Below, piece by piece: positions 1 through 64,000 of a DNA stretch of 64,000 nt; position 1 is the first letter of the stretch; each line of letters starts with the position of its first letter. The notes below the pieces were generated by a model. The model was not told where the DNA came from. It did no database searches and saw nothing but the letters and a program-made list of their open reading frames with translations. The stretch covers positions 560 to 64,559 of the forward strand of contig CAZMOX010000004.1 of assembly GCA_964567895.1 (NCBI GenBank). The letters are read 5' to 3'. A program made the position numbers and the translations under genes. Origin of the DNA: an uncultured Spirochaetales bacterium. Its GTDB lineage: Bacteria > Spirochaetota > Spirochaetia > JABMQR01.

Positions 1-715
1 GCATATCCCTATTACCTGCAAAATGCATCACTTGCAATATGCTGAATTTTCATGTGTTGAAAACGGTAAAATTACGCATACAGCCATGTTTGTTGATTTA
101 ATCGGCTTTATGGTCGAAGCCGGGGTGAACCCGCTGCCGCCTGAGACTGGGCACTATTTCAGGTATCCTGGGCCTAGGGACCACAACGGGCTGATGTTTG
201 AGGATGCTCCATACGGGAAGGCGATAGATTCTTTCAAAGTAGTTGACGATATGATAAATGATTTAATTTCATTAAATGTTGGTAACGAAACCCCCCGGGA
301 TATGCTAAAAAAGTCCTGGAATGATGATATGATATGGTATGGTCCTTGTGGTATTGGAGCTAGCTATACCATTCCCCGGTACCAAATGCAGCATCAGATG
401 CCGTTTAGAAAACAGCTGAAGGATAAAACCACTGGACCGCTCAATGCCTTTTTCGCAGAAGGAGATTTTGTTTGTTTCTACTCCAATATGACAGTCACTT
501 CAACCGGAGGATGGCTGGGGCTTCCTGCCAGTGGAAAACCAGGTAATTTGAGAGGAGATATCGATATTTATTATGTTAAAAATGGCAAGATTTCCGAAAA
601 CTGGTGTTTTATCGATCTGCCTAATTATTTAAATAATTTGGGAGTAGATATATTTGAAAGGACTACAAGAATCTGCAATCCGAAAGACCCTGATGGGGAA
701 AATAAAGCTTGGTAG
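1..715 (+). CDS. Tandem SnoaL-like (NTF2-fold, ester-cyclase-type) domain protein, C-terminal ~230 aa; 5' end lies upstream of the window
   Basis: Frame is open from base 2. The C-terminal half aligns by eye with the second domain of the 8186-9193 paralog (VENGKIT..AGV; MIWYGPCGIG vs MMWYGPSGIG; ENWxxIDL..LGVDIFxR). Confidence 0.6.
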   Translation, partial: HIPITCKMHHLQYAEFSCVENGKITHTAMFVDLIGFMVEAGVNPLPPETGHYFRYPGPRDHNGLMFEDAPYGKAIDSFKVVDDMINDLISLNVGNETPRDMLKKSWNDDMIWYGPCGIGASYTIPRYQMQHQMPFRKQLKDKTTGPLNAFFAEGDFVCFYSNMTVTSTGGWLGLPASGKPGNLRGDIDIYYVKNGKISENWCFIDLPNYLNNLGVDIFERTTRICNPKDPDGENKAW

Positions 716-783
716 AAAGACCTGGAATATTGTATTTGATATGCTGAGTTGTTTCTGCTTGAAAACTGTACTATAATTTGCTC

Positions 784-1632
784 ATGGAATTACTAGTATT
801 ATCTGTATTGACAACAATTGAGAAGGAGCTGCCGTATAAATTGTATGGCGCAGGGCACGACTATAAACAGGAAGAGACACATCGTCCCTTCGGTTTTCCC
901 GTATATCAGATGCTTCTTTGCACGGAGGGGCATGGAATCCTGGAAATGAATGGACAGAAGTATCCTGTTCTGCCTGGGAAAGCGGTAATATTATATCCTG
1001 ATGAATCACATATATATTATCCGGAGTCAGATTCCTGGATAGTGAGCTGGATCTCTTTTGGCGGATACCAGCTGCACGACTTGCTGGATAAGATGAATAT
1101 CAAAGGTACAGGTGTATTTGATGTAGAAAATCCGAAACGGATTGAAGATAAGGTGAAACAGGCAGTAAACCTTCTTGTTGAACAGTCACCAGCAAGCCGA
1201 TTGGAATCCAGTGTTCTTGTCTATTCAATGATTCTTGACTGTTATTATCTATTCCATAAACAGGGTGAGATGCTCTATAAAGAGACCGCAAGCATCCTGC
1301 TTCCGGCATTAAGGATCATTAGAAATGAATACAGCAGGTCACTGGTTCTTGAGGAGTTATCAAATGCCTGCGGAATGAGTATTCAGCATTTCTGCAGGAT
1401 TTTTAAAGAGGCGATCCAATACAGGCCGTCAGAGTATATCAACTCAATCCGTATTACGAAAAGCATTGAGCTGCTACTGAATCACCATGACATGAAGATT
1501 CAGGATATTATTGAGCGTGTAGGTTTTAAAAGTGAGAGTTACTTCTGTTCCGTATTCAAGAAGCAGGAGGGAGTTACTCCCGGACAGTTTAGGAAGCGGC
1601 ATTCACGAAATAACGGATCCCGAACCTCTTAA
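784..1632 (+). CDS. AraC family transcriptional regulator with N-terminal cupin-like sensor domain
   Basis: C-terminal double HTH typical of AraC/XylS (LSNACGMSIQHFCRIFK...ESYFCSVFKKQEGVTPGQFRK). The ORF caller used TTG at 778; the first ATG is at 784, so the start is uncertain. Confidence 0.85.
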   Translation: MELLVLSVLTTIEKELPYKLYGAGHDYKQEETHRPFGFPVYQMLLCTEGHGILEMNGQKYPVLPGKAVILYPDESHIYYPESDSWIVSWISFGGYQLHDLLDKMNIKGTGVFDVENPKRIEDKVKQAVNLLVEQSPASRLESSVLVYSMILDCYYLFHKQGEMLYKETASILLPALRIIRNEYSRSLVLEELSNACGMSIQHFCRIFKEAIQYRPSEYINSIRITKSIELLLNHHDMKIQDIIERVGFKSESYFCSVFKKQEGVTPGQFRKRHSRNNGSRTS

Positions 1633-1899
1633 ATCAGGTATTTCCTGTTTTTCAGCCTGTTACTGTGTTGAACGGTTAAAATTCAGTATCTTCTGTTTTT
1701 GCGATTATTTTGATGTGCTCATTGGTCTCTCCCGGAATAAAAAATAAATAATATAAAAATATTAAAGTATTATTAAGATATAACTATCATCCAAACTTGA
1801 AATCTGCAAGGGTGGATATAGCACAACTTAATAATAATGTAAAATAACTATAATTATTAATCTGAATCGCAAAAAAATAAGTCTGACCATATATATTAG

Positions 1900-1928
1900 T
1901 TGACAACTGAATATAAATATTCTATACA
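1900..1928 (+). promoter_or_regulatory. Sigma70-like promoter candidate (TTGACA-17 bp-TATACA) upstream of the SnoaL-like gene
   Basis: TTGACA at 1900-1905, a 17-bp AT-rich spacer, TATACA at 1923-1928. An AGGTGG RBS sits 8 nt before ATG 1967. Confidence 0.35.
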
Positions 1929-1966
1929 TAAAATAACAAAATATACCAATATAGGTGGAAAGTACT

Positions 1967-3112
1967 ATGGAAAAAAATGACAACATACAGAAAAATGACA
2001 AATTGACTGATGAAAAACTGGAAGAGATGGGAAAGATTGAATTTGATCTGAATGGGGATATTTCTGATTTTCTAAAACCTGACAGAGTGAGACAGCAGAG
2101 TCTTGCCGGTTTTGATGATGATTATACAGATATAGTTGATTATATAGTCCGTTGTACATATAAGATTTGGGATGAGCACAATATAGGATTGATTTATTCC
2201 CACTACCAGCATAGATCCAGGGCGCATATGCCTGACGGGCTTGTGTATGGAAGAGAGAAAGTTGTTCAGGCAACCGCTGCTGCTCAGAATGCATTTCCTG
2301 ATTTTCAGCTGGTGGTAGATGATGTAGTTTGGCGGGGAAATGATGTTGATGGATTTGATACTTCTATGCCGAGTACTGCTCTGGGTACAAATACCGGATG
2401 GAGCTTTTTTGGCGCACCAACCGGAAAGAAAATATGCAGAAGAGGAATTGCCAACTGTTTTTCTGTAGAGAATCGAATAGTTGAAGAGTGGGTGGTTCAT
2501 GATGATGTGACGGTTGTTAATCAGCTTGGACTTGATCTTGATGAAGTTATAGATGACCTGATTGCACGGGGTTATTGTGATGATGGGGATAAAGAGCCTG
2601 CTGCTTCTGAGCGTGTGCATGGTGAAGAGACCCCGGCTCCACTTCCTCCTGCCCCTAAAGATGAACATGATGTGGAAGGGCTTATTCGACGTACTTATGC
2701 AGAGGTTTTTAATTGGCGGATGATTGGAAAAGTTGATGCATACTATGATGAACAGTATCGCCATCTTGGATGCCGCAATCTGGATTATTTTGGACATGCT
2801 GAGTATAAGAAATTTCTGTTATCCTGGCTCTCAATGTTTCCGGATGCAGAAATAATAATAGAAGATATTTATTGGAATGGCGATGCGAAGAGAGGTTATC
2901 GGGCATCCACTCGTTGGAAGTTGGTGGGAACTCACCTTGGAAACGGAATATATGGGGCTCCAACCGGTGCTAGAATCGAGGTGATGGGGATAACCAACCA
3001 TCTTATCAGAGGCGGGCAGTTTATTGAGGCTCTTGATGTATATACTGATCTTGAGATTGCAGTGAGGGTCGAACGGGCAAGAAGGAAAAAAGCTGCCAAA
3101 TTGGCGGACTAG
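1967..3112 (+). CDS. Tandem SnoaL-like polyketide-cyclase/ester-cyclase family (NTF2 fold) protein, two domains joined by an acidic Pro-rich linker
   Basis: Two repeats of the SnoaL-like pattern (EEWVVHDDVTVVNQLGLDL; ...GQFIEALDVYTDLEIAVRV). ATG at 1967 is preferred over GTG at 1955 because of the AGGTGG RBS. Confidence 0.7.
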   Translation: MEKNDNIQKNDKLTDEKLEEMGKIEFDLNGDISDFLKPDRVRQQSLAGFDDDYTDIVDYIVRCTYKIWDEHNIGLIYSHYQHRSRAHMPDGLVYGREKVVQATAAAQNAFPDFQLVVDDVVWRGNDVDGFDTSMPSTALGTNTGWSFFGAPTGKKICRRGIANCFSVENRIVEEWVVHDDVTVVNQLGLDLDEVIDDLIARGYCDDGDKEPAASERVHGEETPAPLPPAPKDEHDVEGLIRRTYAEVFNWRMIGKVDAYYDEQYRHLGCRNLDYFGHAEYKKFLLSWLSMFPDAEIIIEDIYWNGDAKRGYRASTRWKLVGTHLGNGIYGAPTGARIEVMGITNHLIRGGQFIEALDVYTDLEIAVRVERARRKKAAKLAD

Positions 3113-3121
3113 GGAGTTGCT

Positions 3122-4072
3122 GTGAGTGGAAAACGGGAGCAAATACGGGAATTTATACATTCCTCTCTTCGAAAAATCATTAATGAGAAGATGATAGGAG
3201 AGATTTATTCCAGGACTACTCACAGGATTAAAGTGGCAATCTCTCCGGATCAGTCTATGTATGGCCGCCAGTCTCTTGTGGATTTAGTTCAGCAGTTAAC
3301 TTCCCTAATATCTGATGCGGAAGTTGTCGTTCGTGAGAGCGCAGTGATGCAGGACCCTTATGATGATGCGATCTGGAATTTTGGAGTTGAGGGATGTTTT
3401 ACCGGGACCTATGATGGGCAGGTGAAAAAACCTGTCTCATTGGATTTTATACTTATGGGATGTGTCGCTCGTGGAAGATTCATCCGACTCTCTCTTGTCT
3501 TTGATTCGGAAGTGTTGAAAAAACAGATTGGTCAGGAACCTGTAAGATTTTTAGCTTCTGTGGAATATGGTCCACGAAGGGATTCTTTGTCCTTAGTTCC
3601 TCAGGATCAATCAATACATCCAAATAGATTCAGCGTACATAGTAGAGATTTTGGCAAGCTTTCTGTTGATGAGTTTGCCGGCAGGATACTTTCCGATATA
3701 TGGGCTTCCAGAAGTTCTGCAGCGTATGATGCTACTTCCGGTACTCGTCATGTGAATGCCGAAAAATGTATTAAAGAGCATGCTTTGTATCGGGATTTGA
3801 ACAGTACATTCTATAACTTCTGCTATGAGCGTAAAAACGATGCTATGCATATTTTTATGTATCATGATAGAACTGGGTTTGCGAGGAATTATAAGCGATT
3901 TGACATTCCAGTATCTGAAAAAGGTGCTGCTTATTTTGGTTTGGGATATGTTCAATTGTCCTTTGATGGAAAGATTATCAGAGATGACTCTTTGGTGAAT
4001 CTTAAAATCTGCGTACAGGGCGATGATGCTGTAGGTGAGCTTGTCTCTGCTAACACACCACATATTGAATAA
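3122..4072 (+). CDS. Hypothetical protein, probable tandem NTF2-like (SnoaL/KSI-like) domains
   Basis: 316-aa ORF with a GTG start 6 nt after a GGAG and the upstream stop, which suggests translational coupling. Composition is NTF2-like (VVVRESAVMQDPYDDAIWNFGVEGCFTGTYDG). The family is not firmly recognised. Confidence 0.45.
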   Translation: MSGKREQIREFIHSSLRKIINEKMIGEIYSRTTHRIKVAISPDQSMYGRQSLVDLVQQLTSLISDAEVVVRESAVMQDPYDDAIWNFGVEGCFTGTYDGQVKKPVSLDFILMGCVARGRFIRLSLVFDSEVLKKQIGQEPVRFLASVEYGPRRDSLSLVPQDQSIHPNRFSVHSRDFGKLSVDEFAGRILSDIWASRSSAAYDATSGTRHVNAEKCIKEHALYRDLNSTFYNFCYERKNDAMHIFMYHDRTGFARNYKRFDIPVSEKGAAYFGLGYVQLSFDGKIIRDDSLVNLKICVQGDDAVGELVSANTPHIE

Positions 4073-4087
4073 GGAAGATAGATTTCT

Positions 4088-4230
4088 ATGTATGAAGATT
4101 TTGAATTTAGCCGATCAATCATGATCAGTGACAGGGCAAAATCCCTGAACAGGCAATCCCTTACCTTTGAACAAATCGGGAAGATACTTGGCGGAAATAT
4201 GATTCGTGTGTATCGGGAATCCCTCTAAAC
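4088..4230 (+). pseudogene. 47-aa mini-ORF resembling the extreme C-terminus of a TIM-barrel amidohydrolase/M19 dipeptidase (...KILGGNMIRVYRESL); possible gene remnant or small protein
   Basis: AAGGAAG RBS 8 nt upstream of the ATG. The C-terminal motif GGNxxRVxRE is typical of the ends of renal-dipeptidase-family proteins. There is no upstream body. Confidence 0.2.
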
Positions 4231-4590
4231 AGCTTGTTTTAATGAGAGCGTAGTCAAGTATAAATATATGAATATTTTCGACTATAAAGTAGAATATTCT
4301 GATAAGCTTTCACCTTTTTGAAGCAATCATATATACTATTATTATACGACAGTTCGTGATGTTCATGAACTGATTTGTAAACTTATCAAAGTAATATAAT
4401 ATAAGTAAATAACAACATTTAGCTTGAGTGAATGATGGGCTATTATTGGTAGTTTTACTGTGGTTTTCTGCTGGTTTTGTCTTGGTGGCTATATGTAAAT
4501 ATATTAACGTAAAATTAGAAATATTTTAGTTGACTTGCTGTATAAGCCATGCTACCATTGACTACGTTATCATAATAAATGGAGGACTAC

Positions 4591-5892
4591 ATGACTAAAA
4601 AACTAATTTTAACAGCAATTATTATTGCTCTTCTGATTCCGGCAGCACTATTTGCTGGAGCAGAACAAGAAGCGGCTGCACCCGTTGAAGGGCTTCAGGC
4701 TCCCGACAAAGCAACCGAAATTGACATGATGGGGTGGAGATATCCGATTACAGAGTTTTATGCTGAAGAATTAACAGGATTAAATGACATTGACAATCTG
4801 AAAGTTACTACACAGTTACTGGATTCAGGTTCTGCGAAAGAACAGATTCGTCTTGCTCTTTCCGGTTCTGGAACATCACCCTATGAAATTATCCATGCAG
4901 ATGATCCTTTTGTAAATGAGCTTGCTTCAAATGGTTGGCTTCTGCCCTTGGATGACCTTATTGCCAAGTACTCTGATGAATACGACCTGACTGATATTTC
5001 CCAGGGATTTTATGACATGGGAACTTATGAAGGAAAAGTCTATGGTATTCCTATTATAGCAAATTCAATGAATTATTTTTATAACATGGAAATGTTTGAA
5101 GAACTTGGTCTTGATGTTCCTGAAACATATGCTGACGTTCTTGCATCAATCGAAGTACTTAGTGCTCTTGACGGTGTTAAACCATTTACTATCAACCTGC
5201 ATGCAGGTTGGGCCTGGAGACTTGAGTTTCATAACTTCCTTATTGCCTGCGGCGGTACATGGCTGAATGAAGATAGTACAGCTGCATTTAACGGACCTGA
5301 AGGTGTTAAAGCTGTTGAAACTATAATGAGCGTAGTTGCTGTAATGGGAGCCGATGGTCTTTCCTGGAGTATTGATGATTCAGAAATCGGACTTGAAACA
5401 GGAACTCTTGCAAGTGCTGTAACCTGGACAAGCCGCGCAGCAGCAATGGATGATCCTAATAAGTCACAATATGTAGGGAAAATCGGATTTGCTCCTGCTC
5501 CCTCTGTAATTGCCGGCGGACCTCATGCAGGACCCGCAGCAGTAGATTTCTATTCAATTCCTGCTGGAACTGATGTAGATCCTGATTTTATATTCCAGGT
5601 AATAATGCAGGCAGCTGACCTTGAGAGTCAGGTTGCAGCAGCAGATTACGGGCTGGTAACAAGGAGTGAAGTAGCTGCATTAGGTGCAGGCGGACGATAC
5701 ATTGATGCTGCTCAGAAAACTATTGCCAATGGATCAGGAAATTACGGCTTTAATCCTGCTATTAAGCTAGCTAAAGTTGCAATTGAAAACATTCTTCCGA
5801 AAGTAGCAAATGGCGACATGAGTGTTCAGGAAGTTCTGGACGAAGCTGCTGCATTATATACAGCAGAAGCAAAAGCTCAGGGATACCTCTAA
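4591..5892 (+). CDS. ABC transporter extracellular solute-binding protein (family 1, sugar/oligosaccharide CUT1-type) with signal peptide
   Basis: GGAGG RBS 4 nt before ATG 4591. N-terminus MTKKLILTAIIIALLIPAALFAGAEQ is signal-peptide-like. Size and motifs fit SBP_bac_1. Confidence 0.85.
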   Translation: MTKKLILTAIIIALLIPAALFAGAEQEAAAPVEGLQAPDKATEIDMMGWRYPITEFYAEELTGLNDIDNLKVTTQLLDSGSAKEQIRLALSGSGTSPYEIIHADDPFVNELASNGWLLPLDDLIAKYSDEYDLTDISQGFYDMGTYEGKVYGIPIIANSMNYFYNMEMFEELGLDVPETYADVLASIEVLSALDGVKPFTINLHAGWAWRLEFHNFLIACGGTWLNEDSTAAFNGPEGVKAVETIMSVVAVMGADGLSWSIDDSEIGLETGTLASAVTWTSRAAAMDDPNKSQYVGKIGFAPAPSVIAGGPHAGPAAVDFYSIPAGTDVDPDFIFQVIMQAADLESQVAAADYGLVTRSEVAALGAGGRYIDAAQKTIANGSGNYGFNPAIKLAKVAIENILPKVANGDMSVQEVLDEAAALYTAEAKAQGYL

Positions 5893-5906
5893 AATCTTAT
5901 ACATCG

Positions 5907-5950
5907 GGATTCAGTCTGTTGTGATGCAGACTGAATCCTGCTTTTCTTTT
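5907..5950 (+). terminator. Rho-independent terminator after SBP gene
   Basis: GGATTCAGTCTG-ttgtgatg-CAGACTGAATCC perfect 12-bp stem followed by tgcttttctttt. Confidence 0.7.
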
Positions 5951-5996
5951 ATAATATACCTATTGATGAGGTTCCGTTAAATTACCTGCATGGAAA

Positions 5997-6018
5997 CGAA
6001 GGGGTTAGCCCCTTTTTG
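5997..6018 (+). terminator. Second weak terminator/attenuator between SBP and permease genes
   Basis: AAGGGG-ttag-CCCCTT followed by TTTTT. Confidence 0.3.
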
Positions 6019-6149
6019 GATGTTTGTAATTCGTTATAAAATAAAAACTCAATTTCACTAGTTCAAAAATTTTGAATCCATGTAAACATGGGTATGAATT
6101 ACTCTCAGTCAGGTGTTACTATCTTTTTTAAGGACATTAAATAATAGTT

Positions 6150-7013
6150 ATGGATAATAAAACGTTTGTTTCATTTGTTAGTCCCAGTGTAATAATAATG
6201 CTTGTACTTATGGTTTTCCCATTGGTTACTGCAATTGTTTTGGGATTTAATTATATCACCTTTCAAAATTTTGCTGATCCGGTCTTTGTAGGCCTTCAGA
6301 ACTATAAAGAATTGCTGGTCGATTCAGCATTTTGGGGATCACTAAAATTTACTCTCATCTATATAGTCTTCACGGTCCCGGTTCAGATTGCCATCGGGTT
6401 TTTAGTTGCGCTTCTTCTTGATCAGGTAGAGCGTTTTCGCGGAGTCTATATTGCGGCTTCTCTTTTACCTTTTGTTGTTACTCCAGTAGTAGGAACATTA
6501 ATGTTTAGAAGCTTGTTTGATAGAGGCGGAGGGCTTTTTTACTATCTCCTTGATGTTCTTTTTAATTATGAATTTTTTATGACTACTACATCGGTAAGGC
6601 TTTTAATAATTCTACAGGGGATTTGGTATACGACCCCATTTTCTATGATTACTCTTTTTGCCGGGCTTCAGACCCTGCCGAAATCAGCAATGGAAGCTGC
6701 TACTGTTGATGGTGCGAATGCGTTTCATAAATTGTGGTATGTGGTTCTTCCTCATCTGCGATCATTATTTGTTTTTATAGGAATGATTGCTGTTATGGAT
6801 GCATATCGTGTATTTGATAATATTCTGGTTATGACGAAAGATAACCCTATATTTAATGCCGATACAATTATGTATTACAACTTCAAGATGGCAATTTCGT
6901 TTGGAAGACAGGGCAAGGCGAACGCTATGTCAATTCTTACAATCTTTGGTATATTTATTGTCTTGATTCCATTCCTTAGAACTACGTATAAACAGCAGAT
7001 GGAGAAGAGATAA
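6150..7013 (+). CDS. ABC transporter permease (MalF/UgpA-like, BPD_transp_1)
   Basis: Six predicted TM segments with an EAA-loop region (AATVDGANAFHKLWYVVLPHL). Confidence 0.85.
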   Translation: MDNKTFVSFVSPSVIIMLVLMVFPLVTAIVLGFNYITFQNFADPVFVGLQNYKELLVDSAFWGSLKFTLIYIVFTVPVQIAIGFLVALLLDQVERFRGVYIAASLLPFVVTPVVGTLMFRSLFDRGGGLFYYLLDVLFNYEFFMTTTSVRLLIILQGIWYTTPFSMITLFAGLQTLPKSAMEAATVDGANAFHKLWYVVLPHLRSLFVFIGMIAVMDAYRVFDNILVMTKDNPIFNADTIMYYNFKMAISFGRQGKANAMSILTIFGIFIVLIPFLRTTYKQQMEKR

Positions 7014-8044
7014 TGAGAAAAATCAAAAACCCTATTGCCAGAGCAGGTATACATATACTGTTATTTGTATGGGTCTTTTATAGTGTTATCCCATTCTTAT
7101 GGACGGTATTAACCTCTCTGAAGCTTCCTGTTGAAGCGAATAACAGGACTCCAAAAATATTCGGATTTAAAGTTACTTTTGATAATTATGCATCATTGTG
7201 GTTGAAGCCTGATCAAAAACGAAGACCTTTTACCTATGATAATTTTATACCTGTGGGTATTATTATTCTGGTGATTTTGGTTTTGCTGGTTGCCTTCTAT
7301 TTTCTTTCTCAGAGATACTTAAAGCTTTCTAAACCCAAAGCGGGACTTATACTGACAGGCATATTGCTGCTCGTTGTTATCTTTTTGCCGAATGTGGCTG
7401 AGATGTCAAAATCCTATGACTATTTTGTAAATAGTATAATTGTTACTTTCTTTACGCTTATTATTTCGATAAGCATAGGCTGTCTTGGCGGGTATGCGAT
7501 TGCCAGATACGATAAGATCTGGGGTGTTGTGATACTGATTGCTGCTCTTGCTTTCAGGGCCTTACCCCGAATGGCTTTTGTACTTCCCTACTACTATCTT
7601 GGAAATGCTATTAATCTGTATGATACAAAAATACTATTGATTATGATACTGGTTGCTGTTAATCAGCCTTTCACTATATGGATGCTTAGAAGTTTTTTTA
7701 TGGATATACCGAAAGAGCTGGAAGAAGCCGCCATGATTGACGGGGCAGGCCGCCTGCAGTCCTTTTTTAGAGTAATACTGCCAATTTCCTGGCCGGGAAT
7801 TATTACCACAAGTCTCTTTACGTTGTTACTTGCCTATAATGAATTCCTACTGCCGAGAATATTGACTCAGTCAAACTGGACTTTTCCTGTTCAGATAGCT
7901 TCTTATACAAGTGGTGAGGATGCAGCTTATAAAACAGTAGCTGCTGCGGCATCGGTATCGATAACCTTACCGTTAATATTTATTATCGTTATTTTCCAGA
8001 AAAGACTAGTGAAAGGATTAGCTGTAGGAGCTGTAAAGGGGTAA
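7013..8044 (+). CDS. ABC transporter permease (MalG/UgpE-like), with long N-terminal periplasmic loop
   Basis: EAA motif AAMIDGAGRLQSFFRVILPISWPG. The start overlaps the upstream stop (ATGA). Confidence 0.85.
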   Translation: MRKIKNPIARAGIHILLFVWVFYSVIPFLWTVLTSLKLPVEANNRTPKIFGFKVTFDNYASLWLKPDQKRRPFTYDNFIPVGIIILVILVLLVAFYFLSQRYLKLSKPKAGLILTGILLLVVIFLPNVAEMSKSYDYFVNSIIVTFFTLIISISIGCLGGYAIARYDKIWGVVILIAALAFRALPRMAFVLPYYYLGNAINLYDTKILLIMILVAVNQPFTIWMLRSFFMDIPKELEEAAMIDGAGRLQSFFRVILPISWPGIITTSLFTLLLAYNEFLLPRILTQSNWTFPVQIASYTSGEDAAYKTVAAAASVSITLPLIFIIVIFQKRLVKGLAVGAVKG

Positions 8045-8185
8045 GGAAATTAATTTTGAAAGAACCTTACATGAGAGTATGAAGCTGTTTTTGAGTAAGC
8101 AAGAAGATATAATTATGACATTAAGTTCAGCCTGCAGTATTCGGGCTGTACCTATTTTTATTTGATAAATATTCAGGAGATGATA

Positions 8186-9193
8186 ATGGATGAGAAATTA
8201 TTACTAGAAGCAAAGGAACTTGTAAGCGCTTATCATAAAAAACTGTCAGAAAAGGGCGGTATCTTCAGCATTAAAAAGATTTTGCCGGATTATTTAGATA
8301 CGCAAACTATTTTTGATTGCTCTCATCCGATAAACAGATTAACTGGCATAGATGAAGTCTATCAGGGTTTCTGGGAACCTTTTATCAAGGCATTTCCTGA
8401 TGTACAAAGAAGAGACGATATTTTTCTTGGCGGAGTATTTAAAGAGGGGTATTGGATATCCTCAACTGGCTACTTTGCAGGAAATTTTGAGAATGATTGG
8501 CTTGATATTCCGGCAACAAAGACTCTGGCCTATGTCAGGTTTGGTGAGTTTAATAAAGTTGAAAATGGTAAGATTACTGAAACGATTATCATCATAGACT
8601 TTCTTGACTTGATGCGGCAGGCGGGTGTCAAAGTCCTTGCAGATAGCTTAGGTTATGAAGGGCTTGTTCCTGCTCCTTCAAACCAGAAGGGACTGATGAG
8701 TGAAATTCAGAATAGAGAAGAGAGCAAAGGGACGCTCAGTCTTGTTGAAGATATGCTTTCTGGTCTCATGACCTATGATGAGTCGGGTGAATTGGGCAGT
8801 ATGGGCCAGAATAGATTTTGGGATGAAAAGATGATGTGGTACGGTCCCTCAGGTATAGGTACTACAAGAGGTCTTGATGGTTTTGAGAAATATCATCAAA
8901 GATCCTTTTTGAAGGCTTTTCCTGATAGGGTTGGAGGAAATCACCGCTCCCGAATTGGGGATGGTATGTTTGCAGCTTCAACTGGTTGGCCGAGCATTAA
9001 TGCAACACATGCAGGTGGGGGATGGCTTATGATGCCTGCAACCAATAAAAAAATAACTATGCGTGTTATGGATTGGTGGCGCAGAGAAGATGACAAGCTA
9101 GTTGAGAACTGGGTGCTTATCGATATAATTGAGTGCCTTAATCAATTTGGGGTGGATTTATTTGCACGTATGAGAGAGATGCTGCAGAAGTAG
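8186..9193 (+). CDS. Tandem SnoaL-like (NTF2-fold ester-cyclase family) domain protein
   Basis: AGGAG RBS 6 nt before ATG 8186; the ORF caller used TTG 8162. Paralog of the 1-715 and 1967-3112 genes (MMWYGPSGIG...ENWVLIDIIECLNQFGVDLFAR). Confidence 0.7.
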   Translation: MDEKLLLEAKELVSAYHKKLSEKGGIFSIKKILPDYLDTQTIFDCSHPINRLTGIDEVYQGFWEPFIKAFPDVQRRDDIFLGGVFKEGYWISSTGYFAGNFENDWLDIPATKTLAYVRFGEFNKVENGKITETIIIIDFLDLMRQAGVKVLADSLGYEGLVPAPSNQKGLMSEIQNREESKGTLSLVEDMLSGLMTYDESGELGSMGQNRFWDEKMMWYGPSGIGTTRGLDGFEKYHQRSFLKAFPDRVGGNHRSRIGDGMFAASTGWPSINATHAGGGWLMMPATNKKITMRVMDWWRREDDKLVENWVLIDIIECLNQFGVDLFARMREMLQK

Positions 9194-9332
9194 CACTGCA
9201 GAAGATTGTAGATTAACGATCAATAAACACAAAAAGAGTGAAATATACGACTTTTTATTCTGGACAATGGAAGTTTATGGCGCTATAATATGACTACGTA
9301 TTCAATGGCTGGTCAAATAGCAAGGAAGAAGA

Positions 9333-10388
9333 ATGGCTGAACAAATATTTTTTAAAGTAGAGAAATTGCAGAACTATCTTTCGGAAATGTACTCGAAAGC
9401 AGGTTTATCAAAAGAGGATGCGGATATTTGTGCGGAATGCACAATACTGACAAACCTTTGGGGAGTAGATTCCCATGGGGTGCTCAGGACTCCTGCCTAT
9501 ATAAAAAGAGTGCTTAAGGGTGCTGTGAATAAGAGTGCAAACCCTTTTTACATAAAAGGAGAAGGTGGACCACTAGCCATTATGGATGGCGATGCCGGAA
9601 TGGGCTATGTAGTTGGTTCCAGGGTAATGGATGCTGCTGTAGCAAAAGCGAAAGAGTTTGGGTTCGGAATGATTGTGGTTAAAAACAGTAATCATTTTGG
9701 AGCTGCCTCTTTGTATACACGTCGGGCTGCAGATGCCGGTATGTTGGGCATTGTGACAACAAATGTTATACCAAATATTGGAATGCCGGGAAATATAAAA
9801 CCAGTATCCGGGAATAATCCATTAGCTTTAGCAGCACCTATTGGTAAACCCTATCCATTTTCATTGGATATCTCTATGAGTGCTGTTGCCGGGGGGAAGC
9901 TTCTTCTGGCTCAAAAAAAAGGTGACAAAATTCCGACCACGTGGTCAATAGATAAAGAAGGAAACCCAACTGATGATCCATTTAAAGGATTTGAAGGGAT
10001 TTTACTTCCCACCGGAATGCACAAAGGTCTGGGAATGTCTTTCTTCATAGATATCATAACTGGTGTTATGAGTGGAGGACCCTTTTTACAGAACATAAAG
10101 AGTATGTACAAGCATGCAGATGAGCCGAGTTTGACATCGCATGTCTTTTGTGTTATCGATCCGGAATTCTTTATGGAGAAAGAAGAGTTTTCCGGGAGAA
10201 TGGCTCAGTGGGTTGATATGATTAAATCTACGCCAATGGCTGCCCCGAAAACTGAACAGATAATTCCCGGAGAGATTGAGTACAACTGTGAGATGGCAAG
10301 AAGGAAGTCGGGGATTCCTTTACCTGCTGAACTGGTTGAAGATCTCAAGGCACTGGAAGAACAATTTAAAATGGATAACAGACTGTAA
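9333..10388 (+). CDS. Ldh2-family (malate/L-lactate/sulfolactate/ureidoglycolate dehydrogenase-type) NAD(P)-dependent 2-hydroxyacid dehydrogenase
   Basis: Ldh_2 hallmark VVKNSNHFGAASLYTRRAADAGMLGIVTTN and overall length. Confidence 0.8.
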   Translation: MAEQIFFKVEKLQNYLSEMYSKAGLSKEDADICAECTILTNLWGVDSHGVLRTPAYIKRVLKGAVNKSANPFYIKGEGGPLAIMDGDAGMGYVVGSRVMDAAVAKAKEFGFGMIVVKNSNHFGAASLYTRRAADAGMLGIVTTNVIPNIGMPGNIKPVSGNNPLALAAPIGKPYPFSLDISMSAVAGGKLLLAQKKGDKIPTTWSIDKEGNPTDDPFKGFEGILLPTGMHKGLGMSFFIDIITGVMSGGPFLQNIKSMYKHADEPSLTSHVFCVIDPEFFMEKEEFSGRMAQWVDMIKSTPMAAPKTEQIIPGEIEYNCEMARRKSGIPLPAELVEDLKALEEQFKMDNRL

Positions 10389-10434
10389 AAGTCTCAATCA
10401 TACACATTACTAAAGATATAGAGGAGAAAGAGTT

Positions 10435-11349
10435 ATGAAAAAACAGACTGAATTTAAGTTAAACCAGAGAGATTCTGTGTGGTTTCAGGAAAATAGTGCA
10501 CATGTAGTTGTTGAATATGCAAAGAATGTTTGTGATATTGCAATCCTTCCAATTGGAGCAATTGAACAGCATTCAGCACATGCGCCAACAGGAATGGACA
10601 CCTATAATGCAATTGGAATTTCAGAGAAAGTGGCTGAGAAAACCGGTGCCATGCTTCTTCCCTGTCCCATGTACGGATCGCATCCCCATCACCATTGGGG
10701 AATGCCCGGAACAATTCCATTAACCTATGAAACACACATTGGACTTCTGATGGATATCATCAGAGGAGCTGCTGTATCCGGTTACAATAAGTTCTTAATC
10801 ATTTCGGCTCATGGTCAAGTTTCCTCTACCATAGTTGCAACACATAAATTGGGTATTGAAGGATTATTTACCATCTCATCAACATGGTACGACTTTCTCC
10901 GGGATGATAAAACAGTTCTTGAAGACTATATGTGGCATGCTGATGAAGCAGAGACTTCTGTTGGTCTCTATCTCTATCCGCAGTTTATAAAGATGGAACT
11001 GGCTGAGGCTGGTTACGGCACTCCTCTTATTGATTCAAAATGGAAAATTGCTCCGGGTCAGGCAGCAAAGGCAGGGACACTCTACCACTTTGAAGGAACC
11101 TTTGCTCTTCCGGAAAAAGATGATCTTGATAATGGCGTTATCGGAGATCCTACAAAAGCAACTTACGAAAAAGGTAAGGGTGTTATTGAAGGTGTTGTAA
11201 AGCATTATGCAGGACTTGTTGATGAAATCAAAACAAAATACCCCTGTGGAATAAATCCGCTTGGATTTAGAAACCCGGCTGGTTATGCAGGTACTTCAGA
11301 TATTGTATATGACAAAGATCATGACAGCAAAGGGCAGTTAATTAAATAA
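10435..11349 (+). CDS. Creatininase-family (creatinine amidohydrolase / ArfB / inosose-hydrolase-type) metal-dependent hydrolase
   Basis: ILPIGAIEQHSAHAPTGMD and His/Glu metal-ligand pattern. ~300 aa, longer than canonical creatininase. Confidence 0.7.
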   Translation: MKKQTEFKLNQRDSVWFQENSAHVVVEYAKNVCDIAILPIGAIEQHSAHAPTGMDTYNAIGISEKVAEKTGAMLLPCPMYGSHPHHHWGMPGTIPLTYETHIGLLMDIIRGAAVSGYNKFLIISAHGQVSSTIVATHKLGIEGLFTISSTWYDFLRDDKTVLEDYMWHADEAETSVGLYLYPQFIKMELAEAGYGTPLIDSKWKIAPGQAAKAGTLYHFEGTFALPEKDDLDNGVIGDPTKATYEKGKGVIEGVVKHYAGLVDEIKTKYPCGINPLGFRNPAGYAGTSDIVYDKDHDSKGQLIK

Positions 11350-11461
11350 TATTTAATTATTGAAATTGCCTACATGTACAGAATTGTAAAAGAGAGCAGA
11401 GCTGAATACCCAGGGGTAATAGGTCTGCACTTCTCTTATTGGAACAGGAGAGCTAAATAAG

Positions 11462-12883
11462 ATGAACAAACCAAGAATTGGTATTATCACTTTCGGTGAT
11501 AACAGAGATCCTGAATGGAATAAAGTATTTAAGCAAATGACTGTTCCCCGGCATGATCTTGCTGTGGAGATGCTTAAAACTCTTCCTATAGAGGTAATAT
11601 CGGTAAAAGAACCTGCAAGATCACGAGAAGAGATTAATAATCAGGTTGATTTGCTGAAAAATGAAGGGATTGATGTATTTATTGCGCATACTCCATGCTG
11701 GACTTCACCCAATTTGGTGGTGCACGGTGTTCAACGAATGGAGATGTTTACCATCATGCTTGGGAATCGTGACATGTCAACACATGGCTGTGTCGGTTTA
11801 TTTGGTGCTGCAGGTGCTCTTTCACAGATTGGACAGAGTCACAAACGAATTCGTGTGGATTATACCGAAGAGATGTATAGGGAGAAGCTGTTGCCGATAC
11901 TTCGTGCATCAGCTGTTAAAAACCGTCTTAAAGGTTCAGTTATGGGCCACTTCGGGGGACGATCGATCGGTATAGATACTGCGACCTTTGACCCGATGGG
12001 ATGGCGGAAGCAGTTTGGGGTTGATGTTGAACATATTGATCAGGTGGAGATTCTTCGCCGAGCAGAATTGGTTTCACAGGAACGTATTGACCGGATGCGG
12101 GAATGGATTGAAAAGAATGCAAAAGAAGTTCTCTATAATGATGATAAATTCACCCCAAAAAAATTTGATTTTCAACTTGCCTGCTATATTGGTACAAAAG
12201 ATATTTGTAAGGATCTTGGTTTGGACTTTACCGCAATTAAGTGTATGCCGGAACTTTCAAATAGTTATGTCCCTCAATGTATGACAGCTACATTTCTTCC
12301 GGACAATTTTGATGGCGAAGAGGGTGAAAAAGAGGGAATTGTCATGGCTTGTGAGGCTGATGGTGATGGGGCTCTTACCCAGCAGATTCTTAAAATTGTT
12401 TCTGGCGGGATGCCGACTCTATTCGCTGATGTCAGCCATATTGATGATAGTGAAAAGATTGTCTACTGTGTGAATTGCGGCGCTCTTTGTGCATGGTATG
12501 CAGGCCGAAACGAAAACCCTAAAAAAAATCTTAATCTCATAACTATTAAACAATCTATCCGGCCAGGCGGTGCAGCTATTTCAGGTTTTTTTGCATCACC
12601 AGGGCCTATACAATTAGCGCGACTCTATCGGGTGGATGGGAAATACCGAATGGCAATTATCCCTGCAGAAGCAGTAACGCCGAATAAAGATACTGTGGAG
12701 AAATTTATTGAAGCCCGGGGCTCTCATCAGCTTCCCACACTGTTTGCTAAAGTGAATTTTTCTGTAGAAGATTTTGTTGATGAATATGGTTCTAACCATA
12801 TTTCAGGTGTTGCCGGGAATTACACGAAAGAGCTGATTGAAGTATGTAAGATGCTTGATATTGAGCCGGTAGTGTTTTCATAA
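11462..12883 (+). CDS. L-fucose/L-arabinose isomerase family (aldose-ketose isomerase) protein
   Basis: MACEADGDGALTQ catalytic-region motif, ~470 aa, fucose-isomerase-like C-terminal domain. Confidence 0.7.
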   Translation: MNKPRIGIITFGDNRDPEWNKVFKQMTVPRHDLAVEMLKTLPIEVISVKEPARSREEINNQVDLLKNEGIDVFIAHTPCWTSPNLVVHGVQRMEMFTIMLGNRDMSTHGCVGLFGAAGALSQIGQSHKRIRVDYTEEMYREKLLPILRASAVKNRLKGSVMGHFGGRSIGIDTATFDPMGWRKQFGVDVEHIDQVEILRRAELVSQERIDRMREWIEKNAKEVLYNDDKFTPKKFDFQLACYIGTKDICKDLGLDFTAIKCMPELSNSYVPQCMTATFLPDNFDGEEGEKEGIVMACEADGDGALTQQILKIVSGGMPTLFADVSHIDDSEKIVYCVNCGALCAWYAGRNENPKKNLNLITIKQSIRPGGAAISGFFASPGPIQLARLYRVDGKYRMAIIPAEAVTPNKDTVEKFIEARGSHQLPTLFAKVNFSVEDFVDEYGSNHISGVAGNYTKELIEVCKMLDIEPVVFS

Positions 12884-12895
12884 GGATTCAATAGG

Positions 12896-14035
12896 ATGAA
12901 TAGAAGAGAAATATTTACTGCAGCTATGAACCATCAGGAAACAGGCCGCGTACTTGTTGATCAGGGAAAACAGGTCGGTTCGATACATAAATTCGGATAC
13001 GCCAGGATACGCGAGATGATGGGACTTCCTCCTAAAGAGGGCATTATTCTTGATAGAATGAGTCAGTGCGTTATCTCCGATGAAGATTTGCTTGAAGCCT
13101 GGGGAATTGATTTTAGATGGTTAATTCCGAACTGGGTACAGATTGAGGAGATTGATGAAGATCATTATAGAAATCTATTTGGTGTTCTATTCAGGAATTC
13201 CGGAGACTATTTTTCTATATATGATGCTCCCATGAAAGGAAAAGAGATTGATGTTCTAGATAGCTACAAGTGGCCGAATCTGCACGATACTGCAATGTTT
13301 GCAGGGTTAAGAGATCGTGCAGAGGATTTACACAACAATACTGACTATGTAATTGGAGCAGATGGGATCAAGGGCGGAATTTTCCAGACAAGTCTTGAGT
13401 TGAGAGGCTATGATCAACTCTATATGGATTTTTACCTTGAACCGGATTTTGCTCATGCACTACTTGATAAAGTCACTGAATGCTATAAAGAGATGTATAC
13501 GGATTACATGCGTGAAGTGGGGGAGTTTGTACAGATTGTCTATCTCACAGATGATTTTGGCAGTCAGAATTCCCTGTTGATGTCCGGAGACATGTGGGAA
13601 ACATTCATGAAACCCCGTCAGGCAGATCTCATTGCACATATCAAATCTTTAGCACCACATGTGAAGGTAATGTTCCATACAGATGGATCGGTACTTCCTA
13701 TTATCGATGGAATGATCGATATGGGTGTTGATATCCTTAATCCTGTACAGACTTCTGTAGAGGAGTTGAAGGATACCCATGCTTTGAATGAGCAATATGG
13801 TGAAAAAATTGCATTTCACGGTGCTATTGATGTACAGAATGTTATGGTGAATGCAACTCCTGGCCAGATTCGGGAAGAAGTTAATCTACGTCTGTGCGAT
13901 CTGGGAAAAGGCGGTGGCTATATTATTGCTACCTGCCATAATATTGGTTACGACATACCTCCTGAGAACTTAAAAGCATTTTATGCTGCAGTTAAGGAGT
14001 TTTCTGCATATCCGTTAAAACGATTGGGAGAGTAG
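12896..14035 (+). CDS. Uroporphyrinogen-decarboxylase (URO-D)-like TIM-barrel protein (MtaA/CmuA-like family)
   Basis: C-terminal pattern VDILNPVQ...IAFHGAIDVQNVM...GGGYIIATCHNI is typical of the UroD/MtaA family. Confidence 0.65.
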   Translation: MNRREIFTAAMNHQETGRVLVDQGKQVGSIHKFGYARIREMMGLPPKEGIILDRMSQCVISDEDLLEAWGIDFRWLIPNWVQIEEIDEDHYRNLFGVLFRNSGDYFSIYDAPMKGKEIDVLDSYKWPNLHDTAMFAGLRDRAEDLHNNTDYVIGADGIKGGIFQTSLELRGYDQLYMDFYLEPDFAHALLDKVTECYKEMYTDYMREVGEFVQIVYLTDDFGSQNSLLMSGDMWETFMKPRQADLIAHIKSLAPHVKVMFHTDGSVLPIIDGMIDMGVDILNPVQTSVEELKDTHALNEQYGEKIAFHGAIDVQNVMVNATPGQIREEVNLRLCDLGKGGGYIIATCHNIGYDIPPENLKAFYAAVKEFSAYPLKRLGE

Positions 14036-14042
14036 TAGGATT

Positions 14043-14828
14043 ATGAAAATTACAAATGATAACTATGTGAAAAAACTGCTGAAAGAGGGGAAGAAAGTTA
14101 CAGCAGCCTGGGCACAGGCTGCAAGTCCTATTACCGCAGAAATATTGGGAGATGCGGGATTTGATGCCGTCATGATAGATATGGAACATGGTCCTGGAGA
14201 TATCATGATGCTTATCAATCAGATCAATGCCTTGAAAGGTCAACCGGCTGTTCCTTTTGTACGGGCACCCTGGAATGATTTTGTTCAGCTGAAAAAGATA
14301 CTTGATGCCGGAGTCTATGGGGTACTTGTTCCGTATGTGAATAGTGCTGAAGAAGCAGAAGCAGCGGTTAAAGCAGTAAGATATCCAACTGAAGGAATCA
14401 GGGGAGTTGCAGGTAGTCCAAAAGCGCCGCACTTTGGGAACAACTCTATGGAATATATGAAAAAGGCAAATGAAGAGATATTTCTCATGACTGCAGTAGA
14501 GACTCCGGAAGCCGTAGCAAATCTGGATGAATTGCTTAAAGTTGAAAAACTTGACGGCATTTTTATCGGTCCAATGGATCTTGCAACGAGCATGGGGTAT
14601 TTTGGAAATCCTCAGCATCCTGAAGTGCAGAAAGCTATACAGGAAGTTGAAGAAAAAGTATTTGCCAGTAACAAAATTCTCTCTACTATTGCCGGTTCCT
14701 GGGAAGATGCAAAAACGAAATACGATAGAGGATATCAGCTGCTGTTACTCATGTCTGATACCGTAACACTTAGCAAGACAGCCAGAGCTCTAACCGGCTC
14801 ATTTGCAGATGCCTATCCCGGACGATAA
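14043..14828 (+). CDS. HpcH/HpaI-family class II aldolase (2-keto-3-deoxy sugar acid aldolase type)
   Basis: GFDAVMIDMEHGPGD and GIFIGPMDLATSMG motifs of the HpcH/HpaI/YfaU family. Confidence 0.8.
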   Translation: MKITNDNYVKKLLKEGKKVTAAWAQAASPITAEILGDAGFDAVMIDMEHGPGDIMMLINQINALKGQPAVPFVRAPWNDFVQLKKILDAGVYGVLVPYVNSAEEAEAAVKAVRYPTEGIRGVAGSPKAPHFGNNSMEYMKKANEEIFLMTAVETPEAVANLDELLKVEKLDGIFIGPMDLATSMGYFGNPQHPEVQKAIQEVEEKVFASNKILSTIAGSWEDAKTKYDRGYQLLLLMSDTVTLSKTARALTGSFADAYPGR

Positions 14829-14875
14829 TATCCGTTTTTAGCTTGATACATAATTATTTATAGAAGGAGAATAGT

Positions 14876-15889
14876 ATGATAAAAGTAGGAGTAGCCGGAT
14901 ACGGCGTAATAGGACAGAGGCTTGCCGATGGAGTTGCATGGCAGAAAGATATGGAGTTGGTTGGAGTTGCAGATGTGGCTCCCACATTACCAATACGTGC
15001 ACTTTATGAGAGTGGAATGCGGTACAAACTGTATACTGCAGTACCTGAGAAGAAAAATCTGCTCACTGATTTAGGTATTCCTGTAAGCGGAACCCTTGAA
15101 GATCTGGTGCAGGAAGTCGACATCATACTTGATGCTACCAGTGCCGGAATTGGAGCTAAGAATAAAGAGCTATACCAAAAATATAATACCAAAGCTATAT
15201 TTCAGGGCGGTGAGAAAAATGATGTAGCAGATGTTTTTTTCCATGGATATGCAAACTATGAAAAAGGTGTTGGAGCTGACTACTTAAAACTTACCAGCTG
15301 TAATACAACCGGATTGATTCGTGCAATTGATGCAATTGACCGTGCAGTTGGTGTGGTGAAGACAGCAATTACGATCATTAGACGTGTTGCAGATCCCGGC
15401 GATTATCATCGTGGACTTACTAATGCCCTACAGGTTGATAAGGCTCCCAGCCATCAGTGTCTTGATTTAATGACAATAATGCCGCATGTGGATGCAACCG
15501 GTATACTGATTCATACACCGGTAACCCATGGACATATTATTACTCCGGTTGTTAGTACCAAGAGTAAAATAAACAAAGAAGAATTGTTGGCAATTTTTAA
15601 TGCACACCCCAGGATCAAAGTGGTACGGATTGAAGATGGGTTTCTTGGTAATGCTTCTTTATTTAAGTATGCCAGAGATCTTGGGAATAAACGCGGTGAC
15701 ATGTATGAAGTTGCTGTTTGGGAAGAGTCTATTGTCAATAGTGGAGATGACATCATGTTTGCTATGAATATCCCGCAGGAGTCTGTCGTTATTCCTGAGA
15801 CTATGGACGGCATACGTGCAGCAATGAAGATGCAGTTGACACGTGATGAAGGAACAGCCGAAACAAATAAATATCTTTGGATGAAATAG
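14876..15889 (+). CDS. gap: Archaeal-type (type II) glyceraldehyde-3-phosphate dehydrogenase homolog
   Basis: 337 aa. Type-II GAPDH signatures: N-terminal GxGxIG Rossmann, active-site TSCNTTGL, and overall similarity to archaeal GAPDH. Confidence 0.8.
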   Translation: MIKVGVAGYGVIGQRLADGVAWQKDMELVGVADVAPTLPIRALYESGMRYKLYTAVPEKKNLLTDLGIPVSGTLEDLVQEVDIILDATSAGIGAKNKELYQKYNTKAIFQGGEKNDVADVFFHGYANYEKGVGADYLKLTSCNTTGLIRAIDAIDRAVGVVKTAITIIRRVADPGDYHRGLTNALQVDKAPSHQCLDLMTIMPHVDATGILIHTPVTHGHIITPVVSTKSKINKEELLAIFNAHPRIKVVRIEDGFLGNASLFKYARDLGNKRGDMYEVAVWEESIVNSGDDIMFAMNIPQESVVIPETMDGIRAAMKMQLTRDEGTAETNKYLWMK

Positions 15890-18436
15890 ATGGAAAAGCG
15901 AACTGAACATATACCTGAGGAAGTTTCAGGCTCCCCGGGATTTCTCCCGATGGAGAGCTTCGAGGTGAAGGGGAAACGAGTCTTGCTGCGGCTGGATGTC
16001 AACTCCCCGATCGACCCGGAGACCAAACGGATCGTAAATGAGAACCGGATGGATAAAAGCCTGCCGACCCTGAAGTGGCTGCTCAATCAGGGTGCGAAAG
16101 TGGCCGTAATCGCCCATCAGGGCGATACGCTGGATTACCAGAATCTGATTCCTTTAAGTGAACATGCAGAAAAGCTGAGTGCAAAACTGGGACGGGAAGT
16201 TGCCTACATCGATGATGTCTGCGGCCCTGCTGCCCGGGAAGCTGTTGCAGGTTTGTCCGATGGACAGTGTATTATCCTTGGTAATCTACGGTATTTGTGT
16301 GAAGAGATATCCACCTTTGAGGATGCAGTGAAACTGCGCCCCGAAGAGATGCTGAACACCTGGTTAGTGCGTTCTCTTGCACCCCTATTCGATCTCTACA
16401 TAAATGATGCCTTTGCTGCAGCTCATCGGAATGCACCGAGTATGGTAGCTTTTCAGGAACTGCTTCCCAGTGCAGCCGGACCGCTGCTCTATAAGGAAGT
16501 AAGTGCGCTTACAAAGGTGATGAAATCACCTGAGCATCCAGCCGTTTTTGTTCTAGGCGGGGCCAAAATATCCGACGCCTTTGGGATGATGGAACAGGTT
16601 CTGGCCAACGGGACAGCCGATACGATTCTGACAATCGGGGTAACCGGAGAAATATTCCTGATAGCCGCAGGGTATGACTTAGGCTCTGCAGTACAGAAAT
16701 TCATAGAAGACCGGCACCTGGGAGTTTTTATTACCGAGGCAAAGAAGTACCTGAAATCCTATCCGGGACATATTGTACTGCCCGAAGATCTGGCCTATGG
16801 GGACGGAGGTTTGCGTAAAGAAATTCCAGTCTCAGAGCTGCCGGTTGATGAACTGTTTATGGATATAGGGAGTAATACGATACAAAGCTATAAAGAGATT
16901 ATTGCTAATGCAGGAACCTTGTTTGTGAACGGACCGGCAGGAGTATTTGAAGATGGATTGTTTGCCAAAGGGACGGAAGAGTTGTGGAAAGCGATTGCAG
17001 CTTCAAACGGATACTCGGTAGTAGGCGGTGGAGATAGTGTAAGTGCGGCAGCGAGGTTTACCGAGCTTTCAGACTACAGCTATGTCTGTACCGCAGGCGG
17101 TGCAATGGTACGGTTTCTTTCGGGGAAAAAGCTTCCGCTGATTGAGGCGATGGAGAAAGCGGGAGGCAAGGGAGCGGAGACGGGAGACGGGAGGATGAAG
17201 ATAAACCTTCCGTATAAGAGAGATGCTATACAGATAGATATACCGGCAGAACGGTTGGCCGGGGTGCTTGAGCCTAATGAGGTAGTGAGTGCTGAGGATC
17301 CGATCGCTGTTGTTCGCAAATCTTTTTCTCACGTTTATGGGACTCAGAGTTTTGCCGAATTTCTGGAAGCACCCGGTGAACTGCTGGTTATCGTAAATGA
17401 CGGAACAAGGCCGACTCCTACCCGGTTTGTTATCGAGGCCATAGCCGATGAGCTGGAAATTGCCAAAGCAACATTCATGATCGCTACCGGAGTACACCGC
17501 GGACCGACAGCAGAAGAGTATGAATTTATCTTTGGCAGCCAATATACTCGATTCGCGGAACGCATTCTGGTGCATGATGCCCGCAAGGATGAGATGGAGT
17601 ATCTGGGAGTCTCAAAGAACGGCACCGAAATGTATCTGAATAAAAAAGGAGTAGGGTTTGACAAGATCCTGATCATTGGGTCAGTAGAGCCGCACTACTT
17701 TGCAGGCTATACCGGAGGCCGGAAAGGATTGCTTCCGGGGATAGCTTCCTATCATACCATTGAACAGAACCACAAACATGCACTTTCTCCGAAGGCCTGT
17801 GCCTTGGCGCTGGAAGGCAATCCGGTGCATGAGGATATGATTGATGCGTTGAAAGTGGTGAAGAATAACCTATTCACGATAATGACGGTATTGGACAAAC
17901 ATCAGGAGATCTATGGGGTAACATCCGGGGATATTTATGCAGCCTTTTCCGGAGCAATTGGCAAAGCGAATGAGGTATTTGTGGCACCGATAGCAGAGAA
18001 GGTTGATGTAGTAGTAACGTGTGCAAAGTATCCTATGGATGTTGATTTGTATCAGGCACAGAAAGCGATAGAGAATGCGAAGCTGGCACTGAAGCCCGGC
18101 GGAATACTGATACTGGTGGCAGCGTGTCGGGACGGGATAGGGGAGAAAGCTTTTAGCGATCTGCTGAGTTCCTGTGAAACTAGTGAAGCGGTTTTGGCAA
18201 AGATAGAGCAGGAGTATAAGCTGGGGTATCACAAGGCGGGAAAGATAGCCGAGGTGAACCAGTGGGCGCAGATATGGGCGTATACGGAATTAGCAGATGA
18301 GACATTGGAGCAGATATTTCTGCATCCGGTTAACAATTTGCAGGAAGCGATAGATAAGGCCTTACGGGAGAAGGGTGATAGAGCGAAAGTGCTCTTTCTG
18401 CCTGACGGCAGTGTCACTGTCCCTCAATTATCATAA
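15890..18436 (+). CDS. pgk: Fusion protein: archaeal-type phosphoglycerate kinase (N-terminal ~410 aa) + LarA-like nickel-pincer-nucleotide 2-hydroxyacid racemase/epimerase domain (C-terminal ~420 aa)
   Basis: PGK motifs LLRLDVNSP, YINDAFAAAHR, VLGGAKISD, NGPAGVFE, GGGDSVSAA. The C-terminal LarA/DUF2088 motifs are IVNDGTRPTP, ATGVHRG and GSVEPHYFAGYTGGRK. The 848-codon ORF is uninterrupted. Confidence 0.8.
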   Translation: MEKRTEHIPEEVSGSPGFLPMESFEVKGKRVLLRLDVNSPIDPETKRIVNENRMDKSLPTLKWLLNQGAKVAVIAHQGDTLDYQNLIPLSEHAEKLSAKLGREVAYIDDVCGPAAREAVAGLSDGQCIILGNLRYLCEEISTFEDAVKLRPEEMLNTWLVRSLAPLFDLYINDAFAAAHRNAPSMVAFQELLPSAAGPLLYKEVSALTKVMKSPEHPAVFVLGGAKISDAFGMMEQVLANGTADTILTIGVTGEIFLIAAGYDLGSAVQKFIEDRHLGVFITEAKKYLKSYPGHIVLPEDLAYGDGGLRKEIPVSELPVDELFMDIGSNTIQSYKEIIANAGTLFVNGPAGVFEDGLFAKGTEELWKAIAASNGYSVVGGGDSVSAAARFTELSDYSYVCTAGGAMVRFLSGKKLPLIEAMEKAGGKGAETGDGRMKINLPYKRDAIQIDIPAERLAGVLEPNEVVSAEDPIAVVRKSFSHVYGTQSFAEFLEAPGELLVIVNDGTRPTPTRFVIEAIADELEIAKATFMIATGVHRGPTAEEYEFIFGSQYTRFAERILVHDARKDEMEYLGVSKNGTEMYLNKKGVGFDKILIIGSVEPHYFAGYTGGRKGLLPGIASYHTIEQNHKHALSPKACALALEGNPVHEDMIDALKVVKNNLFTIMTVLDKHQEIYGVTSGDIYAAFSGAIGKANEVFVAPIAEKVDVVVTCAKYPMDVDLYQAQKAIENAKLALKPGGILILVAACRDGIGEKAFSDLLSSCETSEAVLAKIEQEYKLGYHKAGKIAEVNQWAQIWAYTELADETLEQIFLHPVNNLQEAIDKALREKGDRAKVLFLPDGSVTVPQLS

Positions 18437-18459
18437 AAATAAAATAACAGGAGAAACAG

Positions 18460-19119
18460 ATGAAGAAGAAAGTAGGAGTAATACATACCTTTCTCTATTC
18501 AGTAGAAGCACTTAAAGAACTCTTTGAAGAGTTAATTCCCGAAGTGGAAATGATTAATATCATAGATGACTCACTTTTAAAAGAAGTATTGGCAAATGGC
18601 GGACCTACCCCGGCAGTAGTACGAAGAATATGCAACTATGCACAGGAACTTGAGAACCTTGGATGTGATATAATTCTTAATCAGTGCTCATCAGTCGGAG
18701 AAGCTGCAGATATAGCACAGAAGCTGATATCAATACCCTACATCAAAGTTGATTCACCTATGGCCTGTGAAGCAATACGGCTGGGGAAAAAGATTGGTAT
18801 GGTCGCAACTGCATATACTACACTGGGACCATCAGTACGTCTTGTAGAGACAACAATCAAAGAGTTGGGTTCTGATGCCGTGGTGAACGAATGTTTTGCT
18901 GAGGGTGCATATGATGCACTGCTGAATGAGGGAAACAAAGCAAAGCATGATGAAATATTAATGGCTACCATTGATAAAGCGTGTGCTGAAAACGATGTAG
19001 TATGTTTGGCACAGGGTAGTATGATTAGTTTGCTCGAGAAATGTAAAGATAAACCTGTTCCTGTAATACACAGTTTCCGTAGCGGCGTAGCTCAGATTCG
19101 TGATATACTAGGGCTCTAA
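18460..19119 (+). CDS. Asp/Glu/hydantoin racemase family protein
   Basis: ~220 aa with a Cys-containing two-subdomain pattern (ILNQCSS...VVCLAQGSM) typical of Asp/Glu racemase-like enzymes. Confidence 0.65.
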   Translation: MKKKVGVIHTFLYSVEALKELFEELIPEVEMINIIDDSLLKEVLANGGPTPAVVRRICNYAQELENLGCDIILNQCSSVGEAADIAQKLISIPYIKVDSPMACEAIRLGKKIGMVATAYTTLGPSVRLVETTIKELGSDAVVNECFAEGAYDALLNEGNKAKHDEILMATIDKACAENDVVCLAQGSMISLLEKCKDKPVPVIHSFRSGVAQIRDILGL

Positions 19120-19141
19120 TTCAATGTAGGAGTGGTTATCT

Positions 19142-20176
19142 ATGGCAAAGGTTCTGCAGAATAAACGCGCAACATCAAAAGATGTAGCCAGAGAGGCAGG
19201 AGTCTCACAATCAACTGTTTCCAGAGTGTTCAACAGCAGCGGTATCAGTGTCTCTGATGCGAAAAAGCAAAGGATATTTGAGACTGCTGAGAGGTTGGGA
19301 TACAGACCCAGTCAGATAGCCAGATCCCTGAACTCGCAGAGTACTAAAATTATTGGTTTTGTTCTTAGTGAATTTGAGAATGTATTTTATATGAGAGTTC
19401 TCTCACTCTTTACAAAAAAGCTGCAGGAGGCCGGATATTCGGTAATGATTTTCAATCTGAATGATGATCATGAAGTAGAGAAAAATCTCAAAACAGCACT
19501 TGAATATCAGGTTGCTGGTCTGATAATTACTTCCGCAACCCTTTCCTCACCATTAGTTGAGGGCTGTCTCCGATATAAGACACCGGTCTTTCTTTTTAAT
19601 CGAATTAGTGATGGACTGAATGTAAATACGGTGTGCTGTGATAATATTGATGGTGGAAAAACTATAGCAAATTATCTGATAGATCGCGGTCATCAAAAAT
19701 TGGTCTATATTTCTGGTGAAGAAAAATCTTCAACCAACCGTGACAGGAAAAAGGGATTTATTGAGCAGTCGAAAAGCAGGGGGTTGGCAGAAGTTGTTGT
19801 TCTCCCCGGGAATTATAAGTATGAAGCAGGATTTGCTGCTGCCGATACATTAACTAAGGAAAAAGTAGAGTTTGATGGTGTTTTTTGCGCTGCCGATGCA
19901 ATGGCATTGGGTTTTATTGATTATATAAAATATAGAACCGAACTGAGAATACCTGAAGATATCTCTATCATAGGGTTTGATGGAATTCCGCTGCATAACG
20001 AGATCCATTACCAGTTAACTACTTTCAAACAACCGATGGAGAGAATGGTTGATAAAACTATAGAAGGACTGCTTGATAAGATTAAAAATTTTAGGACAGA
20101 TGCAGTGCATTATCTCTTTTTTGGCCAAATCATGGTACGTGGGTCAGTTGCAGATAGAAATAAAGAGTTAAGGTAA
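19142..20176 (+). CDS. LacI family transcriptional regulator
   Basis: N-terminal HTH ATSKDVAREAGVSQSTVSRVFN plus a periplasmic-binding-protein-like sugar-binding fold. Confidence 0.85.
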   Translation: MAKVLQNKRATSKDVAREAGVSQSTVSRVFNSSGISVSDAKKQRIFETAERLGYRPSQIARSLNSQSTKIIGFVLSEFENVFYMRVLSLFTKKLQEAGYSVMIFNLNDDHEVEKNLKTALEYQVAGLIITSATLSSPLVEGCLRYKTPVFLFNRISDGLNVNTVCCDNIDGGKTIANYLIDRGHQKLVYISGEEKSSTNRDRKKGFIEQSKSRGLAEVVVLPGNYKYEAGFAAADTLTKEKVEFDGVFCAADAMALGFIDYIKYRTELRIPEDISIIGFDGIPLHNEIHYQLTTFKQPMERMVDKTIEGLLDKIKNFRTDAVHYLFFGQIMVRGSVADRNKELR

Positions 20177-20353
20177 TCATACTGTACCTATGAGCTGTAC
20201 CGTGGTTTTACATCCGGATTTTTTCGTTTTGATCCTTCATCAGGTTAATTAATATTACTGGCGGATAAATTTCACTTCCAATGGTCTGTGTTTTTCTCCT
20301 GATGAAAGGTACTTAATCTATTGCTGCCAGCCAAATATCTGGTTCTAATGCTT

Positions 20354-21823
20354 CTAAGCCTGGAATGAGCCGATAATATCCGGAATTTCAGGAACGGATC
20401 CACAGATTCGGTTATAATCGCCGCTATTTTTATCAAAGGCATACTGCTTACTCCACTCTTCTGCATGCAGAAGAATTTCTTTTACAGCCCGGCCTATATA
20501 CCTGATTTCATCGTCTGTCATAGTGGGATGAATGGAAATCCTCACCCAACCAGGTTTTTCAGTTAGATCTCCCCCTGTTATCATGGATTGGATTTTAGAG
20601 CTGGAGGTCTTATTGATATGGAACAGGATATGTCCGTATGTACCGGCACAGCTGCACCCGCCCCTGGTTTGGATACCAAATCTATCATTTAACAGTCGTA
20701 CAATCAGATTGTGATGTACCCCTTTTGTAAAGAATGAGAGTATTCCCAGACGGTTCTTGTTGTGTTTTTCCAGAATGAAAATATCCTCTTCACCCTCAAG
20801 TTCACTAAACAGAATTTGCATCAATTCCTTTTCGCGAGCTTTTATATTATCAACCCCCATTGCCTCTTTTACTTTGAGGGTTAAAGCCGTTCTAATAGCC
20901 TGCAGGAATCCTGGAGTTCCCCCATCTTCACGAATTTCAATATCATCTATATAGAGATGAGTACCGAAAGGATTTGTCCACTGGACGGTTCCTCCCCCAG
21001 GATTATCCGGAACAGTGTTGTGATAGAGATCCCGGTTCATGATAAGTACACCGGAAGATCCAGGGCCTCCCAGAAACTTGTGTGGTGAGAACATCACTGC
21101 ATCTAGTTGTGCTCCAGCTTCTGTGGGGTGCATATCAATAGACACATAGGGAGCACTTGCTGCAAAATCTACGAAACATCTCCCGCCATATTGGTGGATG
21201 ATTTTAGCCATTTCATGATAAGGCGACATTATACCGGTAACATTTGAGCCGGCAGAAAAAGCACCGATCAACAGTGGTCTTGTACTGAATTTTTTTGCCA
21301 TTTTTTCTAATTGGTGTAAATCCGAGAGTCCTGTTTCGCTATCAGGTGGAATTATTCTTATCTCTACATTGCACTCTTCCCAGGTGATCTGATTTGAATG
21401 ATGTTCCATGTGAGTAATCAGTACAACAGGTTTTTCTTCTTCAGTTATTTTGCTCTTCATGGATTCAGGGACTCTTAATCCCAGGATCCTCTGAAGTTTA
21501 TTGATAGCAGCTGTCATCCCGTATCCGGCTAGAAACAGACAGTCTTTCTTATTCGCATTGACGTGAGATTTAATTGTTTCACGAGCTGAACGATAGGCCT
21601 GGAACATTGTTGTTCCGGTGAGGGTGGTCTCAGTATGTGTGTTTGCGACATAGGGACCTGCGGTTTCAAGCATATGCCTTTCAATAGGTTCGTACAATCG
21701 TCCTGAAGCAATCCAGTCAGCATAGAGCAGAGGTTTCTCTTCCTGTATATCAGGTAGATATATCTTGTTATCTATACCTACAATGTTGTTTCTAAATTTT
21801 GAAAAGTACTGCTCTAAAGACAA
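20354..21823 (-). CDS. Class V aminotransferase / cysteine-desulfurase-like PLP-dependent enzyme with ~90-aa C-terminal extension
   Basis: PLP-lysine motif FSPHKFLGGPGSSGVL. The class V fold signature is HxxSN in HMEHHSNQITW. Confidence 0.75.
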   Translation of the reverse strand: MSLEQYFSKFRNNIVGIDNKIYLPDIQEEKPLLYADWIASGRLYEPIERHMLETAGPYVANTHTETTLTGTTMFQAYRSARETIKSHVNANKKDCLFLAGYGMTAAINKLQRILGLRVPESMKSKITEEEKPVVLITHMEHHSNQITWEECNVEIRIIPPDSETGLSDLHQLEKMAKKFSTRPLLIGAFSAGSNVTGIMSPYHEMAKIIHQYGGRCFVDFAASAPYVSIDMHPTEAGAQLDAVMFSPHKFLGGPGSSGVLIMNRDLYHNTVPDNPGGGTVQWTNPFGTHLYIDDIEIREDGGTPGFLQAIRTALTLKVKEAMGVDNIKAREKELMQILFSELEGEEDIFILEKHNKNRLGILSFFTKGVHHNLIVRLLNDRFGIQTRGGCSCAGTYGHILFHINKTSSSKIQSMITGGDLTEKPGWVRISIHPTMTDDEIRYIGRAVKEILLHAEEWSKQYAFDKNSGDYNRICGSVPEIPDIIGSFQA

Positions 21824-22007
21824 AACAATCTCCTGCTTGAAGGGTATTTATCAAGTGTATCATGAGTTACTGATTTATGGTATATGCCAAGAATATAAAT
21901 ATCTAATCATCTTTTGATCTTGAGTAATTTGGAAAATTGCATGATGATATCTGGACAATACAGATGCAATTGAAGTGAGAAAAACGCTGCACAATAGGGG
22001 TTGCAAC

Positions 22008-22322
22008 ATGAGAAGAAATGATTTGGAAATTTCAGATAAAAGTATAATTGAGAATATTCTCAACACAAATACTGTCTGTAGAATTGGTTTAATTGATGGA
22101 GAGGTTCCCTATATTGTTCCTATGTCTTATGGGTATACACCGGATTATATCTATTTGCATGCGGCACTTGAGGGGAAAAAACTTGATTTACTGGAAAAGA
22201 ATAATCGGGTTTGCTTTGAGGTTTCTGACTCTATAGAGATGGTTCCGGCAGATGCAGCCTGCGGATTCTCCGTACAGTACCGTTCTGTTATTGGTTTCGG
22301 AAAAGCTGAATCAGCTCTATGA
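22008..22322 (+). pseudogene. Pyridoxamine-5'-phosphate-oxidase-like (NimA/FMN-binding split-barrel) gene, apparently truncated at the 3' end
   Basis: N-terminal 104 aa match the family (MRRNDLEISDKS...VCRIGL...PYIVPMSYGY...NNRVCFEV...VIGFGKA). The ORF then stops about 40 aa short of typical length. Confidence 0.45.
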
Positions 22323-22391
22323 TACCTGGATTGAGTATTTTACCCTCTGCCCGGTATTATTCGAATAACTGGCAGACAATAAAGGAGAAAA

Positions 22392-22541
22392 GCGTATGAC
22401 AGCGCAGCCTATATTCTTGAGGAGATGGGACTTGAGTCAGTCGGGGCACCCGGAACAACTGCTGCTCTGGCACTGTTAAATGATGCGGTTAAGAAGGGCG
22501 GGCTTCTTGGGGCGGCGCCTGTGATGCCGGTAAATCGTTGA
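22392..22541 (+). pseudogene. Orphan C-terminal fragment of a UPF0210/DUF711-like gene (...[32 protein letters not shown])
   Basis: 49-aa in-frame segment ending in a stop, with a GGLLGxAPVMPVN motif recalled from UPF0210 C-termini. No upstream body or start. Confidence 0.3.
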
Positions 22542-22628
22542 CATTACATAGATTCTGATAAGTGGAAACTTGAAAAATAGATATAAATGTGTTATATTTA
22601 ACTCGTAAACGTATATAGTGGGGTATTT

Positions 22629-22970
22629 ATGACACAAAAACAAATAAAAGAATCATTGCCTTTAGATACTTCTGATATTATATCCAGGCTTGGCGAAAGG
22701 ATAAGGATTGCCAGAAAACGGCGAAGATTTTCAAGCGAAGTAATGGCAAAAAGAATGTTCGTTTCAAGAAAAACCCTTTTTCGTTTGGAAAAAGGTGATC
22801 CCGGTATCTCTCTTGGAGTCTTTGCATCTGCATTATGGGTTCTGGGACTTGAAAGGGAGTTATTAAAAATCGTAGATCCCGAGAAGGATAAAGTCGGAAT
22901 TTTCCACGAACGTCAACAACTCTCTAAACGTATCCGTAAGAAATCTACGGATAACAAGTTGGATTTTTAA
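22629..22970 (+). CDS. hipB: XRE-family HTH antitoxin (HipB-like)
   Basis: HTH region LGERIRIARKRRRFSSEVMAKRMFVSRKTLFRLEKG. It lies immediately upstream of a HipA kinase gene. Confidence 0.7.
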   Translation: MTQKQIKESLPLDTSDIISRLGERIRIARKRRRFSSEVMAKRMFVSRKTLFRLEKGDPGISLGVFASALWVLGLERELLKIVDPEKDKVGIFHERQQLSKRIRKKSTDNKLDF

Positions 22971-22987
22971 TAATAATGGAATAAAAT

Positions 22988-24217
22988 ATGGCAATTAAAG
23001 AAATTATTGTTTTTGTTTATCTACCGGGAGAACCGGTTGCTGTTCCAGCGGGTATATTTACTCACGACTCTGATTTAAGAGTGGGGAATTTTGCTTACGG
23101 GCACCGTTACCTTGAACGAGACAATGTCATTCCTGTCGATCCTATTTCACTGAAATTGGGAACCCTTCCTGAAGCAGTAACAACAAATGCCGGATTGTAT
23201 GGGGCTTTTCGTGATGCTTCACCGGATTACTGGGGCAGATTGGTGATTGCAGCTGAACAGAAAACGGTATCTGAGAACATTTCAGAAATTGATTTTCTAT
23301 TGGGTGCAAATGCAACACGGGTCGGGAATCTTGACTTTAGGGACAATCCTGATTCTCCAGAACCAAAGCTGGAACCTCCTGTGTTTAATCAGCTTTCAAA
23401 TATAATTCGTGCTGTAGAAAATATCGAAGCTGGAAAAACAGCAGAAGAACATATACTGCATCTACTCCGGCAGGGAAGCAGCATGGGGGGAGCACGTCCA
23501 AAATGCACAGTCGAGTGGGATGATTCTCTTTGGATTGCTAAATTCCCGGCAAAAGGAGATACGGTAAACATTCCTGGAATTGAGTATGCTACTATGAAAC
23601 TTGCTAAACGATGCGGAATTGATGTGCCGAAAGTAAGAGTGAAGTCTATAGCAGGTAAAGATGTATTTCTTATTCAGCGTTTTGACCGGGAAAGAGCTGC
23701 GGCTGGATGGCTAAGAAAAGGTTTTATCAGTGCACTTTCTTTAATGCGGCTTGATGAAAAAGAGAGACTTAAATGGAGTTATTTGTCAATTGCAGCTTTT
23801 ATGCGTCAATATTGTTCCACGCAGGATATTTCCCAACTGTTTCGTAGAATAATTTTCAATATTCTGGTACGGAACACCGATGACCATCCCAGGAATCATG
23901 GGTTTCTTGTAACTGAAAATGGATTATCTCTTTCACCCGCATATGATATTGTTCCTGAACTGACACCAATAGGTGTGTGTACTGGTTTTAACCTTGCGAT
24001 GACCGTTGGTAAAACAGGGCGCGAAGGAACCCTGGAGAATGCCATGAGTTCCTGCGAACAGTTCGGACTTTCAGGACAACGGGCAAAAGAGATTCTCGGG
24101 CAAATGATCGAAACTGCACATAACTGGGAAAATTTTTTTGTCGAGTTAGGTGTTATGGAAAGAGAAATTAAACTCCTTGCTCCCAGTTTCGAACGATGTC
24201 GTGAAGTAATTAAATAA
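22988..24217 (+). CDS. hipA: HipA-family serine/threonine kinase toxin
   Basis: HipA motifs GGARPKCTV, NTDDHPRNHGFL and SPAYDIVP. Confidence 0.85.
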   Translation: MAIKEIIVFVYLPGEPVAVPAGIFTHDSDLRVGNFAYGHRYLERDNVIPVDPISLKLGTLPEAVTTNAGLYGAFRDASPDYWGRLVIAAEQKTVSENISEIDFLLGANATRVGNLDFRDNPDSPEPKLEPPVFNQLSNIIRAVENIEAGKTAEEHILHLLRQGSSMGGARPKCTVEWDDSLWIAKFPAKGDTVNIPGIEYATMKLAKRCGIDVPKVRVKSIAGKDVFLIQRFDRERAAAGWLRKGFISALSLMRLDEKERLKWSYLSIAAFMRQYCSTQDISQLFRRIIFNILVRNTDDHPRNHGFLVTENGLSLSPAYDIVPELTPIGVCTGFNLAMTVGKTGREGTLENAMSSCEQFGLSGQRAKEILGQMIETAHNWENFFVELGVMEREIKLLAPSFERCREVIK

Positions 24218-24435
24218 CCGGAGTATGCTCTTGATGCTATTCTATTTTCAGAAGATAAGGAGAGTGTTCTTAAGCTTCTGTAGCCCTGGAAAATCTGAAT
24301 AGTTGCAAAAAATATTTCCGATATTGAATCCGCAGAATAATTCATCAGGAATATGAGCTCCAAAGCTGCACTTCCTCGCGCCTTCTTGAAAAATCTATTG
24401 GAATATAATCAGGAATTTGTGGTATACTAACGCTC

Positions 24436-27141
24436 ATGAATTCACAGATAACTATTACCATAGATAATAAACATATTACTATTCCTGAGGGAACCACGAT
24501 ACTGAACGCAGCTAAACAGTTGGATATTGATATACCGCATCTCTGTAAAGATGATCGACTGACTTACACAGGAGCCTGTAGGCTCTGCTTAGTGGAGATA
24601 GAGGGGCAGCCAAAGCTGCAGACCTCCTGTTCACGCCTTGCCGAAGAAGGCATGGTGATCCAGACAGAGACAAAAGAGATTAAAAAGTTACGAAAGATTG
24701 TTCTTGAACTCTTTATTGCAGAGCATCGCCTCTCCTGTACAACCTGTGACAAGGATGGTGATTGCCTGCTGCAGGACTACGCATACCGATATCATATCAA
24801 TGAGTATAAATTTCCTCATCTGGAACAAAAAATAACCAGCATGAATTATACAGATAGAGAGAAAGCTTTTGTCTATGATCCTTCAAAATGCATTCGCTGC
24901 GGGCGTTGCATTAAAATTTGTCGTGAAGTTCAGGGAGTTGAGGCGATTGCTTTCCAGAAACGTTCTCATGAAGTGATGGTTACCACAGGGTTTGATGTTC
25001 CTTTGAAAAATACCGTTTGTGAAACCTGCGGGCAGTGTGTGGGAACATGCCCAACTGGTGCCCTCTACGCCAAGGCGGCTAAAGGAAAAGGACAGGCGAA
25101 AAACCTGAAAAAAACCCGGACAACCTGTACCTATTGCGGGGTAGGGTGCCAGCTTGATCTGAATGTGAGCAGGCAGACCGGAAAAATCGTTATGGTTACT
25201 ACCGAAATCGGATCAATCCCCAATGATGGAAATACCTGTGTGAAAGGCCGCTTCGGCATGGATTTTATTCATTCAGAAAAACGGCTTACGAAGCCGCTTA
25301 TCAGGGAGAATGGAGAGTTTAGGGAAGCTGAGTGGGAGGAAGCACTGAATCTTGTTGCTGATAAATTCAATACCATTAAAGAGCAATTTGGTTCCGACTC
25401 ACTTGCCGGCCTTAGTTCAGCAAGAACTACCAATGAAGAAAATTATGTCATGCAGAAATTTATCCGTGCTGCTGTAGGTACAAACAATATAGATCACTGT
25501 GCACGTCTTTGCCATGCATCTACGGTTGCCGGACTTGCCAAGGCTTTCGGCAGCGGTGCTATGACAAATAGTATAGAGGAGATCAAACGAGCCTCTCTGA
25601 TTTTTGTTATAGGATCGAATACCACGGAATGCCATCCTGTAATCGGCATAACTATTCGGCAGGCAGTTGCCTCGGGGAAAACAACACTGATCGTAGCAGA
25701 TCCCCGTAAAATATCTCTTACAGAAGATGCTTCTCTGCACCTTCAGCACAAACCGGGTACAGATGCAGCTTTAATTAATGCCATGATGCACGTGATCCTC
25801 TCTGAGGGTCTTGAAGATAGAGAGTTTATTGAGAGCCGGACTGAAGGGTTTTCAGAGATTACAGAGTCATTAAAACGCCATCCTCCTGAATTTGCAGAAA
25901 AAGTTTGCGGAATTCCTGCGGATGATATCCGGAAAGCCGCACGGCTTTTTGCTAAAGCAGAAACAGCCTCAATTATCTACTCAATGGGAATCACTCAGCA
26001 TACAACAGGAACTGATAATGTTCTTGCGCTGGCAAATCTTGCCATGATGACTGGGAATATCGGGAAAGAGTGTGCAGGAGTAAATCCATTGCGAGGACAG
26101 AATAATGTGCAGGGTGCCTGTGATATGGGTGCTTTGCCTGATGTTTACAGTGGGTATCAGAAAGTTGCTAATACTGCAGCAACTAAGAAATTTGAGAAAG
26201 CCTGGAATGTGAGCTTAAGTAATACACCGGGTTTGACCGTAATCGAAATAATGAACAACGCAGGTGAAGGCTCAGTGAAAGGACTCTATATTGTGGGTGA
26301 AAACCCTATGTTGAGTGATCCTGATATTGCCCATGTGGAAGAGGGCTTGAAAAACCTCGACTTTCTGGTGGTACAGGACATATTTCTTACAGAAACAGCA
26401 CTTTTAGCCGATGTGGTTCTTCCTGCAGCAAGTTTTGCTGAGAAGGAAGGAACCTTTACCAATACCGAGAGACGTGTTCAGCGTGTCCGGAAAGCTGTTG
26501 AATCCCCGGGAGAAGCACGTGAGGATTGGGATATCATCTGTGATCTGTCGCGGAGAATGGGATATCCTATGTCATATAACTCAGCAAGTGAAATTCAGGA
26601 TGAAATAGTACGAATTACTCCTATCTATGGGGGGATTGACTACGATAGAATTGAAGAGGTTGGAATCCAGTGGCCCTGTCCTGACCGTAACCATCCTGGA
26701 ACAAAATTTCTCCATAAAGGAGAGTTCTCCCGTGGTAAAGGGAAATTCCATGCTGTTTCCTATCTTCCTCCAACGGAGATGCCTGATAATGATTACCCCT
26801 TTATTCTGACAACTGGCAGAATGCTTCAGCACTGGCATACCGGTACCATGACAAGAAAGAGTGTTGTTCTGCATGATTTGGTGCCTCATGGAGCTCTTGA
26901 GCTGCATCCTGATGATGCCGAACTCTATGGAATAACGAAAGGTGATACTCTATCGGTAAGTTCGCGCCGAGGAAACATAACTGTTCCTGCAAATATTACG
27001 GATAAGGTGCGCCAGGGGACTGTCTTTATGGCTTTTCACTTTCATGAACATCCAGCAAATGCGCTTACTATTGCAGCCCTGGATCCCATAGCAAAAATCC
27101 CGGAATTTAAGGCCTGCGCGGTAAAGGTAGAAAAAGCATAG
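24436..27141 (+). CDS. fdhA: Formate dehydrogenase alpha subunit (NuoG-like 2Fe-2S/4Fe-4S N-terminus + molybdopterin oxidoreductase), cysteine type
   Basis: N-terminal ferredoxin cysteine clusters. Mo-bisPGD domain with HCARLCHAST at the Sec/Cys position. There is no in-frame TGA. Architecture is YjgC/YrhE/FdhF-like. Confidence 0.85.
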   Translation: MNSQITITIDNKHITIPEGTTILNAAKQLDIDIPHLCKDDRLTYTGACRLCLVEIEGQPKLQTSCSRLAEEGMVIQTETKEIKKLRKIVLELFIAEHRLSCTTCDKDGDCLLQDYAYRYHINEYKFPHLEQKITSMNYTDREKAFVYDPSKCIRCGRCIKICREVQGVEAIAFQKRSHEVMVTTGFDVPLKNTVCETCGQCVGTCPTGALYAKAAKGKGQAKNLKKTRTTCTYCGVGCQLDLNVSRQTGKIVMVTTEIGSIPNDGNTCVKGRFGMDFIHSEKRLTKPLIRENGEFREAEWEEALNLVADKFNTIKEQFGSDSLAGLSSARTTNEENYVMQKFIRAAVGTNNIDHCARLCHASTVAGLAKAFGSGAMTNSIEEIKRASLIFVIGSNTTECHPVIGITIRQAVASGKTTLIVADPRKISLTEDASLHLQHKPGTDAALINAMMHVILSEGLEDREFIESRTEGFSEITESLKRHPPEFAEKVCGIPADDIRKAARLFAKAETASIIYSMGITQHTTGTDNVLALANLAMMTGNIGKECAGVNPLRGQNNVQGACDMGALPDVYSGYQKVANTAATKKFEKAWNVSLSNTPGLTVIEIMNNAGEGSVKGLYIVGENPMLSDPDIAHVEEGLKNLDFLVVQDIFLTETALLADVVLPAASFAEKEGTFTNTERRVQRVRKAVESPGEAREDWDIICDLSRRMGYPMSYNSASEIQDEIVRITPIYGGIDYDRIEEVGIQWPCPDRNHPGTKFLHKGEFSRGKGKFHAVSYLPPTEMPDNDYPFILTTGRMLQHWHTGTMTRKSVVLHDLVPHGALELHPDDAELYGITKGDTLSVSSRRGNITVPANITDKVRQGTVFMAFHFHEHPANALTIAALDPIAKIPEFKACAVKVEKA

Positions 27142-27144
27142 CCA

Positions 27145-27669
27145 ATGAAAACTATCTGTGTTACCGCAGCAGCAAGCAAGCTGGGAAAAACCACCCTGAT
27201 TCAGAAACTCATTCCGGTTCTTAAGGATTGGGCGGTCTGCAAAGTAACTGCCTGTGTCCGCCATGTTGAAAATAATTGCCCCCGTGGTCATGAGGATAGT
27301 TGTGGAATCTGCAACAGCCTGGAACTTCCGTATGTGCTCATCGATGAGGCTGAAGTAATTACTGCTCCGGGAACAGATACCGGGAAATATACAGCAGCAG
27401 GTGCATCAAAGGTAATCTGGGTTCAAGTTCGGCCGGAATTTCTTGCAGAGGCTTTGCAGGAAGTTCTGAATCTGCTTTCAGATAGCCCTGGTATTATATT
27501 TGAGGGAAATCATGTATTAAAATATATTGTTCCTGATTTCTCGATTATGATGACGGCTAAAAATGGGAAGTATAAACAATCTGCCTTGGATGTACGGGAT
27601 TTGGTGGATCTTTTTATAGAAGACTGGAATTTTGAGAAGGCAGTGGATGAAGTTCGAAAAAGATTCTGA
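27145..27669 (+). CDS. mobB: MobB-like molybdopterin-guanine dinucleotide biosynthesis adapter protein with atypical Walker A
   Basis: MobB-like layout: P-loop-like AAASKLGKTTL, CKVTACVRH, GIIFEGNHVLK. The first Walker glycine is replaced by Ala. Confidence 0.5.
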   Translation: MKTICVTAAASKLGKTTLIQKLIPVLKDWAVCKVTACVRHVENNCPRGHEDSCGICNSLELPYVLIDEAEVITAPGTDTGKYTAAGASKVIWVQVRPEFLAEALQEVLNLLSDSPGIIFEGNHVLKYIVPDFSIMMTAKNGKYKQSALDVRDLVDLFIEDWNFEKAVDEVRKRF

Positions 27670-28318
27670 ATTCAGCTCTTCTTTGGCAGAGCTGCAGGTA
27701 TCGACGATACCAGTATCGGCTATCATTCTCGCAGGTGGTTCAGGCTCTCGTATGGGTGGAATCTCCAAATCAAATCTTACGCTGGGAAACGAAACCTTTA
27801 TCAACAGAAATATTCGCAGTATGGAAAAAATAGTTTGTGAAATTGTGATCTCTGTTGTGGGATCGAACCTACCGGATCTAACGGATTATACAGGCAGGAA
27901 TATTCCGGTTCATGTGGTGGTTGATGAATCCAAAGGGCATGGCCCACTCATGGGAATTCTTTCAGCACTGAAAGCAAGCAAGTTTGAGATTAATTTTATA
28001 ACAACTGTTGATTCCCCTTTTGTGAGTATTTCATTTGCAAAATACCTTATTCAGGGATTAGGAAAAAAGGATGCCCATGTGCCTATCTGGAATGGGTATC
28101 CAGAGCCTTTGTTTGCGGTATATCGAAAAAGCTGTATCCCATTCATTCAGGAGAGCCTTCAGGAAAACAAGCGAAAAATAGTCTCATTTTATGATAAAAT
28201 AGCTGTTAAGTATGCTGATTCTGAAGTAGTTAAAAAATATGATGAAAAAGGATTATCATTTATAAATATTAATACACAAGAAGAGTATCGGAAATTGATT
28301 CATTTCACTGATCTTTAA
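27647..28318 (+). CDS. mobA: Molybdenum cofactor guanylyltransferase
   Basis: AIILAGGSGSRMGG motif. ATG 27647 follows a GAGAAGG RBS, and the gene overlaps the end of mobB. Confidence 0.8.
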   Translation: MKFEKDSEFSSSLAELQVSTIPVSAIILAGGSGSRMGGISKSNLTLGNETFINRNIRSMEKIVCEIVISVVGSNLPDLTDYTGRNIPVHVVVDESKGHGPLMGILSALKASKFEINFITTVDSPFVSISFAKYLIQGLGKKDAHVPIWNGYPEPLFAVYRKSCIPFIQESLQENKRKIVSFYDKIAVKYADSEVVKKYDEKGLSFININTQEEYRKLIHFTDL

Positions 28319-28802
28319 AGAGTTCGTATGAGAGGGATTCATTTGCAACTCTTAGACGTCGGCTTATCTCCCTGGCTAAATTCATGATGATCATAGTATG
28401 GGTCTTGAGATTCCATTTTGACAGATTGTAGAGATCGTTGTTGGTGAAGGTGTAAACAACTGTCTCTGTATCAGCACGGACAGATGCTGCACACGGCCGG
28501 ATATCAATGAGCTCCATCTCCCCGAATGTATCACCGCTGGTGAATTGACTCAGTACTACGATATCATCGATGTGCTCGTTTTCTACTTTTTGGGATTGAT
28601 CATGGTTTTTGATGATTGAGACATTTCCTGAAATAATGAAGAAGATCCTGTTATTCGGTTCGCTTTCGTGCAGGATGATCTCGCCTGCTTTATAGCGCTC
28701 CTCTTTGAAATAAGTTTTTATCTTTTCAAGTTCATTTTCTGTCAAACCGCCGAATAAACTATGACTGTATAAAAACTTATTATCTATTTTGCATGAATCC
28801 AT
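28305..28802 (-). CDS. Cyclic-nucleotide-binding domain protein (Crp-like effector domain, no DNA-binding domain)
   Basis: cNMP-binding beta-barrel motifs GEIILHESEP and FGEMELI; 165 aa. Confidence 0.7.
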   Translation of the reverse strand: MDSCKIDNKFLYSHSLFGGLTENELEKIKTYFKEERYKAGEIILHESEPNNRIFFIISGNVSIIKNHDQSQKVENEHIDDIVVLSQFTSGDTFGEMELIDIRPCAASVRADTETVVYTFTNNDLYNLSKWNLKTHTMIIMNLAREISRRLRVANESLSYELFKDQ

Positions 28803-28986
28803 ATATCCATGATAGTCAGTATGTCTTCAGATTACAAGTTTGAATATTTCATAATCTGTGAAATAGTCAAGGATATTGCTATACTGCTAATATAAATGAC
28901 CTATTGAAGGAAGAGGTGTAAATGGGAGACCAAAGAGGATATTGGGATAAAGTTGCACATGAAAAGAGTTTCACTCTGCCATTTGA

Positions 28987-29931
28987 TCATCGTAATTTTA
29001 GAATTCTTCCATCTATTAACATTAAACCGACAAACAGCAGAACAGCACCGGCAATGGTGTTAATGGTAAGAATTTCCCCCAATATTATGATACCGAGAAG
29101 GGAAGCGGTTACCGGAACAAGAAATGTTACCAGCAGTACATTTGTAGGACCTGCAGTAGCAAGTACCCTATAGTAGATAAGATATGCTGTGCCGGTACAA
29201 ACTACTCCCAGCATTACTGCAGCTCCAATTGCCATAAAACTGATACCGGGAATCAATGTCCATGGTTGTTCTATAATAAGTGCAGTAGGGATAGCAACAA
29301 CAGAGCCGCAGGTCAGCATGGCAGAAGCAGCTGTCAGCGGGCTGAACTTCTTAAATCTTCTCCCAAAAATTGCCGAAAGAGCATAGGAGCTTGATGCCCC
29401 CAAAACCGCAAATTGACCCCCGATATGCCCATCCATATGAAGTATAGCTCCCAGGCCAATAAGTACTGCAACTCCAAACCATCCGGTTATTACACCAATA
29501 ATACGATTTGGGGTGAGCTGATCATCTTTTGTTAAAATCGAGACAAGAATTACGCTGAATATTGGAGTAGTGGCATTTAGCAGCGAGCCCAGACTGCTGT
29601 CTATATACTGCAGTCCCCAGATGATAAGGCTGAAAGGAATAACATTGCTTAACAATCCCATTATGAGAAATTCTCCCCAATTTTTCCATGTGTTTGGAAG
29701 GTTTTCTCTTCTAACTGCCGATACAATCAGGAGGAAAACCGCTGCTATAGAGATTCTTGCAGCCATTATTGTCAATGGTGGTATTTCAGCTACAGCAAAC
29801 TTCATAAAGAAAAAGGAGCTTCCCCAAAAGACAGACAATAAGCCTATAAGTGCCCACTCTCTAATAGTCATTTGTTTATTAGCAGAACGCTCTCTTTTTA
29901 TATTTAGAGCTGGAGTAGTTGTCTTACTCAT
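28987..29931 (-). CDS. DMT-superfamily (EamA/RhaT-like) transporter
   Basis: 10 TM segments with two EamA repeats. Confidence 0.8.
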   Translation of the reverse strand: MSKTTTPALNIKRERSANKQMTIREWALIGLLSVFWGSSFFFMKFAVAEIPPLTIMAARISIAAVFLLIVSAVRRENLPNTWKNWGEFLIMGLLSNVIPFSLIIWGLQYIDSSLGSLLNATTPIFSVILVSILTKDDQLTPNRIIGVITGWFGVAVLIGLGAILHMDGHIGGQFAVLGASSSYALSAIFGRRFKKFSPLTAASAMLTCGSVVAIPTALIIEQPWTLIPGISFMAIGAAVMLGVVCTGTAYLIYYRVLATAGPTNVLLVTFLVPVTASLLGIIILGEILTINTIAGAVLLFVGLMLIDGRILKLR

Positions 29932-30198
29932 AATACGGCACCTTCTAAAGAGCTAAACTCTTTCATTATCTTAAGATTATCATACTATATAGAGTTTATT
30001 ATCAACCGGCTTTGTGAGAAAAGTTAGTAATAATCCTCATCATCTCTTGCCATGGTAGAACTTCATGATGATGAAGTTGCACAGTTGTCTGACTCTGTAA
30101 CCGATATGCTGAACTCGAACCCACAACACATGCATTTGCAGAGTATAGCACGGTACGGGAAGATGTAGCAAATAATTACCCTATCCCTTCGGGGAATT

Positions 30199-30462
30199 TT
30201 GTTGAAAATGCTTGCGGGTGGTACTATCCATGCCAATATTGCACGTCAGTTACTTGAATTGATTTTGGATCAGGATGAAGATCCTGAAATATTACTGGAA
30301 AGAGAGGGCCTGACCGGATCAAATGATAATGCAGAACTTGCAGCTATTCGAGGCCGCTTTGCAAAGAAGTTTGGTTTAATTAAGAAAGATGCTTTTGCCT
30401 GGGTAGTAGATTTTCCCCTATTTGAAGCGGATGATGAAGATGAAGAAGAGGATGACGATTAG
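30199..30462 (+). pseudogene. 87-aa ORF derived from the aspartyl-tRNA synthetase GAD-insertion region, with poly-acidic tail; likely gene fragment
   Basis: AIRGRFAKKFGLIKKDAFAWVVDFPLFEADDED parallels the AspRS segment ALRLKxGKxLxLxDxxKxxxLWVxDFPxFE. No catalytic core is present in any frame nearby. Confidence 0.35.
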
Positions 30463-30518
30463 ACGATTAGATCTAAAAAAGATTGACCCTTGAATTAAGG
30501 ACGTGTTATTCTCTGCTT

Positions 30519-31772
30519 ATGAGTATAGTTAAACCGAGTAAACTTGGAGTTATATCAGGACCTGGAACTGAGGCCTTTTCTTCGAAGGTACTTAAGCATC
30601 TCAGGAAGCTGTATACAATACGTTACAAAAAATTATCATCAGCTCTGGCAAAACGTCATGAGATGGGTGAAACAGAGATATTGAAATTTGTAACCTTGAT
30701 TGAGGACCTGAACAACAAACGGATTCCACATAATAAACCTGCAAGCACCTATCAGGCTCTAAATCTGGAAATACCGGTTAGATATACTAAATTTGCTAAT
30801 GGTGAAGTTAAGGCAGAAATTCTGCAGTCAGTCAGGAGTCTTCGGGTCTTCATTATTTATGATTTATCTATTCAGTATCCTGTACATATTTTTGGGCCGG
30901 ATGAACCGGAAATTCTTAGTATAAACGATCATCTTATGTTTCTTTACAATACTATTAATGCCGTGAATGTGGCAGGTGCAGAGAGTGTTCAGTTAGTTCT
31001 TCCTACATACCCCTATTCCCGTCAACATAAAAAAAGTGGCCGTGAGGCTCTTACCGCCAGTTGGTTTGGCCATATCTGTGAGTTCATGGGTGTAGATCGA
31101 ATAATTACTCTCGATATCCACTCAAGAGAGATTGAGAACAGTTTTCATACACTGCGCCTGGAGAATCTGCATGCGAGTTACCAAATTCTTCTTCAGTTAA
31201 AAAAACTGGTGAAGTTTGATGACCCTGATCTTGCCGTGGTAAGCCCCGATACCGGTGCAATTCTGAGAAATAAGTTTTATGCTGAAAGTCTGCAAAAACC
31301 TCTCGCTTTACTCTATAAAGAGAGGGATTATTCCAAAATCAGCCGGAATGCGAACAACACAAACATCAAAGTGGTGAAATTACTTGGTGAAGTGGAAGGG
31401 AAAACAGTCTTCATGGCTGATGATATGATTGGTACCGGTGGGACTCTTTTAACTGCTATGCGTGAAATTCGTAAATGCGGGGCAAAAAAAATCATCTGTG
31501 CAATTAGTCTGCCGTTTTTTAACAAAAACTCGATAGAGGTTTTTGACGAAGCATATAAGAGTGGACTTTTTTACCGTATTATTGGTACCAATGCGGTGTA
31601 TCATGATCAGACTCTACTTAGTAAAGAGTGGTACATACATACCGATGTTTCGGATCTCTTTGCACGTATTATATCCAGGCTGCACCATGGCAGATCCTTG
31701 AGTCCTCTTCTTGATAATAGAAAATTTATTCAGAATCTGATTAATGTTAATAATGAAAAGAAGGGCACGTAG
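30519..31772 (+). CDS. prs: Ribose-phosphate pyrophosphokinase (PRPP synthetase), long form with N-terminal insertion
   Basis: PYSRQHKK, DIHS and the PRPP-binding loop DDMIGTGGTL. A ~55-aa insertion precedes the flexible-loop region. The start is ATG 30519 or TTG 30483. Confidence 0.75.
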   Translation: MSIVKPSKLGVISGPGTEAFSSKVLKHLRKLYTIRYKKLSSALAKRHEMGETEILKFVTLIEDLNNKRIPHNKPASTYQALNLEIPVRYTKFANGEVKAEILQSVRSLRVFIIYDLSIQYPVHIFGPDEPEILSINDHLMFLYNTINAVNVAGAESVQLVLPTYPYSRQHKKSGREALTASWFGHICEFMGVDRIITLDIHSREIENSFHTLRLENLHASYQILLQLKKLVKFDDPDLAVVSPDTGAILRNKFYAESLQKPLALLYKERDYSKISRNANNTNIKVVKLLGEVEGKTVFMADDMIGTGGTLLTAMREIRKCGAKKIICAISLPFFNKNSIEVFDEAYKSGLFYRIIGTNAVYHDQTLLSKEWYIHTDVSDLFARIISRLHHGRSLSPLLDNRKFIQNLINVNNEKKGT

Positions 31773-31783
31773 TAGAACTGAAT

Positions 31784-32344
31784 TTACAATCTAGTACTAG
31801 TGTTTTTTGCACTCTTTTTTACCTCTTCATATTCAAAATTAATAAGAAAAGTTTTATCGTTTAACAGGAATTTGACTTTTACTCTGCGTTTTCGCCTGTC
31901 CACTTTTATAATTTTCCCTTCACAGTCTTTCAGAGGTCCTGACAGGGGTATGACTTTATTGTTTTTATCAAAGGATACAACTGATCTTTTGGTTGTTTCA
32001 CCAGTAGCAGTAAGTTGTATCAGCAGCTCTCTATCATTGTTTGAAAGTGGAATCAGTTCTCCTTTATCATTTCTCATATATCTCATAAAACCCGGAATTG
32101 ATCTAAGCAGGGTTCTGTCTTCCGGTTCAATACAATCACTAACCAGGAATATATAACCGGGGAAAATTGGTTTTATCACTTGCTGTTCTTTGCCCTTTTT
32201 TCGAATGGTTAATTGGCGTTTTGGTACTACAAGCTGAAATCCCGGTTTGCTGCCTGCCAGGTTTTTTACATGAATGATATAGGTCTCTTCTTTTCCGGTA
32301 GCTACCTGAATCAGATAGATTGCACTATTAGAAATATTATTCAT
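31784..32344 (-). CDS. NusG-family paralog (NGN + KOW; LoaP/UpxY/RfaH-like specialised antiterminator)
   Basis: NGN-like N-terminus IYLIQVATGKE...PGYIFLV and KOW GPLKDCEGKIIKVDRRKRRVKVKF. It is too short and divergent for housekeeping NusG. Confidence 0.6.
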   Translation of the reverse strand: MNNISNSAIYLIQVATGKEETYIIHVKNLAGSKPGFQLVVPKRQLTIRKKGKEQQVIKPIFPGYIFLVSDCIEPEDRTLLRSIPGFMRYMRNDKGELIPLSNNDRELLIQLTATGETTKRSVVSFDKNNKVIPLSGPLKDCEGKIIKVDRRKRRVKVKFLLNDKTFLINFEYEEVKKSAKNTSTRL

Positions 32345-32371
32345 ACTACTCCACTGGTAAAACAGAGATGT

Positions 32372-32878
32372 TTAGGAAAGTTGTTTTTCCATCCACTGAA
32401 TATCACGGTATTTTCCGAACTTAAAACCAGATTCAGTAAACAGACCCACTTTTTTAAATTGGAATTTGTTATGCAGAGAAACAGATACAGGATTAGGTAT
32501 GGTTATGCATGCATATACTCTGTGGATGTCGGTCTCTTCCAGGAGTGAGAAAAGTTTTGCATAAAGATTGAATCCTGCTCCGCGGCCGGTATAATCCGGA
32601 TGCATATAAATACTGGATTCAACTGAGGTTGCATATGCAGCTTTTTCTCTAAAGATGCTGGTACATGCATAACCGATTACCGTATTGTCCAGCATAGCCG
32701 TAATCAGTTTATATCTGCTTTCAGGAGTGTGATAATTAAACCACTCCTGACGATTCTCAATAGTTACCGGTTCAAGGTCGAACGTGGCAGTAGTATGCCT
32801 GATGTAGTGATTATAAATTGAGGTAATATCCGGAATGTCAACGTGTTCGGCATATCTATAGTGTATTGAATTTTCCAT
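32372..32878 (-). CDS. GNAT-family N-acetyltransferase (phosphinothricin-acetyltransferase-like)
   Basis: Acetyl-CoA binding region HPDYTGRGAGFNLYAKL; 168 aa. Confidence 0.8.
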   Translation of the reverse strand: MENSIHYRYAEHVDIPDITSIYNHYIRHTTATFDLEPVTIENRQEWFNYHTPESRYKLITAMLDNTVIGYACTSIFREKAAYATSVESSIYMHPDYTGRGAGFNLYAKLFSLLEETDIHRVYACITIPNPVSVSLHNKFQFKKVGLFTESGFKFGKYRDIQWMEKQLS

Positions 32879-33055
32879 GGATGGTATTGTACGAGAAAAT
32901 TCAATATATGCCTAGGAGCCTGTCGGGATTAATTCCACTCATTGTGACAATCAAATTTGTATAGAATTGATAGTGAAAATACAGTATAGTAAAATGAGGC
33001 TGGAATTAGTACTACATATATTGTTTTTTGATCATCTATTTGTGGAGGGACAAAA

Positions 33056-34120
33056 TTGAGTCAGACTAGCAGGGATCAGTTAAATCTGGAAGAGTCCCAA
33101 GATCTCTATTTTTCTCTTCAGAAATATCCATGGGTTTACCCGATAATAATGATGATTCTGTCATTTTTAGATTCTGGCTTACTGCTTCTCTATTATAAAT
33201 GGCAATATCTGGAAGGAAGAGCAGTTCTGCCGCAGCTTCTGGCTTTACATGTTGTAGTATTTATCATTGTTGTTATAATTCGGCGAAGCTCATCACCACA
33301 GACAAGGGAAATATCACCCCTTATGTTTCTCATTCTTCCCGGTGTAGGGAGCTTATTGTTCAGCCTTTCCTATCTGGTTCTCTATTTTGTAGGATCCAAG
33401 TTTGTGAAAAAAGAGCTGAGACACTCCTATATGGATGAGGATGTAAAATATAATAAAGATGTATCAATTGATTTTAAACAAATCGGACGATTGATGGATA
33501 TGGCGGGAGTTTTCTCATACTCTGACTCCTCCCACAAAAAAGATATGATTGTTGACCTGTTATCCGGAGATATTTCTGCAAACTCAAAACTGCTGAAACA
33601 GGGTTTAGGAGACAAAGATCCTGAAGTGGTGCATTATACTGCATCAACGCTTAATTATATGGAAGAAAAGTATGAAAAAGCCATTCAGACAGCAAGAGCT
33701 GCCTGTGTGGAGAAACTTACACGAAAAAAACTAATGAATGTAGCCGTATTATATGAAGATTATATGAATTCAGGACTGCTTGAAGACGATATACTTCCAA
33801 TTTATCGAAATAGTTATTTGCAGGTTCTTGAGCTGGTATTAAAGGAGTTCGGCAGGGATGAAGAGATCCTGGAATTGCTGATTCAGGGCTATCTGATCAA
33901 TGATCAACCCCATGATGCTGAAATTATTTTGCTGGAAGCTGTTTCTATTTTTCCTCAAAGTCTTATTATTAGATTTGCACAAATGAAGTTCTACTACAGT
34001 TTGAATAAGCTGAAAGATCTTGTGAGTATAGCCCAGATCATTCTTGATATGCCCCTTGAATTAACTAAAGAGCAGAAGGGGATGATTGACTTTTGGCTTC
34101 AGGAGGATCATCCGGCATGA
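33056..34120 (+). CDS. pelE: PelE-like inner-membrane protein (N-terminal TM helices + helical/TPR-like cytoplasmic domain)
   Basis: Three hydrophobic segments followed by a ~230-aa helical domain. The gene immediately precedes pelF and its stop overlaps the pelF start. TTG start 6 nt after GGAGGG. Confidence 0.45.
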   Translation: MSQTSRDQLNLEESQDLYFSLQKYPWVYPIIMMILSFLDSGLLLLYYKWQYLEGRAVLPQLLALHVVVFIIVVIIRRSSSPQTREISPLMFLILPGVGSLLFSLSYLVLYFVGSKFVKKELRHSYMDEDVKYNKDVSIDFKQIGRLMDMAGVFSYSDSSHKKDMIVDLLSGDISANSKLLKQGLGDKDPEVVHYTASTLNYMEEKYEKAIQTARAACVEKLTRKKLMNVAVLYEDYMNSGLLEDDILPIYRNSYLQVLELVLKEFGRDEEILELLIQGYLINDQPHDAEIILLEAVSIFPQSLIIRFAQMKFYYSLNKLKDLVSIAQIILDMPLELTKEQKGMIDFWLQEDHPA

Positions 34121-35637
34121 GTAGAAGAAGCAAAGCCCTATTCAGAGGAAAGTTGGATCCGAAAAAAACCCGGCAGTGGGGTAAACCTGGAATTGATCTT
34201 GAGCCCGATGGGAAAACAATTTGCTTAATTCTTGAAGGAGCATACCCTTATGTTGCAGGAGGTGTTTCATCATGGATTCAGCAAATGGTTACAAGGATGA
34301 AAGATTATCGTTTTAAAATACTTACTATAATGGCATCTGATGAAAAAGATATGGAGCTTAAGTATACATTTCCGGATAATATAATAGAGTTCAGAACAAT
34401 TTTCCTCTATGAATATCTCAATGTTAGGCAGGAGCGCTTTCGGAAAAAACTTCTACTTACCACAGAAGAGAGAGAGCAGCTTCGAAAATTCATTCTATTT
34501 GACAGAAGTGTTGACTGGGATATGATTACAGATATTATTTGCCGGGAGGATAAAATAGGAAATACTATTGATTTTCTTATGAGCTATGATTTTTTTGATG
34601 AACTCATTGTTCTCTATCATACAAAATATGAGGGTGAAGGATTTAATATTTTCTTTTGGACATTCCGTTCAATGTTGGCAACCTTGATCTGTGTTATGCA
34701 GCAGCCGATGCCCAATGCAGATCTGTATCATGCTATATCTACGGGATATGCAGGTCTTATGGGATTGATTGCAAAAAACTCCTATAAAAAGCCCTTTCTC
34801 CTTACTGAACATGGGATTTATGCCAGAGAGCGGGAGGAAGAACTGCTAAAGGCAGATTGGGTTAAAGGAGTATACAAATATCTTTGGATAGACTATTTCT
34901 ACTTTTTGTCGGTTGGTGCATATAAGACCGCAAACAAGACCATAGCACTATTTCGTCTCAACAGAGAAATTCAGGTCTCTTTGGGAGTAACCCCGAGGAA
35001 TGCTCTGGTAATACCAAATGGGGTAGATGACAGCACTTTTCCGAAGGAGAAAGAGGATCATCCTGAGATTAATGTAGCGGCAATTCTCCGGGTTGTACCC
35101 ATTAAGGATGTAAAAACACTTATACGTGCTTTTAATTTCGTAGTAAGGGCATATCCGGAGGCGCGGCTGCTGTTAATCGGACCCGCAGAAGAGGATGAAG
35201 AGTATGCAAAGGAGTGCATAAATTTAATTGATGATCTGGGATTGAAAGAGGTCATTATATTTACCGGACAAGTAAATATAAAGGAGTATATGCCTAAAAT
35301 TGATATGATAGTTCTGACTTCCATATCAGAAGCACAGCCCCTTGTCATTTTGGAAGCTTATGCCTGTGCTACAGCAGTTGTTGCAACGGATGTTGGTTCA
35401 TGCCGGGAGCTTGTTGAAGGTGATGGTGATGAGTTTGGTTTTGGTGGAATTATCACAAAACCGGTATCCCCTAAAGAGACAGCTGAGGCGATAATGAAAT
35501 TGTGTGCAGATCCTGAATTGAGAAAAGAGTATGGAAACAACGGATTGGCAAGAATTAGGAAATTGTACAATAGTAAGAATGTCTTTAGAACTTATGCACG
35601 AACGTATGAACAAATATTAGAGGATGCGACACTTTAG
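34117..35637 (+). CDS. pelF: PelF-like GT4 glycosyltransferase (DUF3492 N-domain + GT1/GT4 C-domain)
   Basis: ICLILEGAYPYVAGGVSSWIQQMV matches the PelF N-terminal signature. C-terminal GT4 fold motif EAQPLVILEAYACATAVVATDVG. AGGAGG RBS; ATGA overlap with the upstream stop. Confidence 0.85.
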   Translation: MSRRSKALFRGKLDPKKTRQWGKPGIDLEPDGKTICLILEGAYPYVAGGVSSWIQQMVTRMKDYRFKILTIMASDEKDMELKYTFPDNIIEFRTIFLYEYLNVRQERFRKKLLLTTEEREQLRKFILFDRSVDWDMITDIICREDKIGNTIDFLMSYDFFDELIVLYHTKYEGEGFNIFFWTFRSMLATLICVMQQPMPNADLYHAISTGYAGLMGLIAKNSYKKPFLLTEHGIYAREREEELLKADWVKGVYKYLWIDYFYFLSVGAYKTANKTIALFRLNREIQVSLGVTPRNALVIPNGVDDSTFPKEKEDHPEINVAAILRVVPIKDVKTLIRAFNFVVRAYPEARLLLIGPAEEDEEYAKECINLIDDLGLKEVIIFTGQVNIKEYMPKIDMIVLTSISEAQPLVILEAYACATAVVATDVGSCRELVEGDGDEFGFGGIITKPVSPKETAEAIMKLCADPELRKEYGNNGLARIRKLYNSKNVFRTYARTYEQILEDATL

Positions 35638-37368
35638 ATGGCTGGAATTGGATTTTCACTTAGAAAAATGATGAAAGAAGGGGATAATTACGGCACGCAG
35701 GTTCGTGCCTGGTTTCATACCTCTATTGTCGCTGCCGGTCCCTGGATTATAAGTATTGTAACGATAAATTTGCTTATGATTTTCTCACGCAAGTGGGATG
35801 TTCCCTATGCTGAACGGGAACTTATTATAGCAGCAGTTGTCTATTCAACGCTTTTCTCGCAGATTCTCACAGCACCATTTCAGATGCTGATTACCCGATA
35901 TATCGCAGATAGAATTTACACCAGTGAATATGAGTATATTAAACCATCATTCTGGGGACTCACTCTAATAATGCTTGTGCTAAGCTTTGGTTTGGCTATT
36001 TTTTTTTATCGTGGCAGCGGGCTTCCTAATGAATTTATCTATGTTGCTGCTGCTTTATTTATCTTATTGTCAATTCTCTGGATACTTAATGTCTATTTAT
36101 CCACTATGAAAAATTTCAAGCTTATCACTTTTTCCAACTTGTTAGGGGCAATAATTACTTTTGCTGTAATTCTATTTTTAACTAATAATCCAATTAAATT
36201 TCCAGAGATGCAGGGGGCTACAAATTTGCTCCTGTCCTATTTAATAGGTATGTTTGTAACACTGTTATTCTTATTAGTTGTTCTGATGTCTGAATTGGGG
36301 GAAGACAATGGAAAGGTTTTTCACTTTATCCGTTATTTCCATGCAGTGCCCAGTCTTTGGCCTATCGGTTTACTTTATACCGCTTCATTATGGGTTGATA
36401 ATATAATTATGTGGTTTTCTCCCATAAGTTTGAATCTGTATGGTGTCTACCGGTATGCACCATTTTATGATGTAGCTTCATTCTATGCCTATCTTTCCAT
36501 ATTACCCTCTATAATGATGTTTATGGTTTTAATAGAGACCGACTTTTATGTGAAATGCCGTGAATTTTATCTTGCAGTAATAGAGAACGGCCCGCTAAAA
36601 GAGCTTGAATCATTTGCTAAAAGAATGCGTGAATCTTTATTTCAGAATGTCTTAACAACCGTTGAACTGCAGTTATTTATTACTCTACTGATAATAGCAC
36701 TCTCTTCAACACTTTTTCCATTGCTTAATGTTCCTGATGCTACCAGGAGAATCTTTGTCATTTACTCTTTGGGGGCAATGTGTAACTCATTTATTCTCAT
36801 TTTTTTGCAAGTACTTCTCTACATAGGTGAACGTAACAGAGCTATGTTTCTTATGGGACTATTCTTTTTCTCTAATTTTGTTTTTACACTGATAAGTATG
36901 AATATGGGGGAGAACTTCTATGGAGCTGGTTTTTTTGTTTCTTCCTTCCTAACCATGATTGCAGGGGCTTTTGTCTCCTATAACAGCTATCATCGGGTTA
37001 TTCAGCATACCTTTATGACACAGCCTGTATTTACCCGGGAGAGAGAAAAAGTATTTGAAAGATTAGAGAAGTGGGTTGATGATCGAATGGTTGCAAAGGA
37101 TTCATTTGAACTAAAGTTTCTCAGGCAGAAAGACAAGCAGAAAACAGCAGCTGCTGCCACTGTGAAACAGAATTCTTATTCAGGGAGCAAGCGTGCCTCT
37201 GCTCACTCTGGTCAACAGGCTGCTGGTTATGGTTCTGGTATGACTAAAACTGAAAGTAATTGGGAGACTCCCTATCGTAAGCCTTTTGGTAGTGATAAGA
37301 GTCCTGTGATGGCAACACGATCTCAACGATATGTACATAAATATTATAAGTTTGGGAAAAAGAGTTAA
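35638..37368 (+). CDS. pelG: PelG-like polysaccharide exporter (12-TM MOP-like) with ~110-aa basic low-complexity C-terminal extension
   Basis: N-terminus MAGIGFSLRKMMKEGDNYGTQVRAWFHTSIVAAGPWIISI closely parallels the PelG N-terminus (MAGIGFELRKIL...). Multiple TM segments. Confidence 0.85.
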   Translation: MAGIGFSLRKMMKEGDNYGTQVRAWFHTSIVAAGPWIISIVTINLLMIFSRKWDVPYAERELIIAAVVYSTLFSQILTAPFQMLITRYIADRIYTSEYEYIKPSFWGLTLIMLVLSFGLAIFFYRGSGLPNEFIYVAAALFILLSILWILNVYLSTMKNFKLITFSNLLGAIITFAVILFLTNNPIKFPEMQGATNLLLSYLIGMFVTLLFLLVVLMSELGEDNGKVFHFIRYFHAVPSLWPIGLLYTASLWVDNIIMWFSPISLNLYGVYRYAPFYDVASFYAYLSILPSIMMFMVLIETDFYVKCREFYLAVIENGPLKELESFAKRMRESLFQNVLTTVELQLFITLLIIALSSTLFPLLNVPDATRRIFVIYSLGAMCNSFILIFLQVLLYIGERNRAMFLMGLFFFSNFVFTLISMNMGENFYGAGFFVSSFLTMIAGAFVSYNSYHRVIQHTFMTQPVFTREREKVFERLEKWVDDRMVAKDSFELKFLRQKDKQKTAAAATVKQNSYSGSKRASAHSGQQAAGYGSGMTKTESNWETPYRKPFGSDKSPVMATRSQRYVHKYYKFGKKS

Positions 37369-37421
37369 TTTCAAAAATCCAAGAAATTAAATCTGTGATT
37401 TAATTCGATTTTTGAAATTAA
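37365..37421. terminator. Long nested AT-rich palindrome between convergent pelG and the 618-aa gene; candidate bidirectional terminator
   Basis: Outer 15-nt arms TTAATTTCAAAAATC / GATTTTTGAAATTAA, plus inner arms GAAATTAAATC / GATTTAATTC around a tgt loop. The left arm overlaps the pelG stop codon. Confidence 0.35.
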
Positions 37422-37462
37422 CTAAAAAATTCACATCCATCAAAAACTTCTGACGTTAATTA

Positions 37463-39319
37463 TTAATCATGGACTTTAATTGTTACATCTGGTTTGGTTA
37501 TTTCGAGAATATACAAAAAATCCCGTTTTAAAGGCTTTAAAATTCCTCCCTTGATACTCGCTATTGGTGACTCACAGCGGAAATAGAATTTTTGCGGCAG
37601 TAGAACATTTTCCAATCGGATAGATATAGTGTTCTCATCACGGATTGTATAGAAACGCATATCCTCATTTTGAATATACTCATTGTAAGCTTCGATATTT
37701 GTTTTTGGTTCCAGAAAAGGATAGTTCTGAGACAGTGCCTGAAATGTATCTTCAAACTCTCTAAACAGCGGCCCCCATCGCAGATCCTCAGATCTTTCCG
37801 GATCCAGTATCTCTATGGAATTGATTGAATGGTTTACCATACCAAATTCAGCCACTCCATTTACCATCGCCCAAAGTATATCAGGTGTAATCTCATAACC
37901 CTGACTGAATTTTGGGATATCATAGACTCCGGTTATATCCGGGTCAGGACCAAATTCCTGAATAAATACGCCATCATCCTGATCAGGATTAGTATAGACT
38001 CCCGAAAATACCTTTAATTTGGGAAAAGTATTGAGAACAGCCTCTTTTGTATATTTTCCAATAAGATTGGATGGAGAAGAATATGTGTAATACTCAATTT
38101 CTCCAAAAATAGAATCCAGAGTATCTCTGAGCTTATCAAGGCTGGCTGTCATGTCTGATTCATCTTTCCATAATGATGGATATAAACTTAGTGACGGATT
38201 ATTGGTAATTTCACCAGGTGTTAGTAAGGGTGTATGGCTGTAACCCAGTATTCCCAGCTCTCCATCTGATGAGCTGAGCATTGCACCGAATTGACTGATG
38301 GTGTCCAGGTTGGTTTTTGGTTCGTCCGGCAGGGGATTTCCTGTATTTGTAGTATAGGAACCAATTGTCATTCCGGTAAAAGCCAAATTGTATCTGTTTT
38401 TTAAGGTTAAAAGATCTGTCCACCAGATTTCACGATAAAACTTACCATTATCCCGCAGGTAATCATTATAAATATGATCTGTTATGCCCATAGGAATAGG
38501 AGCTGGGAGATCCTCAATATTAAAAATTTTATCTGCATGTATATATGAGAGACTATAATCATTATTCAGATGTAAAAGTTGAAGGAGCAGTCCGCGATTT
38601 ATCTTGTCCAGAAAGAGTGTACTGTTTGTATAGAGTACCGATCCTTCTCCCCAGGAATTAAGCCAGATAAGGGGAATGCCTTCAGATGATACAGCAATTG
38701 GGGTTACTGAATCACTGAGGGTGATATTCAGACTGGAAGAAGTAATAAAATCTGAATCGATAGTCATTTCATCCATCATAGGGAAAAAAGGTGCTGAAAA
38801 TGTTATTCCAATGGGATTTTTTGATAGGGTTCCCTCAATTTTCTGTATGCCGGCAATTTCTGCAAGAGCCGGGTGAGTGGTGCTGACCAGTATGGATATG
38901 TCTGCACCGAGAGAGATAATATTTACCATATAATCAATATCTTTCTGTGTGAGGATGTCTATATCATCTACAGCAATAATGATCGTATCCCCGATCTCTA
39001 TCTCACTGATTGTTTGTGAGCTCTCTTCTGAATTAATATCAGCAAGTAGGTATGGTATATGAGTATTTCGGAAAATTTGTTTGAGATGTTCTGTGACAAT
39101 AATTGATTCATCGTTGATTGATGAATACAGGATTACATACTGATCAAAATTTATAGGTATGTTTTCCGAGGTGAAGACACTTTCTTCTTCTACCTGCTCA
39201 ACAATCCTGGTAGAGTTTGACCGGAATATTGAGGTGAAGTTTACTATTTTGAATACCTGCAGAATAATTCCGGTTGCCAGGATGATCAGGACAACTATCA
39301 AAAACCTGAATTTTATCAT
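37463..39319 (-). CDS. Exported/membrane-anchored 618-aa protein of unknown function in the Pel locus (possibly a YdaL/DUF2194-like polysaccharide-modifying protein)
   Basis: N-terminal TM anchor MIKFRFLIVVLIILATGIILQV followed by a large hydrophilic domain. Its start overlaps the pelD stop by 4 bp, which suggests a shared operon. Confidence 0.5.
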   Translation of the reverse strand: MIKFRFLIVVLIILATGIILQVFKIVNFTSIFRSNSTRIVEQVEEESVFTSENIPINFDQYVILYSSINDESIIVTEHLKQIFRNTHIPYLLADINSEESSQTISEIEIGDTIIIAVDDIDILTQKDIDYMVNIISLGADISILVSTTHPALAEIAGIQKIEGTLSKNPIGITFSAPFFPMMDEMTIDSDFITSSSLNITLSDSVTPIAVSSEGIPLIWLNSWGEGSVLYTNSTLFLDKINRGLLLQLLHLNNDYSLSYIHADKIFNIEDLPAPIPMGITDHIYNDYLRDNGKFYREIWWTDLLTLKNRYNLAFTGMTIGSYTTNTGNPLPDEPKTNLDTISQFGAMLSSSDGELGILGYSHTPLLTPGEITNNPSLSLYPSLWKDESDMTASLDKLRDTLDSIFGEIEYYTYSSPSNLIGKYTKEAVLNTFPKLKVFSGVYTNPDQDDGVFIQEFGPDPDITGVYDIPKFSQGYEITPDILWAMVNGVAEFGMVNHSINSIEILDPERSEDLRWGPLFREFEDTFQALSQNYPFLEPKTNIEAYNEYIQNEDMRFYTIRDENTISIRLENVLLPQKFYFRCESPIASIKGGILKPLKRDFLYILEITKPDVTIKVHD

Positions 39320-40602
39320 TCGATCTCCTCAACAGAATCCTTTAAGGAAGATCTTATTCTATTTGAAACTAAATCGTAATTCCCCTTACCTGTTGCTGGC
39401 AGCAGTATTTCAAGTATATTATGAATCTCATCATAACAAACAAAATCTACGCTTCTTAGAACTTTTCTCATGGAAAATATAACCGTCTCTATATCTGTGG
39501 TTAATACATTATATTTACCATAGCAATATGGCAGCCCATATTTAGTGAGTCGAATCTCCTCTTCTTCCAACTGCATATCAAACTGATTCTTTTTTAACAA
39601 ATTGGACCAGCTTACACCGGTTACGTTATACTTTCTGTCAATATCAATCGCCTGAGAAAGAGCTTTATTGATCCATTCAGTTATAACACAGAAAACACTA
39701 AAACTGTATTCAGTAATATGCTCAAATTCTATTGCATCAATATTAATAAGACCAATTACTGTACCCTCATTAATAATTGGAGCACTAAACAGCGGGAAAT
39801 CCTCGTTCTCCTCTTTTGTCCACCTGACAGGCTTCCTGGATTCCACCAGTTCCATATATTTAGGTTCATCTACAAATCTGATAGAACTTCTTTTTTTGCC
39901 ATATTCACCATAAATAAGCTTCAGGCGTAAATACCCGCCGCTTTCAAGAGTATATATTGCTATAGTAGTAGCCTTAATAAATTTATGCAGAACTCCAATT
40001 GCCTCTGTGTATACTTTTTCCGGATTTGTTGTCTGAAGTGATGCAGCAATTTCATAGAGAGAGAAGATACTGTATTCTGACCCTACTATCTGTTCTTTTA
40101 GTTCATTGTACATGAGAATTGTTTTGCGGTAATCTTCCTCAAGTTTAGTATACTCTTCCAGAATTTCGCTATTTGCAGTCTTCATAGTTCTTACATTTCT
40201 GGAGTAGGTATCCCTGACGCGTCCGGTTGTATACCCTGCAATGAAAAACATAATAGGAAATTTATAGTAATCAAAGACCTTGAAAAAGAGCACTAAGTCC
40301 AGACCTTTATAGAGATAAGCTACTATATAAACAGTTGAGGCAATTAATGCAGCAAACAGGCCGGACAGATAACCATGACGAATAGCGATGATTGCAGTAA
40401 GCACAAACAACGGGTGAAGATTCATGGTCAGAAACTGGTTCTGAATATTCGGTACAAAGAAAAAGAAGAGCATCGTTGCACCGTTTGTTATGAGAACCTC
40501 TATCAAGATGCCGGTGATCGTAATAATGAACTCATGTTTCGATTGTATCTCCCAGCCGGGAAATAATCTATTATATATTTTTATTTTGCTTTTTTCTGCC
40601 AT
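39316..40602 (-). CDS. pelD: PelD-like c-di-GMP receptor (4 TM + GAF + degenerate GGDEF with RxxD I-site)
   Basis: Four N-terminal TM helices and a GAF-like middle region. The C-terminal GGDEF-like fold lacks the GGDEF motif but retains RSVD (an RxxD I-site). Confidence 0.65.
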   Translation of the reverse strand: MAEKSKIKIYNRLFPGWEIQSKHEFIITITGILIEVLITNGATMLFFFFVPNIQNQFLTMNLHPLFVLTAIIAIRHGYLSGLFAALIASTVYIVAYLYKGLDLVLFFKVFDYYKFPIMFFIAGYTTGRVRDTYSRNVRTMKTANSEILEEYTKLEEDYRKTILMYNELKEQIVGSEYSIFSLYEIAASLQTTNPEKVYTEAIGVLHKFIKATTIAIYTLESGGYLRLKLIYGEYGKKRSSIRFVDEPKYMELVESRKPVRWTKEENEDFPLFSAPIINEGTVIGLINIDAIEFEHITEYSFSVFCVITEWINKALSQAIDIDRKYNVTGVSWSNLLKKNQFDMQLEEEEIRLTKYGLPYCYGKYNVLTTDIETVIFSMRKVLRSVDFVCYDEIHNILEILLPATGKGNYDLVSNRIRSSLKDSVEEIE

Positions 40603-40694
40603 AAATCAATTCTAAATTAAAACGTCCTCTTAATCCATTATAATTGAGCCAATTTCATAAATCAAAGATGAGCCATCCTTACGGTGGGCTCACT

Positions 40695-42047
40695 TTAACT
40701 GCTTATTGCTTCTGCCTGCTGTTCATTTGCCTCTCCACGCTTAACTCCGCCCATAATGAAGTAGGCAATAACCATACAAACTGCCGCAAACAGGAAAATC
40801 GCTCTGAATCCGAATAAGTCGATAAACCCGCCGGTAATTGGCGGTGCTATTATTGAGGCGAGCTGGGAAAAGAAGTAGTACAAACCGGTATAAATTCCCA
40901 TATCACTATAGGTTGCCATTTGCCAGAGCATAGGAAATGAGTTTGTGATAATTGAAACCCAAAACATTCCAAAAAAGAACATAAGTACCCAGAAGGTGAT
41001 TTGTCGGAGAAATGGGCTTAATCCCAATGCTTTGGTAATCGGATCATGTAAGAAAACGAGGAGAAGAACTCCTGTAAGAAAAAGCAGTGCAGTTCTGATT
41101 GTGACTTTTCTACCGCGTCTGTGGGCAATTATGCCTGAGGGGATTGCAAAGATTGCATAAGCAATACCCACCATTCCGGCTGCAAAGGCAGCTGTTCCGG
41201 AAGAGGTAGCCAAAATCTCGGTTGAATAGAGTCCGATAAACGGCAGAACACCCTGATATCCTATGAACCAGAAAAGCAGGGAGAGTAGTATCAGCAGAGC
41301 ACTTTTATCTTTGGAGCCCATAATCATTTTCAGGGACTGGGAAAGGGATGTTCTTTTCTCCTGCTCCCGTTCACCATCCGCTCTTTTCCCCCGTTTCTCT
41401 TTTACAAATAAGAAGAGGAGAATTGTTGAGAGAATTACCAGTAGACCGGCAACCGGAAAGGCCAGGATTTCTTTCACTGATCCGTGTCCGGGAATATTTA
41501 CTACTACATTCATCAACTGTGCAAGCCCGATAGTTCCGACTATCGATGCAATTCCACCCATAGTATTTATTACCCCATTAGCTTCGGATCTGAGCTCGCC
41601 GGGAATCATGTCCGGCATAAGAGCAACGACAGGACCACGAGCGGATTGTTTGAAAATATTCAGGATAAAGATAGAGATGATTAGAGCGGTGAGAGTACTT
41701 AATGCAGTGAACGGGATTATTCCAAAGGCAATAGCTGTTAAGGGAAGTGTGCTTATTATATAGGGCATTCTGCGGCCTATAGCAGTCCTTGTTCTATCTG
41801 AGAGTGCTGAGACAATAGGGATTAGCAAAATTGCAAATACATTATCAAGAGTCATAATTGTTCCGATTAATCCTTTTGATTCTATGAATTTACTGAGAAA
41901 AATGGGTACATAGGTATCATACAGCGGATCCATTAATCCCATGGTAAAGAATCCCAGACCGATGAGGAATGTTATACCGTAATAACCCTTCAAACCTGTT
42001 TTAGTCTCTGCTTTCTCTTTCATTTGGTTCTCCTGCACTTGTTTCAT
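40695..42047 (-). CDS. MFS transporter (GPH/LacY-like sugar or glycoside:cation symporter type)
   Basis: 12 TM segments with MFS loop motifs (GRRMPYII). Confidence 0.75.
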   Translation of the reverse strand: MKQVQENQMKEKAETKTGLKGYYGITFLIGLGFFTMGLMDPLYDTYVPIFLSKFIESKGLIGTIMTLDNVFAILLIPIVSALSDRTRTAIGRRMPYIISTLPLTAIAFGIIPFTALSTLTALIISIFILNIFKQSARGPVVALMPDMIPGELRSEANGVINTMGGIASIVGTIGLAQLMNVVVNIPGHGSVKEILAFPVAGLLVILSTILLFLFVKEKRGKRADGEREQEKRTSLSQSLKMIMGSKDKSALLILLSLLFWFIGYQGVLPFIGLYSTEILATSSGTAAFAAGMVGIAYAIFAIPSGIIAHRRGRKVTIRTALLFLTGVLLLVFLHDPITKALGLSPFLRQITFWVLMFFFGMFWVSIITNSFPMLWQMATYSDMGIYTGLYYFFSQLASIIAPPITGGFIDLFGFRAIFLFAAVCMVIAYFIMGGVKRGEANEQQAEAISS

Positions 42048-42178
42048 AGTATATACACTTTACGTGTTCTCTGCCGGCAAGTCAAATAGAACTTGAGCTA
42101 ATTTTAAAAGACGCGGCCAGCTTACCTGTTTAACTGATGGACGAATATATGAATTCATGATAGTGATAGAAGTAAGTT

Positions 42179-43264
42179 ATGAAACAAGAAAAAAAACATA
42201 CGCTATCCAGATCCTGTATATTGAGGGAGCAGGAAGAGCTGGAATCACTACTCAACCTATCTCTGCGAAGTGAAGAAAAGGAATGGTTTCGTGCCGAAAG
42301 AGGCAGAATGCCGTTTTTGTTACCATCCTATTATGCAGGGTTAATGAATATATCTGATCCCCATGATCCTATACGGTTACAGTCAATTCCCACGGACAAA
42401 GAGTTTAACATTACTCCGCAGGAGTTAGCAGATCCGCTTGGGGAAAAGAATTTTATGCCCGTAGATTTTCTTATCCATAGATATACATCCCGGGCACTAT
42501 TTCTTTCAACAGGAATATGTGCAATGTACTGCCGTTATTGTTTTAGGAGAAACTATACCGGGAAACCGCAAATTCCAACCGGGGAGCAGATAGTGAGGGC
42601 TGCACAGTACCTCAAAGATCATACGGGAATAAAGGAGCTGCTGATCAGCGGGGGAGATCCTCTTACCCTGTCCCTTGATGCATTGGATCGTTTACTTGGA
42701 ATATTCAGAGAGTATCGTTCGGATATAGTCTTCAGAATTTGTACCCGAATACCAGTAGTTATGCCGCAGATGATAACAGAGGCATTGGTTGAAATATTGG
42801 CTAAATATCGAAAAAACGGATTGTATGTAATAACGCAATATAATCATCCTATTGAACTCTCCTCTGAAAGTACGGGAGCAGTACGACGTATTTTGGATGC
42901 TGGAATTCCTGTATTGAATCAGACGGTCCTTCTGAAAGGGGTAAATGATGATGCAGGTGTACTTGGAGATTTAATGAATGGACTTGTTGGTGCAGGAGTA
43001 ATTCCCTATTACCTGTTTCACCCGGATATGGCTGAAGGTATATCTCATTTTCGTATTCCTCTAAAGAAAGGACTGGCTATTTTTAAACAGCTTACGGCGA
43101 AACTTTCACGTTTGGCACTTCCGGAATATGCTGTAGATATACCGGGTGGATGGGGGAAAGTAAGTCTGTCAGCTAATGGAATAATAGATAGTATTGATAA
43201 TACCTATAAGTTGAGAAATGGTAGTGATCAGATTTTCACCTACATCGACACCGTTATTGAATAG
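42179..43264 (+). CDS. epmB: KamA-family radical-SAM lysine 2,3-aminomutase-like enzyme (EF-P beta-lysylation EpmB type)
   Basis: CAMYCRYCFRRN radical-SAM cysteine motif and a KamA-family C-terminus. Genomic linkage to efp and epmA. Confidence 0.75.
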   Translation: MKQEKKHTLSRSCILREQEELESLLNLSLRSEEKEWFRAERGRMPFLLPSYYAGLMNISDPHDPIRLQSIPTDKEFNITPQELADPLGEKNFMPVDFLIHRYTSRALFLSTGICAMYCRYCFRRNYTGKPQIPTGEQIVRAAQYLKDHTGIKELLISGGDPLTLSLDALDRLLGIFREYRSDIVFRICTRIPVVMPQMITEALVEILAKYRKNGLYVITQYNHPIELSSESTGAVRRILDAGIPVLNQTVLLKGVNDDAGVLGDLMNGLVGAGVIPYYLFHPDMAEGISHFRIPLKKGLAIFKQLTAKLSRLALPEYAVDIPGGWGKVSLSANGIIDSIDNTYKLRNGSDQIFTYIDTVIE

Positions 43265-43688
43265 TTGCCGGATATTTCCCATCAACAATATTCTGGATTG
43301 TAACACTTGCAAAATATTTCCGCATAACATTATATGTATGCCTCCAGAAATAACATGCGGTACATTCATCAGCGTAATCGCATTCCAAATGTTTCTGATC
43401 ATCAAGCACAGAACAGGGGGTTATGAAATATCCTTCATCAATAGCCATGAAAATATCATCAATTGAGACATCTGAAGGGGATTTGATAAATGCAAACCCA
43501 CCGCCTGGTCCACGGGTTGAGGTTATCAAATCAGCCTTTCTCAATCTAAAAAAGATCTGTTCAAGGAATTCAGGGGAGAGACAGGTCTGTTCTGAAAGTA
43601 CTCGTATTGAGATGGGTTTTTCTGATTTATTTTTAACCATTTGAAGAATTGCCCTAAGTGCATATCTACCTTTTGTTGTAATTCTCAT
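43254..43688 (-). CDS. Rrf2-family (IscR-like) Fe-S-binding transcriptional regulator
   Basis: MRITTKGRYALRAIL HTH start. Cys ligands CSVLDDQKHLECDYADECTAC. The 3' end overlaps the epmB 3' end by 11 bp (convergent). Confidence 0.8.
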   Translation of the reverse strand: MRITTKGRYALRAILQMVKNKSEKPISIRVLSEQTCLSPEFLEQIFFRLRKADLITSTRGPGGGFAFIKSPSDVSIDDIFMAIDEGYFITPCSVLDDQKHLECDYADECTACYFWRHTYNVMRKYFASVTIQNIVDGKYPATIQ

Positions 43689-43858
43689 AATATATCCCCG
43701 CAATATTTCTAAGTTTTTAATTATATTGCTTACTAAAAATGCATAACATTCTTCAAATTCTGATTCAAATCATTAACAGGGTAATACAAATAGTCTATTA
43801 AGTAAATGATTGTAATGGTAATGTAACACTAATTCGATAAAAATAACGCGATTGCTTG

Positions 43859-44422
43859 TTATTTATTGACACGTTCAAGATACTCTCTGGTCTCGGTATT
43901 TACCAGAATCCTTTCACCTTGTTTAATAAAAATGGGGACTTTTACTTTCAGGCCGGTCTCTGTAACAATTACTTTTGTTGCTCCAGTTACGGTATCACCT
44001 TTAATAGCATCCTGTGCTTCAGCTACTTTATAAATAACTTTATAGGGTATTATAATATCGAGCGGGGTGTCTCCCCAGAAACTTATTCGGTAGGTTTCGC
44101 CATCTTTCATAAGAAATTGGTAATCCTCGAAGGATGCCATGGGGATTTCAAACTGATCGAATGTAACCGTATTCATGAAATGATAGTTTTCACCATCATT
44201 ATACAGATACTGACTGTCTATATCGTCAACGGTGATATCTTCAACTGAATCCTGTGTTTTCATAGTTTCCCGAAGTACCCGACCGGTGCTCGGGCTTTTC
44301 AACTTTGCACGTACAAAGGCTGATCCTTTTCCGGGGTTAACAAATTCTCTTTCTACTACGATAAAAGGGGCGCCCTTAATCAGGAGTGCCATACCTTTTT
44401 CTATCTGGCCTGCTTTGATCAT
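43859..44422 (-). CDS. efp: Elongation factor P
   Basis: NPGKGSAFVRAKLK loop with the modifiable Lys; 187 aa, three OB/KOW-like domains. Confidence 0.9.
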   Translation of the reverse strand: MIKAGQIEKGMALLIKGAPFIVVEREFVNPGKGSAFVRAKLKSPSTGRVLRETMKTQDSVEDITVDDIDSQYLYNDGENYHFMNTVTFDQFEIPMASFEDYQFLMKDGETYRISFWGDTPLDIIIPYKVIYKVAEAQDAIKGDTVTGATKVIVTETGLKVKVPIFIKQGERILVNTETREYLERVNK

Positions 44423-44500
44423 GTTGTTTAGTCCTTATATAATTGTTCTATTGTTTTTACCACTGAATCCAATTTTGCAAGATTGAAATGGAAAAAGAGG

Positions 44501-45490
44501 CTAAAGTGTAGCAGATAACGGGAATAAAATCACCCCCTCAATAGTATCATATCCTCCTAACAGCATGAGCAATCTATCCAACCCCAGGGCTGTACCTGAG
44601 CACGCTGGAAAGGGTTTATCCGGATTGTTAAATAGGTGGTGATATGTATGAGGGATGTCAGGAATTGCTGCATTGGGGACATCGGTTCGTGAAGCAATTG
44701 CGGCCGATTCCTCACGAAAAAATTCCGCAATTAAATCCGGATTAGTCTCTTCTGTATAACAGTTTGCAAGCTCAACACCTCCGGCATACAGTTCCCAACG
44801 CTCTTTATAGGGAGATTGTGCTTTGTTTGATGCAAGGCAATGAATCTGTGCGGGATAGTCTGTAATTATCAAAGGCCGATCCTGCGGAATATAAGGTTCA
44901 ACTAATGTAAGAAAAATTCGATTGAAGAGTGATTCCCATGTTTCAGGGGTGTCAGATTCAGACAGGCCGATTCGGGATGCTGCTGATTTCAGCTTTCCCA
45001 AAGTCTGGAGTTTGTCCAAATCGATTCCTGCATGGGAAAAACAGAGGTCATGCATCGATTCAATCCTGAAGGGAGGCAGCAGATGCTCAGGTGTACCCGG
45101 TGGTGCAACTGCAGAGAGGTACTCTTCTGTGTGAGCGATTGAATCTCTATAATCTGCATCAATCGTATACCACTCGAGCATGGAGAATTCAGGATTGTGG
45201 TAGGTTCCTATCTGCTCACTATTCCTGAAACATTTATTAATCTGGAAAATACTTCCGGATCCATCAGCCAGCAACTGTTTCATAAATACTTCAGGAGAAG
45301 GAATTAGCCAGCACAAGGAGGATGAATGAAAGGGGCTGGCGAAAGATGTTTCGAAGACGTGAATTGCCGGTTCCGGAATGAGTCCTGCGGCAATAGTCGG
45401 TGTTTCAACTTCCAGATACCCTTTTCCGGTAAACTGTTTCCTTGTATTGGCATACAAATGGCTGCGCTGTAAAATACTCTCTCTGTTCAT
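44501..45490 (-). CDS. epmA: EF-P lysine beta-lysyltransferase (class II LysRS paralog, GenX/PoxA)
   Basis: Class II aaRS catalytic core without an anticodon-binding domain (GYLEVETP...EFSMLEWY). Adjacent to efp. Confidence 0.85.
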   Translation of the reverse strand: MNRESILQRSHLYANTRKQFTGKGYLEVETPTIAAGLIPEPAIHVFETSFASPFHSSSLCWLIPSPEVFMKQLLADGSGSIFQINKCFRNSEQIGTYHNPEFSMLEWYTIDADYRDSIAHTEEYLSAVAPPGTPEHLLPPFRIESMHDLCFSHAGIDLDKLQTLGKLKSAASRIGLSESDTPETWESLFNRIFLTLVEPYIPQDRPLIITDYPAQIHCLASNKAQSPYKERWELYAGGVELANCYTEETNPDLIAEFFREESAAIASRTDVPNAAIPDIPHTYHHLFNNPDKPFPACSGTALGLDRLLMLLGGYDTIEGVILFPLSATL

Positions 45491-45650
45491 ATTGCTGATA
45501 CTATCAGATGGTTGCTGAAATTAACAAGTCCTGATAAAATTTTTCACAAGGATTTTGAAAGATCAGTGGTTCTCTTTACTTTACCTAGTGGAATAAACTA
45601 TAATCAAAATCTTATCAGTACATATCAAATCGATTTTCAAACAGGATGTT

Positions 45651-48629
45651 ATGGATTTATTAGAACCGGGTAGTTTTCTTCATGGATTTACAGTTGTTTC
45701 TCAAATAGATTTGCCTGAATATAATGGTACAGGAATAAGGCTGAATCACAAGGCTACAGGACTTGATCTTTTTCATATCCATAATTCTGACCCTGAAAAT
45801 TTCTTTGCATATATTTTTAAGACACCACCAAAAAACAGTAATGGAACAGCTCATATACTTGAACACTCTGTTCTTGCCGGTTCCAGAAAATATCCTGTCA
45901 AAGATCCATTTCTGGAACTGATGAAAGGAAGTGCACAAACTTTCCTAAATGCATTCACCTTTCCTGACAAAACAGTCTATCCTGCTGCATCTCCCATAAA
46001 AAAAGATTTTTTTAATCTATTTGATGTATTTGGTGATGCTGTCTTTTTTCCTTTATTAAAGAAAGAGGTTTTTCAGCAGGAAGGCGTACGGGTTGTTTGC
46101 GGTCCTAAAGGTCAAATCTCATTTGACGGCATTGTCTTTAATGAGATGCGGGGTGTCTATTCCGATCATGACTCAATTATAGCTGAAAAATCATTTAGAT
46201 CCCTGTTTCCTGATACACCCTATGGAATGGATTCGGGTGGTGCTCCTGTTGATATTGTAAATCTTTCATATGAGGAATTCCGCGGATTTCACGCTGAATA
46301 TTACCATCCATCTAATTGCCGGATTTTTATTTATGGGGATATCCCAACTGAGGAACATTTACAGTTTCTTGAAGAAAAATTTCTGCATGAATTTACCGCA
46401 ATAAAGACTGATTCTGCAATTCCCGTTCCCAGACCGTGGAAAAAGCCGGAATCATTCACTTTTAGTGGCCCGGGGATGGAAACAGAGGTTGAGGATCAGA
46501 GAGGATCTGCAGTAATTAACTGGATTGTCGGTTCTTCTACTAATCCTGTTGAGATTATGACACTTGAAGTATTAACAGAGACTCTTTTAGGGAATCCAGG
46601 GGCTCCCCTGTATCAGGCGATTATTGAATCAGGGTTGGGCATGGATATATCTTCGATGAGCGGGATGGAAGCTGATTTTCGGGAAATAGTATTTAGTGTT
46701 GGTATTAAAGGAATAGTTCCGGATGATGTTGCGGAGTTTGAGTGCATCGTTCTGCAGTGTCTGGAGAAACTGGTGAAAGAGGGTATTCCGGAAAAGAGTA
46801 TTTCGTCAGCTGTTAAAAGGATTGAATTCAGCCATCGTGAATTGCGGGGCGGCATACCCACGGGACTAAGAGCAATGTCACGATCACTACGCGGATGGCT
46901 TCATGGAGCTGCCCCGGAAGATACAATGATATTTAATTCAGTTATGGGTCGTATTAAGCAGCATCTTGAAGAGGATGGTTTGTATCTTGAGACTTTTATC
47001 ACAAAACATCTTCTGCAGAACCTGCACCGGTCACTTGTTACCGTTATCCCAAAAAAGGATTATATTAAGCAGCAGAATAGACAAATCCGTAAGGCTTCCC
47101 GTGAAATTGAAGGAAAGATAAAGACGAATAAGAAGAACCTCAAGCCTATTCAGGATGATCAAAAAAGGTTGAAAATATATCATGATCAGGTTGAAACTGA
47201 AGAATCACTCAAATGTATTCCAGGATTGTCAGTTAAGGATATGCCGGAACAGGTAAAAACTATTATCACTCAGAAGTCAATATTGAAGGGGATTTCGGGA
47301 TATCGGCATACTTTTTTCACCAATGGGATTGTCTATATTGATTTTTCATTTAATGTAAGTGGACTAACACATGAAGAGACCATGCTGCTTCCTTTGTTCA
47401 GCAGGTTGATCTATATGACAGGTATTCCCGGATATAGCTATAATGAGGTTTCTCAGCTTCTTGCCGAAAAGACGGGAGGTTTTTATGCATTCCTGGATAC
47501 CGGTACTCCGGTTGATTCAAAGTCTGCATCAAGATATCTGTTTTTTCGGTGTAAAGTGTTGGAGACTGAAGCCGATGCAGCTTTAGAGTTGATCCGTGAT
47601 ATTTTAACCAATGCCGAGCTGTGGGATAAAAAACGTATAAAAGATATTATTCAGGAACAGATTAGTGACTTTTCTTCAGAAATCATTCCTTCAGGTAATG
47701 CTTTTGCGGGTTTAAGAGCATCAAGCAGGATGCGGGAAGTTCCTGCCATAGAAGAGCAGTGGCGTGGAATTGAGCAGCTTATGTATATTCAGTCGCTGCG
47801 TGATATATCAGATGATGAAATAAGGAATATTGGTGATGTTTTGGGGGCTATACGGCAAAAAATTCTTTTGCAGAATCGTCTGATCTACAATTTAACCGCC
47901 GATGACTCTTTTCAGGATTCACTTAACCTGCTGGCCGGAGGATTTTTTAGCGCATTTAAATCCGGAAGTTCTTCAAATGATATTGATATCGATTCTGCAC
48001 AGTCAGAAATTTTAGAACTTAACCCGATTCCATTTGAAACCTTTGTTACATCATCAGATGTTGCATTTAATGCAATAGTACTCCCTGCTCCAAAAGTCTT
48101 TGAATCCGGACAATCTGCATACACCATTCTTTCACATATACTTACCACTAATTTTCTGTGGGAGAAAATCCGGGTGCATGGCGGAGCCTATGGGGCACAT
48201 GCTGAGGTAAGTCTGCTTGAGGGATTATTTACGATATCATCTTACCGTGATCCGCGTATAGCCGGATCCTATAAAGATTTTACTGACTCTCTTCAGAACA
48301 TGGCCAAAGGGGACTTCAGTGCTTCTCTCATTGAGAAATCTATTATTTCCCTGATAAGCAGGGATTTAAAGCCGCTTACTCCCCGTGAGAAAAGTATGCT
48401 TGGATTCCGCAGGAATATGTTTGGTATAACTGATGAACTTCGTCAGAAAAGAAGAGATGAGTTTTTTGCAATGACAAAAGAGACTATATCCGAGGCAGCC
48501 GGGACATTACTTACTGCATATGAATCCGGGGATTCAGCCTCGGTCACCATAGCTGGACAGGAATTGGTTGATGCAAATCTTAAAAAATTTCCAAAGATTT
48601 TAGAAAACATGAAAAAGCTGATAATTTAG
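45651..48629 (+). CDS. M16C-family (PreP/Cym1-like) zinc metallopeptidase
   Basis: Inverzincin motif HILEHSVLAGS, ~990 aa, four M16 half-domains. Confidence 0.85.
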   Translation: MDLLEPGSFLHGFTVVSQIDLPEYNGTGIRLNHKATGLDLFHIHNSDPENFFAYIFKTPPKNSNGTAHILEHSVLAGSRKYPVKDPFLELMKGSAQTFLNAFTFPDKTVYPAASPIKKDFFNLFDVFGDAVFFPLLKKEVFQQEGVRVVCGPKGQISFDGIVFNEMRGVYSDHDSIIAEKSFRSLFPDTPYGMDSGGAPVDIVNLSYEEFRGFHAEYYHPSNCRIFIYGDIPTEEHLQFLEEKFLHEFTAIKTDSAIPVPRPWKKPESFTFSGPGMETEVEDQRGSAVINWIVGSSTNPVEIMTLEVLTETLLGNPGAPLYQAIIESGLGMDISSMSGMEADFREIVFSVGIKGIVPDDVAEFECIVLQCLEKLVKEGIPEKSISSAVKRIEFSHRELRGGIPTGLRAMSRSLRGWLHGAAPEDTMIFNSVMGRIKQHLEEDGLYLETFITKHLLQNLHRSLVTVIPKKDYIKQQNRQIRKASREIEGKIKTNKKNLKPIQDDQKRLKIYHDQVETEESLKCIPGLSVKDMPEQVKTIITQKSILKGISGYRHTFFTNGIVYIDFSFNVSGLTHEETMLLPLFSRLIYMTGIPGYSYNEVSQLLAEKTGGFYAFLDTGTPVDSKSASRYLFFRCKVLETEADAALELIRDILTNAELWDKKRIKDIIQEQISDFSSEIIPSGNAFAGLRASSRMREVPAIEEQWRGIEQLMYIQSLRDISDDEIRNIGDVLGAIRQKILLQNRLIYNLTADDSFQDSLNLLAGGFFSAFKSGSSSNDIDIDSAQSEILELNPIPFETFVTSSDVAFNAIVLPAPKVFESGQSAYTILSHILTTNFLWEKIRVHGGAYGAHAEVSLLEGLFTISSYRDPRIAGSYKDFTDSLQNMAKGDFSASLIEKSIISLISRDLKPLTPREKSMLGFRRNMFGITDELRQKRRDEFFAMTKETISEAAGTLLTAYESGDSASVTIAGQELVDANLKKFPKILENMKKLII

Positions 48630-48697
48630 TAGACTGGCAGTACTCGTAGTCCGACAGACTCCTAGGTTAAAGGGATGTTTTTGGATATAATATCAAC

Positions 48698-49576
48698 ATG
48701 AAAAAAACGATAGGTTTCAGTAAAATAGAGCAGTCTGTCTATAATACCGTATTAAAAGCTGGAGTTATTTTACCCGGCGATGTAAAAGACTCTTTACAAA
48801 AAGCGGTTGCAGATGAGGCGAAACACGAATTAACGGTAAAATCCAGAGGCTCTGCCGTTATAAGTAAAATTCTGGAAAATCTTGATGCTGCCGAAAGTAT
48901 GAATATACCTATGTGTCAGGATACTGGTATGGTAATAGTATTTGCCGATATCGGTACGGAAGCTCCCGTAGCATTATCAGATATTGACAAGGCAATAAAT
49001 GCGGGCATTGAATCGGCGTTCCTGGATGGATTTTTTCGTAAATCTATAGTATTGGATCCTGTTTTTGATAGGAAAAATACCGGAAATAATCTCCCTGCAG
49101 TCATCTATCACCAGCTTGTTCCGGGGTATCAACTTACACTGCAGATCATGCTTAAAGGGTTTGGAAGCGAAAACTGCAGCGGGCTTGCCATGCTGAATCC
49201 AACTGCTGGTGTAAAGGGAGTGCTTGATGCTGTCGCAAAAATCGTCTCAGATGCAGGCGGGAAACCCTGTCCGCCGATAATTGTCGGTATTGGGATAGGG
49301 GGAACTGCAGACCGTGCAATGCATCTCTCAAAGAGGGCACTTTTTCGGGATGTCCAGGATGAACATCCTGAAAGTGATTATGCAGATCTGGAAAGACTGA
49401 TTCTCGACCGGCTGAATGGGCTGAATATCGGACCTGGCGGGTTGGGCGGGATAACAACTGCCATGGCAGTGAAGATCGAGGCTGAATCGACGCATATAGC
49501 AGGGATGCCTGTCGGGGTGAGTATCAGCTGCTGGGCTGATAGAAAGTATAAGATTATCTTGGGGGAACCTGTATGA
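48698..49576 (+). CDS. Fe-S hydro-lyase, class I fumarate hydratase / L(+)-tartrate dehydratase alpha-type subunit
   Basis: CQDTGMVIVF and the downstream cysteine pattern of the FumA N-domain/TtdA family. Confidence 0.8.
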   Translation: MKKTIGFSKIEQSVYNTVLKAGVILPGDVKDSLQKAVADEAKHELTVKSRGSAVISKILENLDAAESMNIPMCQDTGMVIVFADIGTEAPVALSDIDKAINAGIESAFLDGFFRKSIVLDPVFDRKNTGNNLPAVIYHQLVPGYQLTLQIMLKGFGSENCSGLAMLNPTAGVKGVLDAVAKIVSDAGGKPCPPIIVGIGIGGTADRAMHLSKRALFRDVQDEHPESDYADLERLILDRLNGLNIGPGGLGGITTAMAVKIEAESTHIAGMPVGVSISCWADRKYKIILGEPV

Positions 49577-50103
49577 GTGATACTATTCGTTCATTTCAGC
49601 TGCCAATATCAAAGGATACTGCTTCAGAGCTCAATGCCGGAGAGGAGATACTGCTTTCAGGAACTATGCTGGTCGGTCGTGATCAGGTACATGAACAGTT
49701 TCAGAAGCTTCTCAATGCAGGGAAGCCTCTGCCTGTTTCGCTGGAGGGTGAGACAATATTCTATATGGGACCGGCGCCTGCACCAGAGGGAGCGGTAATT
49801 GGATCCTGCGGTCCGACAACTTCATCCAGGATGGATCCCTTTACTCCTGATCTGCTTGATGCAGGTCTTGTCGGCATGATCGGAAAGGGTCCCAGAAATT
49901 CGGCTGTGAAGGAAGCTGTCAAAAGAAATGGAGCAGTCTATTTTTATGCTTTCGGCGGCTGCGGGGCTCTCTATGCACAAAAAGTTGAATCAATAGAATG
50001 TATCGCATTTCAGGAATTTGGCCCGGAATCCCTCTATCGGATCACAGTCAAAGATTTTCCGGTGATTGTAGCTATGGATATCAGCGGGAATACAATTTTG
50101 TGA
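49573..50103 (+). CDS. Fe-S hydro-lyase beta-type subunit (FumA C-domain/TtdB-like)
   Basis: GPAPAPEGAVIGSCGPTTSSRMD...GMIGKGPR motif. Translationally coupled to the alpha subunit (ATGA overlap). Confidence 0.8.
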   Translation: MSDTIRSFQLPISKDTASELNAGEEILLSGTMLVGRDQVHEQFQKLLNAGKPLPVSLEGETIFYMGPAPAPEGAVIGSCGPTTSSRMDPFTPDLLDAGLVGMIGKGPRNSAVKEAVKRNGAVYFYAFGGCGALYAQKVESIECIAFQEFGPESLYRITVKDFPVIVAMDISGNTIL

Positions 50104-50227
50104 CTATCAAATAATCAAATAATCATGCAAGAATGAAATTTACGTCCTAACGGGAGTGTGCTACACTGATGTATGTAAATGAATAGGGTTTTGATTTCTA
50201 TTTAAAGTATAATTAGGTTAAAGACAG

Positions 50228-51070
50228 ATGTTTACACAAACAGTTCCTGAAAATACCAGATTTTATATTCTCCGGAATTCAAGACTTCTGGAACGTCAAA
50301 TGTATTCGGTACTATTTGAGGGGACTCCGGTAGAAATGGCTATAAAGGCAATTTCTGCTTATCAAAATCTTGACGGAGGTTTTGGGAACGGGATTGAACC
50401 CGATCTTCTGACCCCGGTAAGTACCGGTATCGGTATGGAAACTGCTTTTTATTACCTGGATATGCTGACCAATAAAATGCATTGTATCGATCAAGTCAAA
50501 CCTCTGCTGCAGAAGGCTAGAGAATGGGTTGAACATACTATAACTGAGAGCGGAATTATCCCTTTTACTCCGGAGGATGTTCAAACGTATCCACATCAGG
50601 TATGGTGGCTCAACTCTGATGAAACACGAATTTTATCTCTGGCCGGATATTTGGCAAAATTCAATATGCCTCTTCGTCAACGTGCGAAGAAAATCGTGGC
50701 AAACTTTGCTGACACTCTTGCTATTCCGGAAGTTCTCACAGAATACAACTATCCCCTTTTTGTCTATGCAGTAGATGAGACGTCTTTCAGCCGCTGGGAT
50801 CAGGTTCTTGATGTTCTCCAGCAGAAACTGACTGAGCATATATATGAGGAGAGAGAAACCTATTTCTTATTAACCCGCTACTGGTACCATTTTATTGATA
50901 TGATGCCTGAGGAACTCGTAGACAGACAAATAGAACGCTATTTTGAATCTATAGAGGAAGATGGAGGTTTGCCGAATCCCTACCCTGAACTTCCCTGGTG
51001 GAGGCCGATATTCACTCTGGATTATCTCTTGATTCTCAATAGGATGGATCTTCTTGATCGGTTAAAATGA
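50228..51070 (+). CDS. Hypothetical protein with prenyltransferase/terpenoid-cyclase-like alpha-alpha-toroid repeat motif
   Basis: AISAYQNLDGGFGNG resembles the QxxDGGWG repeats of the prenyltransferase/squalene-cyclase superfamily. 280 aa, otherwise unassigned. Confidence 0.35.
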   Translation: MFTQTVPENTRFYILRNSRLLERQMYSVLFEGTPVEMAIKAISAYQNLDGGFGNGIEPDLLTPVSTGIGMETAFYYLDMLTNKMHCIDQVKPLLQKAREWVEHTITESGIIPFTPEDVQTYPHQVWWLNSDETRILSLAGYLAKFNMPLRQRAKKIVANFADTLAIPEVLTEYNYPLFVYAVDETSFSRWDQVLDVLQQKLTEHIYEERETYFLLTRYWYHFIDMMPEELVDRQIERYFESIEEDGGLPNPYPELPWWRPIFTLDYLLILNRMDLLDRLK

Positions 51071-52942
51071 GTGTCCCGAATGTATAACGAAACAATTTTT
51101 CCCCTGTTCTTTTGCTCTGAGCAGGGCGGTATCGGCATATTGGATTAAACGGTCAATATTTATAAACCCGTTCTCATGAACCGCAATTCCAATTGAGCAG
51201 GTAAGCTGTCGTTCGCGGGATATTACTACCTTATGGTTAACCATATCGCTCAGCATCGAAGTTGCCGAAGCATTAAAAGAATCGAGAATATTCAGAATCC
51301 TTTGAGAAAAATTTGCTGCACCTGCTGTATCTGTTTTAGGCAAAAATATCACAAATTCATCTCCACCCATACGAAAAATAGTATCAGATTTTCTGCTTAG
51401 CTCTGATAGTACCTCAGCAAAAATTTTCAGGATCTTATCCCCGGCTTCGTGGGAAAAAGTATCATTATAATACTTAAAATTGTCCAGATCCAAGTAGAGT
51501 AGGGAAAAATAGGTTGAGTTTGTCGTATAGTAGCGGTTGTATTTTGCTGTCTCTTCTTCTGATCTTCGCTGAAGTTCCGTTCTGTTCCAAAGATTTGTTA
51601 ACTCATCTTTTGTGGCCATTAGCAGCAGCTTGCTATTTAGCTCACTGAGCTGCCGGGTTCGTGCAAGTACCTTATTTTCCAAATCTTTTGTTGTCTCGGA
51701 TGCGATTTTTAATGCATGCAGAAACTTGTAAGAAAACTCATTTGAGTGCGTGATGATAAAAAATGTTAATCCGAATGCACTTAATTCGGCAGCAAAAAGA
51801 TTTGTTGTACCGGTAAAATAGTAGATAATATCATTAAAAACAGCCAATGCCAGAATAAATCCGCCCAAAAGAATAATTCCTGATGTCTGTTCCTTTTTAA
51901 ACCAGGAAAAGAACAATGCAGTAAGCCAGTAAACAGCAAATATTACCATCAATATATTAAAGGAGAGGAGGCCATGATTATAGATGCGAATAGGGAAAAT
52001 AATTATAGCCAGAGAGTAGGCAGAAGAGATTCCAATAAATATTTTTTCAGCTATGGTATGGATCAGGTTGGGAAATGCATGTTTACTATAAAGAAGGAAC
52101 ATGCAGAAAGTTAACGATATAGATAGATATTCAAGTTTCAGCTGCAGCCAAGTGGGAATAGTGGGAAAATAGAAGGTTAATATCGTGTTCACCGTTATAG
52201 TTCTTAAAGAAATTAAAATACAGAGAACAGAAAAGTAGAGGATACTTCTATCTTTATTGTTTTCACTGTAGAAAAAGATCATGAAGAGTGCAGTCATACA
52301 GAGAATTCCCACCAAGAATAGGGACGTGCTGTGTGAAACGATCATTATCCGGTTTATTTCAGCGGGTAGGCCAAAAATAGGAGCTTTTCCGAAACCGCTG
52401 AAAGGGTGGGTAAAATTGCTGATAGTAAACACAATATCAGCTTGCGGTTCAGGGCAGTAAAAAGTAATAATCCTATCTGAAAAACGTGGGTAGTGGGTTT
52501 CTTTACTAATTCCAAAAGTTCCGGCTTTAGCAACCTGAATACCATCCACATACATGGTGTATGCAGTATAGACATTATCAACGGCAATACTGTAGTAGCC
52601 CGGTTCCGGCAGGATCAATTGAATCTGGTAGGCAGCATACCCGAAAGATTTAAATTTTTCTCCCTCATCATTGAGAGAGAGGGTTGTCCAGTTTGAGGGG
52701 ACTTGTATGTAAAGCGGTTCAGTTGAAGTGTTCCATTGGCCAAAATCGGTCAACTGATCAGGGTAAATTTCCCATTCTCCCTTCAACAGCGTAGGTGATA
52801 TTGATGTATATGAATATTCTGAAAAATCGATTATACCCTTCTCTGCAGATTTTACATTGAGATTCAGTCCAAAATTAAATACAACACTAAAAACAGTTAC
52901 CGCAAGTAGTATAAAACCCAGAAAAAGTACAATTTTTCTCAT
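51062..52942 (-). CDS. Diguanylate cyclase (GGDEF) with 7TMR-DISM extracellular and 7TM sensor domains
   Basis: Signal/TM, then a ~180-aa periplasmic beta-rich domain and seven TM segments. C-terminal GGDEF domain with intact RMGGDEFVIF and the upstream RxxD-like context. Confidence 0.8.
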   Translation of the reverse strand: MRKIVLFLGFILLAVTVFSVVFNFGLNLNVKSAEKGIIDFSEYSYTSISPTLLKGEWEIYPDQLTDFGQWNTSTEPLYIQVPSNWTTLSLNDEGEKFKSFGYAAYQIQLILPEPGYYSIAVDNVYTAYTMYVDGIQVAKAGTFGISKETHYPRFSDRIITFYCPEPQADIVFTISNFTHPFSGFGKAPIFGLPAEINRIMIVSHSTSLFLVGILCMTALFMIFFYSENNKDRSILYFSVLCILISLRTITVNTILTFYFPTIPTWLQLKLEYLSISLTFCMFLLYSKHAFPNLIHTIAEKIFIGISSAYSLAIIIFPIRIYNHGLLSFNILMVIFAVYWLTALFFSWFKKEQTSGIILLGGFILALAVFNDIIYYFTGTTNLFAAELSAFGLTFFIITHSNEFSYKFLHALKIASETTKDLENKVLARTRQLSELNSKLLLMATKDELTNLWNRTELQRRSEEETAKYNRYYTTNSTYFSLLYLDLDNFKYYNDTFSHEAGDKILKIFAEVLSELSRKSDTIFRMGGDEFVIFLPKTDTAGAANFSQRILNILDSFNASATSMLSDMVNHKVVISRERQLTCSIGIAVHENGFINIDRLIQYADTALLRAKEQGKNCFVIHSGHSF

Positions 52943-53107
52943 GCTGCATTATAATACCCAATATGTGAGAGTTCAATAGTTATTCTGAGAATATGTTATT
53001 CTGAGAATATTAACCGATAGATAAAGAGAGACTCTTTGCTTTTTTTGTTCTCTTTGATACAGTACAGAAGTTGTACTAAAAAAGTTTGCACAAGGAAGGT
53101 ATTTATC

Positions 53108-53845
53108 ATGAAAAAAGGTATGTTAACAGCAGTTATCATTATCACAATACTGTTGGTTTTATTTATAGGCTGCTCAACTAAAGATACGGTTGAGGAAGCT
53201 GTCACGCCGGATGCTCTTGCAGCACCGGAATCATTGATTGAGCGTGTGAGTTATTCTCTTGGTTATTTAATGTCTGACAGCTATAAGAGTCAGGGGGTTG
53301 ATCTTGATTCCCGTTATTTTGCATTGGCAATGGAAGCCGTTTATGGAGAAGCGGAGGCACTATATACTGCAGAAGAGATGGATCAGATAATGATGGAGTA
53401 TCAGGAAGTTCTTACGGCAGAGCAGGCTGAACTGACTGCTGCATCTGCGGGTGCAAATCTTGAAAAGGCTGAAACTTTTCTTGCAGAGAACAAGGATAGA
53501 GATGGAATTATAACTACTGCAAGCGGTTTGCAATATGAGGTTATTGTAGAGGGTGAAGGGGTCAAACCAACAGCTGAAGATGAAGTTACTGTTCATTACA
53601 GTGGAACTCTTCTTACTGGAATAGTATTTGACAGCTCCTACCAAAGAGGAACACCGGCTACTTTCCCGCTTAATGAAGTAATCTCTGGATGGACTGAAGG
53701 TGTTCAGTTGATGAATGTAGGAAGCAGTTACCGTTTCTATATTCACCCGGATCTGGGTTATGGTGAAATAGGCGCCGGAGACATGATCGGCCCGAACGAA
53801 CTATTGATTTTTGATGTTGAACTTATTTCAATAACCGGAAAATAA
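53108..53845 (+). CDS. fkpA: FKBP-type peptidyl-prolyl cis-trans isomerase lipoprotein (FkpA-like)
   Basis: Lipobox LFIGCST after the signal peptide. N-terminal dimerisation helix domain plus a C-terminal FKBP domain (VTVHYSGTLLTGIVFDSSYQRGTPATFPLNEVISGW). Confidence 0.8.
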   Translation: MKKGMLTAVIIITILLVLFIGCSTKDTVEEAVTPDALAAPESLIERVSYSLGYLMSDSYKSQGVDLDSRYFALAMEAVYGEAEALYTAEEMDQIMMEYQEVLTAEQAELTAASAGANLEKAETFLAENKDRDGIITTASGLQYEVIVEGEGVKPTAEDEVTVHYSGTLLTGIVFDSSYQRGTPATFPLNEVISGWTEGVQLMNVGSSYRFYIHPDLGYGEIGAGDMIGPNELLIFDVELISITGK

Positions 53846-53883
53846 CTGTTTGTTATGGAATATTTGGTTCTCAGGAGGCTTTT

Positions 53884-54618
53884 ATGTTTCCAGATCAATA
53901 TAAAACCTATTTTCGACAACTTATTTATCCCGGTTGGGGTGTTGAGGTACAGGAAAAAGTTGAACAGGCTACTGTTCTTCTTGCAGGTGCCGGTGGACTA
54001 GCTGGTTCCGCAGCTCTGTATCTTGCAGCAGCCGGGATTGGAAAGCTTATTCTCTGCGATCATGATGTTGTTGAGGAGACTAATCTCAATAGACAAATTC
54101 TGCACACTGAATCAAATCTTGGAAAACTCAAAGTTGATTCTGCAAAAGAGATGATATCGCAGCTGAATCCACGGGTAGCGGTGACCGCTTTACCTATAAG
54201 GCTAACAGATGAAACAATATCGGAAGCTGCGGCTGGAGCAGATATCATAGTGGATTGTCTTGATTCCATTGAGTCAAGATTTGTCCTTAATCGGTATTGT
54301 GTTTCCCGGAAAATCCCCATGGTTCACGCCGGTATGTACGGGATGAGTGGACAGATAACTGTATTCTATCCTGATACATATCCCTGTTTAGCTTGTTTGA
54401 TTTCGGAAAAGGCAGACTCCAAAGGACCAATTCCGGTAGTTGGTGCTGCCGTTGGGATACTCTCATCAATGCAGGCTCTTGAAGTATTGAAATTGATTAC
54501 CGGCATTGGAGAACCTCTGTTAGGCAGAATGCTGCTGTTTAATGGGTTAAAATCTGAGTTTGATGAGATCCGGATTTCCCGTGACCCCGATTGCCTTGTA
54601 TGCAGGGATATTGAGTAA
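53884..54618 (+). CDS. ThiF/MoeB/HesA-family E1-like adenylyltransferase
   Basis: Nucleotide-binding LLAGAGGLAGSAALYLAAAGIG, DHDVVEETNLNRQ, and CxxC pairs near the C-terminus. Confidence 0.8.
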   Translation: MFPDQYKTYFRQLIYPGWGVEVQEKVEQATVLLAGAGGLAGSAALYLAAAGIGKLILCDHDVVEETNLNRQILHTESNLGKLKVDSAKEMISQLNPRVAVTALPIRLTDETISEAAAGADIIVDCLDSIESRFVLNRYCVSRKIPMVHAGMYGMSGQITVFYPDTYPCLACLISEKADSKGPIPVVGAAVGILSSMQALEVLKLITGIGEPLLGRMLLFNGLKSEFDEIRISRDPDCLVCRDIE

Positions 54619-54634
54619 TACCTCAGCCTATATC

Positions 54635-54690
54635 TGAATAATTGAAGTTTTGAAAAAACTTCTGAATAATTGAAGTTTTGAAAAAACTTC
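54635..54690. repeat. Two tandem copies of a 28-bp unit, each forming a GAAGTTTT/AAAACTTC hairpin (second copy extends to a 12-bp AATTGAAGTTTT stem); probable terminator/regulatory element
   Basis: Copy 1 is 54635-54662 and copy 2 is 54663-54690, both tgaataattgaagttttgaaaaaacttc. They sit in the intergenic region between the thiF-like gene and tex. Confidence 0.6.
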
Positions 54691-54735
54691 AATTATAGGT
54701 TCCTTCAAAAATGATTTCATGCTACGGTTCTTACT

Positions 54736-56958
54736 ATGAAAATACAAATGATTAAACATATAAGCAGTGTTACACAAACAACGGTATCTCAGGTTGATGC
54801 AGTTCTTCGTCTTTTTGATGAGGGATGTACAGTTCCCTTTATTGCCCGATACAGGAAAGAGGCTACCGGTGAGCTGGATGAAGTCCAGATTCTGGCTATT
54901 CGTGATACACGTGATGCCTATATTGAGCTTGAAAAGAGGCGGGAAGCTATTCTGAAATCCCTCATGGAGAGAGACTTACTAACCCCGGAGTTGGAGAAGG
55001 CGGTTAGGGACTCGGAGAATCTGATTCAACTGGAGGATGTATATCTTCCCTTCAGACCGAAAAAGCGAACCAGAGGAACTATCGCCAGAGCCGCCGGTTT
55101 GGAAGATCTTGCTGAATGGATTTTATCTAAGGGCTCCGGGGCTGAACTGACTGATCCGCTCAGAAATGCATTATGCAGACCGGTCTCTGAAGAAATAGTA
55201 ACTGCAAAAGCTTCAGAATTTCTCAATCCTGAAAGTAAGATAGCAACTCCAAAAGATGCTTTGGCAGGTGCAAGGGACATAATCGCAGAGGTGTTGAACG
55301 AAACAAAAGAGCTTCGCCAGGAACTCCGGCTTCTTTTCACCAAACGGGCTTCGATGTCATCCCGCATAATCAGCATTATGGAAAAAGATCCAAAAGCAGC
55401 AAAATTTCGGGATTATTTCGAGTGGTCTGAGGGAGCTGCCGCTGCACCATCTCACAGAATTTTGGCCGTACTTAGAGGAGCAGCGGAAGGATTTCTCATA
55501 GTTCATTTTCTTCCTGAAGAGGATGATGCTCTCCGGATTATTGATGAGATGGTAATGGGGAGAAACCGGGTTGAGAGTAATGCGGCATCTGCAATGGTAT
55601 GGGAAGCAGCAGTTGAAGGTTTTAAAAGGCTAACTTCTCCATCTCTTGAATATGCTATGGAAAAAGAGTGCAAGGAACGGGCTGATGAGGAGGCCATTCG
55701 GGTTTTCGCAGAAAATATGCGTGAGCTGCTGCTTGCATCACCATTGGGGCAAAAAAGTATTCTTGCCCTGGATCCGGGACTTATTTCCGGTTGTAAGCTT
55801 GTATGTCTTGATGCGAAGGGTGACTTGAAACATAATGATGTAATCTATCCGCTTGTCCCTAAACAGCGTATTGTTGAGTCAGCGAGAATTGTACAGAATC
55901 TGTGTAAACAGTTCGATATAGCGGCTATTGCAGTAGGGAACGGTACCGGCGGCCGTGAAGCAGAGGATTTCGCCCGTCAGGCAGTTGAGGAAATAAAAAC
56001 TGCTGAAGGTGAACCGATTGTTGTGGTGATGGTAAATGAGAGCGGAGCTTCTATCTATTCAGCATCCGCAATTGCCCGGGAAGAGTTTCCTGATAAAGAT
56101 TTAACCGTTCGGGGAGCGGTTTCTATAGGGCGTCGCCTCATGGATCCACTGGCTGAATTGGTTAAAATCGATCCCCAGTCGATAGGTGTGGGACAATATC
56201 AGCATGATGTAAATCAGCGGCTTCTAAAAAGGGCTCTGGATGATGTAGTGCTCTCCTGTGTTAACTCTGTTGGTGTAGAGATAAATACTGCCAGTAAGCA
56301 GCTCCTCAGCTATGTGTCGGGCATTTCCAGCCGGACTGCTGAGGCTATCTGCAGTTATCGTGAGGCGCATGGAAAAATCAGGGGTCGGAATCAGCTGAAA
56401 GAGGTTGCCGGGATCGGTGCAAAAGTATTCGAGCAGGCTGCAGGATTTCTCCGAATTCGCAATGCAGTAAATCCTCTCGATTCCAGTGCCGTTCACCCGG
56501 AAGCATATCCTGTAGTGCAGAAGATGGCTGAGGATTTAGGCTGTTCAGTTTCTGAACTTGTTTCCAGTAATGATTTTCGCCGAGAAATCAATCTGGAAAA
56601 GTATGTCTCTGATGCATTCGGTCTTCCCACGCTTCGGGATATTCTACAGGAGCTGGAAAAACCGGGCAGAGATCCAAGGGCGGAGTACGAGATATTCCAA
56701 TTCTCTGATCAAGTGCATACGCCAAAGGATTTGGCTGATGGGATGGTTCTTCCCGGTATCGTGACGAATGTTACGGCTTTTGGTGCTTTTGTGGATATTG
56801 GTGTACATCAGGATGGGCTGGTTCATATAAGTCAGCTTGCTGATAAGTTTGTACAGGATCCTTCTGCTATTGTGAAGGTTCACCAGAAAGTTATGGTAAA
56901 AGTATTGAGCCTCGATCTTGAAAGGAATAGAATCGGACTATCAATGAAGGGTCTGTAA
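54736..56958 (+). CDS. tex: Transcription accessory protein Tex (HhH + YqgF + S1 domains)
   Basis: N-terminal VPFIARYRKEATG motif, a central YqgF-like region, and a C-terminal S1 domain (GMVLPGIVTNVTAFGAFVDIGVHQDGLVHISQL). Confidence 0.9.
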   Translation: MKIQMIKHISSVTQTTVSQVDAVLRLFDEGCTVPFIARYRKEATGELDEVQILAIRDTRDAYIELEKRREAILKSLMERDLLTPELEKAVRDSENLIQLEDVYLPFRPKKRTRGTIARAAGLEDLAEWILSKGSGAELTDPLRNALCRPVSEEIVTAKASEFLNPESKIATPKDALAGARDIIAEVLNETKELRQELRLLFTKRASMSSRIISIMEKDPKAAKFRDYFEWSEGAAAAPSHRILAVLRGAAEGFLIVHFLPEEDDALRIIDEMVMGRNRVESNAASAMVWEAAVEGFKRLTSPSLEYAMEKECKERADEEAIRVFAENMRELLLASPLGQKSILALDPGLISGCKLVCLDAKGDLKHNDVIYPLVPKQRIVESARIVQNLCKQFDIAAIAVGNGTGGREAEDFARQAVEEIKTAEGEPIVVVMVNESGASIYSASAIAREEFPDKDLTVRGAVSIGRRLMDPLAELVKIDPQSIGVGQYQHDVNQRLLKRALDDVVLSCVNSVGVEINTASKQLLSYVSGISSRTAEAICSYREAHGKIRGRNQLKEVAGIGAKVFEQAAGFLRIRNAVNPLDSSAVHPEAYPVVQKMAEDLGCSVSELVSSNDFRREINLEKYVSDAFGLPTLRDILQELEKPGRDPRAEYEIFQFSDQVHTPKDLADGMVLPGIVTNVTAFGAFVDIGVHQDGLVHISQLADKFVQDPSAIVKVHQKVMVKVLSLDLERNRIGLSMKGL

Positions 56959-57039
56959 GTCTGGAGATTGAAATTTTTTGTTCTCATACTGTCTAAATAG
57001 CCTGCAGAGAGACAAATATTTTTCTGGAAAAGGGTTCCT

Positions 57040-60000
57040 ATGAAGATTACTTCCAAGTATACATTGAGTTTATTTATTATAGGGTTACTTATTACCAGCA
57101 TAACAAGTCTGTTCTATTTTATTACCTATCGGAATGAAGTTATACAGAATACTCAAAATCAACTATTGAACTTTAGCAACGATTCAGCCTACCACCTACA
57201 GGAAGAGTTGTTAAACAAGACACAAATGGCTCTCACGATTACCACAACCCCATTGGTAAAAGAGATTCTTGCAGAGAGTAATCAGTATTTTGGGAGCATG
57301 GAAGATTATAGACGAGTAGATGTAATTAACCAATTAAATTCTGAGTGGATGGCCTCAGATGCAGATAGCTCGCTAGTACGCAGCAGAATGGAAAACGATA
57401 TTGCTGAATACTTAATCGACTTGCAGAGTCAATTCCCTGATACTATTGGAGAAATTTTTCTGACCAACATCTATGGTGCAGTAGTTAGTACAACGACAAA
57501 ACTTACTACCTTTGCGCATGCGGATAAGTATTGGTGGCAAGGAGCATATAATGCGGGAGAAGGGATCTCTTATTTTGATGATCGTGGATACGATACGAGT
57601 GTAGATGGATATGTACTGGGCGTAGTTACTCCAGTAAAAATTGATGGGCAGATAGCAGGGATCCTGAAAATCAATTTTTTACTTGGAAACCTTCTACAGA
57701 ACACCGTAAAAGAATCACCTTTAGAGGGAAGAAATCTTATAATTTCGCGCTTGGGAGGAGAGATTGTTAAAGAGAAAGGCAAAGAACCACTTTCAACAGA
57801 GATGGATAATGCCTATATGCAGTGGATGCAGAGCGGCCAGGCAAATAGTGCGGTAACATATGATAGAAAAGAGAATAGATTCATCTCCTATTCAGTCCTG
57901 CAGTTCTCTGATAAGTATCAGTTTGGCGGGTCATCTGAATCAATTGATCATCGGCAGGGGAATCAGGGAGAACCCTGGGTTGTAGTGTCTACATATGACC
58001 AGAATGCGGCGTTCTCTGGTTTTATTACGCAAATATGGTATATCGCAGTAAGTGGATTAGTAGTTCTGATTGGTCTTGCTTTTCTCTCAATTGTTATCAG
58101 CAGATTTATGGTTCGCCCAATAAAAGAGTTGGTGGAATTTTCCAAGCGTATAGGTTCAGGTAATTTTGGTGTCAAGGTGCTTAGTCATCGTACTGATGAA
58201 TTGGGTATGCTTGCACAAACCATGAATACCATGGCGAACGATCTTTTTGCAACAATGGCATCACGAAATGAGCTTGAGGAGCAAATTGCTTTACGTAAAA
58301 AGGAAGAAGAGAAGTTCCAGCAGCTTTTTACCACTATGAGTGAGGGATTTGCAACACATGAAATAATTCTTGATGAACAGGGGAATCCGGTAGACTATCG
58401 ATTTTTCTCAATCAATCCCGCTTTTGAACGGGAAACAGGATTGATAGCATCAGAAATAGTAGGGAAAACGGTACGGGAAGTAATGCCTGGAACTGAGGAG
58501 TATTGGATACGGAAATATGGTGAGGTTGCACTTACGGGGGAATCTGTTATATTTGAGCAGTACTCCTCTGAAATTGATAAATATTTTCGAGTTGTTGCAT
58601 TTTCTCCATCGTATGGAGAGTTTGCTACCATATTTTCTGATATTAGCAACATAAAAAAAGCTGAGCAGCAGCTAACTAATGATGGAAATTTATTTTATAC
58701 CACATTAAACACTATTTCAGATGCAGTAATTGTTACTGATGCTTCGGGATGTATCTCTTTTATCAATAAGGAAGCACAAGCGTTAATGCAATGGAGTGTC
58801 GCTGAAACTCTCGGGAATCCCGTTGCCGATGTATGCGATTTTTTTCATCTGGATGAAGATGAGTGTCCCGTATCAATTGCCCTGAAAGAGGGGAGAGGGT
58901 ACGAGACACAGGTGCCAATTCAGGTAGTTTTACATGATGGGATGGAGAGGCAGATTGAGTATGCTATTTCTCCAATTTCTACAAATGAGGGGAAGATTTT
59001 CGGCATCGTTATTGTCTGCAGGGATGTTACGGCGAAAGAGAGACAACGTGAAATCTTGATACGCTCGGATAAGCTTGATTCACTGGGTGAATTGGCAGGT
59101 GGAATAGCACATGATTTCAATAATTACTTGGCGGGAATCTTTGGGTATATTGAACTTGCAATCAGTATGTTGGAAACAACAGGAGAGAGAACAGAAATTG
59201 AGTATCTTCAGAAGGCACTTGGGGTGTTTGAGAAGACGAAAGAGCTTACCCAGCGATTGTTAACATTTTCAAAAGGCGGATCACCGAAAACAGAGGTAGT
59301 ATCTCTGGGAACATTGTTGCGAAACAGTACAGAATTTACTCTTAGCGGTTCTAATATTATCCCTCGTTTTGGTATAAATGAAGACCTTTGGGAATGCTCG
59401 TGCGATGTGCAGCAGATAGAACAATGCATTGCAAATATGGTTATTAATGCAAAACAGGCAATGTTTGAATGTGGAGAACTTGTTATAACAGCAGAAAATA
59501 TAGCTAATATTCCGTACCATTTTGATATGGCTAAAGAGGCAGCTAATTACATAAAGATTTGTATTGCTGATGAAGGGCCTGGAATTCCCCCGGAAGTGCT
59601 TTCAAAGATTTATGATCCATTTTTTTCAACAAAAGAGACAGGGCAGGGACTGGGATTGGCAATGGTGTATTCAATTATAAAGAAACACAAAGGGTGGATA
59701 GATGTAGAAACAACATTGGGAAAAGGAACTGATTTCACCTTTTTCCTGCCTGCAGATCAGCAGGATTTGCGAAAGGTAAAAGGAAAGGTTAATTCAGATT
59801 TTCACAAAGGTGAAGGACAAATTTTAGTTATGGATGACCATGAGTTTATGCGGAAAATAACAACTGAAATGCTTCAGCTTTTGGGTTATACGGTGATAGC
59901 AGTTGCAAGTGGGGATGAGGCTCTCATAGCTGTTCAGGAGTCTCTGAATGCCGATGTAGGATCCAAAATTTCTGCATGTATTTTGGATCTGATACTCCCC

Positions 60001-60207
60001 GGTGATATGGGCGGTAAAGAGGTAGCTGGTAAAATCAAACAATTATCTCCGGAATTAGTGTGTATAGCTTCCAGCGGGTATGCTGAAGATCCTGTTATGG
60101 CATCACCTAAGAGTTTTGGTTTTACAACCAGCATTGCCAAACCCTTTTTGCTTAATGACTTATCACGAATTTTAAAGGATGCGCTGGAAGCAGAACGCAT
60201 AATATGA
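57040..60207 (+). CDS. Hybrid sensor histidine kinase (periplasmic Cache-like sensor, HAMP, 2x PAS, HisKA, HATPase, C-terminal receiver)
   Basis: Two TM segments flank a ~300-aa periplasmic domain. H-box LGELAGGIAHDFNNYL. A REC domain has the phospho-Asp context ILDLILPGDMGG. Confidence 0.85.
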   Translation: MKITSKYTLSLFIIGLLITSITSLFYFITYRNEVIQNTQNQLLNFSNDSAYHLQEELLNKTQMALTITTTPLVKEILAESNQYFGSMEDYRRVDVINQLNSEWMASDADSSLVRSRMENDIAEYLIDLQSQFPDTIGEIFLTNIYGAVVSTTTKLTTFAHADKYWWQGAYNAGEGISYFDDRGYDTSVDGYVLGVVTPVKIDGQIAGILKINFLLGNLLQNTVKESPLEGRNLIISRLGGEIVKEKGKEPLSTEMDNAYMQWMQSGQANSAVTYDRKENRFISYSVLQFSDKYQFGGSSESIDHRQGNQGEPWVVVSTYDQNAAFSGFITQIWYIAVSGLVVLIGLAFLSIVISRFMVRPIKELVEFSKRIGSGNFGVKVLSHRTDELGMLAQTMNTMANDLFATMASRNELEEQIALRKKEEEKFQQLFTTMSEGFATHEIILDEQGNPVDYRFFSINPAFERETGLIASEIVGKTVREVMPGTEEYWIRKYGEVALTGESVIFEQYSSEIDKYFRVVAFSPSYGEFATIFSDISNIKKAEQQLTNDGNLFYTTLNTISDAVIVTDASGCISFINKEAQALMQWSVAETLGNPVADVCDFFHLDEDECPVSIALKEGRGYETQVPIQVVLHDGMERQIEYAISPISTNEGKIFGIVIVCRDVTAKERQREILIRSDKLDSLGELAGGIAHDFNNYLAGIFGYIELAISMLETTGERTEIEYLQKALGVFEKTKELTQRLLTFSKGGSPKTEVVSLGTLLRNSTEFTLSGSNIIPRFGINEDLWECSCDVQQIEQCIANMVINAKQAMFECGELVITAENIANIPYHFDMAKEAANYIKICIADEGPGIPPEVLSKIYDPFFSTKETGQGLGLAMVYSIIKKHKGWIDVETTLGKGTDFTFFLPADQQDLRKVKGKVNSDFHKGEGQILVMDDHEFMRKITTEMLQLLGYTVIAVASGDEALIAVQESLNADVGSKISACILDLILPGDMGGKEVAGKIKQLSPELVCIASSGYAEDPVMASPKSFGFTTSIAKPFLLNDLSRILKDALEAERII

Positions 60208-60860
60208 CTACAAAAATTATAGTGTACGCAGTTGCCTGCCTGATAATTCTCTATATAGTTGAACAGGTACTAATGACCCCCTATATCATTAAAACAATCG
60301 TCAAGGTACCCATGTTTACCTTGTTTCCATTTCTTCTTCAACAACATTTGTTAAAATCAAAAGTCTCTCTAAAGATGAAAAGGTCAGAGCAGAAATTTAC
60401 TCTTTTCTGGTCAATTTTCGTTTTTGTACTTATCTTTGCTGCTGCTTTTTCTTTGAAATCATTCATCGATACCGAGGCAATCAGTTCTGATTTCGGCAAC
60501 CGTATGCAGTTGAGCAGGAACAGCATGATTATAGCCGGAATATATACCATATTTGTCAATTCATTCATTGAAGAGTACTTTTTTAGAGGATTCATATTTC
60601 AGGAAATGTTTAAACAGGGACGGAATAGATCTGCTTATCTTATCTCGTCAGCTGCTTTCGCTATCTATCATGTAAGTATATTTGAAGCATGGTTTAGTGT
60701 ATGGCTCATGATGATTATGCTGCTTGGTTTGTTTGTCGGTGGATTGCTGTTTGCATATTTTGTGAAGAAAACCGGGAGTATCTTGGCCTCCTGGCTGATA
60801 CATGTTAGTGCCGATCTTGCACTGGTTCTCTTTGGTTTTTTGGTTCTGGATTTATTGTGA
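60204..60860 (+). CDS. CPBP-family (CAAX/Abi) intramembrane metalloprotease
   Basis: Motifs EEYFFRGFIF, FAIYH and HVSADL. ATGA start-stop overlap with the upstream kinase. Confidence 0.8.
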   Translation: MTTKIIVYAVACLIILYIVEQVLMTPYIIKTIVKVPMFTLFPFLLQQHLLKSKVSLKMKRSEQKFTLFWSIFVFVLIFAAAFSLKSFIDTEAISSDFGNRMQLSRNSMIIAGIYTIFVNSFIEEYFFRGFIFQEMFKQGRNRSAYLISSAAFAIYHVSIFEAWFSVWLMMIMLLGLFVGGLLFAYFVKKTGSILASWLIHVSADLALVLFGFLVLDLL

Positions 60861-60882
60861 TGATTCTTTGGTAGTGATTTTG

Positions 60883-62388
60883 CTAGCCTTTATACCACTT
60901 CTGGATATCCTCAAATAACTGCTTCCGACTCTCCTCCCAGATATAGAACATATGCCCGCCTTTATAATACTTCACGGTGAGTTTTTCTTTCTGTTCATCG
61001 GTAAGTTTCATAAGGTGTGTGAGCCGTTCAGCAGCGAAATATGCGGTAACCAGATCGAATATTCCATGAGTAAGAAATACTTTCATATCGGGATTAAGGC
61101 TCATACCGAAACGCAGATCATCGGTTGCTCCCACTTGTGAATCCAGGGCATGTTCACGAGTATCGACTTCCCACTTCTTGTTTACTTCCATACTGAGTAG
61201 TTCATAGTTACGTTCTGTCTGAAGCCCTATGGTCTTCCGGAGTTGTGTATTTATACCCGCAGCAAAGACCCGTTCAGCCTGATGCAGAGTTGGATCCGGT
61301 CCGCTGTAGCTGTCCCTATCCGGATAGGGGTCGGTTACTTTGAGCGATATATCGTAAAGCCCCAGGTGTTTCCCTTCATCCCGTAAAAGATTTTTTGCAA
61401 AATAATCTATTTCAATCCGTCCATTTTTGGCCTGCATCACTTTTCTGGGGAGTCCAATATAGTCAGCTGCCTGATTGAGTATTTGGTTTTTTTTCGCCTC
61501 TCCGTACAGGTCTCCGGCTGCAAGGATAGGTAAAAGCTGTTTAACTGCAAACTGCTCCGCTTTCTTCATATAACTTTCCAGAGTTTCATTATCATCGGTT
61601 TTACGGCTCTTCTTGTGGAGTTTTGCTGCTGCAGCCATAACTGGGAACGAGTCGATCCAGTTCAGGACGGAGTAATCCGATCCGTCGAGCAGCGAAAATT
61701 CCATAGCCGGGGAAATTATGACCGCTCCGCTTAAACCTACCCCAAAATCCTTCTGCAGAATTTTGGTCAGTTTTGCAGTTCTATAGCCACCGTAACTTTC
61801 ACCGGCAATGTAAATGGGAGACTCCCAGCGGTTATTCTTTGATAAATATGAGCTGATAAATTCACCAAGTGACTCAAGGTCACGTTTTACTTTCCAGTAT
61901 TCACTACGCTCTTTTCCCGATTCATCTTTTACAGCAGCAGAATCCTTTTTTTCCGAATCATCTATAGTGGAGCTAAACCCGGTTCCGATTGGATCGATAA
62001 AAACCAGATCAGTGAACTGCAGCCAGGTGTCAGCATTATTCTCAAGTTGATAAGGGGGTGGGTTGACTGTTCCATTCTGAGCAAATATTGCTTTCTGGGG
62101 TCCAAGAGCTCCCAGGTGAAGGTAGACTGAAGATGCGCCCGGGCCGCCGTTAAATACAAAAGTTATGGGTCTGTCTGGATTTTCACTGGAAGTTGAATAA
62201 CTGATATAAAACATCTCTGCTTTCGGTTTTTTATCTTTACGCAATATGAGCCAATCAGCTGATGCTGAGTAAGGTGTTTCCTTCTTATTCATCACCATTT
62301 TCAAATTTACTGCTGAGCCAACGGGCGGGGTGTATGAAGTTGGATTCTCAGTTCTGCTTTTTTGTTCGTTTTTTTCTACTTCTGCCAT
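60883..62388 (-). CDS. S10-family serine carboxypeptidase-like protein
   Basis: GESYGG nucleophile motif, FNGGPGASS oxyanion region, ~500 aa. Confidence 0.7.
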   Translation of the reverse strand: MAEVEKNEQKSRTENPTSYTPPVGSAVNLKMVMNKKETPYSASADWLILRKDKKPKAEMFYISYSTSSENPDRPITFVFNGGPGASSVYLHLGALGPQKAIFAQNGTVNPPPYQLENNADTWLQFTDLVFIDPIGTGFSSTIDDSEKKDSAAVKDESGKERSEYWKVKRDLESLGEFISSYLSKNNRWESPIYIAGESYGGYRTAKLTKILQKDFGVGLSGAVIISPAMEFSLLDGSDYSVLNWIDSFPVMAAAAKLHKKSRKTDDNETLESYMKKAEQFAVKQLLPILAAGDLYGEAKKNQILNQAADYIGLPRKVMQAKNGRIEIDYFAKNLLRDEGKHLGLYDISLKVTDPYPDRDSYSGPDPTLHQAERVFAAGINTQLRKTIGLQTERNYELLSMEVNKKWEVDTREHALDSQVGATDDLRFGMSLNPDMKVFLTHGIFDLVTAYFAAERLTHLMKLTDEQKEKLTVKYYKGGHMFYIWEESRKQLFEDIQKWYKG

Positions 62389-62484
62389 ATTAGTATCCTT
62401 TACAAGTTTTTCACAAATAAATTATACATTACTTTTTATATTTTGATATACTCAAATCTTTAATTAATAAGAAATAGACTCAAC

Positions 62485-63162
62485 TTGCTGCTGAAAAAAG
62501 GAAATATAGATGCAGATTATAAATATATTGGCTCCAGTACTTCTGCTGGTCTGCCGGTAATCTTATATGCACTAATTATAGGGGCTGAGAACAGCAGATT
62601 GATCGATGCCGCAAGTATGGCTGTTGCCCCGATGATTCCCTTTGTTAATCTTCTTTCGATTGTTGTCATGGGGGGAGGGGAAGCTGGTGATAAGGGTATA
62701 GTCAGGAGATTGCTGATGATATTGAAAAAGATACTTCTGAATCCACTTATCATAGCCTGTATAAGTGGTTTGCTGGTCTCCTATTTAGGCATAACTCTGC
62801 CAAGTTTATTGAACCGCAGTTTGGATTCATTAGGCAATATGGCTCTGCCTCTGGCTCTCTTAAGTATAGGTGCCGGCCTCTCATTTGGATCATTGAAAGG
62901 AACTGTTTTTCCCACAGTGACTGCTGCTTTTTTTAATGTATTTCTGCTGCCTGTTGTTGGTTATCTATGCAGTCGTTACTTTGGACTATCTGATAACTAT
63001 ACTCTGATTGCCATGATTTTTCTTGCCTGTCCGACAGCGGCTGCAACATTTGTGTATGCCCGGGAAATGGATGGTGATCATATATTTGCTGGGAATGTAA
63101 TTGTTTTAAGCACGCTATTCTCAATCATATCCTTGGGGCTGGTATTAGCATTATTTCTCTAG
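62485..63162 (+). pseudogene. AEC-family (auxin-efflux-carrier/Mem_trans) transporter, apparently disrupted: strong RBS+ATG (62510, MQIINILAPVLLLV) terminates after 16 codons; remaining ORF in -1 frame lacks ~TM2-TM4
   Basis: AAGGAA RBS 7 nt before ATG 62510, with a stop at 62558. The downstream frame encodes only the C-terminal 5-TM half (LLNPLIIAC...ACPTAAATFVYARE) plus a short piece of the N-terminal half. Confidence 0.4.
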
Positions 63163-63644
63163 GGAATGATATCAATTATTTTTTGGATATTATCTCTACT
63201 CTTCATAAACTTCCTGAACATCTCTCCGGATAATTCGAGAGACGCGGTATTCCGGTTTGGGTGAAATGATACAATATCGGCTTCCCAAACATCCCGGTCA
63301 ACTAAAACATATACGCTGTTTTCAGTATCGTTAATCAAACCAAAGGGTGAAACAGCGCCGGGGGTGAGGCCGAGGAATTCCTTAAGCTTTTTTACATTTG
63401 CGAAGCTGACACTTTTTTCTCCGACTATTGCGGCAATCTGTTTCAAGTCAGCACGTTTAGCTGCTGGAAGGATACAAAGGTAGTATGCTCTTTTTTTCTC
63501 ATTTCGCAAGAACAGATTCTTACAGGGAAGTCCGGGAATATGGCTGCAGTGCTTTTCGGCCTCTTCACAGGTGTAAACTGCCGGGTGTTCATGGAGGATG
63601 AATTCAACGTGGTGTTCGTTTAGGTATGTTTCAACTGTTGTCAT
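63159..63644 (-). CDS. YbaK/ProX-family aminoacyl-tRNA deacylase
   Basis: YbaK-domain pattern CKNLFLRN...GAVSPFG; 161 aa. Confidence 0.75.
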   Translation of the reverse strand: MTTVETYLNEHHVEFILHEHPAVYTCEEAEKHCSHIPGLPCKNLFLRNEKKRAYYLCILPAAKRADLKQIAAIVGEKSVSFANVKKLKEFLGLTPGAVSPFGLINDTENSVYVLVDRDVWEADIVSFHPNRNTASLELSGEMFRKFMKSRDNIQKIIDIIP

Positions 63645-63660
63645 GTTTTTTCCTATTACC

Positions 63661-64000
63661 TTAAAATTTTTTGAATTTATATCCCCGACCCCGCACTGTT
63701 ATGATAAATTTTGGGATATCACTTTTTTCCAGTTTATGGCGGAGCTTGCCAATATGGACATCAACAGTCCGTGTTGTTGATTCACTGTCATATCCCCACA
63801 CCTCATCCAGCAGTTTGTTTCTGGATAAGATCTGATTGGGATGATTTACCAGATAGAGCAGGAGGCGATACTCTTGAACCTGCAGGGGAATGACTTCATC
63901 ACCTCTACGCAGCTCTTCCAACTGCGTATCAAAAGTGAATGGTAGAAATTGTATTATGGCGGGGAGGGCAGGATCAGCCTTCGTGATTTCTCCATTGTAT
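63661..64000 (-). CDS. OmpR/PhoB-family response regulator, C-terminal winged-helix part; N-terminal receiver lies beyond the window end
   Basis: Winged-helix motifs LLLYLVNHPNQILSRNKLLDEVWG and TVDVHIGKLRHKL. The ORF is open to the window edge. Confidence 0.7.
   Translation of the reverse strand, partial: YNGEITKADPALPAIIQFLPFTFDTQLEELRRGDEVIPLQVQEYRLLLYLVNHPNQILSRNKLLDEVWGYDSESTTRTVDVHIGKLRHKLEKSDIPKFIITVRGRGYKFKKF

Follow-up and report, generated by a model that had tools for sequence, protein, structure and literature searches.

Gene content and organization of the pel locus

The 64-kb stretch of DNA analysed here (the window) contains the genes pelD, pelE, pelA_DA, pelF, and pelG, i.e. 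the gene set published for the Pel system of Gram-positive bacteria (Bacillus cereus ATCC 10987; Whitfield et al. 2020, PMC7112168). All five ORFs described in a first-pass annotation of the window were recovered at the same coordinates, an observation far beyond chance. They form two convergent transcription units, pelE-pelF-pelG on the forward strand and pelD-pelA_DA on the reverse strand, and lie among the following features.

31784-32344, reverse strand: LoaP-like NusG-paralogue gene (186 aa), divergent from pelE
32372-32878, reverse strand: GNAT acetyltransferase gene, divergent from pelE
33056-34120, forward strand: pelE-like gene (354 aa; TTG start)
34117-35637, forward strand: pelF (506 aa from the ATG at 34117; DUF3492 N-terminal domain plus GT4)
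35638-37368, forward strand: pelG (576 aa; Pfam PF16933 PelG, 9.4e-124 over residues 1-459)
37363-37422, no strand assigned: AT-rich long hairpin, at the 94-bp gap between the convergent pelG and pelA_DA
37463-39319, reverse strand: pelA_DA homologue (618 aa; Pfam DUF2194, 9.8e-80 over residues 44-594)
39316-40602, reverse strand: pelD (428 aa; ATGA overlap with pelA_DA, as first annotated)
40695-42047, reverse strand: MFS transporter gene (Pfam MFS_1 and MFS_2), directly upstream of pelD across a 92-bp gap

No ORF of at least 150 aa in the window matched the models of the PelA hydrolase, PelB, PelC, or CE4, in agreement with the earlier statement that pelB and pelC are not present in it, and no outer-membrane export route was identified. 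The locus belongs to the synthase-dependent Pel-type exopolysaccharide systems that have neither PelB nor PelC, a kind first described in Gram-positive bacteria.

The pelE-pelF-pelG unit

The first-pass annotation of the locus as Pel-type and its calls of pelF and pelG were borne out. PelF matches Pfam DUF3492 (1.6e-74) and Glycos_transf_1 (5.7e-29), scores 383 bits against the NCBIfam PelF equivalog NF038011 (cutoff, 100), carries the signature ICLILEGAYPYVAGGVSSW, and is predicted to be a cytoplasmic GT4 glycosyltransferase. The ATG at 34117, which is preceded by AGGAGG, overlaps the pelE stop codon as ATGA, and is used in the database gene calls (506 aa), is a likelier start than the TTG at 34093. 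The pelG ATG immediately follows the pelF stop codon. PelG begins with MAGIGFSLRK, contains at least 11 hydrophobic segments, and is a polytopic inner-membrane exporter by family, with a C-terminal tail of ~115 aa outside the family.

The PelE-like call, including its overlap onto pelF, was likewise upheld. The protein, whose TTG/GTG start codon is conserved among relatives, contains three N-terminal hydrophobic helices (about residues 27-45, 57-75, and 91-109), which a disordered linker (118-151) connects to a TPR-like helical repeat at the C terminus (158-348). Searches of Pfam and NCBIfam gave no curated family match and only a weak match to TPR_14; relatives carry Pfam TPR_19/16/14, the family profile matches TPR proteins in the PDB (down to 6.6e-21), and TPR proteins are also the best Foldseek matches of the AlphaFold model (pLDDT 77.8). 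In addition, the protein is homologous (1e-22 to 1e-30) to the product of the gene immediately 5' of pelF in colinear clostridial pel operons. PelE is thus a membrane-anchored TPR protein.

PelD and its predicted c-di-GMP-binding site

PelD has no match among the curated models of Pfam or NCBIfam, but its assignment is supported by fold, profile, and conserved residues. About four membrane helices at the N terminus are joined by a long helix to a GAF domain (about residues 180-325), which is followed by a degenerate GGDEF domain (about 335-428). In a Foldseek comparison of the AlphaFold model (pLDDT 80.7) with the PDB, the top eight matches are all Pseudomonas aeruginosa PelD chains (E about 1e-8), and PelD is also the best PDB sequence match of the family profile. 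The RxxD I-site noted earlier (RSVD) is present at residues 383-386, and in the profile alignment R383, D386, and R415 fall on P. aeruginosa R367, D370, and R402, respectively. This triad is invariant in 20 PelD family members, and the two arginines are separated by 32 residues, the same spacing as R363/R395 of B. cereus, in which c-di-GMP binding and biofilm formation both depend on the equivalent residues. By analogy, the system is probably controlled by c-di-GMP through PelD. At 51062-52942, the window encodes a diguanylate cyclase of the 7TMR-DISM type whose GGDEF motif is intact.

Flanking genes and intergenic hairpin

The hairpin between the two units, whose minus-strand side is followed by CUCUUUUUCC, has fold energies of -22.1 and -23.2 kcal/mol on the forward and reverse strands, respectively (z-scores, -6.9 and -5.6), and none of 200 shuffled sequences folds as well. 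It was not called by a consensus terminator scan and is a candidate bidirectional terminator.

The MFS gene is a conserved neighbour in the spirochaete loci whose contigs extend that far, its product being 73-94% identical across loci, which exceeds the conservation of the pel genes, and it is absent from the clostridial pel loci examined. We regard it as a syntenic neighbour of pelD and assign it no role in Pel. On the opposite side, the GNAT protein scores below the ArsN1/PPT acetyltransferase cutoffs, and the pair formed by the GNAT and LoaP-like genes adjoins pelE in only four related loci (L007, L008, L009, and L021). Specialized NusG paralogues are often found beside long polysaccharide or polyketide operons. 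The 186-aa LoaP-like protein resembles these paralogues in that it barely reaches the cutoff of the LoaP model (NCBIfam NF033641; 125.4 versus 125 bits) and scores 59 bits against the housekeeping NusG model (cutoff, 135.7); it differs in that a target leader element was not found and in that it is tied to pel by position. It is a candidate operon-specific antiterminator of pel by position only. The gene is confined to the clade with a degenerate PelA_DA described below.

The 618-aa protein is a PelA_DA homologue

The first-pass annotation had read the locus as lacking pelA, with a 618-aa exported protein of unknown function that might take its place. The profile search proposed there for this protein identified it as a DUF2194 protein, with no match to CE4. 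DUF2194 is the family of B. cereus PelA_DA (a CE26 deacetylase plus CBM114; Subramanian et al. 2026, PMC13254593, PDB 9zau), and the window protein aligns at the residue level to the crystal structure of the latter (9zau_A; E = 5.2e-63). It comprises one N-terminal hydrophobic membrane helix (residues 8-26) and CBM114-like, CE26-like (beta/alpha), and beta-rich C-terminal domains. In clade members with CBM and CE domains of only 30-37% identity, residues 1-30 show 63-80% identity, which suggests that the docking helix has been retained.

The claim that pelA is missing is therefore refuted, and a new Pel variant unlike both the Gram-negative and the Gram-positive arrangements, with this protein in charge of modification or export, is hardly tenable. 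The absence of pelB, pelC, and the PelA glycoside-hydrolase domain from the 64 kb and a gene order unlike pelDEA_DAFG would fit such a variant, but the protein is a full-length PelA_DA homologue, so that the gene set equals the Gram-positive one, and the order differs from that of clostridial loci by the inversion of one block only. Of the claimed novelty, the layout stands and the gene set does not.

Distribution of the convergent layout and host lineage

The convergent order, with the same flanks, was found in all 11 spirochaete-type loci examined (L007-L014, L021, L023, and L024; the sequence of L024 stops inside pelG), whereas the Clostridia loci L015, L017, and L019 are colinear in the order D-A-E-F-G. 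Compared with the colinear clostridial D-A_DA-E-F-G, the convergent layout amounts to the simple inversion of a single block. The host is probably a spirochaete, its nearest relatives being Spirochaetales/Spirochaetia MAGs. This assignment is based on MAG labels: eight GTDB representatives are labelled Spirochaetales/Spirochaetia, but some close relatives bear the NCBI labels Bacteroidota or Brocadiales.

Loss of catalytic residues in a PelA_DA under purifying selection

Residues E269, D270, L358, H362, K470, N500, I502, and E503 of the window PelA_DA correspond to D262, D263, H350, H354, R458, H488, D490, and D491 of the B. cereus enzyme, respectively; six of these eight catalytic, metal-binding, or substrate residues are replaced (D262E, H350L, R458K, H488N, D490I, and D491E). 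Among 154 scored family members, 114 keep all eight and 125 show at most one change, and the catalytic positions are 100% conserved in 116 canonical full-length members. Fifty-three columns are conserved at 85% or more in these 116 proteins, 40 of which are retained in the window; 12 of the 13 lost columns are located in the CE domain, mostly in or adjoining catalytic motifs, and structural G, P, W, and Y residues are kept. The degenerate proteins form one monophyletic clade (the window, L021, L007, L008, L009, and L024), whereas its sister lineage L023 and every deeper lineage have canonical sites. Within the clade, the former catalytic sites vary among proteins that are 79-95% identical (E/N/D, D/A/E, L/T/M, H/P, and N/S/D).

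The gene is nevertheless under purifying selection and is not a pseudogene: the dN/dS of PelA_DA is 0.121 versus L021 (CE domain, 0.091) and 0.155 versus L020, and the values for PelD, PelE, PelG, and PelF versus L021 are 0.147, 0.116, 0.082, and 0.042, respectively. PelA_DA is the fastest-evolving Pel protein even where its catalytic sites are canonical. The ratio of its distance to that of PelD+F+G is about 2.0 in canonical lineages and 2.8 (median) in the degenerate clade, indicating that the acceleration is modest.

These values bear on whether the locus is a decaying remnant acquired from Clostridia that makes no polymer, the active-site loss being the first step of pseudogenization. The nearest non-spirochaete relatives are clostridial, consistent with horizontal acquisition, and a catalytically dead PelA_DA yields no Pel in B. 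cereus, but we consider such decay very unlikely: no lineage examined has a disrupted copy of any of the five ORFs, the overlapping start/stop junctions are preserved, the dN/dS is 0.04-0.15 across the five genes, and the degenerate state persists in lineages whose PelD and PelG have come to share only 65-70% identity.

PelA_DA might instead be a still active de-N-acetylase with a rewired active site (E269 as the base, D270, H362, and H497 as metal ligands, and K470 in place of R458), producing an ordinary, partly deacetylated Pel. Equivalents of D263, H354, P405, S406, N407, and H485 are kept, and of the three domains, CE shows the strongest purifying selection (dN/dS 0.09-0.10). Moreover, the six replacements include three chemically conservative ones (D to E, R to K, and D to E) and the B. 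cereus substitutions were to alanine only, so that, from sequence alone, residual or altered activity is possible. Against this, the invariant positions lost include a metal ligand (H350 to Leu), the catalytic acid (H488 to Asn), and a substrate residue (D490 to Ile); in relatives that are 79-81% identical, D263 is also replaced by A or E and H354 by P; and the residues at every site are unrelated in deeper clade members, with no common alternative catalytic set. On balance, an active enzyme is unlikely, the replacements suggest a loss of enzyme activity, and PelA_DA is likely to be a non-catalytic subunit here.

In B. cereus, the MT1/MT2 catalytic mutants and the R458A and D490A mutants of PelA_DA make no Pel. 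The present system must therefore either be rewired or depend on an unlinked deacetylase. Deacetylation in trans by an unlinked CE4, CE21, or second CE26 protein, leaving the polymer a cationic Pel, is compatible with all results and would explain continued synthesis despite the B. cereus requirement; PelA_DA would then have been freed to lose catalysis while remaining a structural partner. Neither the window nor the sequence flanking any of the related loci contains a candidate, and we hold this version to be possible but doubtful. It is a variant of the best explanation and not a true alternative to it. That explanation, to which we give a probability of about 0.7, is a PelB/PelC-less Pel system in a spirochaete-type host, encoded in convergent units and with a likely non-catalytic PelA_DA.

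Proposed mechanism

From the characterized P. aeruginosa and B. cereus systems, we infer the following mechanism, including the sugar, the non-catalytic role of PelA_DA, and what becomes of the polymer in a double-membraned cell that has no PelB or PelC. [quoted passage not shown] PelA_DA would be anchored via its N-terminal helix, which in B. cereus is predicted to dock onto PelG. Having lost the residues for metal-dependent de-N-acetylation in the degenerate lineage, it has most likely been retained as a subunit without catalytic function, its docking helix and fold being preserved, and its role may be to hold the nascent chain, to guide it, or to keep PelG competent for export. Unless an unlinked enzyme modifies it, the polymer would exit the synthase un-deacetylated.

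Comparison with known Pel systems

The locus shares with pelDEA_DAFG of B. cereus ATCC 10987 the same five gene families, the lack of pelB and pelC, the domain order and membrane helix of PelA_DA, and the RxxD-plus-Arg site of PelD with identical spacing. The two differ in that the B. cereus genes form one operon in a monoderm host, instead of two convergent units in a probable spirochaete, and in that Pel production by B. cereus needs an active PelA_DA, a Zn-dependent de-N-acetylase, six of whose eight key residues are replaced in the window. For all five proteins, the nearest relatives outside the spirochaetes are encoded by the clostridial loci L015-L019 (Tepidibacter, Alkaliphilus, and Eubacteriales MAGs), with identities of 36-40% for PelD and 47-51% for PelF; in these loci, pelA_DA also directly follows pelD and pelE-F-G also form a block, but the genes are colinear on one strand, the PelA_DA signature is canonical (DDHHPRHD), and flanking MFS, GNAT, or LoaP-like genes are absent. 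With pelABCDEFG of P. aeruginosa, the locus shares the PelD/E/F/G inner-membrane synthase module, c-di-GMP at the I-site, and the GAF plus degenerate GGDEF fold of PelD. P. aeruginosa, however, employs PelB (TPR plus porin) and the lipoprotein PelC for outer-membrane export and a soluble, two-enzyme PelA (GH166 hydrolase plus CE21 deacetylase), none of which is encoded in the window.

The double-membraned Fusobacterium nucleatum, as far as the annotation and the transcriptome table (gene list in PMC9848294) allow comparison, also has a gene of the DUF2194 type, resembling pelA_DA, beside pelF and pelG, together with a separate PelA-hydrolase-like gene (endo-alpha-1,4-polygalactosaminidase) that is absent here. 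By annotation, a diderm PelA_DA-type pel cluster is thus not unique to the lineage of the window. The actual differences from known systems are the split convergent layout, the host lineage, and the decayed catalytic site of PelA_DA. The locus is a variant of a known Pel system, and what is new in it is the loss of catalytic residues from a PelA_DA that has been selectively retained.

Gene content of the Pel locus

The Pel locus comprises five ORFs, all confirmed at the coordinates assigned to them in the first-pass annotation.
33056-34120 (+), pelE
34117 (start codon; +), pelF, 506 aa
35638-37368 (+), pelG
37463-39319 (-), pelA_DA, 618 aa
39316-40602 (-), pelD, 428 aa

Profile searches bore out the initial recognition of a Pel-type locus from pelF and pelG. 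PelF contains DUF3492 (1.6e-74) and GT4 domains, carries the signature quoted for it in the first-pass annotation, and matches the NCBIfam PelF equivalog (NF038011) with 383 bits (cutoff, 100). The ATG at 34117 is the likelier start codon of pelF, being located downstream of an AGGAGG sequence, overlapping the pelE stop codon (ATGA), and matching public gene calls. PelG matches the full length of the Pfam PelG model (PF16933, 9.4e-124) over residues 1-459, and its sequence shows eleven hydrophobic segments. The pelD and pelA_DA genes likewise overlap by ATGA and are encoded on the strand opposite to pelE, pelF, and pelG.

The C-terminal part of PelG (approximately 115 aa; 36970-37368, +) is basic, of low complexity, and outside the Pfam model. 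The stop-to-stop frames containing pelG span 1.7-2.6 kb in the related spirochaete loci vs approximately 1.5 kb in most clostridial loci, and the tail is therefore specific to the lineage and of variable length.

The 618-aa protein had been regarded as an exported protein of unknown function in a locus without pelA, but it is a DUF2194 protein (Pfam, 9.8e-80; positions 35-573 of the 582-position model covered) and matches a single solved structure, 9zau_A (5.2e-63; residues 115-545). Adding 25 to the chain index of 9zau reproduces the published residues D262/D263, H350/H354, P405, R458, H488, and D491, and this agreement in numbering identifies 9zau_A as the crystal structure of B. cereus PelA_DA, the protein with which a 2026 report established CE26 and CBM114 (PMC13254593). 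The PelA orthologues of Gram-positives are DUF2194 proteins with an N-terminal membrane helix. The window protein has the corresponding organization, i.e. one hydrophobic helix (residues 8-26) as the N-terminal anchor, CBM114 and CE26 domains, and a beta-rich fold.

The absence of pelB and pelC from the window was confirmed: no PelA hydrolase, PelB, PelC, or CE4 domain was found among the ORFs of at least 150 aa in the 64 kb (Pfam scan and precomputed Pfam assignments), a search that a small, divergent PelC (approximately 170 aa) could escape. PelB, PelC, and the glycoside-hydrolase domain of PelA were not found in the flanks of the related loci either. Thus pelD, pelE, pelA_DA, pelF, and pelG are clustered without pelB or pelC and, with the 618-aa protein recognised as PelA_DA, the genes are those of the published pelDEA_DAFG set; the proposal of a Pel variant distinct from the Gram-positive type is not tenable. 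As judged from its gene content, the locus is a PelB/PelC-less Pel cluster of the type first described in Gram-positives.

Loss of catalytic residues in PelA_DA

In B. cereus PelA_DA, D262 acts as the base, D263, H350, and H354 bind the metal, and H488 acts as the acid, with R458, D490, and D491 as further key residues. At these eight sites, taken in sequence order, the window protein has E269, D270, L358, H362, K470, N500, I502, and E503; six of the eight are replaced, and the protein does not carry the residue set of an active CE26 enzyme. The B. cereus MT1 and MT2 catalytic mutants and the R458A and D490A mutants yield no detectable Pel and no biofilm.

The family alignment comprised the window protein, 160 members (the 150 best matches among 1.84 billion representatives searched exhaustively with HMMER, plus closer relatives), and the B. 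cereus fragment. Among the 154 sequences scorable at all eight sites, 114 keep every residue and 125 have at most one change. The window protein retains 40 of the 53 columns conserved in at least 85% of 116 canonical full-length members, and a canonical spirochaete homologue retains 51. Twelve of the 13 lost columns are located in the CE domain, most of them in or beside MT1, MT2, MT3, the R458 site, and MT5, and the protein keeps the Gly, Pro, Trp, and Tyr residues at structural positions.

Seventeen other distant DUF2194 representatives (P0084, P0096, P0101, P0128, P0143, P0154, P0174, P0177, P0178, and others), all outside the clade described below, show at least two key-site substitutions, in alignments that are less secure at 21-25% identity. 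Catalytic loss may thus recur across the DUF2194 family.

Distribution of the degenerate PelA_DA and selection on it

A degenerate signature was found only in the window and in five related spirochaete-type pel loci (L007, L008, L009, L021, and L024), and all other loci listed below carry the canonical one.

Residues of PelA_DA at the columns of B. cereus D262, D263, H350, H354, P405, R458, H488, and D491
Locus: signature
Window: EDLHPKNE
L021: NDLHPKSE
L007: NDMHPSSE
L008: DQEPSRGD
L009: RDQDPVTF
L024: QDQ-SSTA
L010-L014, L023, and clostridial loci: DDHHPRHD (canonical)

In neighbour-joining trees of PelD, PelF, and PelG combined and of PelD alone, the degenerate set forms one clade, with the canonical L023 lineage as its sister, a topology that fits one loss with subsequent drift. 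The former catalytic positions vary even among proteins 79-95% identical to the window PelA_DA, and these differences between close relatives argue against an active site that was rewired and then conserved. Two canonical DUF2194 proteins, P0033 and P0034, were considered as second copies in the same genomes, but the context of P0034 (L023) indicates an orthologue of the sister lineage.

Pseudogenisation was rejected, as dN/dS is low and the ORFs are intact. In comparison with L021 (84% amino acid identity), dN/dS of pelA_DA is 0.121 overall and 0.091 in the CE domain (Nei-Gojobori), close to the values of 0.147 for pelD and 0.116 for pelE; in comparison with a closer relative (L020, 95% identity), it is 0.155 for pelA_DA. 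PelA_DA is the fastest-evolving Pel protein across all spirochaete lineages, and the ratio of its distance to that of PelD, PelF, and PelG combined is approximately 2.0 where the catalytic sites are canonical vs a median of 2.8 (up to 3.8) in the degenerate clade. Compared with L008, for example, PelA_DA is 39% identical, whereas PelD, PelE, PelF, and PelG are 68-78% identical. The best-kept segment of PelA_DA is the N-terminal helix, with 63-80% identity in comparisons that give 30-37% for the CBM and CE domains; in AlphaFold models of the B. cereus proteins, this helix docks onto PelG.

Identification of PelD and PelE

Neither PelD nor PelE matched a curated family in Pfam or NCBIfam, and single-sequence phmmer searches of PelD and PelG against PDB returned only noise. 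The initial PelD-like and PelE-like assignments were nevertheless upheld by structure- and profile-based comparisons. The AlphaFold model of PelD (pLDDT 80.7), based on an alignment of 20 relatives, begins with membrane helices, continues through a long connecting helix into an alpha/beta domain resembling GAF, and ends in a second, small alpha/beta domain. In a Foldseek search of PDB with this model, P. aeruginosa PelD (156/158-455) accounts for all of the eight top-ranking chains (E of approximately 1e-8), and GAF-GGDEF and GAF proteins come next. The best PDB sequence matches of the family profile are also PelD (E of 0.004). The profile alignment places the family RsvD motif on P. aeruginosa R367-G-L-D370 and the last invariant Arg on R402. 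In the window protein, these residues are R383, D386, and R415, which are invariant in 20 of 20 sequences, and their 32-residue spacing equals that of R363/D366/R395 in B. cereus PelD, the mutation of which abolishes c-di-GMP binding and biofilm formation. On these comparisons, the window PelD is a GAF protein with a degenerate GGDEF domain and a predicted c-di-GMP site (RxxD plus a second Arg).

PelE begins with three hydrophobic helices, which are followed by a disordered linker and a helical repeat. Its family profile matches TPR proteins with values down to 6.6e-21, and its relatives carry TPR Pfam domains; Foldseek against PDB gave generic TPR matches only. The protein is homologous (1e-22 to 1e-30) to the product of the gene immediately 5' of pelF in colinear clostridial pel operons. 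By its predicted topology, its TPR-like domain, and its position upstream of pelF, with which it overlaps, it is assigned as PelE.

Host and layout of the locus

Exact copies of the window proteins were found on several metagenome contigs, the longest of which is 65.8 kb. A PelD-profile scan of GTDB species representatives detected 13 loci: the eight nearest are in Spirochaetales/Spirochaetia MAGs, including one complete 4.3-Mb chromosome, and the other five are in Clostridia or Bacillota and in one MAG tagged merely 'uncultured bacterium'. Near-identical gene copies are deposited under the NCBI MAG labels Bacteroidetes/Bacteroidota, Candidatus Brocadiales, and Spirochaetales; two or more of these bin-level labels must be mistaken. 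Because of these conflicting labels of some close relatives, a spirochaete host is probable, short of certain. Spirochaetes are diderm.

The gene order EpmB, MFS, pelD, pelA_DA, inverted pelG, pelF, pelE, GNAT was found, as far as the contigs permit, in the eight spirochaete-type GTDB loci and in three others retrieved through the identity of their proteins (L021, L023, and L024). The window has the same order, which forms two convergent units, whereas three clostridial loci have the colinear order pelD-pelA_DA-pelE-pelF-pelG. The description of the layout as non-canonical therefore holds for gene order, but it does not denote a different system: the arrangement, common to the 11 spirochaete-type loci, reflects an old and stable inversion of a single block. 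The 94-bp convergent gap between pelG and pelA_DA contains a long AT-rich hairpin (-22 to -23 kcal/mol; z of -5.6 to -6.9), followed on the minus strand by a U-run, which is plausible as a shared terminator. The consensus terminator rule missed this hairpin, although folding supports it.

Neighbouring genes and regulation

The genes next to the Pel locus, together with a diguanylate cyclase gene farther away, are as follows.
31784-32344 (-), LoaP-like NusG paralogue (NF033641, 125.4 bits vs a cutoff of 125; NusG equivalog, 59 vs 135.7)
32372-32878 (-), GNAT acetyltransferase
40695-42047 (-), MFS transporter (MFS_1/MFS_2)
42179-43264, EpmB/KamA-like radical SAM protein
43859-44422, EF-P
44501-45490, EpmA/GenX-like truncated lysyl-tRNA synthetase
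51062-52942 (-), 7TMR-DISM sensor-GGDEF diguanylate cyclase, 626 aa

The LoaP-like and GNAT genes are divergent from pelE. With a score barely at the cutoff of the curated model, the LoaP-like protein is a candidate antiterminator. A LoaP-like gene is located beside pel only in the degenerate PelA_DA clade (the window, L007, L008, L009, and L021) and in none of the sister or deeper lineages. Alignment of the pelE leaders across relatives revealed a short promoter-like block common to close relatives only and no conserved hairpin tied to the LoaP-like protein.

The MFS gene precedes pelD on the same strand at a distance of 92 bp, with a promoter-like site (TTGATT-17-TATAAT) between the two. It adjoins pelD in all spirochaete loci whose contigs extend that far, and its product is 73-94% identical, above any Pel protein. 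Because conservation of the MFS and GNAT genes beside pel is limited to the spirochaete lineage and neither gene occurs in clostridial pel loci, their membership in the Pel system is unproven. The promoter scan was uninformative (36 sites vs 36.2 expected), and an Rfam search of the whole window at gathering thresholds detected no RNA family and hence no c-di-GMP riboswitch.

The diguanylate cyclase, encoded approximately 10 kb from pelD, has an intact GGDEF motif with an RKSD I-site five residues upstream. Its presence in the window indicates that the organism uses c-di-GMP, and it is a possible source of c-di-GMP for PelD.

Two further gene groups were observed. A complete EF-P beta-lysylation set (42179-45490), with an Rrf2 regulator between its genes, lies beside the pel cluster and is syntenic in all related loci. 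An 848-aa ORF (15890-18436, +) encodes a complete phosphoglycerate kinase domain (22-413) fused to a LarA-type lactate-racemase-like domain (Lar_N, 442-635; LarA_C, 705-840). Its neighbours encode GAPDH-like, HpcH aldolase, fucose-isomerase-like, URO-D-like, Ldh_2, and creatininase proteins, three SnoaL-domain proteins, an ABC sugar transporter, and AraC and LacI regulators, and the cluster resembles an uncharacterised island for the catabolism of sugars or sugar acids.

A proposed model of Pel synthesis with a non-catalytic PelA_DA

What remains of the original proposal is an inverted, probably spirochaetal PelA_DA-type pel cluster, the deacetylase of which is likely to be a pseudoenzyme under purifying selection. 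[quoted passage not shown] An alpha-1,4-GalNAc/GalN product is the chemical mark of Pel systems. PelA_DA would be kept as a non-catalytic, PelG-associated subunit, and we infer that the product is not deacetylated by it. In its full form, the model holds that the Pel synthase of this spirochaete-like clade no longer deacetylates its product, that PelA_DA is a pseudoenzyme serving as a PelG-docked sugar-binding or gating subunit, and that a neutral poly-N-acetylgalactosamine-like polymer is delivered to the periplasm of a diderm without a PelB/PelC channel. We give this model tentative standing, at roughly one chance in three. No candidate for a compensating deacetylase or for a PelB/PelC-independent outer-membrane route was found in the window or in the flanks of the related loci.

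If the model is true, synthesis need not be coupled to deacetylation as it is in P. aeruginosa and B. cereus, and the clade would provide a naturally occurring separation-of-function allele with which to study PelA_DA as a structural component. A clade that retains pelD, pelE, pelF, and pelG together with a full-length, selected PelA_DA lacking its catalytic residues is a natural experiment separating the structural and enzymatic roles of this protein. For B. cereus, it has been proposed that PelA_DA feeds back on the synthase by way of PelG (PMC13254593), and the clade offers ready sequences for probing this PelG-PelA_DA coupling.

Comparison with known Pel systems

A literature search for pelF and pelG in spirochaetes found no paper, and a 2020 operon survey is silent on spirochaetes; the available portions of the publications mentioning DUF2194 describe no catalytically degenerate PelA_DA. 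The present locus adds a probable spirochaete lineage to those with PelB/PelC-less pel clusters and raises the matter of polymer destination in a diderm. For annotation, DUF2194 genes beside pelF and pelG should be named pelA_DA and their unnamed flankers pelD and pelE, and the presence of a DUF2194 domain is no guarantee of deacetylase activity.

Neither of the characterised Pel systems can do without deacetylase activity, in the absence of which no polymer is detected. The Gram-negative pelABCDEFG system differs from the window in possessing PelB (TPR plus a beta-barrel porin), the PelC lipoprotein, and a PelA with a GH domain. The Gram-positive pelDEA_DAFG system has the same gene content as the window, but it forms a single colinear operon in a monoderm host. 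Active CE26 PelA_DA shares the fold and the anchor helix with the window protein, which is without the catalytic residue set. A PelA_DA-type cluster in a diderm is not unique to this lineage, because the diderm Fusobacterium nucleatum is annotated with a DUF2194-pelF-pelG cluster.
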